Shown one piece after another: positions 1-64,000 of a DNA stretch of 64,000 bases (position 1 is the first letter of the stretch; every line of letters starts with the position of its first letter). This stretch comes from an uncultured delta proteobacterium (GTDB taxonomy: Bacteria > Desulfobacterota > Binatia > UBA9968): positions 1-64,000 of the forward strand of contig CAWDPO010000040.1 in NCBI GenBank assembly GCA_963804165.1. The letters are read 5' to 3'. The notes beneath the pieces are model-generated. The model was not told the DNA's origin. It did not search any database and was given only the letters and a program-made list of their open reading frames with translations. The position numbers and the translations under genes are program-made.

Positions 1-649
1 ATCAAGTGGGAAGGGAAACCTATTTCGGTTTCCATCTCTACTGAGCGGCTTACCCGGATAGAGTTCGCCGAAAACTTGCGATCGGTCTTCCTCAGCCGGT
101 CGGATATCGGTGTAGAGAGGGAAGAGAGGTCGCTCTATGTGCGAGCGCTCGCGCCGGATGTAGATGATGCTCTTTTTGTCGTCGGAGAAAGCGGGACGAC
201 GTACGAGTTGAATCTCTCTGTTTCCGACAATCCCGATCAAACCGTCGTCATCTCATCTATCACTAAATCCCTGCTCGCTCAGGCGGAGCAGGCTAAGCAA
301 GTGCCCGCTCTGGATCTCATGCGCTCGATGATGCGCGGTCTGCCGGTGGATGGGTACGAAATCATCAAGGCAAATCGCAAAGAAGTTTATCGCGACGCCT
401 CTCTCTCCATGAAGCTTATCGACGTGTACCGCTCGCCTGTGCTGCATGGCTATGTCATCGAAGTGGAAAATCTCGCCGAGTTTCCGGTGCTCTTGAGAGT
501 TCAAGAGATCGACTTTGACGGCATGGTCACTATCTCCGCCAACGATGAGTTCCTACAACCGCGGCCGAAAAAGGCGAGTGAAGTCGTCCAAGAGTGAGTT
601 TCGCACTCGCCTCTACATCGTCGCTCTCCCTGCGACGGGTCGTTATTAA
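1..649 (+). CDS. traK: F-type conjugative transfer protein TraK (5'-partial; probable frameshift near 595)
   Basis: Frame is open from base 1 (IKWEGKPISVSISTERLTRIEF...). A TraK-like C-terminus (TRLYIV) continues in a shifted frame to TAA at 649. Directly upstream of traB. Confidence 0.7.
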
Positions 650-662
650 GGAGTAATCAATC

Positions 663-1784
663 GTGTCTGTTCTGGATGAGTTGAAATCGAAGCCGTGGTT
701 TCCCTGGGCAGTTGGTGGTGGTCTGGTTCTGCTGCTGTTCTGGCTGCTCTTCTGGTCCACACCGGACCCGCTACCGACGAAGGCGAGCAGAGATCCTAAA
801 AGTAAGGATCAGAAAGAAGGACTTTACGATCTCAAGATCGGCTCGTGGCAAAACCGGGTGGATCAGGACCTTGAAGCGACGAGAAAACAGATCGCTGAGA
901 TGGATTCGAAGCAACAGGAAATCCGAGATCAGTTCAAAGGCATCGGTGACGCCTTATCGGATCTCACAGTGCAGATGAAAGAGGAAAGAGATTTCAGACG
1001 TTCAGCGCTCAAGACACCGATCTCCGAGCAGAAATCTGCGGGCAATGGAATTACCGTCATGCGTTTTGGGGTGACGAAGTCCTCAATCCCAGAGCGGTCT
1101 GGGAAAACCAAAGCCGAGGTTCCTGGTGTAAAGCAAGTTTCTTATCTTCCCGGCGGCTCCATGGCGCGTTCGGTTCTATTGACCGGCACGGATGCGCCTG
1201 TCGGCGGAAAGCCTTTTCCAGTCCTGGTTGCGTTGAAGGAAGCTTTCGCTTCGCCCAACTCTTACAGCGTGCCGCTCAAGGGATGTTTCGCCCTGGGCAA
1301 AGCCGAAGGGAACGCCAGCTCGGAGCGGGCGGATATTCAGATCGTCAGGATGTCGTGTGTTCTGCCGGATGGAAAAGCTTTCGAGCAAGAAGTCACGGGA
1401 TATCTGGTCGGAGAGGACGGGAAGCAAGGCATTCCCGGAAAACTCGTCGACAAAGAAGGGCGAAAGATCGCCTTCGCGGCGATCGCCGGCGTCGGGGCCG
1501 GACTCGCGCGCGCCTTCGGTCAGCAGCAGGTGACCAATGTCGTCACGGATTCCGGTTCGGTTACTTCCGCCGTGACCGGCGATGCTTTGACCTTCGGTCT
1601 CGCGAGCGGCGCACAGGGCGCCGCCAGCGAGATGCAGAAATATTTTCAGAAACAAGCGGAACGACTTTTTCCAGTCGTTGAGATCGATGCCGGTAAGAAT
1701 GTCACGCTGGTCATGCTCTCGGGAGTCAAAGTCTCGGGACTGGAAGCGATGAACAGGACCGACGTAAGGAGGGGCCTTGATTAG
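663..1784 (+). CDS. traB: TraB/VirB10-like pilus assembly protein
   Basis: N-terminal TM, coiled coil, YLPGGS...LLTGTDAP, GCFALG...SSERA, DGKQGIPG and PVVEIDAG motifs. Confidence 0.9.
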   Translation: MSVLDELKSKPWFPWAVGGGLVLLLFWLLFWSTPDPLPTKASRDPKSKDQKEGLYDLKIGSWQNRVDQDLEATRKQIAEMDSKQQEIRDQFKGIGDALSDLTVQMKEERDFRRSALKTPISEQKSAGNGITVMRFGVTKSSIPERSGKTKAEVPGVKQVSYLPGGSMARSVLLTGTDAPVGGKPFPVLVALKEAFASPNSYSVPLKGCFALGKAEGNASSERADIQIVRMSCVLPDGKAFEQEVTGYLVGEDGKQGIPGKLVDKEGRKIAFAAIAGVGAGLARAFGQQQVTNVVTDSGSVTSAVTGDALTFGLASGAQGAASEMQKYFQKQAERLFPVVEIDAGKNVTLVMLSGVKVSGLEAMNRTDVRRGLD

Positions 1785-2217
1785 AATCACTGCCACACTT
1801 GTCCTTGTTGGTTTTCTCCAGGCCTGTTCCACAACCGATCCCAAAGCGATCCGAGATCCGATTTCGGTCTACAAAGACGGCATGGAGCAGGGGAATAAGG
1901 CGATGCTCGACGAAGTTCGAACTAAGCTCAAACAGAAGAATGCTTACGGTTCCGTCGAGCCTTACAATCCGTTGAGGCTACCGCCCGACATTCGCAAGGT
2001 CTGGATCGTCGAGCATCCGAATGAAGCGGGCGATCTGATCCAGGGGCACTGGGTTTTCATGGTGGTGGAGCCCGGACGGTGGGTATCACCCACGGTGCCG
2101 GCCATTCATCCGCAGAGCGAGACGAGAACGCCAACCGCTATTCCGGTGATCGAGGACAAACCCGGCCCGAATTCTCCCGGTTCGCAGAACAGACGGAATG
2201 ATTCTCAAGGCGAGTGA
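1777..2217 (+). CDS. traV: TraV-like T4SS lipoprotein
   Basis: Lipobox LQAC; PLRLPPDIRKVWI...GDLIQGHWVFMVVEPGRW is typical of TraV; follows traB. Confidence 0.8.
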   Translation: MIRITATLVLVGFLQACSTTDPKAIRDPISVYKDGMEQGNKAMLDEVRTKLKQKNAYGSVEPYNPLRLPPDIRKVWIVEHPNEAGDLIQGHWVFMVVEPGRWVSPTVPAIHPQSETRTPTAIPVIEDKPGPNSPGSQNRRNDSQGE

Positions 2218-3070
2218 GTTCAAGTTTCCCGATGCATTGCGCGCAAAATTTCCCGTGATCGTACGAGCATCGCCTCCGGAAGGCTGGCCGCGCGGCGTGG
2301 TGATGGTGAGCGACGGCAAGATTCCATACCGAAACTTTTTGCAAATCATCGGCACTGCGCCAGATACGGAGTTCGAAGCTCAACTCGGCGACTACCAGGA
2401 CAACGACCCAAGAATGATTCTTTCCATGCTCGAAGAAATCTCACTCAACTGCCCGCTCAGAGAAGACGAGGCAGAAGCAATTAAGAAGGAATATCAGACC
2501 GCTTCAGATGACGCAGCGGAAAGCAGGCCGCCGCTCTTTGTCCAGGGGCTCATCTCACCCGTGTTCCATGCGTTCGAAAACGGCATGCTCTCCTTTTCCT
2601 CCGCTCTGTCCTTGTCCCTCTATACGAGTCCTGACGCTCAACGGGAGATCGTCGGACTTAAATTTGCCGACGAATCACCCGAGATAGTGCTGAGGAATAT
2701 CACCGATCCCTTTTACGCCGGAGACATTCTCAACCGGCTGGCGCGGGAGCCGGGAAGGCTCAAGATCCTTGGCTACGACAATCTCCGAGTCTTTCTCAAA
2801 GAGCGTTCACCTTTCTCGTATGGCCGAAGCCGCTTTCTCATGCGCCTCGCCGCTGCGATCCCCGCTCAAAAGCGAGAAGGGCTCACGAGCGATCATGGTG
2901 AACTGCTCCTGAATATCGACCAGAAGAAGAGGCAAGCGCTCTTTCGCGGCGAGAGCATTTCCATCGACGGAAAATCAGTCGACTTCGAACAACTCATCAC
3001 CTTGAACCGAGAAGAGGCACGACGGCTCATTCGAAAAATCAGAGAGGAAAAGCGTGGCACTCAGGCTTAA
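2198..3070 (+). CDS. Hypothetical protein in the tra operon
   Basis: 290-aa ORF overlapping traV and traC; no recognised motif. Confidence 0.7.
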   Translation: MILKASEFKFPDALRAKFPVIVRASPPEGWPRGVVMVSDGKIPYRNFLQIIGTAPDTEFEAQLGDYQDNDPRMILSMLEEISLNCPLREDEAEAIKKEYQTASDDAAESRPPLFVQGLISPVFHAFENGMLSFSSALSLSLYTSPDAQREIVGLKFADESPEIVLRNITDPFYAGDILNRLAREPGRLKILGYDNLRVFLKERSPFSYGRSRFLMRLAAAIPAQKREGLTSDHGELLLNIDQKKRQALFRGESISIDGKSVDFEQLITLNREEARRLIRKIREEKRGTQA

Positions 3071-5526
3071 AGAATATCGCTCCGGTTTCGATCGCGGGCC
3101 GGCTCTGGCGGACTTTCTTCCCTATGACAGCCACGATGACGGACTATTCATCCTGAAAGACGGCAGTCTGGGCATGATGTGGTCCCTCGCCACTATCACC
3201 GAGGAAGGTTTGTCCGAGGACGAGCGTAATCGCGTGAGAATCGCCATCGAAGGCGTAGTCATGCGGATACCGACGGAGCTCGCCTGTCAGATCATTCTGG
3301 TTTCTTCATCGCGCATCGAGCCTGTGCTGCAGAGCTTTCTCTCCATCGGTAACCTGGCGGACTCGATGACCAAGCTCTTTCTCGACAGCCGGTTAGAAAT
3401 CATCCGCGATGCTTCGAAGAACGGTTTCCCGGGAAGCGGCGGCGAATTCCGGCCGAGAATACTCTCGATTTATTTCACGATTCGCTACTTTCTCGGCTGG
3501 CAGAAGCCGGGACTGTCCGATTCTCTATTGTCGGTACTGGTCCGGCCGGGTCTTTTGAAGAGTTCCTATGAGACTTCCTACAAGCGGGGAAAAGAAAGAT
3601 TCGGCCGCCTGGCACGCTTCGCCGAAGGGATACTGGCAGGGGCCGGCTTCGGTCCGAAACCGGTCTCGCCGCAGGAGCTGATCTCGATTCTATATCCACT
3701 CTTAAATCCTGTGAGGTCAATCCATCTCGGCGAACCTATTTATCGTCCTGGTCAGAGCCTCTCCGAACAGATGGCGCTTTCGACCATGAGCGTGCTGCCG
3801 CAGGGGCTCCAATGCGAAAACGTCGAAACCCGCGTGATTTCATTGGAACAGTCTCCCGAAGCGACTTTTCCCGGGATGATCTCCGATCTTCTCAAGATGA
3901 ACGGCGATTATCTGATGGCGATCAACTTCCACGTGCCGTCCAAAGAAAAGGAGATGCAGTTTCTCAAGATCAAGGGGGCGCTCGCTTTCACCCACCGCTT
4001 CAACGTTCTCGGCGACATCTCCATAGAAGCTCAGGCGGTCAAACGAGACATCGATGAGACCACCGAGCGGATGTTTACCGGAGCGACCCGAACGGTGCTT
4101 TTCAACCTTCATATCGTCCGCCACGGAGAAGCGGAGGAGCTTGAATCCAGAGTGAGTGAAACGCTGGACAGGCTGCACGGTCTCGGCTGCGAGGGTGTCG
4201 TGGAGGAACTGATAGGAGATTCTCTCACGTTGGCGTCACTGCCCTTCGGCTACGATCCAGCCAACGATAGATTCGTCAGGCGCGAGCGGCGCTGGCCGTC
4301 GGATAATTTCTCCGATGCGCTTCCTGTATTCGGCGACTGGCGCGGTACGGCAAGGCCGGTGTTTCTTTATTTCAGCAGGCGGGGTGCGCCGATCGCCTTT
4401 GACCTCTTCGATAATGAAGCGCCCCACGCGGTCATCTCCGGCGCCACGGGAGCAGGAAAATCAGTCCTGGTAAACGACATGATCGCCCAGGCGCTGAGGC
4501 TCGATCCGATGATTTTCATCATCGACAAGGGCGGCAGCTACGAGAGGATCTGCGAGCTTTTCGGCGGACAGTATTTCACCGTTGACCTGGATCATCCCCT
4601 GGCGGTCAATCCCTTCGCCGGCGAACTTACTCGCGAAAAACAGGCGCTCCTCACGACACTGATCGTCGCCATGGCCACGCGCAACGACGAGCGGGAGCAT
4701 TTGGACTCGGAGCGGGTCGGGGATCATCGAAGAAGCGCTGGTAAAGCTCTATCAGAGGGTCAAAGACCGGGAGATCCAGCTTTCGGATCTGACGGAAGTG
4801 CTGGTCAAAGATTACGGCGAAAGAGGGAAGGGACTGAGACAGCGGCTGTTCGCGTTCACCCGCGAGGGTCAGTTCGGCATGTTCTTCGACCGGCCCAACG
4901 AATTAAAAGCCCAATCGAGTTTCAACGTATTCGATCTCAAGCGGCTGGACGGCTATCCGGAGCTGCAGGCGTCTTTTCTTCTCGTCACCATGAACTTCAT
5001 CATCTCAAGCATTCAGTCCACCGATCCGGGACGACCGAAATATCTTTTCATCGACGAAGCCTGGGCGCTGCTCAAGAACGAGGCTTCGGCCAGATACGTT
5101 GCCGAAGCGTTCAGGACCTATCGGAAACTCGGTTGCGCCGTCGTCGCTGTCAGCCAGGCGGTGAGCGATTTTCTTTCGGTCCCGGGCGGGAAGACCATTC
5201 TTCAGAATGCGCCGATCAAAATTCTCCTTCGCCAGGAGCGGGAAACCGTCTCGACTCTCAAAGAGGAATTGAAACTATCGCCGGAGGAAGTCCAGCTCGT
5301 AAGCTCCGTCACGACGGTGCCGGGAGTGAGATCCGAGTTTTATCTGAGAACCAGCTGGGGAAGCGGAGTAGGAATTCTCTATCTCTCGCCCATCATGTAC
5401 TGGGTCACGACCACTGACTTCAGAGACATCGAGCGGTACCGGCGAAAGCTTGCTGAATTTAACGGCAATCAAATCGAAACCATAAAGGCACTTGCCAGAG
5501 AAGATGTAAGGAGGACAGCCATATGA
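3054..5526 (+). CDS. traC: TraC/VirB4 ATPase, frameshifted near 4715
   Basis: Walker A GATGAGKS and IIDKGGSY in 3054..5417; Walker B FIDEAW and RKLGCAVVAVSQ in the shifted frame 4798..5526. Confidence 0.9.
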
Positions 5527-5534
5527 AAAGTAAT

Positions 5535-5660
5535 AGCCTGCTGAAAAAGGCCCATCTGTTTCGTTGCGCTCGAATCACTCGCTCCAACGTACTGCCGGAG
5601 TACGCCTGCGCTCGGCGGATTCATCGCGCGCCTCGCATCTGGAACCTTTTTGATCAGGCT
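5535..5660. repeat. 126-bp MITE/REP-like palindromic element, copy 1
   Basis: Terminal inverted repeats AGCCTGCTGAAAAAGG / CCTTTTTGATCAGGCT (14/16) with an internal CGTAC...GTACG hairpin; similar to 11559-11684. Confidence 0.7.
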
Positions 5661-5695
5661 CCGGGAAAGACGTTTTCGGCAATCTGTAGGAGAGA

Positions 5696-6074
5696 TGATC
5701 TTGGTTGGATGCGTTGCTTATGTTGAGCGGCTGCGCTGCCGCCGTGGCGACGGACGGAGAAATTGCATCCACGGAGAATCCCGAAACATCGTTCGCGACC
5801 TGTTCTTATCTCAGAACGCAGGCAAGCTTCCTGCAACGATCTGACGAAAGCATACAACGAAGGGTTCAGGGCCGGCAAGGAAATCATTGCCGCCGAGTTT
5901 CGGACCAGGACGGAATTGAACCAACCCTACGTCTGGAAGCCGCCGATGATAAGCGAAGTCGATATGCCCGCGCGCGTCGTCAACGGGGTGATGATCCCGG
6001 CGCACAGAGAACTTGTGATCGTGAGACCGGGTTATTGGGTGCGGACGGAAAGTCTGTTCCAACCAGTTCCCTGA
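5696..6074 (+). CDS. Second TraV-like lipoprotein (frameshifted)
   Basis: Lipobox LSGC in frame 5705; C-terminus PARVVNGVMIPAHRELVIVRPGYW in frame 5763..6074 resembles the TraV tail. Confidence 0.5.
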
Positions 6075-6365
6075 TCACACAAGCTCAAGTCGCAAGCGGC
6101 GACCAATCGCCGTCGCCGCACGGCTCAAGGTCCCCAAGGTCACACTGTCATTGTCTGGATCGAGCAAGCGGTTAAGCTGGACGCGACTGGTGGCCATGCG
6201 CCGCGCCATTTCGGTGCGGGTAAGCTTTTGTTGCTGCATCGCCTGTTCAATTTGCCATGCCACGACTTTCTTGATCGAGGCGTTGGTGGCTTCCTCGTAA
6301 ATGCCTTCCTCTTTGAGCCAGTCATCGAACCGCCCGCCGATATGACGGTTTTTGCGTTTCTTCAT
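6075..6365 (-). CDS. XRE/HTH antitoxin (HigA-like)
   Basis: NRHIGGRFDDWLKEEG...LTRTEMARRMATSRVQLNRLLDPDN; start overlaps the toxin stop (ATGA). Confidence 0.85.
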   Translation of the reverse strand: MKKRKNRHIGGRFDDWLKEEGIYEEATNASIKKVVAWQIEQAMQQQKLTRTEMARRMATSRVQLNRLLDPDNDSVTLGTLSRAATAIGRRLRLELV

Positions 6366-6505
6366 CGTTTCGCCTCCTTCATTCGTCTCCTTGCCATTTT
6401 CAGATCGCTCGGCGGCGTCTTTTGCGTTTTCTTGATGAAGCCGTGCAGCAAAAGCAATTCGCCAGCGATCACACAAAACAACACGCGGGCTATGCGTCGA
6501 CTGGA
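6362..6505 (-). pseudogene. C-terminal remnant of a RelE/HigB-like (DUF891/Gp49) toxin
   Basis: Translates RIARVLFCVIAGELLLLHGFIKKTQKTPPSDLKMARRRMKE*; N-terminal half absent. Confidence 0.75.
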
Positions 6506-6563
6506 GTGGATTGGGCGGTAAAATCGGCTTGTTGAGTTCTGCCGATTACGGTTAATACCGCAA

Positions 6564-7193
6564 CTATGGACTCGGTCCGTCTGGCCGCCCGGCGGTTCGT
6601 TCGAGTTGAGCTTTCAGGGCGCGATTCTCTTCCAGCAGCGGCGCCATCAGGCGCTCGACTTCCGCCGGGGAAAAACGCGGCGTGATGTGTTGCGGGCAGT
6701 TCCAGTCGAACGCTTCGATGGTGAACACGACGGCACGTTCGACGCGGGCGTGGTAATTCGTATCCTGAAGTTTGGCGATGAGCTCGAGGTCTTCGCTTCG
6801 GTCGACGAGGCGTGCGCGCGCCCAAAGTTTTAGTCGCTGTTGATTTGGGTAGTCCATGATAAACAGCGCGACGCGATTGTCGACGTTCAAGTTGCCGATG
6901 CTGATGTACTGCTTGTTGCCGCGGAAGTCGGCGAAGGCGAGGGTCTTGTCATCCAATGCTTTCAAGAAACCCTTCGGGCCGCCGCGGTGCTGCACATAGG
7001 GCCAACCCGTTTCGCTCACCGTTCCCATGTAGAAACTATCGCACAGCGCGATGAATTCGATTTCCCGTTCGGTCAGACGATCGCCGCGCTCTGGGTCCAT
7101 ATCAAATTTCTGATAAGCCCGCCGGCTGCCGTTACGAGTCTGTGCTGCCTTGACCGAATCGGTGAAAGCGATCTCCGCGAATGCCCGTGCCAT
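6564..7193 (-). CDS. Pyridoxamine 5'-phosphate oxidase-family FMN-binding protein
   Basis: GWPYVQHRGGPKGF, FADFRGNKQY and DWNCPQHITPR motifs. Confidence 0.85.
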   Translation of the reverse strand: MARAFAEIAFTDSVKAAQTRNGSRRAYQKFDMDPERGDRLTEREIEFIALCDSFYMGTVSETGWPYVQHRGGPKGFLKALDDKTLAFADFRGNKQYISIGNLNVDNRVALFIMDYPNQQRLKLWARARLVDRSEDLELIAKLQDTNYHARVERAVVFTIEAFDWNCPQHITPRFSPAEVERLMAPLLEENRALKAQLERTAGRPDGPSP

Positions 7194-7232
7194 AAATTAC
7201 TCCTAAACAAATGTTCTTGAGTTACGTACAGC

Positions 7233-8145
7233 CTACTTGAGATGGCGTGCGAGGAAGTCGCGCATTAGATTAGCGATTTCCTCGCCATGGGTCTCAAGGG
7301 CGAAGTGACCGGTGTCGAATAGATGCACCTTAGCGTTCGGCAGGTCGCGCTGGTAGGGCGCCGCGCCGGCTGACGACGAAGATCGCATCGTTCTTACCCC
7401 AGAGCACGAGCGTCTGCGGCTTGTGCTGGCGGAAGTAGGCCTGCCATTGCGGATACAAAGGAATGTTGGTGCGGTAGTCGTAGAAAAGATCGAGTTGGAT
7501 CTCGGCATTGCCCGGCCGGTCGAGCAGCGCTTGGTCCAAGGTCCAAGTGTCGGGGCTAACTAATGATAGGTCCTTGACGCCGTTGGTGTACTGCCATTTA
7601 GTCGCCTTGATCGAGGTCAACCATCGAATCGCCTCGCGTTCAGTCGACCCACCGGTACGCCAATATGCCTTGATCGGGTCCCAAAACTGTTCGATGCCTT
7701 CGTTGTAGGCGTTGCCGTTTTGGACGATGAGCGCGGTGATCTTTTCCGGATTCTTTGCCGCCAAGCGAAAGCCGATCGGTGCGCCGTAGTCCATCACATA
7801 CAGGGCATAGCGGTTCGCGCCGAGTTGCCCCAAAAGCTTGTCGATCACCTGGGCGTAGTTATCGAAAGTATAGGTGAACTCGGAACGCTCGGGCATGGCG
7901 CTCTGGCCAAAGCCCGGGTAGTCGGGTGCAATGACGCGATATTTGTCGGCCAACTGCGGGATCAGATTGCGAAACATATGCGACGATGTCGGAAAACCAT
8001 GCAGTAGCAGCAACACTGGAGCGTCCAACGGTCCCGCATCGCGGTAGAACACATCGATGCCATCAATGTCGGCCTTGTGGTATTGAATCCGCATGGGCGC
8101 GGTGACCGTGGGCCTTTCATTGTTGATAGAAATTGTCGCGTTCAT
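7233..8145 (-). CDS. Alpha/beta hydrolase, frameshifted near 7370
   Basis: LLHGFPTSS, nucleophile region MDYGAP; catalytic His (TGHFALE) in the shifted frame. Confidence 0.85.
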
Positions 8146-8280
8146 GATATTCTCCCCCTCCGTGGTTTGATCTATGGGTTAGTAAACTGTGCGTCGCCAA
8201 CAACCGCACTATGCTTTATTGCTCGTGATTGCAGAATACCCATTCGGGGCAATTCACTCTTGCGCAGGGCGGAACAATCG

Positions 8281-9180
8281 ATGGACCGATTGCATTTGAT
8301 GACTGTGTTTGTGGCGGTGGCGGAGACCGGGAGCTTCACGGCGGGGTCGCGCCGCTTGGGCATGTCGCCGCCGGCGGTGACCAGGGCGATCGCGGCGCTG
8401 GAAAAGCGGTTGGGCGTAAAACTATTTAACCGCACGACCCGATTTGTCCGAACCACTGAAGCCGGGCAGCGCTACTTGGAAGACTCGCGCCGCATCATAG
8501 GCGAAGTCGACGACGCCGATGAGGCCGTGGTCGGAATCAACGCCGCGCCGCGCGGTCATTTAGCGGTCACTGCGCCGGTGCTGTTCGGCAAGATGTTTGC
8601 GCTACCGACGATCGTGGAATATTTACGCCGCTACCCGGCGATGGAGGTGTCGGCGCTGTTTGTCGACCGGGTGGTCAATTTGTTGGAGGAGGGGTTGGAT
8701 CTCGGCATCCGCATCGGCGAATTGCCGGACTCCAGCATGAAAGCGCTCAGGGTCGGATCGGTGCGCCGGGTGCTTTGCGCGTCGCCGCGCTATCTCAAGC
8801 AGCACGGCACGCCGACAGACCCAGCGGCGCTGGCAAAGCATACGATCATCGCCGCCAGCGGCGTGAGCCCCTCAAGCGAGTGGAAATTTCGCCACGGCAC
8901 GAAGTCGATCACGGTGCGAGTGCAACCGAAACTCACGGTCAACAGCAACGACGCTGCGATCGAAGCCGCGGAAACCGGCTTTGGCATCACGCGGCTGCTG
9001 TCCTATCAGATCGCACCACAGCTGGCGCCGGGACGGCTGAAAATTATTCTGCCCGAATGGGAACCCGCGCCGATGCCGATCCATGTGATCCACCGCGAAG
9101 GACGCTACGCCGCGGTGAAAGTGCGAGCCTTCGTCGATTTGATCGCCGACAAACTGAGGAATGACCGCGCGTTAAGATGA
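8281..9180 (+). CDS. LysR-family transcriptional regulator
   Basis: HTH GSFTAGSRRLGMSPPAVTRAIAALE...LFNRTTR; divergent from the hydrolase. Confidence 0.92.
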   Translation: MDRLHLMTVFVAVAETGSFTAGSRRLGMSPPAVTRAIAALEKRLGVKLFNRTTRFVRTTEAGQRYLEDSRRIIGEVDDADEAVVGINAAPRGHLAVTAPVLFGKMFALPTIVEYLRRYPAMEVSALFVDRVVNLLEEGLDLGIRIGELPDSSMKALRVGSVRRVLCASPRYLKQHGTPTDPAALAKHTIIAASGVSPSSEWKFRHGTKSITVRVQPKLTVNSNDAAIEAAETGFGITRLLSYQIAPQLAPGRLKIILPEWEPAPMPIHVIHREGRYAAVKVRAFVDLIADKLRNDRALR

Positions 9181-9308
9181 CTTCTAGAGGCTGGCCCAAG
9201 CGATTTGCTATCTCACGCGCTTCCAGCCACGGAATTAGCCTTGCACTGACCCAACTTTGACGCCTTTCCCAGCGGCGCACATGCTGCCGCGTGGCGTAAG
9301 ATCTCCGC

Positions 9309-9335
9309 AGACTGCGGCGACGCCGCAGTCTTTTC
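9309..9335 (+). terminator. Perfect GC-rich palindrome followed by T's (probable terminator)
   Basis: AGACTGCGGCG-A-CGCCGCAGTCT then TTTC, downstream of lysR. Confidence 0.45.
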
Positions 9336-9370
9336 CTCGTCCGAGGAATCGTTCTTTGAAAACTCGTCAA

Positions 9371-9391
9371 GCCTTCATATTTGTGGGCTGC
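9371..9391. repeat. 21-bp inverted repeat, left copy
   Basis: GCCTTCATATTTGTGGGCTGC is the reverse complement (20/21) of 10840-10860. Confidence 0.8.
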
Positions 9392-9517
9392 AATTTCTCC
9401 TCTTTTTCTCCCGCCTGAGCGTCACGGGCTGAAAAGCCAGCCGACGCGCACAGGATCATGGGCCCTCTTGAACCCTTGGTGACGAGGGCTGAAGGGGGTC
9501 CATGAAAGGAGAATCAC

Positions 9518-10807
9518 ATGTTCAAACTTGAAGAGATCTGTGAGGAACTTTCACAGATTCAAATCCCTATGAGATCCGAGGAACTCGAATCTATAGGGGT
9601 TCATGTTGAAGAGGAGGCCTCCACCGACGAGGTGGAGCGTTTTCAGGATGGCTACATCAGGGACGTCCACAACTGCCTGGCAGAGCGAAGAAGACACGGC
9701 TGCCGTGCAGCGCTGGTCAGGCCCGCGGCAACCGCGGCGATTCTCGAAGTCGATCCGGTAGAGGCTTATCTCATCTGGCAGTTCACCGATTCTTGGCTGC
9801 CCTATATTGAGGAAGACTATCCGGAAAGACATGAGGGAGACGACCGCAGTCCGCTTTCGCCGACGGAAGGGCTACCAGAGGGTTTTGTCGGCTCAGGCGA
9901 TGCGCTTGAGTACGACCTGCCGAACTGGGACGCCATCGCCGAAGCAAAGGCGCAGATTGCCGGTCGAGTGAAGGAGGAGAGGGAACAATATCATCTTCAC
10001 CTTCAGGATCTCGCTAGAGACTTCGCGCGGTTGGGGCCCGAGATGCTGGAATTCATCCGGCATCACAAGGACTCGCTCCTTGATCTCTTGTGGGAGACCA
10101 GTGATTTCCGGTCACGAAAGACATTACGACCGGAAGTGCCGGCACTCAGGATCGCCGAGTCGCGCGAGAGCATCGAAAAGTATCTCGACGCGCTGGTGAT
10201 TTTTCCGGCAGTCAGAGCGGCTCACGGAGATCCGACGGAAGCGAGACAGCGTGTTCGAGAAGCGCTGAGGCTCTTCTGCAACGGAGGCAAAGCGCCCGAG
10301 GGAAAAACTGGAACCGGAAAACATGTGAGTGGTTTCGGTCTCGACCCAAAGGTGTTGATCAAAGCTTCCAGGCTGGAAGAGAGATTTCAGAAAGCCTTGA
10401 TCGCTTATCGTCTTCGTCTGGAGATCTGGGAGGAAGCGCAGAAGTCGCTGAGCCCAAGAGCAAGGCAGCTTCTTCGTCCGAACAATGGGGCGAGCTTCGT
10501 TCAGAAGGTGATCGCCGGGGTCATCCATTCTTTCCCAAAGAAATGGAAGGAAGAGAGGATCAACGGTTCGGTCATCTATCATCCGGCCAATTGGGATGAG
10601 AGCGAGGCTCAAGGCGCTGTTGAGATCAAGACGAAGCCGCTGATCGGATGGGGTTACCTCATCGGCGGATTTAACACACCCGCCGAGGCCTCATCTTTCC
10701 TGGCCAATCCTGAGACCCGGGAGCAGCTGAGCCTTCTTGGTCCGAACTGGATCGAGGAGGTCAAGAGGATCGTCTTTGGCGCCTACAAGCGAGCGCGCAA
10801 AGATTGA
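9518..10807 (+). CDS. Hypothetical protein, 429 aa, acidic N-terminus
   Basis: Strong RBS (AAGGAGA), long ORF, no recognised domain. Confidence 0.8.
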   Translation: MFKLEEICEELSQIQIPMRSEELESIGVHVEEEASTDEVERFQDGYIRDVHNCLAERRRHGCRAALVRPAATAAILEVDPVEAYLIWQFTDSWLPYIEEDYPERHEGDDRSPLSPTEGLPEGFVGSGDALEYDLPNWDAIAEAKAQIAGRVKEEREQYHLHLQDLARDFARLGPEMLEFIRHHKDSLLDLLWETSDFRSRKTLRPEVPALRIAESRESIEKYLDALVIFPAVRAAHGDPTEARQRVREALRLFCNGGKAPEGKTGTGKHVSGFGLDPKVLIKASRLEERFQKALIAYRLRLEIWEEAQKSLSPRARQLLRPNNGASFVQKVIAGVIHSFPKKWKEERINGSVIYHPANWDESEAQGAVEIKTKPLIGWGYLIGGFNTPAEASSFLANPETREQLSLLGPNWIEEVKRIVFGAYKRARKD

Positions 10808-10839
10808 ATCCTGTTGGGCAGCGGCACACTGGATCCCCC

Positions 10840-10860
10840 GCAGCCCACAAATATGCAGGC
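10840..10860. repeat. 21-bp inverted repeat, right copy
   Basis: GCAGCCCACAAATATGCAGGC pairs with 9371-9391. Confidence 0.8.
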
Positions 10861-10912
10861 AACGCTAATTCCCGAAAAAGTCAAAGGTTTTACCATCGAT
10901 TGAAGGCAGTTA

Positions 10913-10941
10913 TTGACTACTAAAATTACTTTTAGTAGCCT
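10913..10941 (+). promoter_or_regulatory. Sigma70-like promoter with overlapping palindromic operator, upstream of lexA
   Basis: TTGACT-N17-TAGCCT with CTACTAAAA-TTAC-TTTTAGTAG (10917-10938) spanning the spacer; ATG 6 nt after the -10. Confidence 0.7.
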
Positions 10942-10947
10942 TAGCCC

Positions 10948-11560
10948 ATGCTGATTCCGCTCACCGATAAGCAGAAAAAGATCTACAACTTTCTTTCCGT
11001 TAGCGTTCGCGAGCAGGGTTACGCCCCATCGATCCCGGAGATCGGCAACCGATTCAAAATAACTTCTACCCGCGGCGTCTTCGATCATTTAAAGGCACTG
11101 GAAAAGAAGGGCTACATCAAGCGGGTCGGTAGACGTGCCATCGAAATTACCAGTCCATCAGGTCGGTCAGCACTCCCCGAAGCGAAAGAAATTCCAATCG
11201 TTGGGCGTGTCAGGGCAGGTGCTCCGATTTTGGCTGAAGAGAACATCGAAGGTTTTCTGACCTGTGGCCAGCGACCTTGCTCGCGGCGAGGAATCGTTTG
11301 CCCTCAAGGTCAAAGGCGACAGCATGATTGAGGACGGCATTCTCGAAGGAGATCTGGTAATCATCAGGCGGCAAGAAACAGCGGTAAACGGCGATATCGT
11401 GTGCGCGTTGATCGGCAACGAAGCGACATTGAAAAGGTTTCAGCGGAAAGGGAATCAAATTACTTTGAAACCGGCAAACCCAAAATATGAACCGATCATC
11501 GTTTCGAAGGGTGAATTTCGCATCCTCGGAAAAGCTACTGGAGTGATAAGAAAGCTCTAG
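10948..11560 (+). CDS. lexA: LexA repressor, +1 frameshift near 11263
   Basis: wHTH (GYAPSIPEIG...HLKALEKKGYI), cleavage site VRAGAP, catalytic GDSM and ATLKR in the second frame. Confidence 0.9.
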
Positions 11561-11684
11561 GATGCTGCCGACAACGATCCAGATGCTTCGTTACTTTTCA
11601 TCGGCTCGCTTCAACGTACCGACTAGGTACGAGTCAGCTCGTCAATCTTTCGCGGCCTTGCATCTAAACGTTTTTCAACAGCCT
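11559..11684. repeat. 126-bp MITE/REP-like palindromic element, copy 2
   Basis: Shares TTCGTT...CTCGCT.CAACGTAC...GTACG...GCTCG...GCATCT...TTTTT with 5535-5660. Confidence 0.65.
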
Positions 11685-11724
11685 GCAAGGAGAGTTCTTC
11701 AGCGCAATGCTATGGAGATGCCTA

Positions 11725-14412
11725 ATGAACACAGCAAAGACATTGACAAAGCCATCGATTAGAGGAATCCCGTTCGAAATCCTTCGGGCCTACGGCATCG
11801 GGGATGAGATCATAAACATCTGGAAGGACTCCTATGGCGATTGTCTTCTGCCGATCCAAGAAAAGGCAATCGTTAAATACAATGTGCTCGGAGGAAAGAA
11901 TCTTATCATCTTTGCACCGACATCTTCTGGAAAGACATTGGTCGGCGAGATCGTTTCGGTTCACTATGCCATGGCCAAAAAGCGAGCGCTTTATCTCGTT
12001 CCGATGAAAGCATTGGCCGAGGAAAAGTATCATCACTTCCAAGAAATGTATGGCGAACTTGGCGTCGAGACCATCATTTCAACCCACGACCGTAAGGAAT
12101 ACGACCAGGATCTTGAGCGAAAAGAATTCGACATTGCCGTGGTCATATTTGAAAAGCTCAATGCTCTCCTCGTCAGTAACCCAAACCTGCTCCAGGGAAT
12201 TGGCTTGATCGTGATCGATGAGCTCCAGATGATGGGTGATGAAACGCGCGGAGCGGGGTTGGAGCTGTTGCTCACCAAAATACTTCTATCGCCTTACAAG
12301 CCACAGCTTCTTGGTCTTTCTGCTGTATTAGGCGACGGTGAAGATCTCGCGCGCTGGCTCAGGGCAGAGCTTCTGGTCGAGACCGGCAGGCCTGTGGAAC
12401 TGAGAAAGGGAGTTTTATCCAGAGGTGTTTTTAGCTACCTGGAGCATAACAGTGGCGCGGAAGGTGAGGAGAAATGGCCTCTGCCTGAGCCCGAGGAAGA
12501 AGGTCTCGCCGCCCTTCACGCGGCGAAATATTTCGCCGAAGCCAAGGACGAACAGAGCATTATTTTTCTCCCTGATAAACCGACAATGGAAACCTTGGGC
12601 GAAAAGCTCAAGGACATGGTTGATTTACCCCCGGCTACCGGTGCCATAGGAGAACTCAAATGCTTTGAGGAATCTTACTCCCGGGATCTGCTGCTGTCTT
12701 TTCTCTCCCACGGAATTGCCATCCATAACGCCGACTTGAGCTGGGAAGAACGAGACCTGGTCGAGAGATATTACCGTAAGGGAGAGATACGGATACTCCT
12801 TTCCACCTCCACACTCGCGATGGGAATCAACCTGCCGGCACGAAATGTCTTTATCCCGGAGAAAAAATGGAACACGCCGAGAACCGGCAACCAGCTCGCG
12901 ATGACGGACATCTCCAAGGCCGAGCATGAAAACATGGGCGGTCGGGCAGGAAGGCTAGGCTTTGTCGATGAATTTGGCAGAGCCATTCTCGTTACCTCGT
13001 CCCCGTTTCACAAGAAAACTTTCTACGATTACTACGTCAAAGGCGGCTTCGAGAAACTCAAGCCCGCCCTTAATGACCAAGATATCGATCTTTATTGTCT
13101 TGATCTCATTGCCTCCGGCATCTGTTCACATGAAGAAACGCTAAAGAACTTTCTTTTGTCCACCTACACGGGCGTTTCAAGCTGGAACGGAGTTGCCGGC
13201 AGAGATTTTAGAGAGGCCCTCGCCGAGCGCGTGCAAAAGATCATCGAGAAATGCCTGAATTGGGGACTCTTGAAGAGAGACGTCCAGGAAAGACTCCAGG
13301 TCACTGAGAGAGGAAAAGTAACGGCGCAGATGGGAATCTCCATCGACACCTGTCTTAACCTGATTAAATGGATGGATCTCTGCGATCCAGCGAGAGTTTC
13401 GGAACTAGAGGTACTGGTCGCCGCAGCGCTTACCGACGACGCCAAGGCCATCCATGTGCCGCTGCCGAAGGGAGAATTTCGGCGGTCCAAATACCGAAGC
13501 CTTTTCGCCCAAGAGGTCCAAAATCTTGGCGAGTCCGACAAGACACTGTTCAAGAGCATCCTCGGCCCTTCACACCGGCTTCAGTACGAGCAAGAGAGGG
13601 CGCTAAAAAAGGCGCTGGTCCTGTATCACTGGATTTCGTCAGCGCCGACCAAAGAGATCGAGGAAGCACATCATCTGTTCTTCGGCGCCATAAAAAAGAT
13701 GGGAGAGGAGTTTAGCTGGCTGGTCGAAGCGATCTCCACGTTGGCCAAGGCTGAAGGATGGCCGGAGCAGGTCATCAATAAAATGAATCTTCTCGGTCAG
13801 CGACTCAGCTTCGGCGTCGCCCCAGTAGCATTGGAAATTGCCAAGCTGAGGATTCCGGGACTCGGTCGTGGCTATATCTCCAGGTTAGTGAAAAACGGTT
13901 ACGACAGTTCGAAAGCCTTGGCGCAGGTTACGCAAGAAGATTTGGAGCATTTTCTTCCCGAAGATATTGCAAAAAAGATAGTGAAGAAGTTCACGCGCGT
14001 ACCACCTGGGACTCGGGAAAATCCTGGACCCAGGAAAAATCAGATCGACTCAGAATCCGTGCCGCTCCAAAGAAAGATAAGCGATGCCATCCTGGTCGTC
14101 GACGGCAGACATCCCGGGACCATCGAGTTTCGCGGTGAGAACGTGAGGCTTACCTCAAAGCAATTCTCGCTTCTCGCTGCCCTGGCTGAATCGCCGGGCA
14201 AATGCGTTTCTTACGACGCCATATACAAAAAACTGTGGGGTGACGACGTCGCGGTAGAGATGCAGCAGATCAGTTATCACAAGGCCCAACTGCTTAAGAA
14301 GATTCATCGCGTCGCGCCGAAGTCAGATGTGAAGGCTTTAATCACGCCGGTTTCGGGTGAAGGCATTGTCCTCAATCTCCGGCCAGATGAGATTAGCCGC
14401 GGGCGGGCGTAA
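11725..14412 (+). CDS. Ski2/Hel308-like SF2 helicase with C-terminal OmpR/PhoB-type winged helix
   Basis: APTSSGKT, PMKALAEEK, DELQ, LSA, STLAMGINLPA, MGGRAGR; HhH IPGLGRG; tail VRLTSKQFSLLAALAESPGKCVSYDAIYKKLWG...ITPVSGEG. Confidence 0.85.
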   Translation: MNTAKTLTKPSIRGIPFEILRAYGIGDEIINIWKDSYGDCLLPIQEKAIVKYNVLGGKNLIIFAPTSSGKTLVGEIVSVHYAMAKKRALYLVPMKALAEEKYHHFQEMYGELGVETIISTHDRKEYDQDLERKEFDIAVVIFEKLNALLVSNPNLLQGIGLIVIDELQMMGDETRGAGLELLLTKILLSPYKPQLLGLSAVLGDGEDLARWLRAELLVETGRPVELRKGVLSRGVFSYLEHNSGAEGEEKWPLPEPEEEGLAALHAAKYFAEAKDEQSIIFLPDKPTMETLGEKLKDMVDLPPATGAIGELKCFEESYSRDLLLSFLSHGIAIHNADLSWEERDLVERYYRKGEIRILLSTSTLAMGINLPARNVFIPEKKWNTPRTGNQLAMTDISKAEHENMGGRAGRLGFVDEFGRAILVTSSPFHKKTFYDYYVKGGFEKLKPALNDQDIDLYCLDLIASGICSHEETLKNFLLSTYTGVSSWNGVAGRDFREALAERVQKIIEKCLNWGLLKRDVQERLQVTERGKVTAQMGISIDTCLNLIKWMDLCDPARVSELEVLVAAALTDDAKAIHVPLPKGEFRRSKYRSLFAQEVQNLGESDKTLFKSILGPSHRLQYEQERALKKALVLYHWISSAPTKEIEEAHHLFFGAIKKMGEEFSWLVEAISTLAKAEGWPEQVINKMNLLGQRLSFGVAPVALEIAKLRIPGLGRGYISRLVKNGYDSSKALAQVTQEDLEHFLPEDIAKKIVKKFTRVPPGTRENPGPRKNQIDSESVPLQRKISDAILVVDGRHPGTIEFRGENVRLTSKQFSLLAALAESPGKCVSYDAIYKKLWGDDVAVEMQQISYHKAQLLKKIHRVAPKSDVKALITPVSGEGIVLNLRPDEISRGRA

Positions 14413-14575
14413 GGCGTATCGAATTCAGATTTTTCTGGATTGCTTCTGAGATCCGAATCGTTGCAAGTTACTTTCGTCTGAATCTGCTTTCGGTGCGTCA
14501 GCGCGCCTAATCCAGTCAGAAAAATTCCCAGGAAAACACCATCCTGTCTAAGATACTTCTGAGATCCTAAATCCC

Positions 14576-14607
14576 TAAAATCGCCCCCAGAACTAGGGGC
14601 GATTTTA
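14576..14607. promoter_or_regulatory. 12-bp perfect inverted repeat upstream of the 14630 ORF
   Basis: TAAAATCGCCCC-CAGAACTA-GGGGCGATTTTA. Confidence 0.5.
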
Positions 14608-14629
14608 TGCAGAAAAGGGGGATTCAGGA

Positions 14630-14920
14630 ATGATCGATATCAATTACAGTCTTGAAACATTGACAGGGAAACACGGAAGTCTTTTGGAGGTCGTCGAGGC
14701 GATAGTCTCCGATGGCAGGCTCATCGTGATTTTGACGGACGAAGACGTGCTGCAAAGGCGCGATGCCCCATTGAAGGCTATCTTCTATCGTGTGGTCTTG
14801 CCGCTCGCGCAGGCGACGGTGAACATTAAAGGAGAAGCATTCGGGCTCGTCCAGGAGAGTCTCAAATTTTCGGAGGATGGCAGAGGCTTGGAAAACCTGG
14901 TGCGCGAGGTAGGGAGGTAA
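14630..14920 (+). CDS. Hypothetical protein, 96 aa
   Basis: Purine-rich RBS; first of three closely coupled ORFs. Confidence 0.65.
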   Translation: MIDINYSLETLTGKHGSLLEVVEAIVSDGRLIVILTDEDVLQRRDAPLKAIFYRVVLPLAQATVNIKGEAFGLVQESLKFSEDGRGLENLVREVGR

Positions 14921-14924
14921 ACTC

Positions 14925-15425
14925 ATGTCATCCAAAACAAAATTGCTAGATGAGCAGGGGCTAATCGATCTGGCTCGACAAGCGATCGAGGATCTTCGAA
15001 ATGACGGAGTTTCTCCGACAGAACTGAAGCGCCTGGAGACCGTTCTCAGGGAAGGAAATATTGGAGAGGCGTTTATTGTCGCTAGCGTCCTACGAACCGT
15101 CCTTAATGAGATTGCACCGGACGCATCGCACAAGAAACTTTTGCGGCTCTATCGCCGATTGGAGGAATGCTGCCACGTGCTTGTTGAGATTAGTCGAAAC
15201 CTGGTTGATGTCGAAGCGTGGCAACATTATCGCGCATCCGGTTACGAGAGCTTTGAGTCGTACTGTGAGAAAGAGTTAGGAGTAGCCCCGTCAAGGATCG
15301 AAGGCCTAAAGCTTATCAAAGACCGGCGCTTGCCGCGCCCGGGAAAGGGCGGCGCAGCGGATCTCTTTTGTTGGTTTTTTGATGTGATCCAAGATCTGAG
15401 CAGAGGAATTTCAAGACCGTCATGA
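14925..15425 (+). CDS. Hypothetical helical protein, possible DNA-binding
   Basis: RBS GGAGG; GYESFESYCEKELG motif seen in small HTH proteins of mobile elements. Confidence 0.65.
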   Translation: MSSKTKLLDEQGLIDLARQAIEDLRNDGVSPTELKRLETVLREGNIGEAFIVASVLRTVLNEIAPDASHKKLLRLYRRLEECCHVLVEISRNLVDVEAWQHYRASGYESFESYCEKELGVAPSRIEGLKLIKDRRLPRPGKGGAADLFCWFFDVIQDLSRGISRPS

Positions 15426-15928
15426 ATAAGCCTAGGTGCTGCAATAATATTCATGTGGATCCCAATGCGGCCATGAGCGTGGGCCTTTCGCAATACCACT
15501 TTTCAACACCAGAAATTCGGCTCCTGATGAGGCATGTTCTAGGCCATGCAATCTCAGGCCGAACTATAAAGCGCATGGTCAAATCAGCGGGACGCCGATT
15601 AAAACGGGGCCGTCCGCCGACGACACCAAGAGTTCACAAAAAATGCGTTAACGGCCTTATAGCGGTATGCAGCGAAGGCCTGGGTTTATTTGACGGCAAC
15701 GCGCTACATTTTTTGAACCATATCGAAGTCCAATTCGGTCTTAGCCCGCGTCAGTACCTGAAATGGGTAATCCGATACATGCGCCGCGGAAGGTGCATGA
15801 TGCGGAAATGTCTGCTGTGTGGCGACTTGTTCCCTTCCTTGCATTCCGGGGAAAGACATTGCCGGGCATGTCAGGGCGGCAGGCGACGTCTTGTGAACGA
15901 AGAGCGTCAATCTTCTTTTGAGTTATAA
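15422..15928 (+). CDS. Zn-ribbon protein, possibly an FlhC/SetC/AcaC-like activator
   Basis: ATGA overlap with the upstream ORF; HTH-like segment, RGRPP, C-terminal CLLC-x13-CRAC. Confidence 0.55.
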   Translation: MNKPRCCNNIHVDPNAAMSVGLSQYHFSTPEIRLLMRHVLGHAISGRTIKRMVKSAGRRLKRGRPPTTPRVHKKCVNGLIAVCSEGLGLFDGNALHFLNHIEVQFGLSPRQYLKWVIRYMRRGRCMMRKCLLCGDLFPSLHSGERHCRACQGGRRRLVNEERQSSFEL

Positions 15929-16052
15929 TGATTTCCGCTTGTTATTTCGGATTTATCTAAATTGTGCCACCGATGCACTGATTTTTCCCGTTTGATCGAC
16001 TAAATCGCCTAACCCTAGTGTGCATAATGGGTTCCACAGAGGTGTAACGACG

Positions 16053-16283
16053 ATGCACACGATTCTGAGACTTCCGGATGTGAAGCGAAGCACAGGGCTT
16101 TCGCGTAGCACAATTTATTTGCGCATTACGCAAGGCACTTTCCCTAAGCCAGTGAGCCTGGGCGGGCGCGCCGTGGGCTGGTTGGAAGCTGAAGTCCAAC
16201 AATGGTTACAGCGACGAATTGAGGCGAGTCGCAGTGAAAGCATCGGTGCGGGGGCAACTTTGGGGGCACCACGCAATGTCTAA
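16053..16283 (+). CDS. alpA: AlpA-family regulator / probable excisionase
   Basis: ILRLPDVKRSTGLSRSTIY...FPKPVSLGGRAVGWLEAEV. Confidence 0.92.
   Translation: MHTILRLPDVKRSTGLSRSTIYLRITQGTFPKPVSLGGRAVGWLEAEVQQWLQRRIEASRSESIGAGATLGAPRNV
16252..16268 (+). repeat. 17-bp direct repeat (integrase arm-site-like), copy 1
   Basis: GGGCAACTTTGGGGGCA is identical to 57298-57314. Confidence 0.65.
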
Positions 16284-16591
16284 ACTGAAAACTATTAGAA
16301 CTCACCAGTGCTTACAGCAATAATGTGGTTGCTCGATGAACATTCGTGTTTAAATGGACTCGTCGAAAGCCTATAGGCGAATTTGATTCGCCGGAATAAA
16401 TGAATTTTGCTAAAAGTTAGCTGCTCTACAAACGCGCGTTGCACCGCACGGTGGTCGGCGGCATTGTATGACGTGAACCGGGTTTGAAGGCCAACGGCAC
16501 ACGCGGGTCAGAGTTTCTCAGAAACCGCATGTTGACAGAGCCGTCGCAGAGATAAAGGCGAACCTGCGCCGCACCACAAAGGATCGCTCAA

Positions 16592-17379
16592 ATGCCGAAA
16601 TCATCGATACAAAAGTTGTTTACAGTTGTACTCGTACTCAATTTCGTGATTTCAGCTGGGTGTGCCCAACTTTCGCGTGAGCGAGACCCGCAAGCGGAAA
16701 TCGGCTTCATAGACATCAATTCCGACATGAAGCTCAGAAGAATGATTGTTCACAACGCGCGAGACCGAAAGGCGTTGTGCTCTTCCTGCATGGCTTTCCT
16801 GAGACTCTGTATGCCTGGAAGCACATCTCCGTGATTCTCGCCAGAGACCACGAAGTACATGCTTTTGATTGGCCGGGCTACGGTCTTTCCTCGAGACCGC
16901 CTGCTGATCAATTTTCTTATGCGCCCAAAGACTATGCGCACGTTCTGAAGGAATACATCACGAAATCAGGCATTGATACTTCAAAGCTCGTGATCTATGC
17001 CACGGATATCGGCGCCTTGCCCGCCCTTATTGTTGCTTTAGACGAACCCAACTTCGCGAAAAAAATGATTGTCGGTGATTTCGCCCCGTTTGATAGACCT
17101 CAGTACATGCATGCCACTTTACAAAGCCTGAAATCCAAGCCTTCTTCTGACCGCACTCGCGACCACATGAACAACACTCGCGATGAAATTCTGGAGAATG
17201 CCTTCCGAAGAGGGTTGTCCAGGGATGAGCAGTTTGAACTTTCTCAGGAATTCCGAGATGACATGTTTAGAGGATGGAGCCAAGACAACATGACATCCGC
17301 GGACGCCTTCTATCATTACTATTCACACTTCACCAGGGACCAGAACTATTTTGAGCCACAAGCAGCACGTCCTGGCTGA
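16592..17379 (+). pseudogene. Exported alpha/beta hydrolase, frameshifted and 3'-truncated
   Basis: Lipobox SAGC in the first frame; FLHGFPET and DWPGYG in the second; catalytic His region missing. Confidence 0.7.
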
Positions 17380-17577
17380 TCGCCGTTAAGTTCTTCAGGT
17401 CGATCACGAAGTTTTGAAGGTCCGCTCTGGCCTTTTCGCGAGCAACTCTTAGCTCGGTGACCAGCGAGCGAGGCGCTTACCCTCCAAAATCAACCAGCGC
17501 TCACTGCGGCTCTCGACAGCGGAGGTCTTCACACGCGGCTTGGTTCCTGATGGACATGTCTCGTATCTGCTAAACCG

Positions 17578-18024
17578 CTAGACCGTGCCGCGCATCGATT
17601 TGAGTTCCACGCGACATGCCTCGCCGAACGACTTGAGTGGATCGGGGCCATGCGACTGAACGAGCATGCGGATTTCTTCGATCGAAAGGTTGGGCGAGTA
17701 GTATTGTTCCGTGATCCGTTTCAACATCAGTTCCGCTTCCGCAAGAACCGCGTCGGACGCGCAAAGCCGAATGCGATTGACCACCTCATAGACGGGCAAC
17801 AACGTCTCCGGCTTGTCCAATGTATGCGTAAACGAGTCCACGACGAGTTTGGAGCATTCGCGAATAAACTCTCCGTAAAGCGTTTGGCGCATACGGATCT
17901 CCGCACCAAGCAGCTCACGCTTACTGAGCGTCCTTTGGGTAACCCAGGCGGTTGCGATGGTGGCGGAGCCGCCCACAAGCGATCCAAGCACGGCGGCCAT
18001 GGCACTAACGATGGCGGGATCCAT
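17578..18024 (-). CDS. Hypothetical membrane-anchored protein
   Basis: N-terminal hydrophobic segment; RBS GAGG. Confidence 0.7.
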   Translation of the reverse strand: MDPAIVSAMAAVLGSLVGGSATIATAWVTQRTLSKRELLGAEIRMRQTLYGEFIRECSKLVVDSFTHTLDKPETLLPVYEVVNRIRLCASDAVLAEAELMLKRITEQYYSPNLSIEEIRMLVQSHGPDPLKSFGEACRVELKSMRGTV

Positions 18025-18580
18025 TGCTTACCCTCCGCTCGCGATATGGCTAGAAAGGCAGGTTGTACAGTTAAGAACAATGTTCTGTCAAACTCATCAG
18101 AGGAAGAGGTCTGAATTGCGCATAAAGCTCCGGATTTATGCCAAGCTCTTTCATCAGATAGGAGGTGCGTTCGATTACGCCAGGCGCGCTGGCCCAGTCA
18201 GCGCCAACCACACGGCCATGCTTTCCAAGATCTCCTTGCGTTGCTTTTTCGCATGTCCGCGATCACAAATTTCTAGTTTCAACAGTTCGCGCCGATCAAG
18301 ACCTGTTCGAATTGATTCCCGTAGGTAGCGGCTTTCTTACGCTTGCAAAAAACCAACCGATCTTGTCGCAATATTGGGAAAATAAATTATTTCAATGATC
18401 AGGAATTCTGCTACAAGTTCTTCTTGTCTTCGCGTTTTTCTCTGTCTCCGCTGCTGCTTACTAAGAGATAACCTTACCAACGGCGATGTACCTTTTTAGT
18501 CATATTCTGGTATACGGGTTGCTGACGCGAAGACATGTAGGCTAAAGTCTGTACCCTGATTGCCAGTGGAAAGATACGAA

Positions 18581-20801
18581 ATGAGTTCCGAGGATCTTGA
18601 CCTCGCCACCAAGCGTGAGCAGGACCAGAGTTTAGAGGAGTTGAGGCTAAGCGAGTTCTATCTCGCCGAATCCCAGCGGCTTGCGCACATGGGGAGTTGG
18701 TCTTTCACGGCCGATGGAAAACGCGAATACTGGTCCGCCGAGCATTTTAACATTCTCGGTTGTGACCCAGCTCGTGGCGTACCCCCGATTCCGGAGTTTC
18801 TGAACAACATTGTGCATCCTGACGATCGCGAGCGCATCAAAGGCGAGATCGAGAGAATGGTCGCGAAAGGTGAAGGATGTGACGAAAAGTTTCGGATCCT
18901 ACACCCGCAACGCGGGGTTCGATTCGTGCGCAGCGTGGGCATTCCCGTGTTCGAGGACGGGGTAGTCACACGTTTCGCCGGCACGATCATGGATATCACC
19001 GAAGAGGAAACGCTCACGCAGGAACTCAAGCGGAGCGAGGCTTATTTGGCTGAAGCGCAGAGTTTGAGCCAGACGGGCAGTTTCGGCTGGGTTGTGTCCA
19101 CTGGGGAAATTTTCTGGTCTGAGGAAACGTTTCGGATTTTTGAATACGACCCTGCGACCAAACCGACAGTAGAACTTGTACTGCAGCGGACACATCCCGA
19201 GGACAAAGATTTTGTCCGGTGGGTGATCGATCGTGCAGCCCAGGGAGGGAAACGATTTTGATATCGAACATCGATTACTGATGCCGGACAAACGCATCAA
19301 ATACCTGCATGTCATCGCCCACCGGCGTAGCGACAATTCCGAAAATCTCGAATTCATAGGCGCGGTCAGAGACGTCACGGCGGCGAAGACTGCGCAACGC
19401 AAACTCAAAGAGGACGAAGCAGAGCTCCGGCAGTTGATCAATTTTGTTCCCGAGCACGTTTTCGTTATGGATGCTGATGGCAATCGCCTGTACGAGAATC
19501 AGGCGATGCGGGAATATTTCGGGACAAGCTTGGACGGACATTCCGGCGAAGGACTTCTATCGGAAGTTTGTTCATCCCGATGATGTGGCGAGTGGCGCAT
19601 TAGACGAACGCGAGCGTGCCGTCGCGCGTGGCGCTCCATGGGAAGGAGAGCTGCGGTTACGGCGCAAAGATGGTGAGTACCGGTGGTTTTTGATCCGTTC
19701 CAACCCGCTGCGAGACGAACACGGAAAGGTCATCCGACGCTACGCAACGGCGACCGATATTGATGATCGAAAGCGGGCGGAAGAGCGGGTTCAAAAAGAA
19801 AACGTCGCATTGCGCGAAGAAATCGACAAAGCCTCGATGTTCGAGGAAATCGTCGGCTCTTCCGCCGCCCTGAAAGAGGTGCTTTCTCGCGTATCTCAGG
19901 TCGCGCCGACAGATGCCACGGTGCTGCTCACGGGTGAAACCGGGACGGGAAAGGAACTCATCGCTCGTGCGATCCACAAACGGTCACAGCGCTCCGCGAA
20001 AGCTTTTGTCACTGTGAACTGCGCAGCGATACCCCAGACCCTAATCGGCTCGGAATTATTCGGCCATGAGAAAGGAGCATTTACCGGTGCCCTGCAGCGG
20101 CGTATGGGCCGATTTGAACTCGCCGAAGGAGGGACGATTTTCCTCGATGAAATCGGCGAACTTCCGGCGGAAATGCAAAGCGCTCTTTTGCGCGTTCTCC
20201 AGGAGCAGGAATTCGAGCGTGTCGGCGGAACTCAAACGATCCGCGCCGATGTTCGGGTGATTGCAGCTACTAATCGCGACCTGAAGGCTGCCATGACTGA
20301 ACGGGACGTTTCGGAGCGATCTCTACTATCGGCTTCAGGTGTTTCCGATAGAGATTCCGCCGCTGCGCGAGCGCAAAGAAGATATTCCCCTGCTGGTCGA
20401 GTACTTCATCGATCGTTATGCCAGCAAGATGGGCAAAAAAATCCGAAGCATCAATCAGAAGTCGTTGGAGTTGCTTCGGTCTTACTCTGGCCGGGCAATA
20501 TTCGCGAATTGCAGAAATGTGTGGAACGGGCGGTCATTGTTTCTGAAGGCGACGTTCTGTCGATTGACGAGAGCTGGTTGTCTGCAGAGTCCGCGCACAG
20601 CTGAACCGGCAACGGAAGCGGTTTCCAAGCTACCGCCGGGATCGGGAGAAAGAGATCATCGAAGCCGCCCTGGCTGAAACTCAAGGGCGAGTATCGGGAC
20701 CTTCCGGTGCGGCAAGAAAACTCGGCATTCCGTCCACGACTCTGGAATCAAGAATCCGATCATTGAAGATCAACAAGCATCGCTTCAAAGCCCTCGACTA
20801 A
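18581..20801 (+). CDS. Multi-PAS sigma54 enhancer-binding protein (several frameshifts)
   Basis: Three PAS/PAC repeats, [29 protein letters not shown], Fis-type [19 protein letters not shown] ending TAA at 20801. Confidence 0.88.
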
Positions 20802-20974
20802 CCTAGCAGGTTCCAGCAGTTCAAGCCGTTCAAATCGTCAGAGGCTGCGCCACTCCTCGCCCTGTGCTGCTCCGGCGCCCCGTTTGGCTCAATCCCCAGT
20901 TTTACTCATCCTGGTACTGCTCAGTTGATCGCGAGTTGCGGACTCGCGTTCATTGACCGCTAAGAAAAGAAAAT

Positions 20975-21071
20975 CACTTTTCACGAAACTCGTTAATTTG
21001 CGAGTTCTTCGTCACGCTCCTCTTGCATAACCGTCAACATATTAATCGGTTGCGAATGGCACTGACATTGC
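20975..21071 (+). promoter_or_regulatory. Sigma54 promoter module 1 (UAS palindrome, IHF-like site, -24/-12)
   Basis: ACTCGTTAATTTGCGAGT at 20988-21005; TGGCAC-TGACA-TTGC at 21057-21071. Confidence 0.8.
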
Positions 21072-21096
21072 GCATTCGAAGCGACGTGTCTCTAGG

Positions 21097-21370
21097 ATGT
21101 TCCAATGATCGGAGTGAAACGTCAGAGCATCGCAATCTCGTGACGCTCGCTCTGAGTGGTCGCATTCAGGCCGAGGAACTGCCGGAACTGAAAAGGGTCA
21201 TGGAAAACTATAGTAAGCAACTGGTTCTCGATTTGACAGGCGTTAAGCTCGTCGATCGAGACGTAATCACATTTCGTAGCGGATTGCGAAATAGATAACG
21301 GCAGAATCACGAACTGTCCGAGCTACATCCGTGAATGGATTCGCAGTGAACAGGCGGAACGGCAGAGCCG
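21097..21370 (+). pseudogene. Small STAS-like protein, disrupted; paralog of 23388..23648
   Basis: LVTLALSGRIQ...VLDLTGVKLVDRD, then a shift to ITNCPSYIREWI. Confidence 0.7.
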
Positions 21371-21375
21371 ATGCA

Positions 21376-21526
21376 ATGCACCACGCGAGATCAATTTTCA
21401 TAGCTCTATTTTTGACCGGCAGTCTCGCGGGCGCATGGCCGGCCAGCGCACCGAACATAATTCGTCGCCATCGGCCAGGAGCCCTGAAGTTAACCTAATA
21501 CGGCAAGTTGCGATGACGCTCGCGGC
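21376..21526 (+). pseudogene. 5' remnant of the secreted-protein family at 28260 and 33863
   Basis: DNA closely matches the start of 33863..34390. Confidence 0.7.
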
Positions 21527-21649
21527 CGGTTTGTGGGACTTTATTATTCCTCATTCACTCCGAGGTGGCACGTCTAAGACGAAAAGTTTATAAGGGAAAC
21601 CGCTTCATGTGATTGTTCCCAAGGTTTTGCGAAAACTGTCCCTCTTTGA

Positions 21650-22975
21650 TCACACGAGTTCCGGACCCGCAATGGTCATGGGCAGGAAATCCCAGTATGT
21701 GACGAAGTCGTTCATCCACGTGACAAGGCTCGTATTGCCGTCCTGGGATATCACGGTAGCAAGCATATCCGGAATCTCTTTGCAGAGGTGATAGGCCGCA
21801 AGATGGCGGGTGCCAACACCTTCAGCCCGCTCATATACCCTCTGTTCTCCTTCCGCGTCTATGGCGCGTGCAATGATCTCTTCTTTGCTAAAGGTGCCCT
21901 TTATTACTGCTCCAAAGCCGACGAGATCAAGCCCCCTGGTTAAAATGACCGCTCCGTCAACTGTCGCCAAATTGGCGATCAAACGCGCGCACTCGAAGAG
22001 GGCCTCATCAAGTTCCAGAAGCGTATTTTTACTGGCGGCAACGTACTCGCTCCATCCGACAACTTTCCCGGGGTCTTTGGATGACCCGTAGTGCTTTGCG
22101 AGTTCGTTCATTATGCCGACTGTCAGCCAGCGCAACCGTCGCACAGGCTCTTCGTCTTTGAATATATACTTTATGAAGACATACGGATTGGGAGACGTTA
22201 TCCTCTGAATTAGGCTGGGCGGGAACAAAATGATGATCCCTCCATGCTTCATGTTTCTGATGCTGCTAATTATCCGCTTGATGACCTGCTCATAAAGTCT
22301 CGCAACAAAACTCTCACTTATAGTCGCCCAGGCTATGTCCGCGTCAGGCCGGCTTCTGATATGCATCTCCATAATTTCCTTATGGACGCTTTCCACCCGC
22401 CTTGTTAACCATCGTGAATGCAAAACATTCGTAGAAGGCATTGTTATGCGGCCCGCGCTCAATTGCGCGAGTATGTTTGACCCACGGTAAGCCCTTATGC
22501 TGCCCGGTCCAGTAATATCCAGGACAAGAGAATCAGGCATGGGCATAATTATTTTGCTGCCGCCCTGGAACGCCTGTATCCAGCGGGTTCCCGAGTTAAT
22601 CAATCCCCATATCTGCAGACCTTTCGCAGGATCGTGACAGACACCGATGAGCGAGCTTTCGAATTCAGAGGCGGGGCTCAATTTCAGCAATTCGTATTCA
22701 TGGAAAGCACGTGGCTCCCTGAAAACAATTCTGAGAAATCCGTAAGGAGGGCCGAGTTCAGGAGGAAACTCTGAGAGATCACAAAGGGCTATCCTGAAAC
22801 GCAGAGAGCTCAGTTCCTCACTCATCATGCTCACCTGATAGCAGGTCGATATGAGATACTCGAGAACCTCACCATCAGGCAGCTTGTTGTATCTCTTAGA
22901 GGGTTCGCTCTCCGAAAAATTGTCCCAGAGTCTCAGAATCTCTTCAGATAAGTGATGTGGATACGCGTGTTTCAT
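21650..22975 (-). CDS. DisA_N-type diadenylate cyclase with N-terminal sensor domain (DACNV-like)
   Basis: VDGAVIL, GFGA, GVGTRHLAA and ISQDG motifs at the C-terminus. Confidence 0.75.
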   Translation of the reverse strand: MKHAYPHHLSEEILRLWDNFSESEPSKRYNKLPDGEVLEYLISTCYQVSMMSEELSSLRFRIALCDLSEFPPELGPPYGFLRIVFREPRAFHEYELLKLSPASEFESSLIGVCHDPAKGLQIWGLINSGTRWIQAFQGGSKIIMPMPDSLVLDITGPGSIRAYRGSNILAQLSAGRITMPSTNVLHSRWLTRRVESVHKEIMEMHIRSRPDADIAWATISESFVARLYEQVIKRIISSIRNMKHGGIIILFPPSLIQRITSPNPYVFIKYIFKDEEPVRRLRWLTVGIMNELAKHYGSSKDPGKVVGWSEYVAASKNTLLELDEALFECARLIANLATVDGAVILTRGLDLVGFGAVIKGTFSKEEIIARAIDAEGEQRVYERAEGVGTRHLAAYHLCKEIPDMLATVISQDGNTSLVTWMNDFVTYWDFLPMTIAGPELV

Positions 22976-23264
22976 GAAAATGACGCAATCGACCACCCGT
23001 CACTGCGGTTAATGGCTCTTCGCCGCCGAAACGGCTAACGACATCGTTTCTGTTCAGCTTGAGTCCACTCCATTGGAGGTCTGCCGGCAGCACAACGACC
23101 GAGCGGTCGTTTGCTTTATAGTTAGAACCAGGTACCTCCATGATGTCTGCCATTCGACTATGTCTTCTGGAGAGTCGTAAGGCAAGTCTTTCGAATCACG
23201 CCCCGATTTACGCGAAGCAACTGTTACAGTTCCGTTTCATTCTCCCGCCTCCCGCCAAAGCAAA

Positions 23265-23361
23265 TCATTTTCACGAAACTCGTAAATTTACGAGTGCTCG
23301 ACAGTCCACAGTCAGCAGAATCGTCGATGTATCAACTGGTTGCGATTGGCATTTACATTGC
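23265..23361 (+). promoter_or_regulatory. Sigma54 promoter module 2
   Basis: Perfect palindrome ACTCGTAAATTTACGAGT at 23278-23295; IHF consensus TATCAA-CTGG-TTG at 23330-23342; TGGCAT-TTACA-TTGC at 23347-23361. Confidence 0.85.
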
Positions 23362-23387
23362 GCAACAAAACGACGGACGCGCAAATC

Positions 23388-23648
23388 ATGCTGAGGATTC
23401 AAGAATTAGATAGTGGGGATTTGGTGACGATCGTTCTGAGCGGTCGAATACAGAAAGAGGATTTGGGGGAGCTAAAAAGTCTCGTGGAAAAGCACCACAA
23501 GTCCGTCGTTCTCGATCTGGAAGGAGTCAAGCTCGTTGATCGAGACACAGTGGGGTTTCTGGTGAGTTTTGAAACCGACCAGACAAAGATCACCAATTGC
23601 CCCGCTTATATCCGTGAATGGATTCGCAGAGAACGGGGCCAGCAATAA
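23388..23648 (+). CDS. Small STAS-like protein
   Basis: LSGRI...VVLDLEGVKLVDRD...NCPAYIREWI. Confidence 0.75.
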   Translation: MLRIQELDSGDLVTIVLSGRIQKEDLGELKSLVEKHHKSVVLDLEGVKLVDRDTVGFLVSFETDQTKITNCPAYIREWIRRERGQQ

Positions 23649-24399
23649 GGGACCAGTTAGTGTGAACTTCAGTGACCAAGGCGTTTCCGCAGCGCATGAT
23701 TCAAAGCAAGCGTTACTGCTGTTTAGGGCCTTTTAAACGACACGGAGATGTCAGGCTAAACGGGGTGAATAGCACCCGAATGAAATTCCGGGGAGGTTGA
23801 TGCAATGAACCGCCGATCCTATGGCTACTTGGTTAGGGCGCTTAATGAGTTTGCCTCATTGGCCGCCCAATGTCGTTCGAAGGATCTCCTCCATCCGGTA
23901 CCGGCAAAAGTTCCAATCCCGATGGACCGCCTATCGAGGAAATCCCGTGCATTCTGCCGACGCTCAGCCCGAATCACGCGTCGCGTGATGCAGAACGAGC
24001 AGCTTTAGCATTGTCGAAAAAAATACCAATGACAATGTGCAATGCTGAAAAACAAGAGCCGTACGAGCCGCGATTCTTCCGGCTGTTTGCTGGCGCTTCT
24101 TGCGGATCTTTTCTTCAGCTTGCGAAAATAAATTTCAAAGTTCGACAACAAGGGTCGATCCGACTGTTCCAATCGGTGTTCAGTGCATCGGTGATTTCTA
24201 AAATGTTGCGAGTTCATCGGGATCGACAATGCCGCAAAAATCCTGGCCGAAATCAGAAGAATTCGTTAGCAAGGCAATGAGGACTGGTATGAAGAGAACG
24301 CCTGAGATTTACAGGTCGAAATACTCGCTGCGCGCGCGCTTGGTTCTGGCGGGTGCGATTGCGCTTTTTGGCTTGGCTTGCGCGAACCCCGCAGCGCGA

Positions 24400-24598
24400 A
24401 CTACTCGTAACGGCGCTGCAGGATCGAAAACGTCTAGCCTATAGAAGGTACCAGGGCGGTGTCGATACCATGCTCAACGCCCTTAATGCGGACCAGGATT
24501 TATTTGAGGCCGAGTTGAGTTTGGCTCAAGCCAGGCGCGACGAGCTGCTTTCCGCCGTACAGCTCTACAGGGCGCTCGGCGGCGGTTGGCTGGAATGA
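24400..24598 (+). pseudogene. C-terminal fragment of a TolC/NodT-family efflux outer-membrane factor
   Basis: RYQGGVDTMLNALNADQDLFEAEL...LYRALGGGW. Confidence 0.75.
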
Positions 24599-24696
24599 AA
24601 CGAATGAAAAAAGGCGTCGAGAATAAAAAGAAGCGGGGTCGAGAGCCTGAGAAAAGATTCTCGACCAGCGCGTATCCCCGAGAGAAAGAATTTCTC

Positions 24697-26157
24697 ATGG
24701 ACCAACCCAACAACAATCAGCACAAAATTGAACGCGCGGCTGTTGGCTACCCCCGCGGTGAGAAAACGCGGATCCTCATTTTGGGCGGTGGATTCGCTGG
24801 CGTGGATGCCGCACGGTACCTCGATCGGGCCATAGCTAAGCGGGCCAATGTCGAAGTGACGCTTGTCAGCAGAGATAACTTCACTCTCTTCACCCCGATG
24901 CTTCACGAGGTGGTAGCCGGCGATCTTGAGCCCGTTGACATCTGCAATCCTCTTCGCAAGTTGCTTCGGCACGTTACGGTTCTGAGTGGAGAGGTCAAAA
25001 CGATCGATCTCTCCGCCCGTCGAGTGACGATCTCCTACGGCCTCAGGGAGCTTAAACGAGATTTGCCGTTTGATTACCTTGTTCTGGCGCTTGGATCGGA
25101 GACGAACTACTTGGGAATCCCGGGCGTGGCCGAACATGCGCTGGGCATAAAGACGATCAGCGATGCGTTCATGCTTCGGTCTGCAGTACTCGCAATGCTG
25201 GAAGCGGCCAGTGTCGAAGCCGATCCCGAGCGGCGGAAGCGGATGCTCACCTTCGTTGTTGCGGGCGGTGGTTTCGCCGGCGTCGAGACCGTGGGCGCCA
25301 TAAACGATCTCGCTCGGGAGAGCCTGCACCATTACGGCGGCATTGATCCGCTCAAAGTGCGGGTTCTCTTGATCCACGGCGGCCCGGTCATCCTCCCTGA
25401 ACTCGGCGAAGCACTTGGTCTGTACGCGCAGGAGAAACTTCGAAAGCGCCAGGTCGAGATCAAGGTCAAAACTAAAGTTGTGGCGTACTCGGATGGAGCG
25501 GTGCACTGCGATGACGGCGAAGTGATTCCTGCAGACATGTTGGTCTGGGCCGGCGGTGTTGCCCCGGGTCCCATCCTTAAAGACACGCCATTCGAACTGC
25601 ATCGGGGGCGGGTTGTCGTGGACTCCACTCTGGAAGTCCCCGGTTTTCCGGGGGTGTGGGCGGTGGGCGACTGCGCAGCGATCATCGATCCAACTTCAAA
25701 GCATGCCTACCCTCCAACCGCCCAACATGCTGTTCGTGAGGGCCGGCAAGCTGCTAAGAACATCTGCGCCCGCTTGAAAGGTAAACGAGCAACTCCCTTC
25801 GTCTACAAGGCGCCCGGGCAGCTTGCATCGATCGGCCGGCGCACCGGTGTTGCCAGGATCTCGGGGCTCAACTTTTCCGGCGTTATCGGGTGGGTGCTGT
25901 GGCGGACCGTTTACCTGATGAAATTGCCTAGGCTCGAGAAAAAGATCCGTGTCGGACTTCGATGGGCGCGGGAACTGGTCCTTGAGCGAGACATCGCCCA
26001 GTACATCAACCCGCGCGAATTGAGTCGGTCTATCGGTTATTGGAGACAGCGCGGCAACTCCATGCGGCGCCATCGCCAAAAGTTTTCGCCGCAGAACCGC
26101 GGCATGTTGGTTCTGAAAGAATCGCATCGTGACTCTTGGCGCGCGACCACCGTCTAG
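24697..26157 (+). CDS. ndh: Type II NADH:quinone oxidoreductase
   Basis: Two GGGFAG Rossmann motifs, FTPMLHEV, WAVGDCA, PPTAQHA. Confidence 0.88.
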   Translation: MDQPNNNQHKIERAAVGYPRGEKTRILILGGGFAGVDAARYLDRAIAKRANVEVTLVSRDNFTLFTPMLHEVVAGDLEPVDICNPLRKLLRHVTVLSGEVKTIDLSARRVTISYGLRELKRDLPFDYLVLALGSETNYLGIPGVAEHALGIKTISDAFMLRSAVLAMLEAASVEADPERRKRMLTFVVAGGGFAGVETVGAINDLARESLHHYGGIDPLKVRVLLIHGGPVILPELGEALGLYAQEKLRKRQVEIKVKTKVVAYSDGAVHCDDGEVIPADMLVWAGGVAPGPILKDTPFELHRGRVVVDSTLEVPGFPGVWAVGDCAAIIDPTSKHAYPPTAQHAVREGRQAAKNICARLKGKRATPFVYKAPGQLASIGRRTGVARISGLNFSGVIGWVLWRTVYLMKLPRLEKKIRVGLRWARELVLERDIAQYINPRELSRSIGYWRQRGNSMRRHRQKFSPQNRGMLVLKESHRDSWRATTV

Positions 26158-26467
26158 GTTCCGCCACTCTTGGGGCGCTTGACTGCGCCAATGAGGCTCC
26201 ATCTGCGGCTGAATTGAGCTTGGCTTGGCGCAAGCCAGGCGCGACGAGCCATGAAAAATTCACGCGATTACAAAAGTCCAATCGAACTCCCCGACTCATT
26301 CACCGTGTAGCAGCAACTTCGCTTTCCAAATCTTTCGGAACTCCTCCTAAGCTTTTCGGCATGACTCTGGACAGACCGTTCGGCTTTGCTCTGGAGACCT
26401 TGCCGAACTACCAACGGTTGATGTGAATCAGCTGTTGCAGTTTGGTTTCACCTCGCGCCGAAGCATT

Positions 26468-26565
26468 TCACTTTTCACGAGGATCGTAAATTTACGAGTG
26501 GCTCGCCACTCTGCAGTTGCGGAATCGTCGATTTATTAACCGCTTGCGATTGGCATTTACCTTGC
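26468..26565 (+). promoter_or_regulatory. Sigma54 promoter module 3
   Basis: GATCGTAAATTTACGAGT at 26482-26499; TGGCAT-TTACC-TTGC at 26551-26565. Confidence 0.8.
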
Positions 26566-26972
26566 GCAAGAAGACTTCTCGATTGTCAAGCGATGGAGGA
26601 ACAACCATGAAAGCCGAAGCACTTCCGCCGATCTCAAACGCACCGGAGACTCTGCCTCCGCAAAATGACGATCCGTTGCCCTACATCATTCATTCGATGA
26701 ACGATCGGTTCTCCATGGCATCAACGTTGTTGTTCCAAAAGCAACGAAGGAGAAGACGATTGAAATTTATCGGGTGTTGGTTTTCCTCAGTGCGTTTGTA
26801 TTCGAACCAGGTCTACCGGCCTCGGTGAAGCCTGTAAGTTTGTGGCACAAGTAAGCAGCTCCATAAGGAACCGGAGACTCAAAGACGCAATGAGTCGCGG
26901 ATTGAGCGACTAATGTTTTCTGTCTGTTGGCATACAAGTGATTTGCGCATGACAGGGCGAAACGGAGATTAA

Positions 26973-28178
26973 ATGTATTCACGGGCTAGCATTGTCAGAG
27001 ATGTAATCGCGTTCGCAGTGGTTCTATCGCTGCTTGGCGGATGCTCGAGTGAAGAGCGCAGGTTATCTAACGTAGTGCCGTCTTATGCTTCACTGCCAAA
27101 TGGCCGTGACCCAATGAATCCTAACGAAGATTCTGCCCTCGGGAAACGTTTCTTGAAGGGCCTGTTTCCTACTTTGCAGGATCAGTATGCACGACCACTA
27201 AACATCCTGGAGATTTCCGGCGGTGGCCCCTACGGGGCCTTTGGATCGGGGGTACTTGTAGGTTGGGCCGAAACAGGGACGCGACCGAAGTTTGATATCG
27301 TGACTGGGATTAGTGCCGGAGCCTTACTTTCGACGTTCGCGTTCCTCGGTGAACCCGAAGACGATGCCGTAATTGCGGACTTCTTCACGGGTATGAAAAA
27401 AGACGATGTATCTCCGAAAGCGGGAGGTTTCCTACGGTTCGTGTTCGGCGATAATTCCTTGATGGATAACAAGCCCCTCATCGAGAGGTTACGAAAGTTG
27501 ATTACCGAGAAGACGCTTGACAGGGTCGCCGCGGAGGCACGCAAGGGCCGCTTGCTTTTCGTGGGATTAGTCAACCTCGATTATCGCCAGCTCTGGGCGT
27601 TTGACCTCACCGGGCTCGCGGCATCGGGTGAAGCGGATGCGTTGGAGACTTATCGTAAAATTCTTCTGGCATCAGCTTCGCCCCCGTTAATCTTTCCGCC
27701 AGTAGAGATCAACGGCTCCCTCTTCGCTGATGGAGGGACTCGGGATCGTCTGTTGGTCGCAGGCCTCGGTGGACGTGAGGCGGGATCTTCGTCGCCCGCG
27801 ACTTCCGATGGCGGAACGTTCTATGTTCTCTTCAATGACCAAGCGCATTCTGTAGCAAGAGCCATAAAGCCCGACATCAAAGGCGTCATCAGCAGTGCCC
27901 TTCAAACGATGATGGGCGCCAATATGGAGGCGACGCTACTAGGCGCATACGTAGCCGCCCAAGCGAACGGCTATCAGTTCAAGCTGATGAATATCCCCGA
28001 TAGCGTTCAGCTCGGACCCGATTCTTTTGACTTCGACCCCGAAATAATGAAGGTGCTTTTCGAGAAGGGGCGCGAGCTTGGACGGAATCCGAGCTCGTGG
28101 GTAGCGGCGCCCTCCCCTGGCCAGAATGCGTCTCCATGGGTCATCAAATTGCTATCTGAACTGCGGCGTGAGCGGTAA
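26973..28178 (+). CDS. Patatin-like phospholipase lipoprotein
   Basis: Lipobox LGGC; SGGGPYGAF, GISAG and DGG motifs. Confidence 0.88.
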   Translation: MYSRASIVRDVIAFAVVLSLLGGCSSEERRLSNVVPSYASLPNGRDPMNPNEDSALGKRFLKGLFPTLQDQYARPLNILEISGGGPYGAFGSGVLVGWAETGTRPKFDIVTGISAGALLSTFAFLGEPEDDAVIADFFTGMKKDDVSPKAGGFLRFVFGDNSLMDNKPLIERLRKLITEKTLDRVAAEARKGRLLFVGLVNLDYRQLWAFDLTGLAASGEADALETYRKILLASASPPLIFPPVEINGSLFADGGTRDRLLVAGLGGREAGSSSPATSDGGTFYVLFNDQAHSVARAIKPDIKGVISSALQTMMGANMEATLLGAYVAAQANGYQFKLMNIPDSVQLGPDSFDFDPEIMKVLFEKGRELGRNPSSWVAAPSPGQNASPWVIKLLSELRRER

Positions 28179-28259
28179 GCAACGAGAAGCAAACCAGGTG
28201 GGGCGTGATTTAAAGTGTTGGGCCGCAGTCAAGCCAGGCTAAGCAGACGAGGAAGCGCA

Positions 28260-28788
28260 ATGCACCACGCGAGATTATTTTTGACGTTTCTCTTTATGGT
28301 CGTCAGTCTGGCTGGCGCAACGACGTCCATCGCAGCTGAAGATACTTCGCCGCCGTCGGCCATGAGCCACGAAGTTAACGTGCTGCGGCAAGTTGCGATT
28401 GCGCTCGCGGCAGGGAGTGACGCTATACAGGATCTCCGCGGTCCGCCGATTGAGAATTCTAACCTGGACCGGCTCAAGCTTGCCACGCCAGGAATGGATT
28501 GCGGCATTGCTCGATCCCTTATTTTTGTCTCATGCCACAGCACTTGGTTCAAGAACAAAAAAGAAGCCGAGGCTATGTTCGCCCGAATGATTGCTGATGC
28601 GCAAGCCGCCTTGCCGTCCGATAGCTGGGAACAGGTTGAAGCGGTACCTTACTTCTGGGTTGATCCGGAGTATCAAGTATAACAATTGGAAGTCCGGCGC
28701 GCATATCGACGTCGACTTACTGGCTCAACCCACAGGGGAAGCACAACCTGTGTACTGCGTAAGAGTTTTCGGATGGCCGCGCTTTTAA
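28260..28788 (+). CDS. Secreted hypothetical protein (frameshift near 28655); paralog of 33863..34390
   Basis: Signal peptide; near-identical DNA to the 33.9-kb copy. Confidence 0.65.
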
Positions 28789-29228
28789 ACACCGACTCAC
28801 ACTACAAAACCGGAACTCTATGGTTGCAAATCTATCGAACCTCGTGGGTCGAGCAACCGACATCCGCCTACAAAGGTGAACAAATGAAAATCTATACCTT
28901 GCTCGGTGTTCTCTTGTTGATTTTCGTCGGTTGCAAGCACTTCGAATCCAGACACTCGACATCCACAGGGACCGGGGTGATCTGCAAGCCCCAGTGCAGC
29001 GAGCAACAAATAAACGAGCTGGCAGAGCCGATATTCTGACGCGCCAGATTAGTCGTAAAGCTGTCAGCGAGTCACAGCATGCTTACGTGAGAGTCAACAT
29101 CCGGCGATTCAGTCAATCCCGTTCGATCTAGCTGAGCGCGACGACATTAAGCATGACCTACTCGCAGGCAGACACGATCTTGCCGGCGACAGTAAACGGC
29201 GGAACAGCAAGTTAGAAAGGATCACGCG

Positions 29229-29716
29229 GTGAAAGCACAAAACCAAAAAAGCTCCCGGTTCGCGGGACTGATGGACTCGGAACTGGCCAAGCTGATTCAA
29301 CAGTACGGTTGCGGCCCTGTGCGGTTTACGGGAACCGACGAGGCGCTTTACGAACGCCATCTCGGTCTCACGGCGGAGCAGGTGGCCGGCAGCCGTGGTT
29401 GGTATAACCCGCACTGGCACTACGAGAACGAGCCGGAAACCCGCGCTGCGCTGGACCTGATTTTTTCCAATCACTTTAGCCGCAATGAGCCGGGTATTTT
29501 CGAGCCGCGCGATGCTTTGCTGACGCACGACGATTATTACATGCATCTCGCCGATCTGAGGTCGTAGCTCCAAGCGGATGGACGCTTGTGCCAGCTCTAC
29601 GCGGACTCGGTCGGCTGGGCGCGGAAAGCGATTTTGAATATTGCCGGATCGGAAAAATTCTCCAGCGACCGAACGATTGCCGAATATGCGAAACAGATCT
29701 GGAACGTAAAGCCATG
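29229..29716 (+). pseudogene. glgP: glgP duplicate with about 2 kb deleted internally
   Basis: First ~45 codons of glgP joined ([13 protein letters not shown]) to its last ~120 codons. Confidence 0.9.
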
Positions 29717-30013
29717 CCTGATCAAATGATGGCAGGAAATTCCAAATCAGAATTGCAAACCATAAGACGGTTCGTAGCGTGCTGCAGGCGACGAATCAAG
29801 GAGTCCCGCTCGGAAAGTGGCCTTGGCTTACGACGTGTTGTGATCGGCAACGGGTCGTAAAAATTCGTGATCAGGTGCGATCAATCTGAGGGAGCGGCCA
29901 TCCGAATAGGGAACAGTGGGAGCTGAAAAGCGTAAAACTTCGTTGGGGCTTGTGGAAAAAACCGCAACAGGCGTTTGTCGCCTGGAACGGCAGGGCAAAT
30001 ACAAACGGTTGTT

Positions 30014-31147
30014 ATGACTGAGGAATGCAATTTTTTGTCAGTTAGGCGACGAGATTCCGAGCTTGCGATCCGGATGTCGGGTACGTGGCAACTGCAACAC
30101 GGCCTCCCCTCTATCAACGTCGTCAAGAGCGAAATAGAGTCCTTTCCTCAGCCCAAGTTAGTTCTGTTCGATACTCAAGAGCTGGCCGATTGGGACAGTA
30201 GCATCGTCTGGTTTCTGACAAAAGTATCCGAGCTTTGTCGCGAGCGAGGCGTCCCCATTGATCGGGGTAAACTGCCGAAGGGACTTCGCCGGCTGGTGGA
30301 GCTGGCCGAGGCCGTCCCTGAAAAAAAGGGAGTGAGAAGAGACTTGGTCGTGAAATCCATTCCCGAACGTATTGGTAACCGCGCCATCGATAGCATTTCG
30401 TCCATTACCGCCGCAATCAACTTTCTGGGAGACATGATCCTTACTTTTATTAAGCTCCTGCCAGGAAAAGTCCGGTTCCGAGCGGTGGATGTGCTTTCCT
30501 TCATTCAACAGAGCGGCCCCCAGGCGCTGCCGATTGTCACTCTCATCAGCTTCCTCGTGGGCGTCATTCTCGCCTTTATTGGGGCGGTGCAACTGCGGCG
30601 ATTCGGGGCTCAGATCTATGTTGCTGACCTCGTTGGGATCGCCATTGTTCGTGAGATGGGCGCGGTGATGACGGGAATCATCATGGCGGGTCGCACGGGA
30701 GCTGCGTTTGCGGCCCAGCTCGGCACGATGAAGGTAACCCAGGAAATCGATGCCTTCACGACTATTGGTTTGCGAGCGCAGGAATTTCTCGTCTTGCCCC
30801 GTGTGATCGCGCTCGTCTTGATGATGCCTCTGCTTTGTCTGTACTCAGACCTGGTCGGGATCTTGGGCGGCGCCGCAGTTGGCACTGGGATGCTGAGCAT
30901 CTCCTGGACGACCTATCTTCACGAGACCAGGAAAGCAATTACTTTGGGCCACGTTTTCGGCGGGGTTTTCAAAAGCACGATCTATGGGGTGCTGATCGCG
31001 CTTTCCGGCTGCTTACGCGGACTGCAGTGCGGGAAGAGCTCCTCGGCTGTTGGCGATGCAGCCACGTCGGCGGTCGTCACGGGAATCGTAGCCATCGTCG
31101 CGGCATGCGGCGTTTTTGCCGTCATCTTTTATGTTTTAGGCATCTGA
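30014..31147 (+). CDS. mlaE: MlaE-family ABC permease with N-terminal STAS
   Basis: REMGAVMTGIIMAGRTGAAFAAQLGTMKVTQEIDA; LPRV. Confidence 0.9.
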   Translation: MTEECNFLSVRRRDSELAIRMSGTWQLQHGLPSINVVKSEIESFPQPKLVLFDTQELADWDSSIVWFLTKVSELCRERGVPIDRGKLPKGLRRLVELAEAVPEKKGVRRDLVVKSIPERIGNRAIDSISSITAAINFLGDMILTFIKLLPGKVRFRAVDVLSFIQQSGPQALPIVTLISFLVGVILAFIGAVQLRRFGAQIYVADLVGIAIVREMGAVMTGIIMAGRTGAAFAAQLGTMKVTQEIDAFTTIGLRAQEFLVLPRVIALVLMMPLLCLYSDLVGILGGAAVGTGMLSISWTTYLHETRKAITLGHVFGGVFKSTIYGVLIALSGCLRGLQCGKSSSAVGDAATSAVVTGIVAIVAACGVFAVIFYVLGI

Positions 31148-31182
31148 GGATAAGGCAAGGATAAAGGACAAAATCTGGGAAT

Positions 31183-31263
31183 CACCGCAGAGACGCCAGA
31201 GGACGCGGAGATGATCTTATTCGCGAGTTTTCGGCTCTGGAGTTCTTCAGCGCCTCTACGGTG
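31183..31263. repeat. Imperfect palindromic intergenic repeat (REP-like)
   Basis: CACCGCAGAGACGCCAGAGGAC...GTTCTTCAGCGCCTCTACGGTG. Confidence 0.45.
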
Positions 31264-31277
31264 TCTATTGCAATTAG

Positions 31278-32069
31278 ATGAATACCCTGAGCGCACCACC
31301 AAACGGGTCGAATCACGTAGCGGCTATCACCGTGGAGCATCTGACGATGGCCTATGACAGCTTTGTTCTGATGCGAGACCTCAATTTCGCGGTCAACCAT
31401 GGTGACGTGTTTATCATTATGGGTGGCAGTGGCTCCGGGAAAAGCACGCTGCTTCGACACCTGATTGGACTCAACGAACCAGCGGCCGGCGAGATCTTCT
31501 ACGGGGACGAAAACTTCACAAAGGCTGATCCCCCCAAAAGGCGGGAGATCATGAGCCGCATGGGCGTGCTGTTTCAGAGCGGGGCGCTATGGAGCTCCAT
31601 GAGCCTCGCGGAAAATGTAAGCCTACCCCTCGGGGAGTATACCGACCTTCGGCCTGCTGAAGTGCGCGAGATCGCCTCGTTAAAACTCGCGCTTGTCGGT
31701 CTTAAAGGTTTCGAAGACTATTATCCATCCGAGATCAGCGGCGGTATGCAGAAACGCGCCGGCCTCGCCCGAGCCATGGCACTTGATCCCGAGATCCTGA
31801 TGTTGGACGAGCCTTCGGCCGGACTCGATCCGATCACTGCCCGCCTGCTCGATGACCTGATCCTCGAGATCCGCGACAATCTGCGTGCGACCATCGTTGT
31901 CGTCACACATGAGCTTGCGAGTATTTTCAGGATCGCCAACAACTGCGTATTTCTCGACGCCGAAAGCGCAACGATGATTGCCCACGGCGATCCCAAGGAA
32001 CTTCTGGCTCATTCACAAGATTCTAGGGTCCGGCGGTTTTTGAGCGGCGGGGAAGAGGAAAGAGTATGA
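31278..32069 (+). CDS. mlaF: MlaF-family ABC ATPase
   Basis: GGSGSGKS, ISGGMQKRAGLARA, LDEPSAGLDP. Confidence 0.9.
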   Translation: MNTLSAPPNGSNHVAAITVEHLTMAYDSFVLMRDLNFAVNHGDVFIIMGGSGSGKSTLLRHLIGLNEPAAGEIFYGDENFTKADPPKRREIMSRMGVLFQSGALWSSMSLAENVSLPLGEYTDLRPAEVREIASLKLALVGLKGFEDYYPSEISGGMQKRAGLARAMALDPEILMLDEPSAGLDPITARLLDDLILEIRDNLRATIVVVTHELASIFRIANNCVFLDAESATMIAHGDPKELLAHSQDSRVRRFLSGGEEERV

Positions 32070-33061
32070 AGACGAGAATCAGCCCGACCGTTATCGGCTT
32101 GTTTGTCATTGGGGGCCTGGCCGTACTAGTCGTGGCGGTGGTGGGTCTGGGATCGGGCAGGTGGTTCCGAAAACCATACGAGTTCGTGCTGTACTTTCAG
32201 GGCTCGGTGAACGGGCTCAATGTAGGTGCTCCTGTCAAGTACAAGGGCGTGGAAATCGGTTCGGTCACCGATATCCTGCTGCAAGTGGACCAAGTAGAAG
32301 TCGATCGGATTCCCGTCATCATTGAGCTCGATGCAAAAAAGATTGCAGGTAGGGGATTGAAAGCCAACTTGTTAGGTGATCCAAGCGCATTACAAACGGT
32401 CATTGATCAGGGTCTGCGCGGGCAATTGCGCATGGAGAGTTTCGTCACCGGCGTGCTTTACGTGGCACTTGACCACTATCCGGAAACCTCTGCGCGTTTG
32501 GTCCAGCCGGAAGGTTCCCGGTATCGCGAGATCCCGACCCTTCCGACGGAGTTGGAACAAGCGCAAGATCAAGTCAGGGAGGTTTTCACCAAGCTCGCGA
32601 AGATCGATTTCAACGCGGTGACTCTCGCCATGACCCGCGCATTTGAAGGAGTTGATCGACTCACGAATTCACCCGCGCTGAACGCCTCGCTCCGGTCGCT
32701 CGAGCACGTGATGCCGAAGGTTGATGAGGCGGTCGTGAATATCCGGCGGCTGGCCGTGACGCTCGACAAGAACGCCAGCGATCTTTCGGCCGATCTTCAA
32801 CAGACTTCGGCCGCCACCCGCACAGCGCTCGCGCAAATCGAGATTGCAATAAAGCAAGTGGGCATAACGATGAAGGAAGCAGAGGGGACCATGATCAGTG
32901 CGCGGGCCGCCATTGATCCGGACTCTCCCTTTGCGTACGAGCTCACAAAAAGCTTGCGCGAAATCTCCGGCGCGGCCCGGTCGCTGCGACTGTTGGCCGG
33001 CTATTTGGAACGCAACCCTAGAGCGCTTATTTTCGGCAAGCCAGAAACGAGCAAGGATTGA
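32066..33061 (+). CDS. MCE-domain protein (MlaD/PqiB-like)
   Basis: SVNGLNVGAPVKYKGVEIGSV; C-terminal LERNPRALIFGK. Confidence 0.88.
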   Translation: MKTRISPTVIGLFVIGGLAVLVVAVVGLGSGRWFRKPYEFVLYFQGSVNGLNVGAPVKYKGVEIGSVTDILLQVDQVEVDRIPVIIELDAKKIAGRGLKANLLGDPSALQTVIDQGLRGQLRMESFVTGVLYVALDHYPETSARLVQPEGSRYREIPTLPTELEQAQDQVREVFTKLAKIDFNAVTLAMTRAFEGVDRLTNSPALNASLRSLEHVMPKVDEAVVNIRRLAVTLDKNASDLSADLQQTSAATRTALAQIEIAIKQVGITMKEAEGTMISARAAIDPDSPFAYELTKSLREISGAARSLRLLAGYLERNPRALIFGKPETSKD

Positions 33062-33690
33062 TGCACTCATTAAACAGGATCCTATTCTTTTTTGGGCTTG
33101 CCTATCTGTCGATCTCAGGCTGTATGAATTTTTCGCCCATGTCCGATCCCTCGCGGTTTTTTACGTTGACGTCTTTACCCCAAACCGAGCAATCGCAAGC
33201 GCGCGATCCGGATGAAGTAAACGGTCTAGCTCTCGGTATTGGCCCGATTCGATTCCCTGCCTACCTGGATCGGGAACAGATCGTTACGCGTGCCGCTCAA
33301 AACCGTCTTCATATTTCGGAAAACGATCGGTGGGCAGAACCCTTGGAAGAAAATTTTACCCGGGTTTTGTCGCGCAATCTCGGGATGCTCCTCGGCGGTG
33401 CCAGGGTCATCCGATATCCTTGGCACACTAGCCAACGGCCTACATATCAGATCCGGATGGAAGTGCTTCGTTTTGAATCGAACACACAAGAAGTCGAACT
33501 GGTGGCAGGCTGGGCCCTAACTGATCTGAGCAACAAAACGTCTCTGGTGTCCAAGGAATCCCGCATAGCACGGCAGACCGGGATAAAATCCATAGAAGCA
33601 TCGGTAGCCGCGTTGAGCGAGACATTGGGCGATCTCAGCCGGGAGATCGCGGATACTATCCTGGCGAGGTTCAGGCCGGACGATCGATGA
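33058..33690 (+). CDS. pqiC: PqiC-family lipoprotein
   Basis: Lipobox ISGC; PAYLDREQIV and RWAEPL. Confidence 0.85.
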   Translation: MMHSLNRILFFFGLAYLSISGCMNFSPMSDPSRFFTLTSLPQTEQSQARDPDEVNGLALGIGPIRFPAYLDREQIVTRAAQNRLHISENDRWAEPLEENFTRVLSRNLGMLLGGARVIRYPWHTSQRPTYQIRMEVLRFESNTQEVELVAGWALTDLSNKTSLVSKESRIARQTGIKSIEASVAALSETLGDLSREIADTILARFRPDDR

Positions 33691-33742
33691 CGCCTCGCCC
33701 GTCGACTGGCTACGGTTTAGTTTCCTTCTCCGGCCAAACAAA

Positions 33743-33840
33743 TCACTTTTCACGAAACTCGTAAATTTACGAGTGGCTCGACACCGCACGCTTACGGAAT
33801 CGTCGATATCTCAACCGGTTCCGATTGGCATTTGCATTGC
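33743..33840 (+). promoter_or_regulatory. Sigma54 promoter module 4, heading the glycogen/phosphoketolase cluster
   Basis: Perfect palindrome at 33757-33774; TGGCAT-TTGCA-TTGC at 33826-33840. Confidence 0.85.
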
Positions 33841-33862
33841 GCAAGTAAGAGGAGGAGCCGCA

Positions 33863-34390
33863 ATGCGCAACGCGAGATCATTTTTCATAGTTCTATTTTT
33901 GGCCGGCAGTTTCGCGGGCGCATGGCCGGCCATCGCAGCCGAAGTTACTTCGCCGCCGTCGGTCACGAGCAATCCAGTTAACGTTGTGCGGCAAGTTGCG
34001 ATTGCGCTCGCGGCAGCGAGAGACGCTATAGAGGATCTCCGCGGCCCGGCGATTGAGGATTCTAACCTGGACCGGCTCAAGCTTCCCACGCCCGGAATGG
34101 ATTGCGGCATTGCTCGATCCTTGCTCTATGTCGCATGCCACAGCGCTAGGCTTAACAAAAATGAAGCCGAGGCTATGTTCGCCCGAATCATTGATGATGT
34201 GCAGACTGCCTTGCCGTCCGACAGCTGGACACCGGTTGAAGCCGTACCGCACGGTGATTTGATCCGGATTAGAAGTTATTACCATCTGAAGTCCGGCGCC
34301 AAAATCGACATTGACTTGGTGGCTCATCAGCCGGGATGGGCGGCACAACCTCTGTACTGGCTCAGGGTTTACGGGTGGAAAAGGTTTTAA
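33863..34390 (+). CDS. Secreted hypothetical protein (intact copy)
   Basis: RBS GGAGGAG, signal peptide ending AIA, two Cys. Confidence 0.75.
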   Translation: MRNARSFFIVLFLAGSFAGAWPAIAAEVTSPPSVTSNPVNVVRQVAIALAAARDAIEDLRGPAIEDSNLDRLKLPTPGMDCGIARSLLYVACHSARLNKNEAEAMFARIIDDVQTALPSDSWTPVEAVPHGDLIRIRSYYHLKSGAKIDIDLVAHQPGWAAQPLYWLRVYGWKRF

Positions 34391-34789
34391 ACAGCGACTC
34401 ACACTACGAAAACGCAACTCTTGCCAGGCTTGTATGGAGAACCTTTGCGTTTGTGAGTACAGAGGGGAGCAATGACTATCTATACCTTGACTCGTTGTTT
34501 TGTCGTTGATTTTCGTTGGTTGCCAGCACTTCGAATCCAGACACTCGACATCCACGGGGACCGGGGTGATCTGCAAGCCCCAGTGCAGCGAGCAACAAAT
34601 AAACGAGCTGGCGGAGCCGATATTCTGACGCGCCAGACTGGCTGTCAAGCTGTCAGCTAGTCACAGCATTTTTAGGTAAGAGTTAACATTCGGCGATTCA
34701 GTCAAACCCGTTCGACCTAGCTGAGCGCGGCGACAAGATCTTGCCGGTAACAGTAAACAGCGGAACAGCAAGTTAGAAAGGAGCACGCG

Positions 34790-37303
34790 GTGAAAGCACA
34801 AAACCACAAAAGCTCCCGGTTCGCGGGACTGACGGAATCGGAACTGGCCAAGCTGATTCAACAGTATGGTTGCGGCCCTGTGCGGTTTACGGGAACCGAC
34901 GAGGCGCTTTACGAACGCCATCTCATCTTCGACAATGTCATGGACATGACCGCCATCGGCGTTCGCGAACGCTTCGAGGCGATCGCTCACTCCGTGCGCG
35001 ATGTATTGTCGCAGCGCTGGATCCATACGGAAAAGACCTATGAGCATCAAAATGCCAAGCGCGTTTACTATCTCTCGATGGAATTTCTCATCGGCCGCTC
35101 ACTTTCCAACAACGCTACGAATCTTCTTCTCGATCCGGTGGCGAAAGCAGCCATAAAAGAAAAGAACCTCGACTGGTTCGAGTTGCTGGAACAGGAGCCG
35201 GATGCCGGTCTGGGCAACGGAGGTCTCGGACGTCTTGCGGCTTGTTTTCTCGATTCCATGGCAACGATGGAAATTCCGGCCATGGGTTATGGCCTGCGCT
35301 ACGAATACGGCATGTTTAAACAATCCATCCAGGACGGCTGGCAGCGCGAACTGCCGGACAACTGGCTTCGGCGACCCGACCCGTGGGAAGTCGCGCGTCC
35401 GAACGAAACGGTGGATGTAAATCTTAACTGCTCGTTCGAAGTGCGCGGCGGCGCTTTGCATCCGGTTCCCGGTCGTCCATTACGGCTCATCGGTGTTCCC
35501 TTCGATCGCCCCGTCGTCGGCTATGGCGGGAAGACCATCAATACGCTGCGGCTCTGGGCCGCCGCGGCACAGGACTACTTCGACTTCCAGGAATTCAGCA
35601 GCGGTGATTTCGTCGGCGCTTTGGCGGAAACCCTCGGCGCCGAATCACTGACCCGGGTGCTCTACCCCGACGACCACACAACCATGGGGCAGGGCTTGCG
35701 TTTTATTCAGGAATACTTTCTGGTTGCGTGCTCCCTCGCGGACCTCGTGCGCCGTTTTCGCGTGGCCAACTCCGACTGGCACACATTCCCGGACAAAGTC
35801 GCCATCCAGCTCAATGACACGCACCCGACAATCGCTGTGCCCGAGCTGATGCGGATTTTGCTCGACGAGGTTCATCTCGGTTGGGAGGACGCGTGGGTGA
35901 TTACAGTGAAGACACTAGCGTACACCAACCACACGTTGCTGCCCGAAGCTCTGGAGAAATGGCCGGTCGAATGGTTCCGGATCTTGCTGCCGCGTCATCT
36001 CGAGATCATCGAGGAGATCAATCGGCGCTTGCTCGATGACACGCGAGCGAGATTTCCGGGCGATGAAGGTCGGCTACAGCGTGTGAGCCTCATCGAGGAA
36101 GGCGCGGAACGGAAGGTGCGGATGGCCAATGTGGCCATCGCCGGTTCGCACAGCACAAACGGCGTCGCGGCAATTCATTCACAGTTGCTGAAGACAACAA
36201 CAGTCAGAGACTTGGCCGAAATGTTTCCGGAGCGTTTCAACAATAAAACCAACGGCGTCACCCCGCGCCGCTGGCTGTTGATGTCGAACGCCGCTCTCTC
36301 AAAAACCATTACCGAGGCGATCGGTGATGGTTGGATCAAGGATCTCAACCAATTGAAGCATCTGAAAGCCATGGCCGATGATCCCGGTCTTCATGAGGCG
36401 GTCCTCAAGGCGAAACGCGAAGCCAAATCGCAGTTCGCCAATTGGCTCGACCGCACCATCGGCCTGCGCCTGAATCCTGACAGCATCTTCGATTCACAGA
36501 TCAAGCGCATCCATGAATACAAGCGGCAAATGCTCAATGCACTGCGCATCGTCGCGCTTTACAATCGGCTGCGCGAAAATCCACAGATGGATATGACGCC
36601 GCGAGTTTTCTTCTTTTCAGGGAAAGCCGCGGCCGCGTACCATCTGGCTAAACTCATCATCAAGTTCATTAACAATCTTGCCGGCGTGATTGATGCCGAT
36701 CCTCACGTCCGCGGGCGCTTAAAGGTTCTGTTCCTGCCGGATTATTGCGTTTCACTGGCCGAGCGGCTGATCCCCGCGAGCGATGTATCTAACCAGATCT
36801 CGACAGCCGGTTACGAAGCCAGCGGCACGAGCAACATGAAGCTCATGATGAACGGCGCGCTCACGATCGGCACCCGCGATGGCGCAACCATCGAGATGGC
36901 GGAAGAAGCCGGCGAAGAAAACTTTTTCCTGTTCGGGCTGACGGCGGAGCAGGTGGCCGGCTGCCGCGGTTGGTACAACCCGCAATGGCACTATGACAAC
37001 GAGCCGGAAACCCGCGCTGCGCTGGACCTGATTTTTTCCAACCACTTCAGCCGTAACGAACCGGGTGTGTTCGAGCCGCTGCGCGATGCTTTGCTGACGC
37101 ACGGCGATTATTACATGCATCTGGCGGATCTGAAGTCGTACCTGGAAGCGGATGGACGCTTGTGCCAGCTTTACGCCGACTCCGCGGGATGGGCGCGGAA
37201 AGCGATTTTGAATATCGCCGGATCGGGAAAATTCTCCAGCGACCGGACGATTGCCGAATATGCCGCAGACATCTGGAACGTGAAGCCCTGTCCGGTGGAG
37301 TGA
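34790..37303 (+). CDS. glgP: Glycogen phosphorylase
   Basis: [38 protein letters not shown]. Confidence 0.97.
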
Positions 37304-37358
37304 AAGGGGCAAGAGCTTCCAGCGGACGGAGAAGGCGTTACAGAACCGAGGTGATTCA

Positions 37359-39011
37359 ATGACGATCCATGCGCTTGCGGGTAAGCCCGCGCCCGAGGAG
37401 CTTCTGGTCGATATAGACAAGCTGCGAAAGGAATACTACACGCGCAAGCCGGACATAACCAACAGCGCAGAGCGGGTTAGTTTTGGCACCAGCGGTCACC
37501 GCGGCTCGTCACTTCGCGGCGGGTTCAATGAGGCACACGTTTTGGCGATCACGCAGGCGATCTGCGAATACCGCAGTCAGCAAGGCATCACCGGCCCGCT
37601 GTACATCGGCAAAGATACGCACGCGCTATCCGGTCCGGCGTTCATGACGGTCTTGGAAGTGCTCGCGGCAAACGGTGTTGAGACCATGGTCGATCGCGTT
37701 GACGGCTATACGCCTACGCCCGTGATCTCTCATGCCATTCTTTCTTATAACCGGGGCCGAACCTCGGGTCTGGCGGACGGTATAGTAATTACGCCGTCGC
37801 ACAATCCGCCGGAAGACGGCGGTTTCAAATACAACCCACCGCATGGTGGACCGGCGGATACAGATGTAACACGTTGGATCGAAGATAAAGCCAACCTGCT
37901 CCTTTCGGGCGAGCTCAAGAGCGTGGCGAGAATCGCTTACGAAAGAGCTCGCCGCGCCGCCACAACCCACAATTATGATTATGTCGGCTCGTACGTACGC
38001 GACCTGGGTTCGGTGGTGGACATGGAACTTATCCAAAGCGCCAAGCTCAAGATCGGCGTCGATCCGCTGGGCGGCGCCAACGTCGCGTACTGGCGCCCCA
38101 TTGCGGAACGTTACGGAGTTGAGGTGGATGTGGTGAACACCACGGTGGACCCGACCTTCCGCTTCATGTCCTTGGATTGGGACGGCAAAATCCGCATGGA
38201 CTGTTCCTCTCCCCATGCCATGGCTAAGCTCATCGGACTCAAAGACAGCTTCGACATCGCCTTCGGCAACGATACCGACAGCGACCGGCACGGCATCGTC
38301 ACTCGTGGCGCAGGCCTGATGAATCCCAATCATTACCTCGCGACGGCGATTTTTTATCTCTTCACCCATCGTCCAGGCTGGCGCCCGGATGCGGCGATCG
38401 GCAAGACCGTAGTCAGCAGCAGCATCATCGATCGCGTGGCTTCTAAAATCGGTCGCGTTCTCGTCGAAGTGCCGGTGGGATTCAAGTGGTTCGTGTCCGG
38501 CCTGCTCGACGGATCGCTGGGCTTTGGCGGCGAAGAAAGCGCGGGCGCCTCATTTCTCCGGCGCGACGGAACGGTGTGGGTGACCGAGAAGGACGGCATC
38601 ATCATGGATCTGCTCGCGGTCGAGATCATGGCTAAGACCGGTCGCGATCCGTCCGAGATTTACCATGAGCTTACGCGCGAGCTCGGCGCGCCGGTTTACG
38701 AGCGCATCGATGCACCGGCGACGGCGGAACAAAAGGCGGTTCTCCTAAAGCTTTCGCCGGAACATGTTAAAGCCTCCGAGCTTGTCGGTGACCCGATTCA
38801 AGCGATGCTCACGAGCGCGCCGGGCAACGGCGCGGCTATTGGCGGCCTCAAGGTTGTCACCGCGCAGGGGTGGTTCGCGGCGCGTCCGTCTGGCACAGAA
38901 GAGGTCTACAAGCTTTACGCGGAAAGCTTTCGCGGGAGCGACCACCTGCGCCGCATCCAGGAGGAGGCACAAGCGCTCATCAGCAAGGCGCTGGCAGGAG
39001 TCATGGGATGA
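37359..39011 (+). CDS. pgm: Phosphoglucomutase
   Basis: [28 protein letters not shown]. Confidence 0.96.
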
Positions 39012-39084
39012 AGCAGGAAGCGTCTGTCACGACAGCACTGCTCCGCAAAATCTCGGTTATACCGAATGGACGTGAGTCACGGAG

Positions 39085-39669
39085 ATGAATATGCCGATCC
39101 AGGAAGTTTATCTCATCCGGCACGGCGAGACGGAGTGGAGTTTGAATGGGCGGCACACTGGCACGACCGACATCCCGCTTACGGAGAACGGCCGGAGGGT
39201 GGCGAAACTTCTGGCGGCGGCGTTGGCCAAGGAAAAATTCGTGCTGGTGTTGACGAGTCCGCTGAAGCGAGCGCGGGAAACTTGCGAGCTGGCCGGTTTC
39301 GGCGCGCGCGCCGAGATCGACCGCGATCTGATGGAATGGAATTACGGCGCATACGAGGGGCTGACGCCCGAGGAGATCCACGCGCAGGCGCGCGGATGGA
39401 TGATTTTCACCGACGGCTGTCCAGGAGGGGAAAGTCCCGCTCAAGTCAGCGCGCGGGCCGATCGGCTGGTCGTGCGAGTCCGCTCGGTGGAGGGAGATGT
39501 CGCCCTTTTCGCCCACGGACATCTTTTCAGAACTCTTGCGGCCCGATGGCTCGGACTTCCCGCGGCGGCCGGAAGTCATTTCCTTCTCGATACGGCGACG
39601 CTGAACGTCCTGAGCTACTACCGAGATGTCCCAGCGCTCAAGCGCTGGAACGCTATGCTCACGTCGTAG
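39085..39669 (+). CDS. Histidine phosphatase (Shb17-like sugar bisphosphatase candidate)
   Basis: RHGETEWS...TG.TD.PLT, EWNYGAYEG, FAHGH. Confidence 0.85.
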   Translation: MNMPIQEVYLIRHGETEWSLNGRHTGTTDIPLTENGRRVAKLLAAALAKEKFVLVLTSPLKRARETCELAGFGARAEIDRDLMEWNYGAYEGLTPEEIHAQARGWMIFTDGCPGGESPAQVSARADRLVVRVRSVEGDVALFAHGHLFRTLAARWLGLPAAAGSHFLLDTATLNVLSYYRDVPALKRWNAMLTS

Positions 39670-39733
39670 GACGAACGTGGAGCGGTACGCACCACGAATA
39701 TGTGACAGCGAATAAACAGTAGGAGGAAACAAT

Positions 39734-40762
39734 ATGGCAACCGATTTAGAAAATACCGCGCGGCTGCTCGTCGCCGGCGCGAAAGGCATATTGGCGGCCG
39801 ACGAGACTCCAGGGACCCTGACAAGACGCCTCGACGCTCTCAAGATCGAATCGACGCCGGATAGCCGGCGAGCCTACCGCGAGATGTTCTTCGCCACACC
39901 CGCGATTGGCGAATTCATCAGCGGCGTCATCATGCAAGATGAGACGATCCGCCAAAAAAGCTCGACCGGAATATCGCTAGCCGATCTGCTGGCGCAGCAG
40001 GGCATCATCCCCGGCATCAAAGTCGATAACGGCGCAAAACCGCTCGCCGGCTCGCCGGGAGAAAACATTACTGAAGGACTCGACGGCCTACGCGAGCGCC
40101 TCAAGGAGTATCGAGACATGGGCGCGCGCTTCGCGAAATGGCGTGCGGTGATCGCTGTAAGCGATACGCTGCCGAGCGCGACCTGCGTGGATGTGAACGC
40201 GCACGCGCTCGCTCGATATGCCGCCCTTTGCCAGGAGCAGGGCATGGTGCCCATCGTCGAGCCCGAGGTGTTGATGGACGGAGCGCACACGATCGAGCGT
40301 TGCGAAGAAGTGACGGGCCATGTCTTGCACGAGGTTTTGAACGCGCTTTTTGATCAGAAGGTCTCTCTCGAAGGTATGTTGCTCAAACCCAACATGGTCA
40401 TCTCAGGTATAAAGTGCACCAGACAAGCTCCCGTCAAAGAAGTCGCACTCGCCACTGTGCGCTGTCTACGCCGGCATGCGCCGGCCGCGGTTCCCGGGAT
40501 CGTCTTCTTGTCAGGCGGCCAAAACCATCTCGTCGCCACCGCGCATCTCAGCGCCATCAATCAGATCGAGGAACCAAGGCCCTGGACGCTCAGTTTTTCG
40601 TATGGGCGCGCATTACAGGACGAAGCGCTCAGGGCTTGGCGTGGAAAGAGCGAAAATCTGAAAGCTGGCCAGCGAGCTTTTTATCATCGGGCCAAGTGCG
40701 ACAGCGCAGCCGCCCTGGGCAAATACACCGAGTCCATGGAAAGCGAGCCAGCGGCAGCTTGA
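39734..40762 (+). CDS. fba: Class I fructose-bisphosphate aldolase (eukaryote-like type)
   Basis: KGILAADE, FAKWRAV, PIVEPEV, LLKPNMV, FSYGRALQ. Confidence 0.93.
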   Translation: MATDLENTARLLVAGAKGILAADETPGTLTRRLDALKIESTPDSRRAYREMFFATPAIGEFISGVIMQDETIRQKSSTGISLADLLAQQGIIPGIKVDNGAKPLAGSPGENITEGLDGLRERLKEYRDMGARFAKWRAVIAVSDTLPSATCVDVNAHALARYAALCQEQGMVPIVEPEVLMDGAHTIERCEEVTGHVLHEVLNALFDQKVSLEGMLLKPNMVISGIKCTRQAPVKEVALATVRCLRRHAPAAVPGIVFLSGGQNHLVATAHLSAINQIEEPRPWTLSFSYGRALQDEALRAWRGKSENLKAGQRAFYHRAKCDSAAALGKYTESMESEPAAA

Positions 40763-40870
40763 AGCCAGATAAACCAAGGAGGAGGACACAAAGAAGCACG
40801 AAGGAAAGAATTAGAAAGAAATAAGTGGCGGCAATGCCACAAACCGACGTCAGGAAGAAGGAGTTTTACC

Positions 40871-43318
40871 ATGAACGAACGAACACACGAAATCGAACGT
40901 TATGCCAGGCCAGCCACAGGGCAACCTGAAGCACAAAAAACGAAGGATGCAAGGCGAAATCCATTAAGCGACAAAGAACTGGATCTGATGAACGCCTACT
41001 GGCGGGCGTGCAACTACCTTTCTGTGGGGATGATCTATTTGAAAGACAATCCGCTGCTCAAGGAGCCGCTGAAGAGCGAGGACGTGAAGCACCGGCTGCT
41101 CGGCCATTGGGGCGCGAGCCCGGCACTGTCTTTCGTCTGGCTGCACTGCAACCGGATGATCGTCAAGTATGATCTCGACATGATTTTCGTCGCCGGACCA
41201 GGCCATGGTGCGCCTGGTGTGTTAGGTCCGGCATATCTCGAAGGAACGTACTCGGAAATTTATCCGGACAAGAGCGAAGACGCCGAAGGCATGCAAAAGT
41301 TTTTCAAGCAGTTCTCCTTTCCCGGACACATCGGCAGTCACGTCACGCCGGAAACGCCCGGCTCGATTCACGAAGGCGGAGAGCTCGGCTACAGCCTCTC
41401 GCATGCCTACGGGATGGCGCTCGACAATCCTGATCTCATTGTCGCATGCGTCGTGGGTGACGGCGAGGCGGAGACCGGGCCGCTCGCGACCGCCTGGCAT
41501 TCCAACAAGTTCATCAACCCCGTGCGCGATGGCGCGGTGCTGCCGATCCTGAACTTGAACGGCTACAAGATCGCCAATCCAACCATCCTTTCGCGGATCA
41601 GCCACGAGGAGCTGGAGGCACTGTTTGTCGGCTACGGCTACAAGCCTTATTTCGTGGAAGGAAGCGATCCGACGGAGATGCATCAGAAGATGGCCGCCAC
41701 TTTGGAAGAGGCCATTGGCGAGATACGCGCACAGCAGAAGGCCGCACGCGAGTCGAACAACCCCTTCCGGCCGCGCTGGCCGATGATCGTGCTCCGATCA
41801 CCCAAAGGTTGGACCGGACCGAAGGAGATCAGGGGACACAAGGTAGAGGGCTTCTGGCGCTCGCATCAGGTGCCATTTGCCGATGTCCGCGACAATCCGG
41901 CGAACCTGAAACTTCTGCAAGATTGGATGCGGAGCTACAAGCCCGAAGAGCTGTTCGATGCAAACGGCAAGCTCATTGCGGAACTCAAGGCGCTCGCGCC
42001 CAAGGGCAATCGCCGCATGAGCGCCAACCCGCACACCAACGGCGGGCTCCTGCGCAAAGAACTCAAGCTTCCCGATTTCCGCAATTACGCCGTCGAGGTT
42101 CCGACCCGCGGCACGATCGAATACGAGAATACCAAACCACTCGGCGAATTCCTACGCGACGTGATGAAACAGAACATGACCAGCTTTCGCGTCTTCGGCC
42201 CGGATGAGACCGCCTCGAACAGGCTCCAGGACATTTACAAAGCCAGCAAGAAAACCTGGATGGCCGACCTTCTGCCGGAGGACGATGATGGCGGCGAGCT
42301 GGCGCGTGACGGGCGCGTCATGGAGATGCTTTCCGAGCATACGCTCATCGGCTGGCTGGAGGGATATCTGCTGACAGGGCGGCATGGTTTTTTTCACACC
42401 TATGAAGCCTTCGCTCACGTTATCGATTCGATGATCAACCAGCACGCTAAGTGGCTGGACATCTGTAAGAACCATGTGCCGTGGCGCGCTTCGGTCGCAT
42501 CAGAGAACATTCTGCTGTCGTCCACCGTCTGGCGTCAGGACCACAATGGTTTTTCCCATCAGGACCCCGGTTTTATCGATCTGGTCACAAACAAGAGCTC
42601 GAGTGTGACCCGCGTCTATTTGCCGCCGGATGCCAATACCCTGCTTTCTGTGGCGGACCACTGCCTGCGCTCGACCGACTACATCAACGTCATCGTGGCC
42701 GACAAACAAAAGCACCTGCAATTCACGACCATCGACGAGGCGGTCGTGCATTGCTCCAAGGGGATCGGCATATGGGCGCGGGCGAGCACGGATGCGGGCG
42801 AGGAGCCGGACGTGGTTTTGGCGTCCTGCGGCGACGTGGCGACCATGGAGGCATTGGCCGCTGCTGCAATTTTGCGCGAGCGGGCGCCGGATCTGAAGGT
42901 TCGATTCGTAAACGTCGTGGATCTGTTCAAGCTGCAGCCGGCCTCCGAGCATCCGCATGGTTCCACGGATCGCGAGTTCGACAGCCTGTTCACTACGGAC
43001 AAGCCGATCATCTTCAACTTCCACGGCTATCCGTGGCTTATCCACAAGCTCTCCTACCGCTTCACGGGACACGAAAATATGCACGTGCGCGGCTACAAAG
43101 AGAAGGGCAACATCAACACTCCGCTGGAACTGGCGATGTTGAACGAAACCTCCCGTTTTCACCTGGTCATCGACGTGATCGATCGGGTGCCGAAACTGCG
43201 CACGAAAGCCGCGCACTTAAAGGAGGAGATGAAGAACGCCATTATCGAGAACCTGCGCTACGCGCACGAACAGGGCACGGACCGGCCTGAGCTCATCAAC
43301 TGGACGTGGCCGTACTGA
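40871..43318 (+). CDS. xfp: Xylulose-5-P/fructose-6-P phosphoketolase
   Basis: [33 protein letters not shown]. Confidence 0.96.
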
Positions 43319-43423
43319 AAGACAAGCGCGAAAACGGAAGTTCCCGTTGACAGTTCAGATTCAGGGTTTGGAACCGGCGCGTTTTTAACACCTGAAGGAA
43401 TCGATTTAGAAAGGTTGTGTACC

Positions 43424-44887
43424 ATGGCTGAAACAAGATCACTGACTAAGGTTCCCGCCGGAGATATTCAACTCGTTCGCTACCTCATGAAGGCCGCGGA
43501 TGGTGACACGGCCTACCGTGATGTTTATCTGCAGCGCGCTGTTGAAAAGTTGGAGCGGTCAATCTCCAGAGCGGATTATGAGCAACTCAAAACGCACGGC
43601 GCGACGGTCGAGCAGCTCCTGCAGGAGACGCGTCGAGCGGTGTCACGGCAGAACTGGACCCGGGTGCAGGAACTGTCGACGCGAGTCTCTGCGCTGCGCA
43701 GCGGGGTTGAAGAAAGGCAATCCGACCTTCAGCTTGCCGAGGCGGTCTATGGAGCGCCGGAAGTGGTCGTGGATCCTTTTTCTCCGGGTCTTGACCTTTT
43801 GCTGGGAAGAACCGCTCAAGCCAACGCCGCGCTGCGCGACGAAGCGGTCGCCGCTCTGAGCGCATTAGAAAAAGCGGACCAAGACATGGCCTCCTTCTAT
43901 GCTGCCAGGCGCGGTCATGTCGCAAAGATAACGATAAGCGCAAGCGAGCCGTCCGCCAGCCCCTCAGCCAACGATGACGATGTCGGACGGCTGCAGCAGC
44001 GTGCCGCCGAAGCGGCCGAGAAGGGCAATGTAGATGAGCTGCAACGCATCGCACAAGAAATGCTCAAAGGTCGCCCCTCCGCAAAGTCCGCCGGTGCCGT
44101 CACCGACCAGAGGACAGCGGCTGAGCGACCAATCGCGTACCCACCTCAATTAGCCGAGCGTTTTCCCGCTGACGTGGTTGAGCGCGCACGCCGGTTCGGG
44201 CTTGCGGAGATGGATATGAAATTCCAGCTTCCCAGCCTTCCGCAGCTCGCACAAGAGACTTTCGAGCGGTATGGCTGGCGCCCATCTTTTCCGGCGGAGG
44301 TAGCGAGGGAAGGGGAACTCTATCTGCGGCCTTTACTAGAGCAGGCGAAGTTTCCCCAAGAAATCGTCGAGCCGCTGCTCGAAGCAGCCATGCTGTTTGC
44401 GCTTCATCCGTTCGTGAACAGCAGCGGCATCCGTTACTTCCCGCTGTTCCCCGATAGCGAAGCCGCGCTCGTCGAGGATTTCGCTGAAGACGCAGTGCCG
44501 CCGGAACCCTCTGAGTTGCTGCGCGCCCTCGGGCTTACGCGCCGTACTGGACTGTCGCGCGCCGAGATCGAAGTCCGCCTGGGACGGAACGGAGCAAAGC
44601 TGCTCAAAGAGGGGCTTGGCGTCGATCCGACGAAGTTCCGCCTCGTCTGTATCCCCTATGATGTTTATGCGCGTGCTGGGCAGGAGCGCCAATGGGGCCG
44701 GCAGCCAAGATGGACTCACGTGGATGGTTACCAACTTTTGAAAGGAGGGAGAATGCGGGCGCTGGTTGCCGGCGATGTCCGCTTTGGCGGTCTTTACGAC
44801 CTGTGCAGCATCAGTCAGTTCGACGGACGTGAAAACGTCTTGGCGCGCTTCGCGATTGTCCATCGCGAAAGGCTGATGGTGCGCTAA
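43424..44887 (+). CDS. Hypothetical protein, about 487 aa
   Basis: Long ORF between xfp and ackA; helical N-terminal half; no recognised motif. Confidence 0.8.
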   Translation: MAETRSLTKVPAGDIQLVRYLMKAADGDTAYRDVYLQRAVEKLERSISRADYEQLKTHGATVEQLLQETRRAVSRQNWTRVQELSTRVSALRSGVEERQSDLQLAEAVYGAPEVVVDPFSPGLDLLLGRTAQANAALRDEAVAALSALEKADQDMASFYAARRGHVAKITISASEPSASPSANDDDVGRLQQRAAEAAEKGNVDELQRIAQEMLKGRPSAKSAGAVTDQRTAAERPIAYPPQLAERFPADVVERARRFGLAEMDMKFQLPSLPQLAQETFERYGWRPSFPAEVAREGELYLRPLLEQAKFPQEIVEPLLEAAMLFALHPFVNSSGIRYFPLFPDSEAALVEDFAEDAVPPEPSELLRALGLTRRTGLSRAEIEVRLGRNGAKLLKEGLGVDPTKFRLVCIPYDVYARAGQERQWGRQPRWTHVDGYQLLKGGRMRALVAGDVRFGGLYDLCSISQFDGRENVLARFAIVHRERLMVR

Positions 44888-44906
44888 GCGCGGTGCGGCG
44901 GGAGTC

Positions 44907-46091
44907 ATGTCCGACGCGTTGCTCGTTCTGAATGCAGGTTCATCAAGCCTCAAATTTTCCGTCTTCCTCAATCAAGACCTACCGCAGCCGGTTGTGCGCG
45001 GCCAAATCGAGGGGCTGACCGGTCAGCCGCGGTTCGTTGCGCGCAATGACAGCGCTGTTATCTCACAAAAAGAATGGCCGCCGGAAACACAGCTCGGGCA
45101 CAGCGGCGCCATCGAGTTCCTTTTCACTTGGGGTCGCGGAGGTGCGCTAAGCGGACACCGCATCATCGCGGTGGGTCATCGCGTCGTCCACGGCGGAACA
45201 AAGTTCCATGCGCCCGTCCTCGTCAACCCGGAAACGTTGGCCGAGCTGGAAACTCTTAACCCGCTCGCTCCTTTGCACCAGCCGCACAATGTGGCTGCGA
45301 TTAGAGCGGTGGCGTTGATGGCGCCGAACCTGCCCCAAGTGGCCTGCTTCGATACCGCATTTCACCGCACCCAACCGGCGGTGGCGCAGGCTTTCGCGTT
45401 GCCGCGGCGCTATGCGGCAGAAGGGGTGCGGCGCTACGGATTTCACGGTCTGTCTTATGAATACATCGCCTCGGTGCTGCCAACGATCGACCGCCGCGGG
45501 GCTGAGGGCCGCACCGTCGTGGCGCATCTCGGCAACGGCGCGAGCATGTGCGCGCTGAGCGGCGGTCGGAGCGTCGCTACGACCATGAGCTTCACGGCGC
45601 TCGACGGGCTGGTGATGGGCACACGCTGCGGCGCCATCGACGCCGGCGTGCTGCTTTACCTGATCGATCGGCACGGTATGGACCCCCGCTCCCTGCAGGA
45701 ACTGCTTTACGAAGAATCGGGGTTGCTCGGAGTCTCAGGAATTTCCAGCGATATGCGCACGCTGCTGGCGAGTTCAGAGCCGACTGCCGCCGAGGCGATC
45801 GAACTATTCGTCTACCGCATCAAACGGGAGCTCGGCTCGCTCGCGGCAACTCTCGCCGGGCTCGACACAGTGGTGTTCACGGGTGGCGTCGGCGAAAACG
45901 CGGCTTCCATCCGTGCCCGCGTATGCGAGGACGCGAGTTGGCTTGGACTGGAACTCGATGAGGGCGCCAACGCATCGGGCGGTCCGTGCATCAGCCGCAA
46001 GGGAAGCCGCGTCTCGGCATGGGTGATACCTACGAATGAGGAATTAATGATTGCGCTGCATACGCGGCGCCTGCTCGGCTCGAGGATTTGA
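44907..46091 (+). CDS. ackA: Acetate kinase
   Basis: NAGSSSLK, GHRVVHGG, FDTAFH, HLGNGAS, PTNEE. Confidence 0.95.
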   Translation: MSDALLVLNAGSSSLKFSVFLNQDLPQPVVRGQIEGLTGQPRFVARNDSAVISQKEWPPETQLGHSGAIEFLFTWGRGGALSGHRIIAVGHRVVHGGTKFHAPVLVNPETLAELETLNPLAPLHQPHNVAAIRAVALMAPNLPQVACFDTAFHRTQPAVAQAFALPRRYAAEGVRRYGFHGLSYEYIASVLPTIDRRGAEGRTVVAHLGNGASMCALSGGRSVATTMSFTALDGLVMGTRCGAIDAGVLLYLIDRHGMDPRSLQELLYEESGLLGVSGISSDMRTLLASSEPTAAEAIELFVYRIKRELGSLAATLAGLDTVVFTGGVGENAASIRARVCEDASWLGLELDEGANASGGPCISRKGSRVSAWVIPTNEELMIALHTRRLLGSRI

Positions 46092-46128
46092 AACGATCGG
46101 GGCGCCGCGGCCACAGGATACCGAAACG

Positions 46129-48195
46129 ATGAATAACAAAATCGATGAATTGTGTGTTAACACCATCCGCACGCTGGCGATGGATGCGGTGCAGCAGGCC
46201 AACTCCGGCCATCCCGGGACGCCCATGGCGCTGGCACCAGTGGTCTATTGTCTGTGGCAGCGGGTTTTGCGCTTCGATCCGAACCATCCGATTTGGCCCA
46301 ACCGAGATCGATTTGTCTTGTCCGTTGGCCATGCATCCATGCTGCTGTACGCGATGCTTCACCTGACGGGTGTCAAAGCGGTTAACCCGAAGTACGAAAC
46401 GCTGGGGCATCTGTCGGTGGAGCTGGACGACATCAAGCGTTTTCGCCAGCTCGAAAGCAAATGCCCCGGGCATCCCGAATACCGATGGACGTCGGGTGTC
46501 GAGACCACCACGGGTCCCTTGGGACAGGGCGCGGCGACGAGCGTCGGCATGGCCATCGCCGAGCGCTGGCTGGCGAGCTATTTCAATCGGCCGGGATTCG
46601 AGCTGTTCGATTATGACGTTTACGCGTTGTGCGGCGACGGCTGCATGATGGAAGGAATCTCCGGCGAAGCCGCTTCGTTGGCCGGTCACCTGAAGCTCAG
46701 CAAACTCTGTTGGATCTACGACAACAACCACATCACCATCGAGGGAAACACGGCTTTGGCGTACAGCGATGACGTGGCGACGCGCTTCATCGGTTACGGC
46801 TGGAACGTCATGCGGGTGGGCGATGCCAACGATCTGGAGATGCTCGAGCGCGCTTTTAAGACGTTCAAAAATACCACGGACCGGCCGACGCTCATCATTG
46901 TCGATAGCCACATCGCATACGGCGCTCCCAACAAACAAGACACCAGCGCCGCCCACGGCGAACCCTTGGGCAAGGAAGAAATCAAGCTGGCGAAGCGCAA
47001 TTACGGCTGGCCGGAGGATGCGCAATTCCTCGTGCCCGACGATGTCCGCGCGCATTTCCGAGCCGGGATCGGCGCGCGCGGCCAGGTACTGCACGAGGCC
47101 TGGTGGAGTAAATTCGAAGCGTACAAGCGCGAGTATCCAGAGCTCGCCGATCATGGCTATCGCATGCTGCGCCGCGAGCTGCCGGAAGGCTGGGAAAGCG
47201 AGTTGCTCGTCTTTCCCCCCGACAGCAAGGGGATGGCAACCCGGGATGCGTCAGGCCTAGCGTTGAATGCAATTGCCCGGAAGGTGCCGTGGCTGCTTGG
47301 CGGCTCGGCTGATCTCGGCCCTTCGTGCAAAACTCGGCTGACCTTTTCGGGTGCCGGAGATTTTAACGCCGAGAATCCTGCAGGACGAAACTTCCACTTT
47401 GGGATCCGGGAGCACGCCATGGGCGCTGTTCTCAATGGTTTGTCCCTGTCGAAGATTAGACCCTTTGGATCGGGCTTCTTGGTTTTCAGTGACTATGGTC
47501 GCGCGGCGATCCGGTTGAGCGCCTTGATGGAAATTCCCGTGATTCACATCTTCACTCACGATTCCATCGGCGTGGGAGAAGACGGGCCGACGCATCAACC
47601 GGTAGAACATTTAACCTCGCTGCGCGCTATTCCCGGCTTGATCATTTTGCGGCCGGCGGATGCCAACGAGACCGTGGAAGCCTGGCGCGTGATCATGCAG
47701 TTCCGCCATGAGCCGGTGGCGCTGATTTTGACGCGGCAGGCGTTGCCGATTTTGGACCGTAACAAATACGCCGCCGCGCAAGGTGTCCGGCGCGGCGCGT
47801 ACGTTCTTGCGGATGCCGACGACGGCAAACCCGAAGTGCTGTTGCTTGCCAGCGGGAGTGAGGTGTCGCTCTGCATCCTTGCCTACGAAAAGCTCACAGC
47901 GGAGAACATCAGAGCGCGGGTCGTCAGCATGCCGTCCTGGGAAATTTTCGAAGAGTATTGCCACGAGCATCCCGAGTATCGGGAGCAAGTTTTGCCCGAG
48001 TCGGTGAACGCGCGGGTGTCTGTGGAGAAAGCATCGACCCTGGGTTGGGCGCGTTATGTCGGCCGGCTTGGCCAGAGCATCGGCATGGAGACATTCGGAG
48101 CGTCAGCGCCGCTGAAAGAATTGCAGAAGAGGTTCGGCTTTACGCCCGAGAACGTCATGCAGGCCGCCAAAGAACAGATCGCCAAAGCGAGGTGA
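46129..48195 (+). CDS. tkt: Transketolase
   Basis: SGHPG, TTGPLGQG, GDGCMMEG, GEDGPTHQP. Confidence 0.96.
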   Translation: MNNKIDELCVNTIRTLAMDAVQQANSGHPGTPMALAPVVYCLWQRVLRFDPNHPIWPNRDRFVLSVGHASMLLYAMLHLTGVKAVNPKYETLGHLSVELDDIKRFRQLESKCPGHPEYRWTSGVETTTGPLGQGAATSVGMAIAERWLASYFNRPGFELFDYDVYALCGDGCMMEGISGEAASLAGHLKLSKLCWIYDNNHITIEGNTALAYSDDVATRFIGYGWNVMRVGDANDLEMLERAFKTFKNTTDRPTLIIVDSHIAYGAPNKQDTSAAHGEPLGKEEIKLAKRNYGWPEDAQFLVPDDVRAHFRAGIGARGQVLHEAWWSKFEAYKREYPELADHGYRMLRRELPEGWESELLVFPPDSKGMATRDASGLALNAIARKVPWLLGGSADLGPSCKTRLTFSGAGDFNAENPAGRNFHFGIREHAMGAVLNGLSLSKIRPFGSGFLVFSDYGRAAIRLSALMEIPVIHIFTHDSIGVGEDGPTHQPVEHLTSLRAIPGLIILRPADANETVEAWRVIMQFRHEPVALILTRQALPILDRNKYAAAQGVRRGAYVLADADDGKPEVLLLASGSEVSLCILAYEKLTAENIRARVVSMPSWEIFEEYCHEHPEYREQVLPESVNARVSVEKASTLGWARYVGRLGQSIGMETFGASAPLKELQKRFGFTPENVMQAAKEQIAKAR

Positions 48196-48198
48196 AGT

Positions 48199-48788
48199 AT
48201 GCGCATTGCGATCGGCTCAGATCACGCGGTATTTGATTTGAAGGAAGAGGTGAAAGCCTTTTTGCTCGAAGAGAACCATGAAGTCCTTGACGTCGGCACC
48301 TACAGCAAGGCTCCCGTCGATTATCCCGACTATGCCGAAGCCGTTGCCACAGCCCTGCGCGAAAACCGCGCGGAGCGCGGCATCATTCTTTGCGGCAGCG
48401 GCGTGGGCGCGTCGATGGCGGCGAATCGGATTCCCGGTATTCGCGCCGGTCTCTGCCATGACACCTACTCCGCGCACCAGGGTGTGGAGCATGACGACAT
48501 GAACGTGCTCATGGTCCACGGGGATCAGAACGCTGGCGGCTTATCCAAGGCGCACCGAAACCGTCTCGACGCGGACGATTATTTTGCGCTGCTCGCTTAC
48601 GTGGAGATGAATGGTGCGCATGAGCGCGTGTTGCAGTCGATGCGCCACAGCGTGCGCGATGCCCAAGCCCGAGGAGATTTTTAGGTTCTCTTGGAGCGCG
48701 AGCGCCGCGCTTTGCGCGCTCATTTCGGCGCAGATGTCGCTGCCGGGCTCAAGACATTGCAAGCAACCATCATGGCGGCGTTGGAATA
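48199..48788 (+). pseudogene. rpiB: rpiB truncated after about 104 codons, fused to remnants of a transaldolase/PGI-fusion C-terminus
   Basis: GSDHA, CGSGVG and HDDMNVL, followed by [12 protein letters not shown]...QARGDF*VLLERERRALR. Confidence 0.75.
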
Positions 48789-48804
48789 ATGGAGTACTGG
48801 AACG

Positions 48805-48943
48805 GTTCCGAAAAACATACCAGTTTGTGCTGTACTCCAGGGCTCCGTGAACGGACCCAACGTAGGTGTTCTCGTTAGGTACAAGGGCGTGGAATCGGTT
48901 CAGTCATCGATATCCTGCTGTCAGTGGAAGAAGTAGAAGTCGA
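48805..48943 (+). pseudogene. Short degenerate copy of the MCE gene 5' region
   Basis: Aligns by eye with ~32164-32303 (GTGCTGTACT...GTACAAGGGCGTGGAA...GATATCCTGCTG...AAGTAGAAGTCGA). Confidence 0.75.
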
Positions 48944-49050
48944 AACGTGTCTAGCTGTGTCGCAGGATCCGAAATTCGAACCAATTCCAAGTTAGCAAAA
49001 ATAACAAGCATACTAACCCACCGCCGTGTGGAGCAGAGGACGAGACAGTA

Positions 49051-50616
49051 ATGAGCCGACACGCTGAATCCCCTGATGTGGCGCCCTTCCCCGAAGGTTA
49101 CCGCGCCTCGGGTTTGCTTCTGCACGTTACGTCGTTGCCGTCACCGTACGGGATTGGCGACGTGGGACCGGGTGCGGTCAAGTGGATCGATAAACTTTCT
49201 GAAGCAGGACAAAGCTGGTGGCAGGCGTTGCCGCTCGGGCCGACCGGGTACGGCGATTCTCCGTATCAGTCGTTATCGTCTTTCGCCGGCAATGGACTCC
49301 TGATCAGCCCCGACTGGCTCATCGAAGAGGAACTCCTGGAGGAAAGCGAATGCGCGCCGCCTTTGTTTCCTCCGGCGGCGGTGGATTATCCGGCGGTGAT
49401 CACGTTCAAGCGCCGATTGCTCGAGAGGGCCTGGGTCAATTTCCAGATTGTCCGCCGTTCGGATCTGCGCGTGGCCTTTGAACAATTCTGTCACGAGCAG
49501 GCGCATTGGCTTGAAGATTATGCGCTCTTTCGAGCCTTGAAAGAGAAGCATAACGGCGCCTGGTACGTGGATTGGCCGGCCGATCTGGTGCGGCGCGAGC
49601 CCGCAGCTTTGGACCGCGCGAGGCGCGAGCTGACGAGCGAAATCCAGCAGGTTTGCTTCGCTCAATTCCTACTGTTCCGTCAGGGCGAACGCCTCATGCG
49701 GCACGGTCGGGCAAGAGGTGTGCGTCTGATCGGCGACCTCCCTTTTTTCGTTTCTCCCGACTCCAGCGACGTCTGGGCCAACCCCGAGCTCTTCCTGCTC
49801 GACGAATATCGCCGTCCGACTTTTGTCGCGGGCGTGCCGCCTGATTACTTCAGCTCGCAGGGACAGCTTTGGGGGAACCCCGTCTACAACTGGGAAGTCT
49901 TGCGGCAGAGCGGCTATCGCTGGTGCATCGATCGCCTGCGTGCGCTTCTCGCTTTTGTCGATGTCATTCGTCTGGATCATTTTCGCGGGTTCGCAGCGGC
50001 GTGGCATGTGCCGGCCGGAGCAGCAACCGCCAAGACAGGTGAGTGGGTGCCGGGCCCCGGCGCGGATTTTTTTCATGCGGTAAAAAAAGAACTGGGCGGA
50101 CTACCATTTATCGCCGAGGATCTCGGTATCATCACACCGGACGTTTCCAAGCTCCGCGATGATTTCGAGATCCCCGGTACTCGCGTGCTTCAATTTGCTT
50201 TTGACGGTCACCCCGATAATCCATATCTTCCCGAAAATTTCATCCCGAACACAGTCGTCTACACCGGCACGCACGACAACCCCACGAGCCGGGAATGGTA
50301 CGAAGCGCTGCCCGAAGTCGAACGAAACAACCTGTGGCGTTATCTAAAGTCGCCGGAGCGTGAAGGCGCAAAGGTTTCATGGGAATTGCTGCGCGTCGCA
50401 TGGTCGTCGCTAGCTGCGATCGCCATCGCTCCTTTACAAGATTTGCTCAACCTCGGGGCCGAGGCGCGGATGAACATCCCCGGCCGCGCGGACGGCAACT
50501 GGAGGTGGCGGTGTACCGAAGAGATGTTGTCGGCTGCGAACTTTTACTCGCTGCGCGAGCTCACAAGAAGCTCAAAGCGCATAGGCATGCCGCAAATTCA
50601 TGACGAGCGAAAATAG
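49051..50616 (+). CDS. malQ: 4-alpha-glucanotransferase
   Basis: GVPPDYFS, RLDHFRG, IAEDLG, YTGTHDN. Confidence 0.95.
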   Translation: MSRHAESPDVAPFPEGYRASGLLLHVTSLPSPYGIGDVGPGAVKWIDKLSEAGQSWWQALPLGPTGYGDSPYQSLSSFAGNGLLISPDWLIEEELLEESECAPPLFPPAAVDYPAVITFKRRLLERAWVNFQIVRRSDLRVAFEQFCHEQAHWLEDYALFRALKEKHNGAWYVDWPADLVRREPAALDRARRELTSEIQQVCFAQFLLFRQGERLMRHGRARGVRLIGDLPFFVSPDSSDVWANPELFLLDEYRRPTFVAGVPPDYFSSQGQLWGNPVYNWEVLRQSGYRWCIDRLRALLAFVDVIRLDHFRGFAAAWHVPAGAATAKTGEWVPGPGADFFHAVKKELGGLPFIAEDLGIITPDVSKLRDDFEIPGTRVLQFAFDGHPDNPYLPENFIPNTVVYTGTHDNPTSREWYEALPEVERNNLWRYLKSPEREGAKVSWELLRVAWSSLAAIAIAPLQDLLNLGAEARMNIPGRADGNWRWRCTEEMLSAANFYSLRELTRSSKRIGMPQIHDERK

Positions 50617-51352
50617 CGGAGGCCGCGTCATGATCCCGAGCCCAATTGTTTTTTTAGTTGACGTTGACAATACGCTGCTGGATAACGACCGCGTCCAGAA
50701 CGACATCAAACGTTACCTCGATCGTGAGTTCGGAGTTGCCAGTCGTGAGCGGTACTGGGCGATTCTCGAACAACTGTTCACGGAGCTAGGCTACCGCGAT
50801 TATCTCGGCGCGCTGCAGCGTTTTCGCGTTGAGCACCCTCGAGATATTCACCTGCTGTCGATGTCGTCGTTTTTAGTCGACTACCCTTTCGCCAATCGCC
50901 TGTATCCCGGATCGCTCGACGTCCTTGAGCGGTTCCGCTCGTGGGGGCAGACGGTCATCCTTTCGGACGGCGACGTGGTTTTTCAACCGCGTAAAGTCGA
51001 ACGCTCGGGCATCTCTGAAGCTGTGGAAGGCAACGTGCTCATCTACATTCACAAAGAAGAGGCGCTGGATGACGTCGAGCGCCGTTACCCCGCTGAGCAC
51101 TATGTTCTCGTGGACGATAAGCTGCGCATCTTGACTGCGGTCAAGAGGGCATGGAGGTCGCGTGTAACCACGGTATTTGCATGTCAGGGCCAATATGCCC
51201 ATGACCGAAATACGATTGTCGCCTGCCCACCGGCGGACTTAACGGTAGAGCGCATCGGCGATTTACTTAGCTATGACATATCCGCTCTACTCGCGGGTCA
51301 ATCGCAAGTGTCTCAGGAGGTAACAGATGAAAGCAACCCAACTGCTTCATAA
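50600..51352 (+). CDS. HAD-superfamily hydrolase
   Basis: DVDNTL, LSDG and VDDK motifs. Confidence 0.85.
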   Translation: MTSENSGGRVMIPSPIVFLVDVDNTLLDNDRVQNDIKRYLDREFGVASRERYWAILEQLFTELGYRDYLGALQRFRVEHPRDIHLLSMSSFLVDYPFANRLYPGSLDVLERFRSWGQTVILSDGDVVFQPRKVERSGISEAVEGNVLIYIHKEEALDDVERRYPAEHYVLVDDKLRILTAVKRAWRSRVTTVFACQGQYAHDRNTIVACPPADLTVERIGDLLSYDISALLAGQSQVSQEVTDESNPTAS

Positions 51353-51689
51353 CCTGGGCCAGAGTCTCTGGCTCGATAACACTACACGTGATTTGGTCAA
51401 TAGCGGCACGCTCAAGCGTTATGTTGATGAGCTGTCGGTGACCGGGCTCACTTCGAATCCCACGAGCTCTGAACGATGTCCGAGGCAACGCGAAATCACT
51501 GACATCATGTCAGCCGATGGTGGAGATTGCGACACGGTATTGGATCAATTCGCGACGGCCGGCATTGACGTCTATATGAGTTGGCCGCAAAGCTGCAGGA
51601 CGAAGGCGCCAAATTGTTCGTCAATTCGTGGAACGAACTGATGGATGTGATCGCCTCAAAGACCTCCAAGCTCGCGAAAGCGAGTTGAT
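51327..51689 (+). pseudogene. tal: Transaldolase remnant with large internal deletion
   Basis: GQSLWLDN...GLTSNPT joined to the C-terminal KLQDEGAKLFVNSWNEL segment. Confidence 0.8.
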
Positions 51690-51717
51690 GGGATGCTAGT
51701 GACTTAAGGAGCAGAAA

Positions 51718-53361
51718 ATGGCAAAACCAACGATACCGCTCTCGCACCGCCCGGCGTGGAATGACCTCGCGGCGCATTATCAAAAAGTGCGCGACCAGCA
51801 TTTGCGAAAGCTCTTCGCCGATGATGCTAAACGCGGCGAACGTATGACGGCCGAGGCGGTCGGCCTGTACCTGGATTACTCGAAGAATCGCATCACAGAC
51901 GAAACCCTCCAGCTCCTCCTGCGACTCGCGAATGAATCTGGCCTGCGCGCGCGCATCGATGCCATGTTCCGCGGGGAAAAGATCAACATCACCGAGAACA
52001 GAGCCGTTTTGCATGTGGCTTTGCGCGCGCCGCGGGGCGCATCAATCGTTGTTGATGGCGAGAACGTCGTGCCCCGGGTCCACGCTGTGCTCGACAAGAT
52101 GGCGGACTTCTCCAAGCGCGTGCGCAGCGGCGCATGGAAAGGGCAGACCGGAAAACCGATTCGCAACGTCGTCAATATCGGCATCGGTGGCTCCGACCTG
52201 GGCCCGGTGATGGCCTACGAAGCGCTGAAGTATTACAGCCAACGGGCCCTGACCTTTCGCTTCGTATCCAACGTTGACGGGACAGACTTTGCGGAAGCGG
52301 TCCGTGATCTCGATGCGGCAGAGACGCTCTTCATTATCTCCTCGAAGACTTTTACGACCCTGGAGACAATGACGAACGCCCACACGGCGCGCGACTGGTC
52401 GCTCCGTGCTTTGGGCAGCGACCCAAAATCGGTGGCCAAGCATTTCGTCGCAGTATCGACCAACGCCGAAGAGGTCGCCGGGTTCGGCATCGATACCGCG
52501 AACATGTTCGAGTTTTGGGACTGGGTTGGCGGCCGCTATTCCATGGAGTCAGCGATCGGCTTGTCCACGATGATCGCTATTGGTCCGCAACATTTTCGCG
52601 ACATGTTGGACGGCTTCCATCAGATGGACGAACACTTCCGGACTGCGCCCTTCGAGCGCAACTTGCCGGTGCTCATGGGGCTCTTAGCAGTGTGGAACAA
52701 CGATTTCCTCGGCGCGGAAACCATGGCGGTCCTACCCTACGACCAGTACCTGAAGCGCTTCCCGGCCTATCTCCAGCAATTAACGATGGAGAGCAACGGT
52801 AAGCGGGTGACGATCGACGGCGATGACGTCCGGTGCGCTACCAGTCCCGTCTATTGGGGCGAACCCGGAACCAACGGCCAGCATTCCTTTTATCAGCTGA
52901 TTCATCAGGGCACGAGATTGATTCCGTGCGATTTTATCGCGTTCACCAAAACACTCAAGCCGCTCGGCCGCCACCACGATATCCTGATCGCCAATGTGTT
53001 TGCTCAAACCGAAGCGCTCGCATTCGGGAAAATCGCCGAGGAGGTCAAAGCTGAAGGCACGCCGGAGTGGCTCGTGCCCCATCGAGTTTTCGAAGGGAAC
53101 CGTCCATCGAATACCATTTTGGCCGATCGTCTCACTCCCGAGAGCCTCGGCAGGCTCGTGGCTCTGTACGAACACTCCGTGTTTACGCAAGGGGTGATCT
53201 GGAACATCAACTCCTTTGACCAGTGGGGCGTCGAGCTGGGAAAAGTCTTGGCTCAGCGCATTATCCCGGAGCTCGAGAGCAAGGCCGAGCCGGCTCTGAA
53301 CCACGACAGTTCGACAAACACTCTAATCCGGCGTTACCGAAGATTTAAGGAGGGGTCATGA
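51718..53361 (+). CDS. pgi: Glucose-6-phosphate isomerase
   Basis: [29 protein letters not shown]. Confidence 0.96.
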
Positions 53362-54260
53362 AAACTACTGGCATCAATGAGAATCAGTTTCAAAAAATCA
53401 AAACACAGCCGGGTTTCATTGCGGCGCTCGATCAGAGCGGCGGCAGCACGCCTGGCGCGCTGAAAGCTTACGGGATCGAGGAGTATGCGTGGTCCAACGA
53501 AGAAGAAATGCTTCGGCTCGTCCATCAGATGCGGACGCGCATCATCACGAGCCCGAGCTTCACCGGCGATCGCATTCTCGGCGCGATCCTGTTCGAGAAT
53601 ACGATGGATAGAGACATCGAAGGGCAGCCCACGGCGGATTATCTCTGGAACGTCAAACGCGTTGTGCCGTTCCTCAAAATAGATAAAGGACTGGCAGCGG
53701 AGAAAGACGGTGTTCAGTTGATGAAGCCGATGCCTGATCTTCCAGCGCTGCTCGAGAAGGCTAAAGCGAAGCGCATCTTTGGAACCAAGATGCGATCGTT
53801 CATCAAACAATGCAACGGATTCGGTATCAAGGACATAGTGAGCCAGCAGTTCGAAGCCGCGCGCCAGATCATCGACGCCGGCCTCGTGCCGATCATCGAG
53901 CCCGAAGTGGATATTTATTGCCCGCTGAAAGGCAAGGCGGAAGAGTTGTTACAAGCGGAGATGATTAAGAACCTCAACGAACTCCCGGCGGGTGCGTGGG
54001 TCATGCTCAAGATCACGCTGCCGGATCGAGACGATTTCTATGCCGATTGCATCAACCATCCCAATGTGTTGAGGGTCGTTGCTCTGTCCGGCGGTTACAC
54101 GCGGGAACAAGCCAACGAAAAGCTGCGGCGGAATCATGGAATCGTGGCGAGCTTTTCGCGCGCCCTGGTCGAAGGCTTGTCGGCCCAGCAATCCGATGCC
54201 GAGTTCAACGCGGACCTCGATCGCTCTGTGCAAAGTATCTATGAGGCGTCGAACACCTGA
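53358..54260 (+). CDS. fda: Class I fructose-bisphosphate aldolase (bacterial Fda type)
   Basis: [32 protein letters not shown]. Confidence 0.92.
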
Positions 54261-54408
54261 GCAAAAGCAATACTAATCGTAAGCGGGGAGGTTCAGTTCG
54301 CCCGAGCCGTACCGAAAATGATTCGATCGCATCGGGGGTGAACTTGACGTTGCCCTGGAAGCGCATGAGAAACTCAGCGCGGAGGACATTCGATCACGCA
54401 TTACATCG

Positions 54409-56472
54409 ATGGTAGAAGAAAACACAAAAGGCCGGAGTTCTCCCTTAGGTGCAACTGTTTCTCGGGAAGGAGCGAACTTCAGCGTCTACTCAAAGCACGC
54501 AACCGGAATCGAGCTCCTCTTGTTCGATCGCGCCGACGATGCTTGCCCCTCGAGCGTCATTCGCATCGATCCGGCGACGAACCGCACGTATCATTATTGG
54601 CACGTGTTCGTGCCTGGCGTAAAAGCCGGACAGATCTACGGCTACCGGGTTTCAGGAACATTCGATCCATCGAGCGGAATGCGTTTCGACGACCGTAAAC
54701 TTCTCCTCGATCCTTACGGGCTCGCCATTGCTGTGCCGCAAAATTACAGCCGCGATGCTGCGCGGCAGAACGGCGACAACACCGCAAGCGCCATGAAAAG
54801 CGTGGTGGCGGATGTGTCGGCTTACGATTGGGAGGGCGATATGCCACTACACCGACCGTCCTCCCGGACGATCATCTACGAGATGCACGTGCGCGGCTTC
54901 ACCCGCCATCCGAGTTCCGGTGTCGCGGTCAATAAACGGGGCACGTTCGCGGGGCTGATCGAGAAAATTCCTTATTTGCGTGAGCTCGGCGTGACTGCCA
55001 TCGAACTGATGCCGGTGTTTCAGTTCGATCCCCAGGATGCTCCGCCCGGGCTGGTCAATTACTGGGGTTACGCGCCGGTCTCGTTCTTTGCTGTGCATCA
55101 CACATACAGCTCGCGACGGGACCCGCTCGGCCCGCTGGACGAGTTCCGCGACATGGTCAAAGCACTGCATCGCGCCGGCATCGAGGTCATTCTCGACGTG
55201 GTCTTCAACCATACCGCCGAAGGCGACCATGGCGGGCCAACGCTGAGCTTCCGCGGCCTCGATAACAGCACGTATTATATTCTTGAACGGGATCGCTCCC
55301 GTTATGCCGACTACAGCGGCACGGGAAACACGCTAAACGCCAACCATCCGATCGTTCGCCGGATGATCATCGACAGCCTTCGCTACTGGGTCGAACAGAT
55401 GCACGTGGATGGATTCCGCTTTGATCTCGCTGCGATCCTCCAGCGCGACGACGAGGGCCAACCGATAAGAAACCCGCCCGTACTGTGGGACATCGAATCG
55501 GATCCGGCGCTCGCCGGTACCAAGCTCATCGCCGAAGCCTGGGACGCGGCGGGGCTCTACCAGGTCGGCAGCTTTCTAGGCGACAGTTGGAAAGAGTGGA
55601 ACGGACGATTCCGAGACGACGTACGGAGTTTCTTACGTGGCGATGAAGGCTTCGTAGGATACTTTGCTGACCGCTTGCTGGGCAGCCCCGCGATTTACGC
55701 CCATGAGGAACGCGAGGTCGAGCAGAGCGTCAATTACGTCACATGCCACGACGGATTTACCCTGAACGACCTCGTCTCCTACAGCCACAAACACAACGAA
55801 GGGAACGGGGAGAACAACCGCGACGGCACAGACGATAACCGAAGCTGGAATTGCGGCGTGGAAGGTCCGAGCGATGATCGCGCGGTCGAAAAAATCAGAA
55901 ACCGTCAGGTTAAAAATTTTCTGACGATAACAATGCTTTCTGCGGGAATACCGATGATTCTTATGGGCGATGAGGTGCGGCGGACGCAGTTCGGAAACAA
56001 CAATGCCTATTGTCAGGATAATGAAACCAGCTGGTTCGATTGGGATCTCCTCACGAAGCATGCAGACGTGCATCGGTTCGCTACGCTGCTGAATGCGCGG
56101 CGCCGTTTGCGGAATACGGCGATCGAACGCCAGCGCATAAGCCTCAACCGGCTCCTTCGTGCGGCCAATTTGACCTGGCATGGTGACAAAGTTGCCCAGC
56201 CCGACTGGGCCACATCTTCGCACAGTATCGCGCTCACAGTAGAAATGCGCGACGAGAGATTAAGGATTCACCTGATCGTGAACGCCTACTGGGAAGCTCT
56301 CGAGTTCGGGCTGCCGCAGGTCGACCGTCCAGAAAGCGCATGGCGCCGCTGGATCAACACTGCGCTCGACTCGCCGCAGGACATCGTCCACTGGGAAGCT
56401 GCTCTACCGATAACTTCATCCGCCGTACGGGCGGGACCCCGGTCGGTGATCGTTCTTTTCGCAGAGATTTGA
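54409..56472 (+). CDS. glgX: Glycogen debranching enzyme
   Basis: NYWGY, DVVFNHT, DGFRFDLA, AEAWD, CHDGFTL. Confidence 0.95.
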   Translation: MVEENTKGRSSPLGATVSREGANFSVYSKHATGIELLLFDRADDACPSSVIRIDPATNRTYHYWHVFVPGVKAGQIYGYRVSGTFDPSSGMRFDDRKLLLDPYGLAIAVPQNYSRDAARQNGDNTASAMKSVVADVSAYDWEGDMPLHRPSSRTIIYEMHVRGFTRHPSSGVAVNKRGTFAGLIEKIPYLRELGVTAIELMPVFQFDPQDAPPGLVNYWGYAPVSFFAVHHTYSSRRDPLGPLDEFRDMVKALHRAGIEVILDVVFNHTAEGDHGGPTLSFRGLDNSTYYILERDRSRYADYSGTGNTLNANHPIVRRMIIDSLRYWVEQMHVDGFRFDLAAILQRDDEGQPIRNPPVLWDIESDPALAGTKLIAEAWDAAGLYQVGSFLGDSWKEWNGRFRDDVRSFLRGDEGFVGYFADRLLGSPAIYAHEEREVEQSVNYVTCHDGFTLNDLVSYSHKHNEGNGENNRDGTDDNRSWNCGVEGPSDDRAVEKIRNRQVKNFLTITMLSAGIPMILMGDEVRRTQFGNNNAYCQDNETSWFDWDLLTKHADVHRFATLLNARRRLRNTAIERQRISLNRLLRAANLTWHGDKVAQPDWATSSHSIALTVEMRDERLRIHLIVNAYWEALEFGLPQVDRPESAWRRWINTALDSPQDIVHWEAALPITSSAVRAGPRSVIVLFAEI

Positions 56473-56827
56473 GGAGGCCCGGAAGAGTTCGTATCGTCGC
56501 GGCGTGCGGCTGGGCACCGTGAGTCGCGTGCGCGAAGAATTGCCGGCTGTCGACCGAAACTCCGGGTTATGCATGCAAACCGATCTGTGCGTCCTCTCTG
56601 CCCGATGACTGCAGAAGCGAGCTTACATACCCTTGCGTCGTCCGGGACGGCCAGGGAACAACAGAACGCGCAATCACCTGTCAGAACCCGCAACGACCCT
56701 CAGTCTGAGTCTCCCTCCTGAGCGCCCACGTAATTCTCGCCTGTCAATCCCCTCGAGTTCAGTGCGAACTGCCGATCTCGAATCGACTAGATCCGATCGG
56801 CGGTAGCGCACTGCCAGAGCCTGACTG

Positions 56828-57085
56828 TCATCTACCTTTCCTAGTTGACTTCCGCGCAGCGAGTTGCCCTTTGCGCGAGGCGTCGATCGACTCGCCGAGA
56901 ATGCGCGCGGCTTTGGCTTCCTGGGGCGCGTGAAAGCCCGTGGAGTTCTCCGCTTCGACGAAATCGAGATAGAACTGCGCCGTGCGCTGGAAGTTACGCG
57001 CGGCGTCGAGTTGTTTGTCTTCCGCGCCAGACGCTTTAGCCTTCTTCAAATCATCGGTCAGAGCGACCAGCGCATCCGTGGCCAG
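56828..57085 (-). pseudogene. nrfA: C-terminal fragment of an NrfA-type cytochrome c nitrite reductase
   Basis: RTAQFYLDFVEAENSTGFHAPQEA...RILGES; no heme motifs remain. Confidence 0.7.
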
Positions 57086-57297
57086 TTGTGGTCGCTGTCG
57101 GACCTGTCATCAAGATTCCCGAGCAAGAGCTCCAAGGCAGCATTGAAACGATGCAGAAAATGGTCATCATATTGGATGCAGCAGGCGCTAGCAGATTCCA
57201 CTTTGCTGTTTCTGTGCACTCGCCCGACGATTGAACGGTACGAGTTCCAATGTCTAGCATAGTCTTAAACTGTCCGGCTAAAGCTAACATCGATGGT

Positions 57298-57391
57298 GGG
57301 CAACTTTGGGGGCATGAGACATTTTGCGGGAGTCAAACATGAGTCCAATTGATCACTTACACCCGAAGTATAGTTTCCCCCGCCTCCACCA
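57298..57391 (+). mobile_element. Probable island right junction (attR): arm-like repeat plus tmRNA-3'-like core
   Basis: GGGCAACTTTGGGGGCA at 57298-57314, then TTCCCCCGCCTCCACCA at 57375-57391, resembling the ssrA 3' end. Confidence 0.6.
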
Positions 57392-57979
57392 TTCACTCAT
57401 CCCACCTAATCCGTCAGTTGGCGAATTATTTGGACTGGGCGGGAGATTGCGGGAAAGCCGGGCGGACGGCGAGAAATTAAGCTAAACCGGCCAATTAGTC
57501 CATCCATTTACGGCAACAATCGCAGCCGAAGGCTGACACCCAATCCTTCCATTATTTGAAAATCCAACGGACAGTGGCGAGCTGTTTGAGACCAGCGGGG
57601 CGGCGGGTTCCCAGCGTTCACAGCCTAAGCACGCGAAATTAACCCTATTTCGACGCGCGGCGTGCGCTCCGATCGCGCTTCGACGCGCGTCCGTAGAATC
57701 TGAATCCAACGGAAATCCTACGGGAAGTCATTTAAGGCCGATATTAAGGGAAAGCTAATCGACGAAGCCTATGGAAGAACCAAAATAGGCTTTCAATCGA
57801 AGCAGAGAAAAACCCAAAGGCATGGAGGAGTGTGAAGCATGGCGAAAATCGAGGTAGGGGCCTAATAAGCATCCGACCCTCCTCAGTCGCCGGTGCCGCG
57901 GATTGCAGCTGAGTAGCATTCTAAGATGGGCTATGCTACGGTCACCGGATTTAGCAAAACAACCAGGAGGAAAGGTAGT

Positions 57980-58303
57980 ATGAAGCCCACTGCATGGGAT
58001 TTTCGTAACAAACTAATGGCTATTCTGAACGTGGCGAAGCATAGTGGCAAGCCTTACGTAGATGTAGAATCGGGGCATCTCCACAGAGAGCTCGGGGGTG
58101 ACTCAAACTCCCATCATAGGCTGCCTATTTTTCATGAGGTAATGACCAAGATGATGCGTCCCGGTGATTCAATTTTAAAAGAAGCTCGCCACGGGGACGG
58201 CGCAACGATGCTGATTCGTTATATTCTTAATGCCAAGCATGACAACCGAGAAGTTACAAAATCCGCTCTAGGAGACTTGTCGGTCGATAACTCGGCAATG
58301 TAA
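57980..58303 (+). CDS. Hypothetical protein
   Basis: RBS AGGAGG/AAGG; VESGHLHRELGG motif. Confidence 0.6.
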   Translation: MKPTAWDFRNKLMAILNVAKHSGKPYVDVESGHLHRELGGDSNSHHRLPIFHEVMTKMMRPGDSILKEARHGDGATMLIRYILNAKHDNREVTKSALGDLSVDNSAM

Positions 58304-58372
58304 TTCTCACGTCGCTATCGGCGCGTAGCCAGCCGGGAGCGCGTCCGTCACTTCGCGGCATTCTTCCCGCAT

Positions 58373-58846
58373 TCACGCAAGGCGTAACTGCTCCAGTGAT
58401 GCGCGGGCGGCTCCGCCACTGATGTCTGGAACGATGCTCAGTTCGAGTGTGGTCACCTCGTCGAGATCCACACGATAGTCCTCGTACTCGCTAGTCGTAC
58501 CGGGAGGGCTGAAATTATACTGCTGCCGGACGATTTCCCGATAGGACTGCCCACCGTTTGATGACCAACGCAGCACAAACTGCTGAGTGCGCTCCAACTC
58601 ATCTTCGCGAAACTCTAAGTGCATACGTTTGATTCTCTGCGGCGGGTCAAACATAAGGCGCACGGTCTGTGGTCCCGATTGAGCCGCTCGCCAACCCGAT
58701 TCGCTCCCCGGCAGTAATCCTGACTCGATAGGATGGGCCGCGTCCTCCGAGGTTACCTCTACCTGCGCCAAAACGTCTAAGTTCAACCAATCCTGATTCG
58801 AGGCCGCTACGTGGCGCGGATGTTGGGCGACAATCCGTTTGAGCAT
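58373..58846 (-). CDS. Galactose-binding-like / carbohydrate-binding domain protein
   Basis: VTSED..HPIE..L, GWRA...GPQ, IVRQQYNFSP; RBS AAGGAGG. Confidence 0.65.
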   Translation of the reverse strand: MLKRIVAQHPRHVAASNQDWLNLDVLAQVEVTSEDAAHPIESGLLPGSESGWRAAQSGPQTVRLMFDPPQRIKRMHLEFREDELERTQQFVLRWSSNGGQSYREIVRQQYNFSPPGTTSEYEDYRVDLDEVTTLELSIVPDISGGAARASLEQLRLA

Positions 58847-59424
58847 GACTTACCTCCTTACGATCAATCGCAGCTAGGACAGATCCAAGTGTGCACCAAA
58901 TTTCTTGAGCATTAAAGAGCATCGGTTGGCTAGAGTTTCGGAGCTAAACCCGTCGCTTTTGCTGAAAGCAAAAGGCGAACAGTGAGTAACCAAGCCAGAT
59001 TCTTGGCTCCAAACCCGTGACGCGGCGGACTTCCGAATACCTAGAAAGAGAATCCCCCAAAACGTGCTTCCGCGCGGAGCAAATTCTCAACTGACGGCTT
59101 TGGTATCGATGATCCGCAAAGACTAAAAAACCCTCGGGCGGCGTTATCACGCCGATCATCTCTTTCCTTAACCGGGAGTACGGTGATATGGCGCGTGCCA
59201 TCCTGAGAGTGCCGTGAAACAAGTGTCGCTGGGAGTTGCATTGTGAGTGCCTGCCATAAACGCATGCAGGATGGCCTTGGTCCCTCCATACGCTCTCGCC
59301 TACTTCGCGATGGCGAAAGATCCGGAGAGCTCAGGCCTCAGTGCTGTTGACGGTGCATGCTAATTTTATATGACGTGAGATTTTGCACTTCGGTCGGTAG
59401 ACTATACAGACAGCACCAGTTGTC

Positions 59425-59535
59425 TTATGTGCAGCCGCGCACGAGAAACAAAATCACTAAGATTGGAACCGGTATACCGATCAGCCAGAGTAACACCCAA
59501 CCGATAGCGCCCGTCTGATTTTTTAGTATTTCCAT
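59425..59535 (-). CDS. 36-aa membrane peptide
   Basis: RBS AAGGAGA; MEILKNQTGAIGWVLLWLIGIPVPILVILFLVRGCT. Confidence 0.7.
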   Translation of the reverse strand: MEILKNQTGAIGWVLLWLIGIPVPILVILFLVRGCT

Positions 59536-59561
59536 AACTTCTCCTTTCACTGGTGAATAGC

Positions 59562-59576
59562 GCAATCGATATGCCA
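59562..59576 (-). promoter_or_regulatory. Sigma54 -24/-12 box
   Basis: TGGCAT-ATCGA-TTGC on the minus strand. Confidence 0.65.
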
Positions 59577-59821
59577 GAGCGAAATTCGTTAATTTTCGCG
59601 CGAATCGGGGAATCGTCCTATTGATATGCGTAGACATTTACCTTAACCGGAAGAGAAAATCGGACGAATAGTTTGAGACTGAACTCAAGCCCATATTGGC
59701 TTTAAATCGCGCTCGCGTCAGGCTTTTCCAAACCAAAGAAGATACACAGCATTTCTTAAGGAGGATGCGATCGCCGGCGCTGCCGTCCATGCCGAAGCGC
59801 GAGCAAAGATTTCCTCTCAAA

Positions 59822-59855
59822 AAAATGGGGAGGAGATCGCTCTCCTCCCCATTTT
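59822..59855. terminator. Intrinsic terminator hairpin
   Basis: AAAATGGGGAGGAGA-TCGC-TCTCCTCCCCATTTT, just downstream of 59878..60183. Confidence 0.75.
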
Positions 59856-59877
59856 ATCTCAGTCCCTCTCGAACGCG

Positions 59878-60183
59878 TTACGTCAGATCAAATTCTTGTT
59901 CCATTTCGTCGTCAGAGCACAGCACGTAAAGATCGACGATCTCACCAGTGGTTGGGTCAACTACGCTTCCCTGGTAGCAGTAATCGACGGCCACTATTTC
60001 AAAAGGCTCTGTCCGATTGTCTTGGTCAACCGACTCCTTGGTCGGGGACTCCCATGTGTATGCCTGCACCGCATTGCTGTCAGGATTCATGGGGCCTGGA
60101 ATACCGTCTGCAAGCGCTTTCGTTGGATGAGTCAACAATGCTCCTGTCAAAATCAGACTTCGCACATAAGTATGTCGCCTCAT
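59878..60183 (-). CDS. Small secreted acidic protein
   Basis: RBS AAGGAGG; signal peptide ending ALA. Confidence 0.7.
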   Translation of the reverse strand: MRRHTYVRSLILTGALLTHPTKALADGIPGPMNPDSNAVQAYTWESPTKESVDQDNRTEPFEIVAVDYCYQGSVVDPTTGEIVDLYVLCSDDEMEQEFDLT

Positions 60184-60220
60184 GATTTCTCCCTCCTTTC
60201 TGTCCCATTTAGATCAATCC

Positions 60221-60235
60221 GCAAACTCAGTGCCA
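60221..60235 (-). promoter_or_regulatory. Sigma54 -24/-12 box
   Basis: TGGCAC-TGAGT-TTGC on the minus strand. Confidence 0.7.
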
Positions 60236-60760
60236 AGCTAGCGGCGCTATTTTATCTTGTTTCTCGCAGGCAGAAATTGATGTGTCTCAATCAATGGACA
60301 GTGGATTTGCCAATGTTCACGTTCTCGGACATGGCGATCCGTGGACCGATGCTCGACGACGCGCAGAGAGAACGTCTCCGGTAGAAATATGAAAAAAAGC
60401 TAGGTAGCGCGCGGCTCGAGGCGAAAACGACTCGACTAAACGAGGGAAGTTTTTCGGATTACCGGCATTTCACACCAGCAGTCCGTTTCAACCAATGTGG
60501 CTAGCACGTACCAATGCGGCGGGCCTGTATTGTGATCGCCAGCGCGCTGCGCGAAGCGCAGCGCGCGAAAGATCGAGGTTGCTCGGAATTAGCGGCGCGA
60601 TTTTCTCGCTTTCGCCGCCTGTTGTCCAAGCGCGAGCAGGGTTCTTTTTGGCAAGCGCTTCAGAGTTTGCTTGCGTTTAGCGGCGCGAGCAGCTGCCTTT
60701 CACGAGCATCAACAAATTGATATGCTGAGCGTTTCGATGAGTGTCTTCAGCGACCTTGAA

Positions 60761-61363
60761 TCAACCCGGGTTCCCTGTTTTCACCTCGGCGCGTGAGATC
60801 AGCCACCGACCCTCGCGTCTAATTTGATGCAGAACATACGATCCCGTCGCGGAGTTGGTAAACCCCAGTATTTTTAAGCCCTCGAGCTGGTACGTGCCTT
60901 TCACGGTCGCGCGATCAGCGTCCGATTGAGAAACATCGTCCACGGTGTTGCTCAGCGTCGTGTCCTTCAACATGCCGGCACGTTTATCCGCGATCGTCCT
61001 TTCGATTTCCGCGCGAGATTGGATCTGAGAACCTGCGGGAATGATGAGCACGCCGTCGGATGAGAACATCTTCGCAATATCGTCGGCGTGTCCTTGGTTC
61101 CAAGCACGCACCAGTTCTTTGATGGTTCGATCCGGTGCCGCTGCCGAATTTTCGGACGGCAACACGTTTTTCTCGCCGGGTTTACTTCTTTCGGCGGTTT
61201 TGGATGGTGATTTTGACCGGGAGGACTTTTCGTAGCCTGTCGTTCGTTGGTGATGTAAATGACGCACGGCGACCAGCGTAAGCAGAGCGATAGCCACTGT
61301 CAAAATTCCTAGGATGATCCAGGAATCGGATGAGTAGCGCCGCTTTTGTGACTCCATTGTCAT
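60761..61363 (-). CDS. Membrane-anchored SnoaL/NTF2-like protein
   Basis: TM segment, then AWNQGHADDIAKMFSSDG...REGRWLI. Confidence 0.75.
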   Translation of the reverse strand: MTMESQKRRYSSDSWIILGILTVAIALLTLVAVRHLHHQRTTGYEKSSRSKSPSKTAERSKPGEKNVLPSENSAAAPDRTIKELVRAWNQGHADDIAKMFSSDGVLIIPAGSQIQSRAEIERTIADKRAGMLKDTTLSNTVDDVSQSDADRATVKGTYQLEGLKILGFTNSATGSYVLHQIRREGRWLISRAEVKTGNPG

Positions 61364-61548
61364 TTCTTTTTCGATTTCCTTTGTGGAACTTTGCCACCCG
61401 CGCGCCGCGCTTCAGATAGCCCAATCGCAATTGCTTGCTTACGACTTTTCACTGTTTTTCCGGAGCGACCGCTTTTCAGTTTGCCTCGTTTGCGTTCGTG
61501 CATCGCTCGCTTAACTTTTTGCTGTGCCTTCTTGCCATATCTAGCCAT
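61360..61548 (-). CDS. Small basic protein (DUF6496-like)
   Basis: KGKLKSG-like GKLKSGRSG...SRKQAIAIGLSEARRAG. Confidence 0.8.
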   Translation of the reverse strand: MARYGKKAQQKVKRAMHERKRGKLKSGRSGKTVKSRKQAIAIGLSEARRAGGKVPQRKSKKK

Positions 61549-61710
61549 TAGGATTGACCTCCTTTTGCATAAACTAGTGCGGTGTTCCTACATCTCTTGC
61601 CTTCGGTTTGCTGCCTTCGTTCGAACAGTTCCTTTTACTTTATGATGATCTTGTTTGAGAAGTTCTAGTGCGTCCATTGGGAGCACCACAATATTTTATT
61701 ATCGGAGGTG

Positions 61711-61725
61711 GCAAGAGATGTGCCA
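61711..61725 (-). promoter_or_regulatory. Sigma54 -24/-12 box
   Basis: TGGCAC-ATCTC-TTGC on the minus strand. Confidence 0.6.
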
Positions 61726-62079
61726 ATAGCTCTATGGACGAATGCTGCATGCGAAAACCTTCTCGAGATGCGGCAAATCGCCGTGAGCCGGAAAGCGAGT
61801 CGCTCTGTACCATTCGCCGGACGACGTTAGTTTTTCTGTTTAAGATTCGCGACAAAGATCATTGTCCGCGATCTCAGGCTTGCATCAGCCATATCTTTGG
61901 TAGAACCGAAGTACGTCATTTCCATACGAGCTGTAGACTTTATGTTACAAACCGCCGCTCTCTAACGCGGCTAATTCCCGACGCGAAAATCAGTATTTTC
62001 GCTGACAATGATTCCGGTATTAACGGACACTTTTTCGGGCACCTCAGGATTTTTACAAGGAGGGTGGGCCATGCATTGG

Positions 62080-62094
62080 TGGCATGGGCCTTGC
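62080..62094 (+). promoter_or_regulatory. Sigma54 -24/-12 box
   Basis: TGGCAT-GGGCC-TTGC upstream of 62153. Confidence 0.6.
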
Positions 62095-62152
62095 GTTTTT
62101 ACGTTGCAGAGAACGCAAGTTCTCTAAAATATTTTTGGGAAGGAGACGGAAC

Positions 62153-62632
62153 GTGAAAAAACATAAAGCCATCTTGAGAGTGGTTCTTGTCGGAGGAGTT
62201 ATTGGAGCTCTGGCGAGTCCGGTATTGTCACAGGAAGTTCCGGGAGAACGTCGACAACCTGGCCAAAATCTAGCGCGACCCGGCGATAACGAGAATATTC
62301 CCGGCATGCGCGGCCAGGGAACCCCTGAACTATCAAAAAATGATATGCGGATGGTTGAGGAAGCATTGAAGTCCAAGGGATATAATCCGGGCCAAATCGA
62401 CGGAGTGGTAGACGATACAAATCGGTCCGCGATTCGCTCGTTCCAAAAGGACAACGGTATTCCACTCACTGGTGCTGTCGACCAGAGTACGGCCGAAAAG
62501 CTTGGCTTGAGTGTTAGCTCGCGCTCAAGTACATCAAAAAATCGTCCAGGTCGCGAAGGCTCGCCAACTAACGAAGGTCGAAGTCAGGGACGCGATTCAG
62601 ACCAAAATGTCCCGCAAGATACTCGCAAATAA
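62153..62632 (+). CDS. Secreted peptidoglycan-binding domain protein
   Basis: Signal peptide; LKSKGYNPGQIDG...AIRSFQKDNGIPLTG. Confidence 0.82.
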   Translation: MKKHKAILRVVLVGGVIGALASPVLSQEVPGERRQPGQNLARPGDNENIPGMRGQGTPELSKNDMRMVEEALKSKGYNPGQIDGVVDDTNRSAIRSFQKDNGIPLTGAVDQSTAEKLGLSVSSRSSTSKNRPGREGSPTNEGRSQGRDSDQNVPQDTRK

Positions 62633-62783
62633 CCCGGCGGCCGCTTTGCGCGGCTAAGCAAATTGACAAGGGGCAAGCAAGCAATGCGGCGGCGGAAAAT
62701 CGCCGCCGCATTACTGCACCGGTCCTGAGGGGAGCTGCACAATCCGCCGTAGTAGAATTCAGCATAAAAGCAGGAGAGTTTCC

Positions 62784-63278
62784 ATGGAGACTTCAGCAGA
62801 CGCAGATCGCGTAAGAGCCAACACGGCAGCGGAAATTAATTGGCGCATCGATCGGCAGATCGAGGAGAACGTCCGCCGCTATACCAACCGGCCAAAGGAA
62901 GAGATTGCTCGCCGTATCTGGGAATTGGAGCAAGAGTGGGACATCGAGCGTGTTTTACAACTTTTGGCGTCTACCATCTCAGTCACCGGGATTTTCTTGA
63001 GTGTTGGGCGCGATAGACGTTGGATCATCCTGCCGGGCCTGGTGCTTTCATTCTTGTTTCTACATGTCGTTCAAGGCTGGTGCCCTCCTGTCCCGGTGCT
63101 TCGTCGTAGCCTCGACGCACTGATTTCTTGCTGTCCCATTTACTACAGCAGTCACTTTCCGTCTGCCGCGCGCTTTAGGTTCACGAAAATCATTTTCCAT
63201 CAACCCCTTTTTCGGGACGACTCCGGCGAAGATCACTGGCGTTTCGCGAATATGCGCGAGTTGTTAGCTAGTTGTTAG
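62784..63278 (+). CDS. DUF2892/YgaP-like membrane protein (3' end possibly disrupted)
   Basis: EWDIERVL and QGWCPP motifs. Confidence 0.65.
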   Translation: METSADADRVRANTAAEINWRIDRQIEENVRRYTNRPKEEIARRIWELEQEWDIERVLQLLASTISVTGIFLSVGRDRRWIILPGLVLSFLFLHVVQGWCPPVPVLRRSLDALISCCPIYYSSHFPSAARFRFTKIIFHQPLFRDDSGEDHWRFANMRELLASC

Positions 63279-63286
63279 CCGATCTA

Positions 63287-64000
63287 TTAGCGAATCGCGA
63301 TGTTCTCCGCTGCCAAAGCCCTGCTGATAGCAATCGCCAGCTCACTGCGGATTTGCATCCATTGCCCGCTGTAATCGGTCCATGCACGTAATTCCAAGGC
63401 GAGCGCATCCGCACCGAGCTTCACGACCAGCGCTTGTGGCGGCGGATCCTTGACAATTAGGGGATGCGCCGCTGCCGTGCGCTCTAACACAGCGATCACA
63501 CGCTCGGGATCATGTCCCTGTGCCACCGCAACCGGGAGCTCGATGCCATGTTGCAGACTGGAAAGGGTCCAGTTGATCACGCGTTCGGATATCAATTTGC
63601 CGTTGGGCATGATGATGTCGGAACCGTTGGTCGTACGAATGATGCTGGCGCGAATACCGATTCGTTGGACGACGCCGGCGGCATCATCGATCTGAACCAC
63701 ATCGCCTATATTGATCGGGCGCTCGAACAATAGGATCAAGCCGGAAATGAAGTTGTTGAAGATGTTCTGCAGTCCGAAACCGACACCGACGCTGAAGGCA
63801 CCCGCGAGAATCGTGATTCGTGTCATGTCGATGCCTAAGGCGGCCACCGCGAGAAAAAATCCAACGACTAAGATGAGATAATGGAGCGTGTTTGAAATTG
63901 CGTAGGCCAGGCCTCGCTGAAGTTGAACCCGCGGATATATGTCCTCATCGAGCAGAAAGCGAACGAATCGGGAAACTAGAAAGGCGGCCCAGACGGTGAC
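63287..64000 (-). CDS. mscS: Small-conductance mechanosensitive channel (5'-partial)
   Basis: GVGFGLQNIFNNFISGLILLFERPINIGD; PNGKL...INWT. Confidence 0.9.
   Translation of the reverse strand, partial: VTVWAAFLVSRFVRFLLDEDIYPRVQLQRGLAYAISNTLHYLILVVGFFLAVAALGIDMTRITILAGAFSVGVGFGLQNIFNNFISGLILLFERPINIGDVVQIDDAAGVVQRIGIRASIIRTTNGSDIIMPNGKLISERVINWTLSSLQHGIELPVAVAQGHDPERVIAVLERTAAAHPLIVKDPPPQALVVKLGADALALELRAWTDYSGQWMQIRSELAIAISRALAAENIAIR

Follow-up and report, generated by a model that had tools for sequence, protein, structure and literature searches.

Only a handful of ICE families, from Proteobacteria and Firmicutes, have a regulation that is understood in depth. In SXT/R391, the conjugative element carries a RecA*-sensitive repressor of the S24 family, and a two-subunit activator lies near one end. 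Control of conjugative elements by SetR and SetCD in SXT/R391 and by AcaCD in IncC is the subject of PMC4344509 and PMC4542580. In ICEclc, the BisR–P_alpA–BisDC system has an end-located operon of alpA and an activator made of different subunits, of which one weakly recalls FlhC; BisC has a DUF2857 domain and BisD a ParB domain (bioRxiv 10.1101/2020.05.27.119875). Extra LexA proteins are represented by LexA2 of Leptospira interrogans, a horizontal acquisition encoded in a prophage-like region, which binds only its own promoter through a palindrome of its own (PMC3789691). GIL01 involves host LexA together with the phage-encoded LexA homologue gp6 (PMC6182141, PMC4551915), and bacterial Lhr is presented as a damage-inducible helicase with winged-helix modules (PMC5758891, PMC8053096).

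The locus described here lies in a stretch of 64,000 nucleotides (the window; bases 1–64000 of contig C40) from a 7.5-Mb genome bin that is 80.9% complete and in only 46 contigs. Six co-oriented genes occupy 10948–16283 of the + strand, as a first-pass annotation had stated, and include the reading frames of 96, 166 and 168 residues that it had listed (o96, o166 and o168). Our tentative reading is that the region forms a conserved module at the end of an F-like conjugative element of soil bacteria that has integrated, and that its two transcription units would provide SOS-gated activation. Unit 1 would comprise lexA and a co-transcribed helicase, both repressed by LexA on a palindrome in the promoter spacer, and this unit is quite likely damage-controlled. 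A gating role for the module as a whole is somewhat doubtful, and that it acts on excision or transfer is something we only infer. The locus resembles SXT/R391 in its S24-family repressor of apparently RecA*-sensitive type, its F-like tra genes and its two-subunit candidate near an end. It differs in that the SXT/R391 repressor is CI-like whereas this one is a true LexA with a LexA_DNA_bind domain, in that the first gene to be controlled would be a Hel308-wHTH helicase, and in that o166 and o168 have no FlhD or FlhC homology.

The element-borne lexA paralogue (10948–11560, + strand) shares ∼60% identity with the lexA of the host, which lies on contig C34. The earlier description of its product as a true LexA is borne out by LexA_DNA_bind (PF01726, 3.8e-19) and S24 peptidase (PF00717, 4.1e-29) domains, a cleavage motif and a dyad. 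These domains fall on two frames (10948–11331 and 11264–11560), with a 1-nt insertion, an extra T, at ∼11263; the frame is intact in all four aligned relatives (L130, L115, L107 and L124), and the break could be an artefact of assembly. Unrelated genes nearby are also split (16592–16834/16777–17379 and 18560–20604) and the contig of a relative is without two letters at 16756 compared with the window, both of which point to indels in an assembly that looks indel-prone. All module reading frames other than lexA are intact and 54–96% identical to those of relatives. Judged by the residues that matter for cleavage in E. coli LexA, the VRAGAP cleavage site (AG), the GDSM serine and the TLKRF lysine are present in the window and in 4/4 relatives, and the sequence supports a LexA with every feature of a cleavable, autoregulated repressor.

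The lexA promoter and operator (10913–10947, + strand) comprise TTGACT (10913–10918), the palindrome TACTAAAATTACTTTTAGTA (10918–10937) and a −10-like TAGCCT (10936–10941), followed by the ATG at 10948. The operator, TACTAAAA-N4-TTTTAGTA, thus sits between the −35 and −10 elements and overlaps the promoter. It is near-invariant in 17/17 aligned loci, the flanks of which diverge. Of the proposed lexA with its own operator, the palindrome is real and the frame in the window is interrupted. There is a single perfect copy in the 7.5-Mb genome and one per locus in relatives; neither the window nor the loci of relatives contain a second box. The host box is TACTGAAA-N4-TTTCAGTA, with TACTGAAAATAATTTCAGTA at the equivalent promoter position of the C34 lexA, and the recognition helix, STNGVSDH in the host, is STRGVFDH in the window and 4/4 relatives. 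Since operator and recognition helix are both unlike those of the host, we infer that unit 1 probably heeds RecA* yet stands insulated from the host LexA regulon. Like that of Leptospira LexA2, the gene is an extra lexA on mobile DNA with a palindrome of its own; it differs in being operonic with a helicase, in lying on a conjugative element and in recurring in many contigs and prophages. Pseudomonas putida LexA2 is reportedly a second LexA copy on mobile or accessory DNA.

The next gene (11707–14412, + strand) encodes 901 residues, with a Hel308/Ski2-like helicase core (∼aa 31–781) and an OmpR/PhoB-type wHTH (aa 810–886). Pfam confirms the first-pass description of a Ski2-like helicase with an OmpR-type DNA-binding tail, through PF00270, PF00271 and PF21280 in the helicase and PF00486 (Trans_reg_C; 9.6e-11, 42.1 bits, cut-off 26.2) in the tail. 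NCBIfam Hel308 profiles span about aa 31–769, the Hjm structure 2zj2 matches at 2.7e-68 over aa 45–781, and 2zj2 and 2p6r align end to end. Two RecA domains, WH, ratchet (domain 4) and HhH follow in order, completing the Hel308 architecture, and the ATPase motifs (Walker A, DELQ and arginine finger; K76, T77, D171, E172, R413 and R416) are invariant. The protein thus shares with Hel308/Hjm the full domain order and the 3′–5′ SF2 motifs, and differs in its unique C-terminal wHTH, in having DELQ as motif II and in scoring far below the NCBIfam Hel308 equivalog cut-offs (307.5 bits versus 887 and 220.5 versus 1200), which makes it a relative and no equivalog. Trans_reg_C is present, yet with no Response_reg hit and a helicase as its N-terminus the protein is not an OmpR/PhoB-type response regulator. 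Lhr models score only 28–74 bits on it.

Close relatives were represented by 70 metagenome loci, 68 of them at least 55% identical, and the core order lexA, helicase-wHTH, o96, o166, o168 is kept across dozens of soil metagenome contigs. Of the 17 loci that reach far enough, 16 have lexA immediately 5′ of the helicase and the other has a 2-kb insertion; the two genes abut or overlap in L111, L112, L120, L121, L123 and L140. Within 50 loci, o96 is no more than 400 bp from the helicase in 40 and farther away in four; the remaining six have the helicase without o96, an observation that speaks against gating. Downstream of o96, o166 and o168 come next in 29/29 loci.

Unit 2 would consist of o96, o166 and o168, joined by alpA in the lineage of the window, under a conserved but weak-looking promoter of its own flanked by TCTGA/TCAGA repeats, and its leader would be able to sequester the ribosome-binding site. 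The control region (14413–14629, + strand) contains five TCTGA/TCAGA copies, the only such peak in the window, together with a −35-like TTCCCA (14525–14530) and a −10-like TAAGAT (14549–14554), and its final ∼115 bp are conserved in 38 sequences. A leader helix pairs 14567–14576 with 14618–14627 at the ribosome-binding site (91.5% paired, covariation with four compensatory pairs). The promoter block travels with o96, standing ∼82 nt ahead of it even where insertions part the block from the helicase. A simple terminator scan made no + strand call in the 14412–14630 interval. Because a LexA box is absent from the o96 promoter and there is no second box, LexA control of unit 2 would require either read-through or a putative helicase step. 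The product of o96 (14630–14920, + strand) is a very conserved orphan, with 48 of 96 columns invariant and a mean column identity of 88% (alignment A7); no family was found for it in Pfam, NCBIfam, PADLOC or PHROGs.

The o166 product (14925–15425, + strand) is an all-helical orphan (AF2 pLDDT 73.6) with no informative fold match, its model drawing nothing significant from Foldseek and generic helical matches only (Z≤7.7). The o168 product (15422–15928, + strand), likewise an orphan, is predicted to have N-terminal helices and, at its C-terminus, a CxxC-x13-CxxC zinc ribbon in which C130, C133, C147 and C150 are invariant; an HTH reading of it comes from secondary structure and weak atlas leads (<0.9). 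The two proteins are predicted to bind each other. Their complex model has an ipSAE of 0.79 (runs 0.79, 0.80 and 0.45) versus 0.00 for the best control, a mark that solved complexes attained in 58 of 80 cases and mismatched pairs in 2 of 110; the partners have pLDDT of at least 68, contacts agree to at least 69%, and o168 goes from a pLDDT of 51 alone to 68–79 in the complex. The pair had been likened to FlhDC/SetCD, and this homology fails: o166 and o168 have no Pfam match to FlhC, FlhD or DUF2857 even at E≤10, hhalign gives probabilities of 1.2% against E. coli FlhC and 0.07% against FlhD, and a profile search of 1.84 billion representatives for o168 returned 58 proteins only. What survives of the idea is a two-subunit regulator, suggested by the complex model and the CxxC...CxxC motif of o168. 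Neither protein has a recognisable DNA-binding family; in the reading preferred here they would most likely form a heteromeric DNA-binding regulator. The domains that define BisDC, DUF2857 and ParB, have no Pfam match in them.

The alpA gene (16020..16283, + strand, likely start ATG 16054; PF05930, Phage_AlpA, 5.1e-22, 77.9 bits) had been counted as part of the module. It is present in the window, but it follows o168 in only five of the 29 loci with at least 150 bp downstream, and is a lineage-specific addition and not a constant member. With ICEclc the locus shares, at the element end, an operon of alpA plus a candidate heteromeric activator; here, alpA comes after the pair, not before it, and in 5/29 loci, and ICEclc is not described as SOS-gated in the preprint cited. 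A conserved tail (16284–16352) follows alpA, likeness to L147 and L149 by blastn and alignment stopping at ∼16352, and synteny with the congener G006 resumes at 17359. Beyond o168, the sequences of different lineages are unrelated, and L113 has one ORF there, then a tRNA-Arg and ispE. The supposed arm-site-like repeat at the module end was not recovered by a repeat search of 15900–16480, whose yield was a single direct repeat of 16 nt in two copies (81% identity) plus three inverted pairs, all short.

Upstream, the contig opens inside traK (1–597; PF06586 and PF23536, with TIGR02756 below its cut-off), which is followed by a traB/trbI-like gene (663–1784; PF03743, 8.4e-25), a traV-like lipoprotein gene (1777–2217; PF09676, 9.3e-08), o290 (2198–3070; conserved, no family, 89% identical copy in L130), traC (3054–5417) and o156 (5705–6175; a conserved gene of unknown function with homologues 3′ of traC in L123, L130 and L129), all on the + strand. 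TraC is an F-type, VirB4-type ATPase matching PF11130 over its full length plus the P-loop, and is the sole TraC_F_IV match in the genome. A cargo insertion (6504–9212; PNPOx-like, alpha/beta hydrolase and LysR genes by Pfam) is absent from relatives, 6504 being joined directly to 9212 in one relative's contig and o156 adjoining orf429 in L130. The conserved orf429 (9518–10807, + strand), with no family match in Pfam, NCBIfam, PADLOC or PHROGs, precedes lexA in eight of the ten loci with at least 1.5 kb upstream, and TraC lies upstream of it in three of five (the window, L123 and L130). At least six element relatives have a second SF2 helicase between orf429 and lexA that is missing in the window.

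The proposed tie to a conjugative element is upheld by L130, in which TraV, o290, TraC, o156, orf429, lexA and the helicase are contiguous, and by L123, in which TraC is followed by lexA, helicase, o96, o166 and o168. Of the F-type tra block noted earlier, TraK, TraB, TraV and TraC are found 5′ of the module as the mating-pair-formation part of a set. Searches of the bin (including PF12696, PF02534 and PF07514) recovered no TraE, TraU, coupling protein or MobH relaxase, so that only part of an F-like system is visible, and no integrase, relaxase, att sites or element ends were seen; the window begins within traK at the first base of the contig. With lexA frameshifted and the rest of the transfer machinery not found, the element may be inactive in this genome, or the bin may lack part of it. 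The element is chromosomally integrated: housekeeping genes share the 230-kb contig with the module, relatives lie on contigs of 162 kb and 542 kb, and tRNA-Arg and ispE stand by o168 in L113. The module is accessory in the host of the window, as no helicase orthologue was found among 30 same-genus genomes.

The helicase family reaches beyond these elements and has links to DNA damage there too. In 80 distant loci, the canonical LexA box ACTG-N10-CAGT lies directly upstream of the helicase in 11, in other phyla, versus none in 1.16 Mb of flanks; lexA itself is upstream in six and a WYL-type regulator adjoins in six. Both viral contigs whose helicase is at least 40% identical carry the lexA-helicase pair, which stands first in the early operon of predicted prophages. 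In the predicted prophage L177, the pair lies between a serine integrase and genes for an exonuclease, Sak4, RusA, an SF2 helicase and a primase. Here lexA takes the place of the repressor, an arrangement like that of CI-type SOS switches of temperate phages and of GIL01, where an early replication operon is opened when the repressor is cleaved or LexA released; the difference is that here the element encodes a complete, apparently cleavable LexA. No description of LexA, LexA-box or WYL control of Hel308-wHTH helicases was found in the literature searched, and we flag this family, so controlled in several phyla and prophages.

In the reading we prefer, DNA damage would generate RecA*, LexA would be cleaved, and the increased lexA-helicase transcript would run on into unit 2 or otherwise open it, whereupon the o166/o168 complex, with AlpA where present, would turn on excision, replication or transfer functions. 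It is a possibility to be taken seriously, if short of probable, that lexA-helicase is instead a phage-derived, damage-inducible replication/recombination or repair cassette riding on the element with no regulatory role, serving in fork rescue, unwinding during element replication or handling of incoming single strands, with the wHTH loading the helicase on DNA and o96-o166-o168 independent. The operon headed by the pair in L177, the second SF2 helicase of the relatives, the full Hel308 architecture with intact ATPase motifs, and the separate, LexA-box-free promoter of unit 2 all fit such a cassette, as does the damage-inducible repair role described for the Hel308-related Lhr (PMC5758891, PMC9841417). 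LexA-box homologues also occur without the small ORFs, and these chromosomal homologues retain the wHTH tail. The TCTGA/TCAGA pentamers are not enriched beside them (mean 0.5–0.6 per 350 bp versus 0.44 background). The helicase-transcription-factor tier proposed earlier is weakened, since a family linked to lexA or LexA boxes in other phyla and prophages without o96, o166 and o168 argues against a tail dedicated to the promoters of the element. Against a mere cassette stand the tight, persistent helicase-o96 adjacency, the fact that Trans_reg_C domains are normally those of sequence-specific transcription factors, and the place of the module at the end of the element, by alpA or a tRNA, which we take to be typical of control regions.

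That the window holds a decaying remnant, idle here whatever the module does in intact relatives, is unlikely. The broken lexA, a tra set limited to TraK–TraC, the cargo between o156 and orf429 and the missing SF2 helicase would all be expected of decay, but the contig edge in traK and the 80.9% completeness allow the rest to be unassembled or unbinned, the neighbouring split genes and the indel at 16756 point to assembly, and every other module frame is intact. It is very improbable that the helicase is cargo serving as the motor of an anti-phage defence system such as Hachiman: PADLOC HamB models match (7.3e-36 and below), as does solved HamB (4.7e-20), yet only in the helicase core and over 170–390 residues of models 850–1160 residues long, whereas archaeal Hel308/Hjm matches far better and end to end. 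Nor is there a HamA/DUF1837-type partner or a PADLOC match for orf429, o96, o166 or o168, and LexA or LexA-box control is recurrent.

A broader proposal, which is rather unlikely, is that a new F-like ICE family of soil bacteria and related prophages use fully cleavable LexA paralogues of their own as master repressors, with private operators and immunity-like specificities, and that the Hel308-wHTH helicase, as the first gene released, licenses a second, RNA-gated operon of an orphan heterodimeric activator for excision and transfer. Should this hold, it would be an undescribed class of SOS-gated ICE switch, coupled to a new and widespread SOS-regulon helicase, and another route to leaving a damaged host, in which an element copies LexA and retunes its operator, avoiding host-element cross-talk, and places a repair-type helicase first among the induced genes. 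The change in LexA specificity is directly testable, CTG operator with N in the recognition helix versus CTA with R. Palindromes other than the CTA-N10-TAG of the window stand at L001, L008, L013, L044 and L057.

The window covers the first 64 kb of a 230-kb contig in a genome of 7.5 Mb and 46 contigs. It opens within traK, which is cut by the window start, and continues with traB/trbI, traV, o290, traC and o156, of which o290 and o156 (ORFs named, like those below, by their length in amino acids) have no family. Three cargo genes (PNPOx-like, alpha/beta hydrolase and LysR; 6504–9212) lie between o156 and orf429, also without a family; this insertion is missing from one relative's contig, where 6504 is joined to 9212, and from locus L130. 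The six genes reported near an F-type tra block in the first-pass annotation are present at 10948–16283, 3′ of traK–traC. They are lexA (10948–11560), a helicase of 901 aa with an OmpR/PhoB-type winged helix-turn-helix (wHTH) tail (11707–14412), o96 (14630–14920), o166 (14925–15425), o168 (15422–15928) and alpA (16020–16283). Sequence comparison shows two units, lexA–helicase (unit 1), with an apparently private operator, and o96–o166–o168 (unit 2, which takes in alpA in the lineage of the window), with conserved control regions in both and a position at the end of the element.

A protein search returned many helicase–wHTH proteins at 72–93% identity and a long tail at 35–48% in other phyla, and a scan of metagenome contigs gave 70 helicase loci, of which 68 share at least 55% identity. 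Where loci extend at least 700 bp upstream of the helicase, lexA is immediately 5′ of it in 16/17, the seventeenth (L153) having a 2-kb insertion. The gap between helicase and o96 is below 400 bp in 40 of the 50 loci and larger after insertions in four, with o96 absent in six, and o96 is followed by o166 and o168 without exception (29/29 loci). Upstream of lexA, orf429 is present in 8/10 loci, and TraC lies 5′ of orf429 in three (window, L123 and L130) of the five that extend far enough upstream, which ties the module to a conjugative element. None of 30 genomes from the same genus and 6 from the same family has an orthologue of the helicase, and fragments occur at contig ends in two genomes from another family of the same order, tallies that rest in part on two genomes flagged as unpublished (G005 and G035). 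Across the phylum, relatives were found in 5 of 400 sampled genomes, all at ≤40% identity. Given how sparse the helicase is in genus, family and phylum genomes, the module is accessory and horizontally spread. Insertions of 1–4.8 kb, probably insertion sequences, part the helicase from o96, or o166 from o168, in some relatives (L113:12682–17487 and 18257–19849; L134, L136 and L137). At least six relatives have a 717–737-aa SF2 helicase (ResIII and Helicase_C; for example, L107:633–2843 and L123:3804–5957) between orf429 and lexA, which is missing at the window, L130, L110, L115 and L124. In PADLOC its core matches models for type IV restriction and PbeA, and relatives of it are found close to the Hel308-type helicase both in Planctomycetota loci and in the prophage L177.

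That lexA has its own operator, as first annotated, agrees with the conservation of TTGAC-TACTAAAA-N4-TTTTAGTA 5′ of the gene in 17/17 relatives, where the flanks diverge. This palindrome, to which LexA is predicted to bind, occupies the spacer between TTGACT (−35) and TA...T (−10) of the lexA promoter; the ATG follows within ∼12 nt, and the transcript is likely leaderless. The palindrome is present as a single copy in the 7.5-Mb genome and once per locus in relatives. The host lexA, on contig C34, is ∼60% identical to the element gene and has the same promoter layout, but its box is TACTGAAAATAATTTCAGTA, and the two boxes differ symmetrically (CTA...TAG in the element, CTG...CAG in the host). 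The sequence of the recognition helix is STRGVFDH at the window, as in 4/4 relatives, and STNGVSDH in the host; structural work on E. coli LexA places a base-contacting residue at the N/R position. The element LexA retains both the cleavage site and the catalytic Ser/Lys. With a strict palindrome scan for the host SOS regulon, no sites with AT-rich spacers emerged beyond the two lexA promoters, and the host box thus rests on one site. In many relatives lexA overlaps or directly adjoins the helicase gene, making the helicase the predicted target of the element LexA. PMC3789691 offers a precedent in Leptospira, in which the acquired LexA2 binds its own promoter only. In the window, the lexA frame is broken by one extra T at ∼11263 compared with four intact relatives. 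This frameshift is possibly an assembly error, because genes near lexA in the same window are frame-split too, a contig from another sample that is 98–99% identical to the window has two letters fewer at 16756, and the completeness of the genome is 80.9% despite only 46 contigs.

The 217-bp spacer between helicase and o96 is variable in its first half and highly conserved over its last ∼115 bp in 38 sequences. The o96 promoter block consists of TCAGAAAAA, a −35-like TTCCCA, an 18-nt spacer, TAAGATAC(A/T)TCTGA and a leader; it lies ∼82 nt before o96 and stays with this gene where insertions separate it from the helicase. A consensus scan left the lexA and o96 promoters uncalled and found terminator-like sites to be no commoner than in shuffled sequences. 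The o96 control region contains no LexA box. Its 217 bp contain five copies of TCTGA/TCAGA, the window mean being 0.43; this is the sole such peak in 64 kb. Of the helicase-transcription-factor tier suggested earlier, the helicase–wHTH fusion is present. Two observations speak against the helicase as a transcription factor: homologues without unit 2 still have the tail, and no TCTGA clusters adjoin distant helicase genes. For the latter reason, binding of the wHTH to the TCTGA repeats was discarded as a candidate. In the leader, RNAalifold pairs CUGAAUCCCU (14567–14576) with the ribosome-binding stretch GGGGGAUUCAG (14618–14627) in a helix of 10 pairs. In this helix 91.5% of cells pair, and four pairs are changed on both sides across 20 loci; the covariation score is reached by 0/500 shuffles and the count of two-sided pairs by 32/500, and slid registers score far lower. 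The leader may therefore be a translational gate that hides the ribosome-binding site, with support that is moderate, given that the sequences share ancestry and themselves yielded the structure. A search of Rfam with 9300–16700 of the window gave no match at E≤1. A conserved ATCCTG-like stretch in the leader was considered as an oriT, by comparison with the IncP nick site; the idea was dropped because the G of this stretch varies and is replaced by A at the window, L126, L163 and L152.

None of o96, o166 and o168 matches anything in Pfam at E≤10, NCBIfam, PADLOC or PHROGs. In o96, which has no family, 48 of 96 columns are invariant; its identification as NinB/DUF1367, an atlas lead (0.91) with low recognition, was rejected, hhalign against lambda NinB giving a probability of 0.2%. 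The o166 model is helical (pLDDT 73.6) and has no informative structural match; Foldseek and VIA-align gave generic helical bundles only, with FlhD not among the matches listed. Modelled alone, o168 gave a poor structure (pLDDT 51) unfit for structure search. The protein has four invariant Cys, and a profile search recovered 58 representatives among 1.84 billion sequences, many of them fragments. No Pfam family was found at E≤0.1 in 8/10 relatives scanned, and the two weakest matches fit unrelated families only (P0176, eukaryote-type C2H2 fingers; P0175, far below cut-offs). The o166–o168 complex model has an ipSAE of 0.79 (runs of 0.79, 0.80 and 0.45) versus 0.00 for the control, with partner pLDDT ≥68 and contact agreement ≥69%. 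The ipSAE mark was reached by 58/80 solved complexes and 2/110 mismatched pairs, counts that apply approximately, custom-made alignments having been used for the model. The model supports binding of o166 and o168 to each other. The FlhDC/SetCD likeness suggested for this pair is not supported as homology: in hhalign, E. coli FlhC aligned with the zinc ribbon only (probability 1.2%), and neither FlhD nor the comparison of o166 with FlhC yielded a match. What is left is a possible functional analogy with SetCD, AcaCD and BisDC, namely a small heteromer, one subunit of which has a zinc ribbon, whose genes lie where a conjugative element ends. For ICEclc, a heteromeric activator pair in one operon with alpA is described (bioRxiv 10.1101/2020.05.27.119875).

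The helicase core matches Hjm 2zj2 (2.7e-68, aa 45–781) and Hel308 2p6r (aa 31–760), has invariant ATPase residues and scores under the NCBIfam equivalog cut-offs; by these matches it appears to be a complete Hel308. Identity with the defence protein HamB was rejected, as the models match just the helicase core and a partner gene is missing. In a set of 80 distant loci from species genomes, lexA is directly 5′ of the helicase in six. A strongly palindromic ACTG-N10-CAGT is found at the helicase promoter in 11/80, mostly Hydrogenedentota, with the wHTH tail kept in all 11 and no such site in 1.16 Mb of flanks. Six of the 80 (L004, L005, L010, L011, L012 and L050), from Myxococcota-type MAGs, have a divergent HTH-WYL-WCX regulator (HTH_11) beside the helicase instead of lexA. 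Regulators of this type are known from PafBC/DriD damage responses, and their presence suggests that damage control of this helicase family can be independent of LexA. Genes commonly found beside distant helicases encode large serine recombinases and an AAA_24 protein. The helicase-linked lexA palindromes of five loci in other phyla (L001, L008, L013, L044 and L057), located between a TTGAC-type −35 and the −10, all differ (CTGTAAATCTTTACAG, ACTAAACGATTGTTTGGT, ACTCAACAATCGTTGAGT, GAACATTTGTTC and GGCTAACTAATGTTAGCC), reminiscent of the diversification of phage immunity regions. o96 was not found in five genomes with distant helicase loci or in 401 genomes of the phylum of genome G461.

RecA-gated repressors are a well-known feature of mobile elements. 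We propose that activated RecA would trigger cleavage of the element LexA and so increase lexA–helicase transcription. Unit 2 could be opened by read-through from unit 1, no terminator having been called between helicase and o96 in a simple scan, by the helicase, via its wHTH or nucleic-acid remodelling, or by some other signal on the promoter or leader. A complex of o166 and o168, joined by AlpA in the lineage of the window, would then act on excision, replication or transfer genes beyond the sequence at hand. The main rival explanation is that lexA–helicase is a phage-type replication/repair cassette for DNA processing. In a viral collection, a helicase of ≥40% identity occurs on two contigs, and both carry lexA–helicase. 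The order in L177 is serine integrase (opposite strand), lexA, helicase, an ORF without a name, exonuclease, Sak4-like protein, RusA-like resolvase, SF2 helicase and primase, apparently the early region of a temperate phage in which LexA takes the place of the repressor; this layout fits a replication/repair cassette as well as it fits the proposed switch. In a search of chiefly open-access literature we found no description of an ICE that carries a complete LexA paralogue whose operator is retuned, of a Hel308–wHTH helicase operonic with such a lexA, of linkage of this helicase family to LexA, a LexA box or WYL, or of the orphans o96, o166 and o168 in an operon whose leader conceals the ribosome-binding site.

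The DNA 3′ of o168 falls into unrelated groups among the loci. The alpA gene, first annotated as part of the module, is present in the window but is not constant, following o168 in only 5/29 loci (window, L112, L147, L149 and L150). Similarity of the window to L147/L149 ends ∼70 bp 3′ of alpA, at ∼16352, and synteny with a congener picks up again at 17359. In L113, o168 is followed by one ORF without known function, tRNA-Arg(CCG) and ispE. From the lineage-specific DNA after o168, the end of similarity and the tRNA-Arg, we infer that the o96–o168 operon is at the outer edge of the element, reading outward. A repeat search did not find the arm-site-like repeat said to end the module, and the tRNA-Arg region of L113 has no similarity to 15901–17400 of the window that would indicate an att core. 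TraE, TraU, TraG-D_C with T4SS-DNA_transf (coupling protein) and TraI_2 (MobH relaxase) were not found in the genome bin, where the positive control, TraC_F_IV, has its sole match in the window. Only small shares of the stretch (≤0.19) occur in sequencing runs, in soil, sediment and groundwater metagenome contigs, and no RNA run among those searched carried it. Mapping of four runs recovered relatives' contigs only, none spanning the module, and no excision joint.

On one metagenome contig (L170:54–686), alpA and a tail of ∼50 bp are joined directly to the helicase end that encodes the linker and wHTH (aa ∼794–895), without the helicase core; this joint could stem from a rearrangement, from an insertion that hit a helicase gene or from chimeric assembly. 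Just outside the element, a lipoprotein alpha/beta hydrolase gene (16462–17355), frame-split in the window (16592–16834/16777–17379), is 98% identical to a copy with different flanks in the congener species G003 and may be a small mobile cassette. The module is followed by ordinary chromosomal genes (Mla transporter, glycogen phosphorylase, phosphoketolase, transketolase and others). A PAS-PAS-sigma54 activator at 18560–20604 is spread over three frames (18560–19261, 19233–19583 and 19444–20604), which is further evidence of indel errors or real decay in that stretch. On the minus strand, the product of 21650–22996 (448 aa) has a DACNV sensor domain, matches DisA-type diadenylate cyclase weakly and may be a c-di-AMP-related signalling protein.
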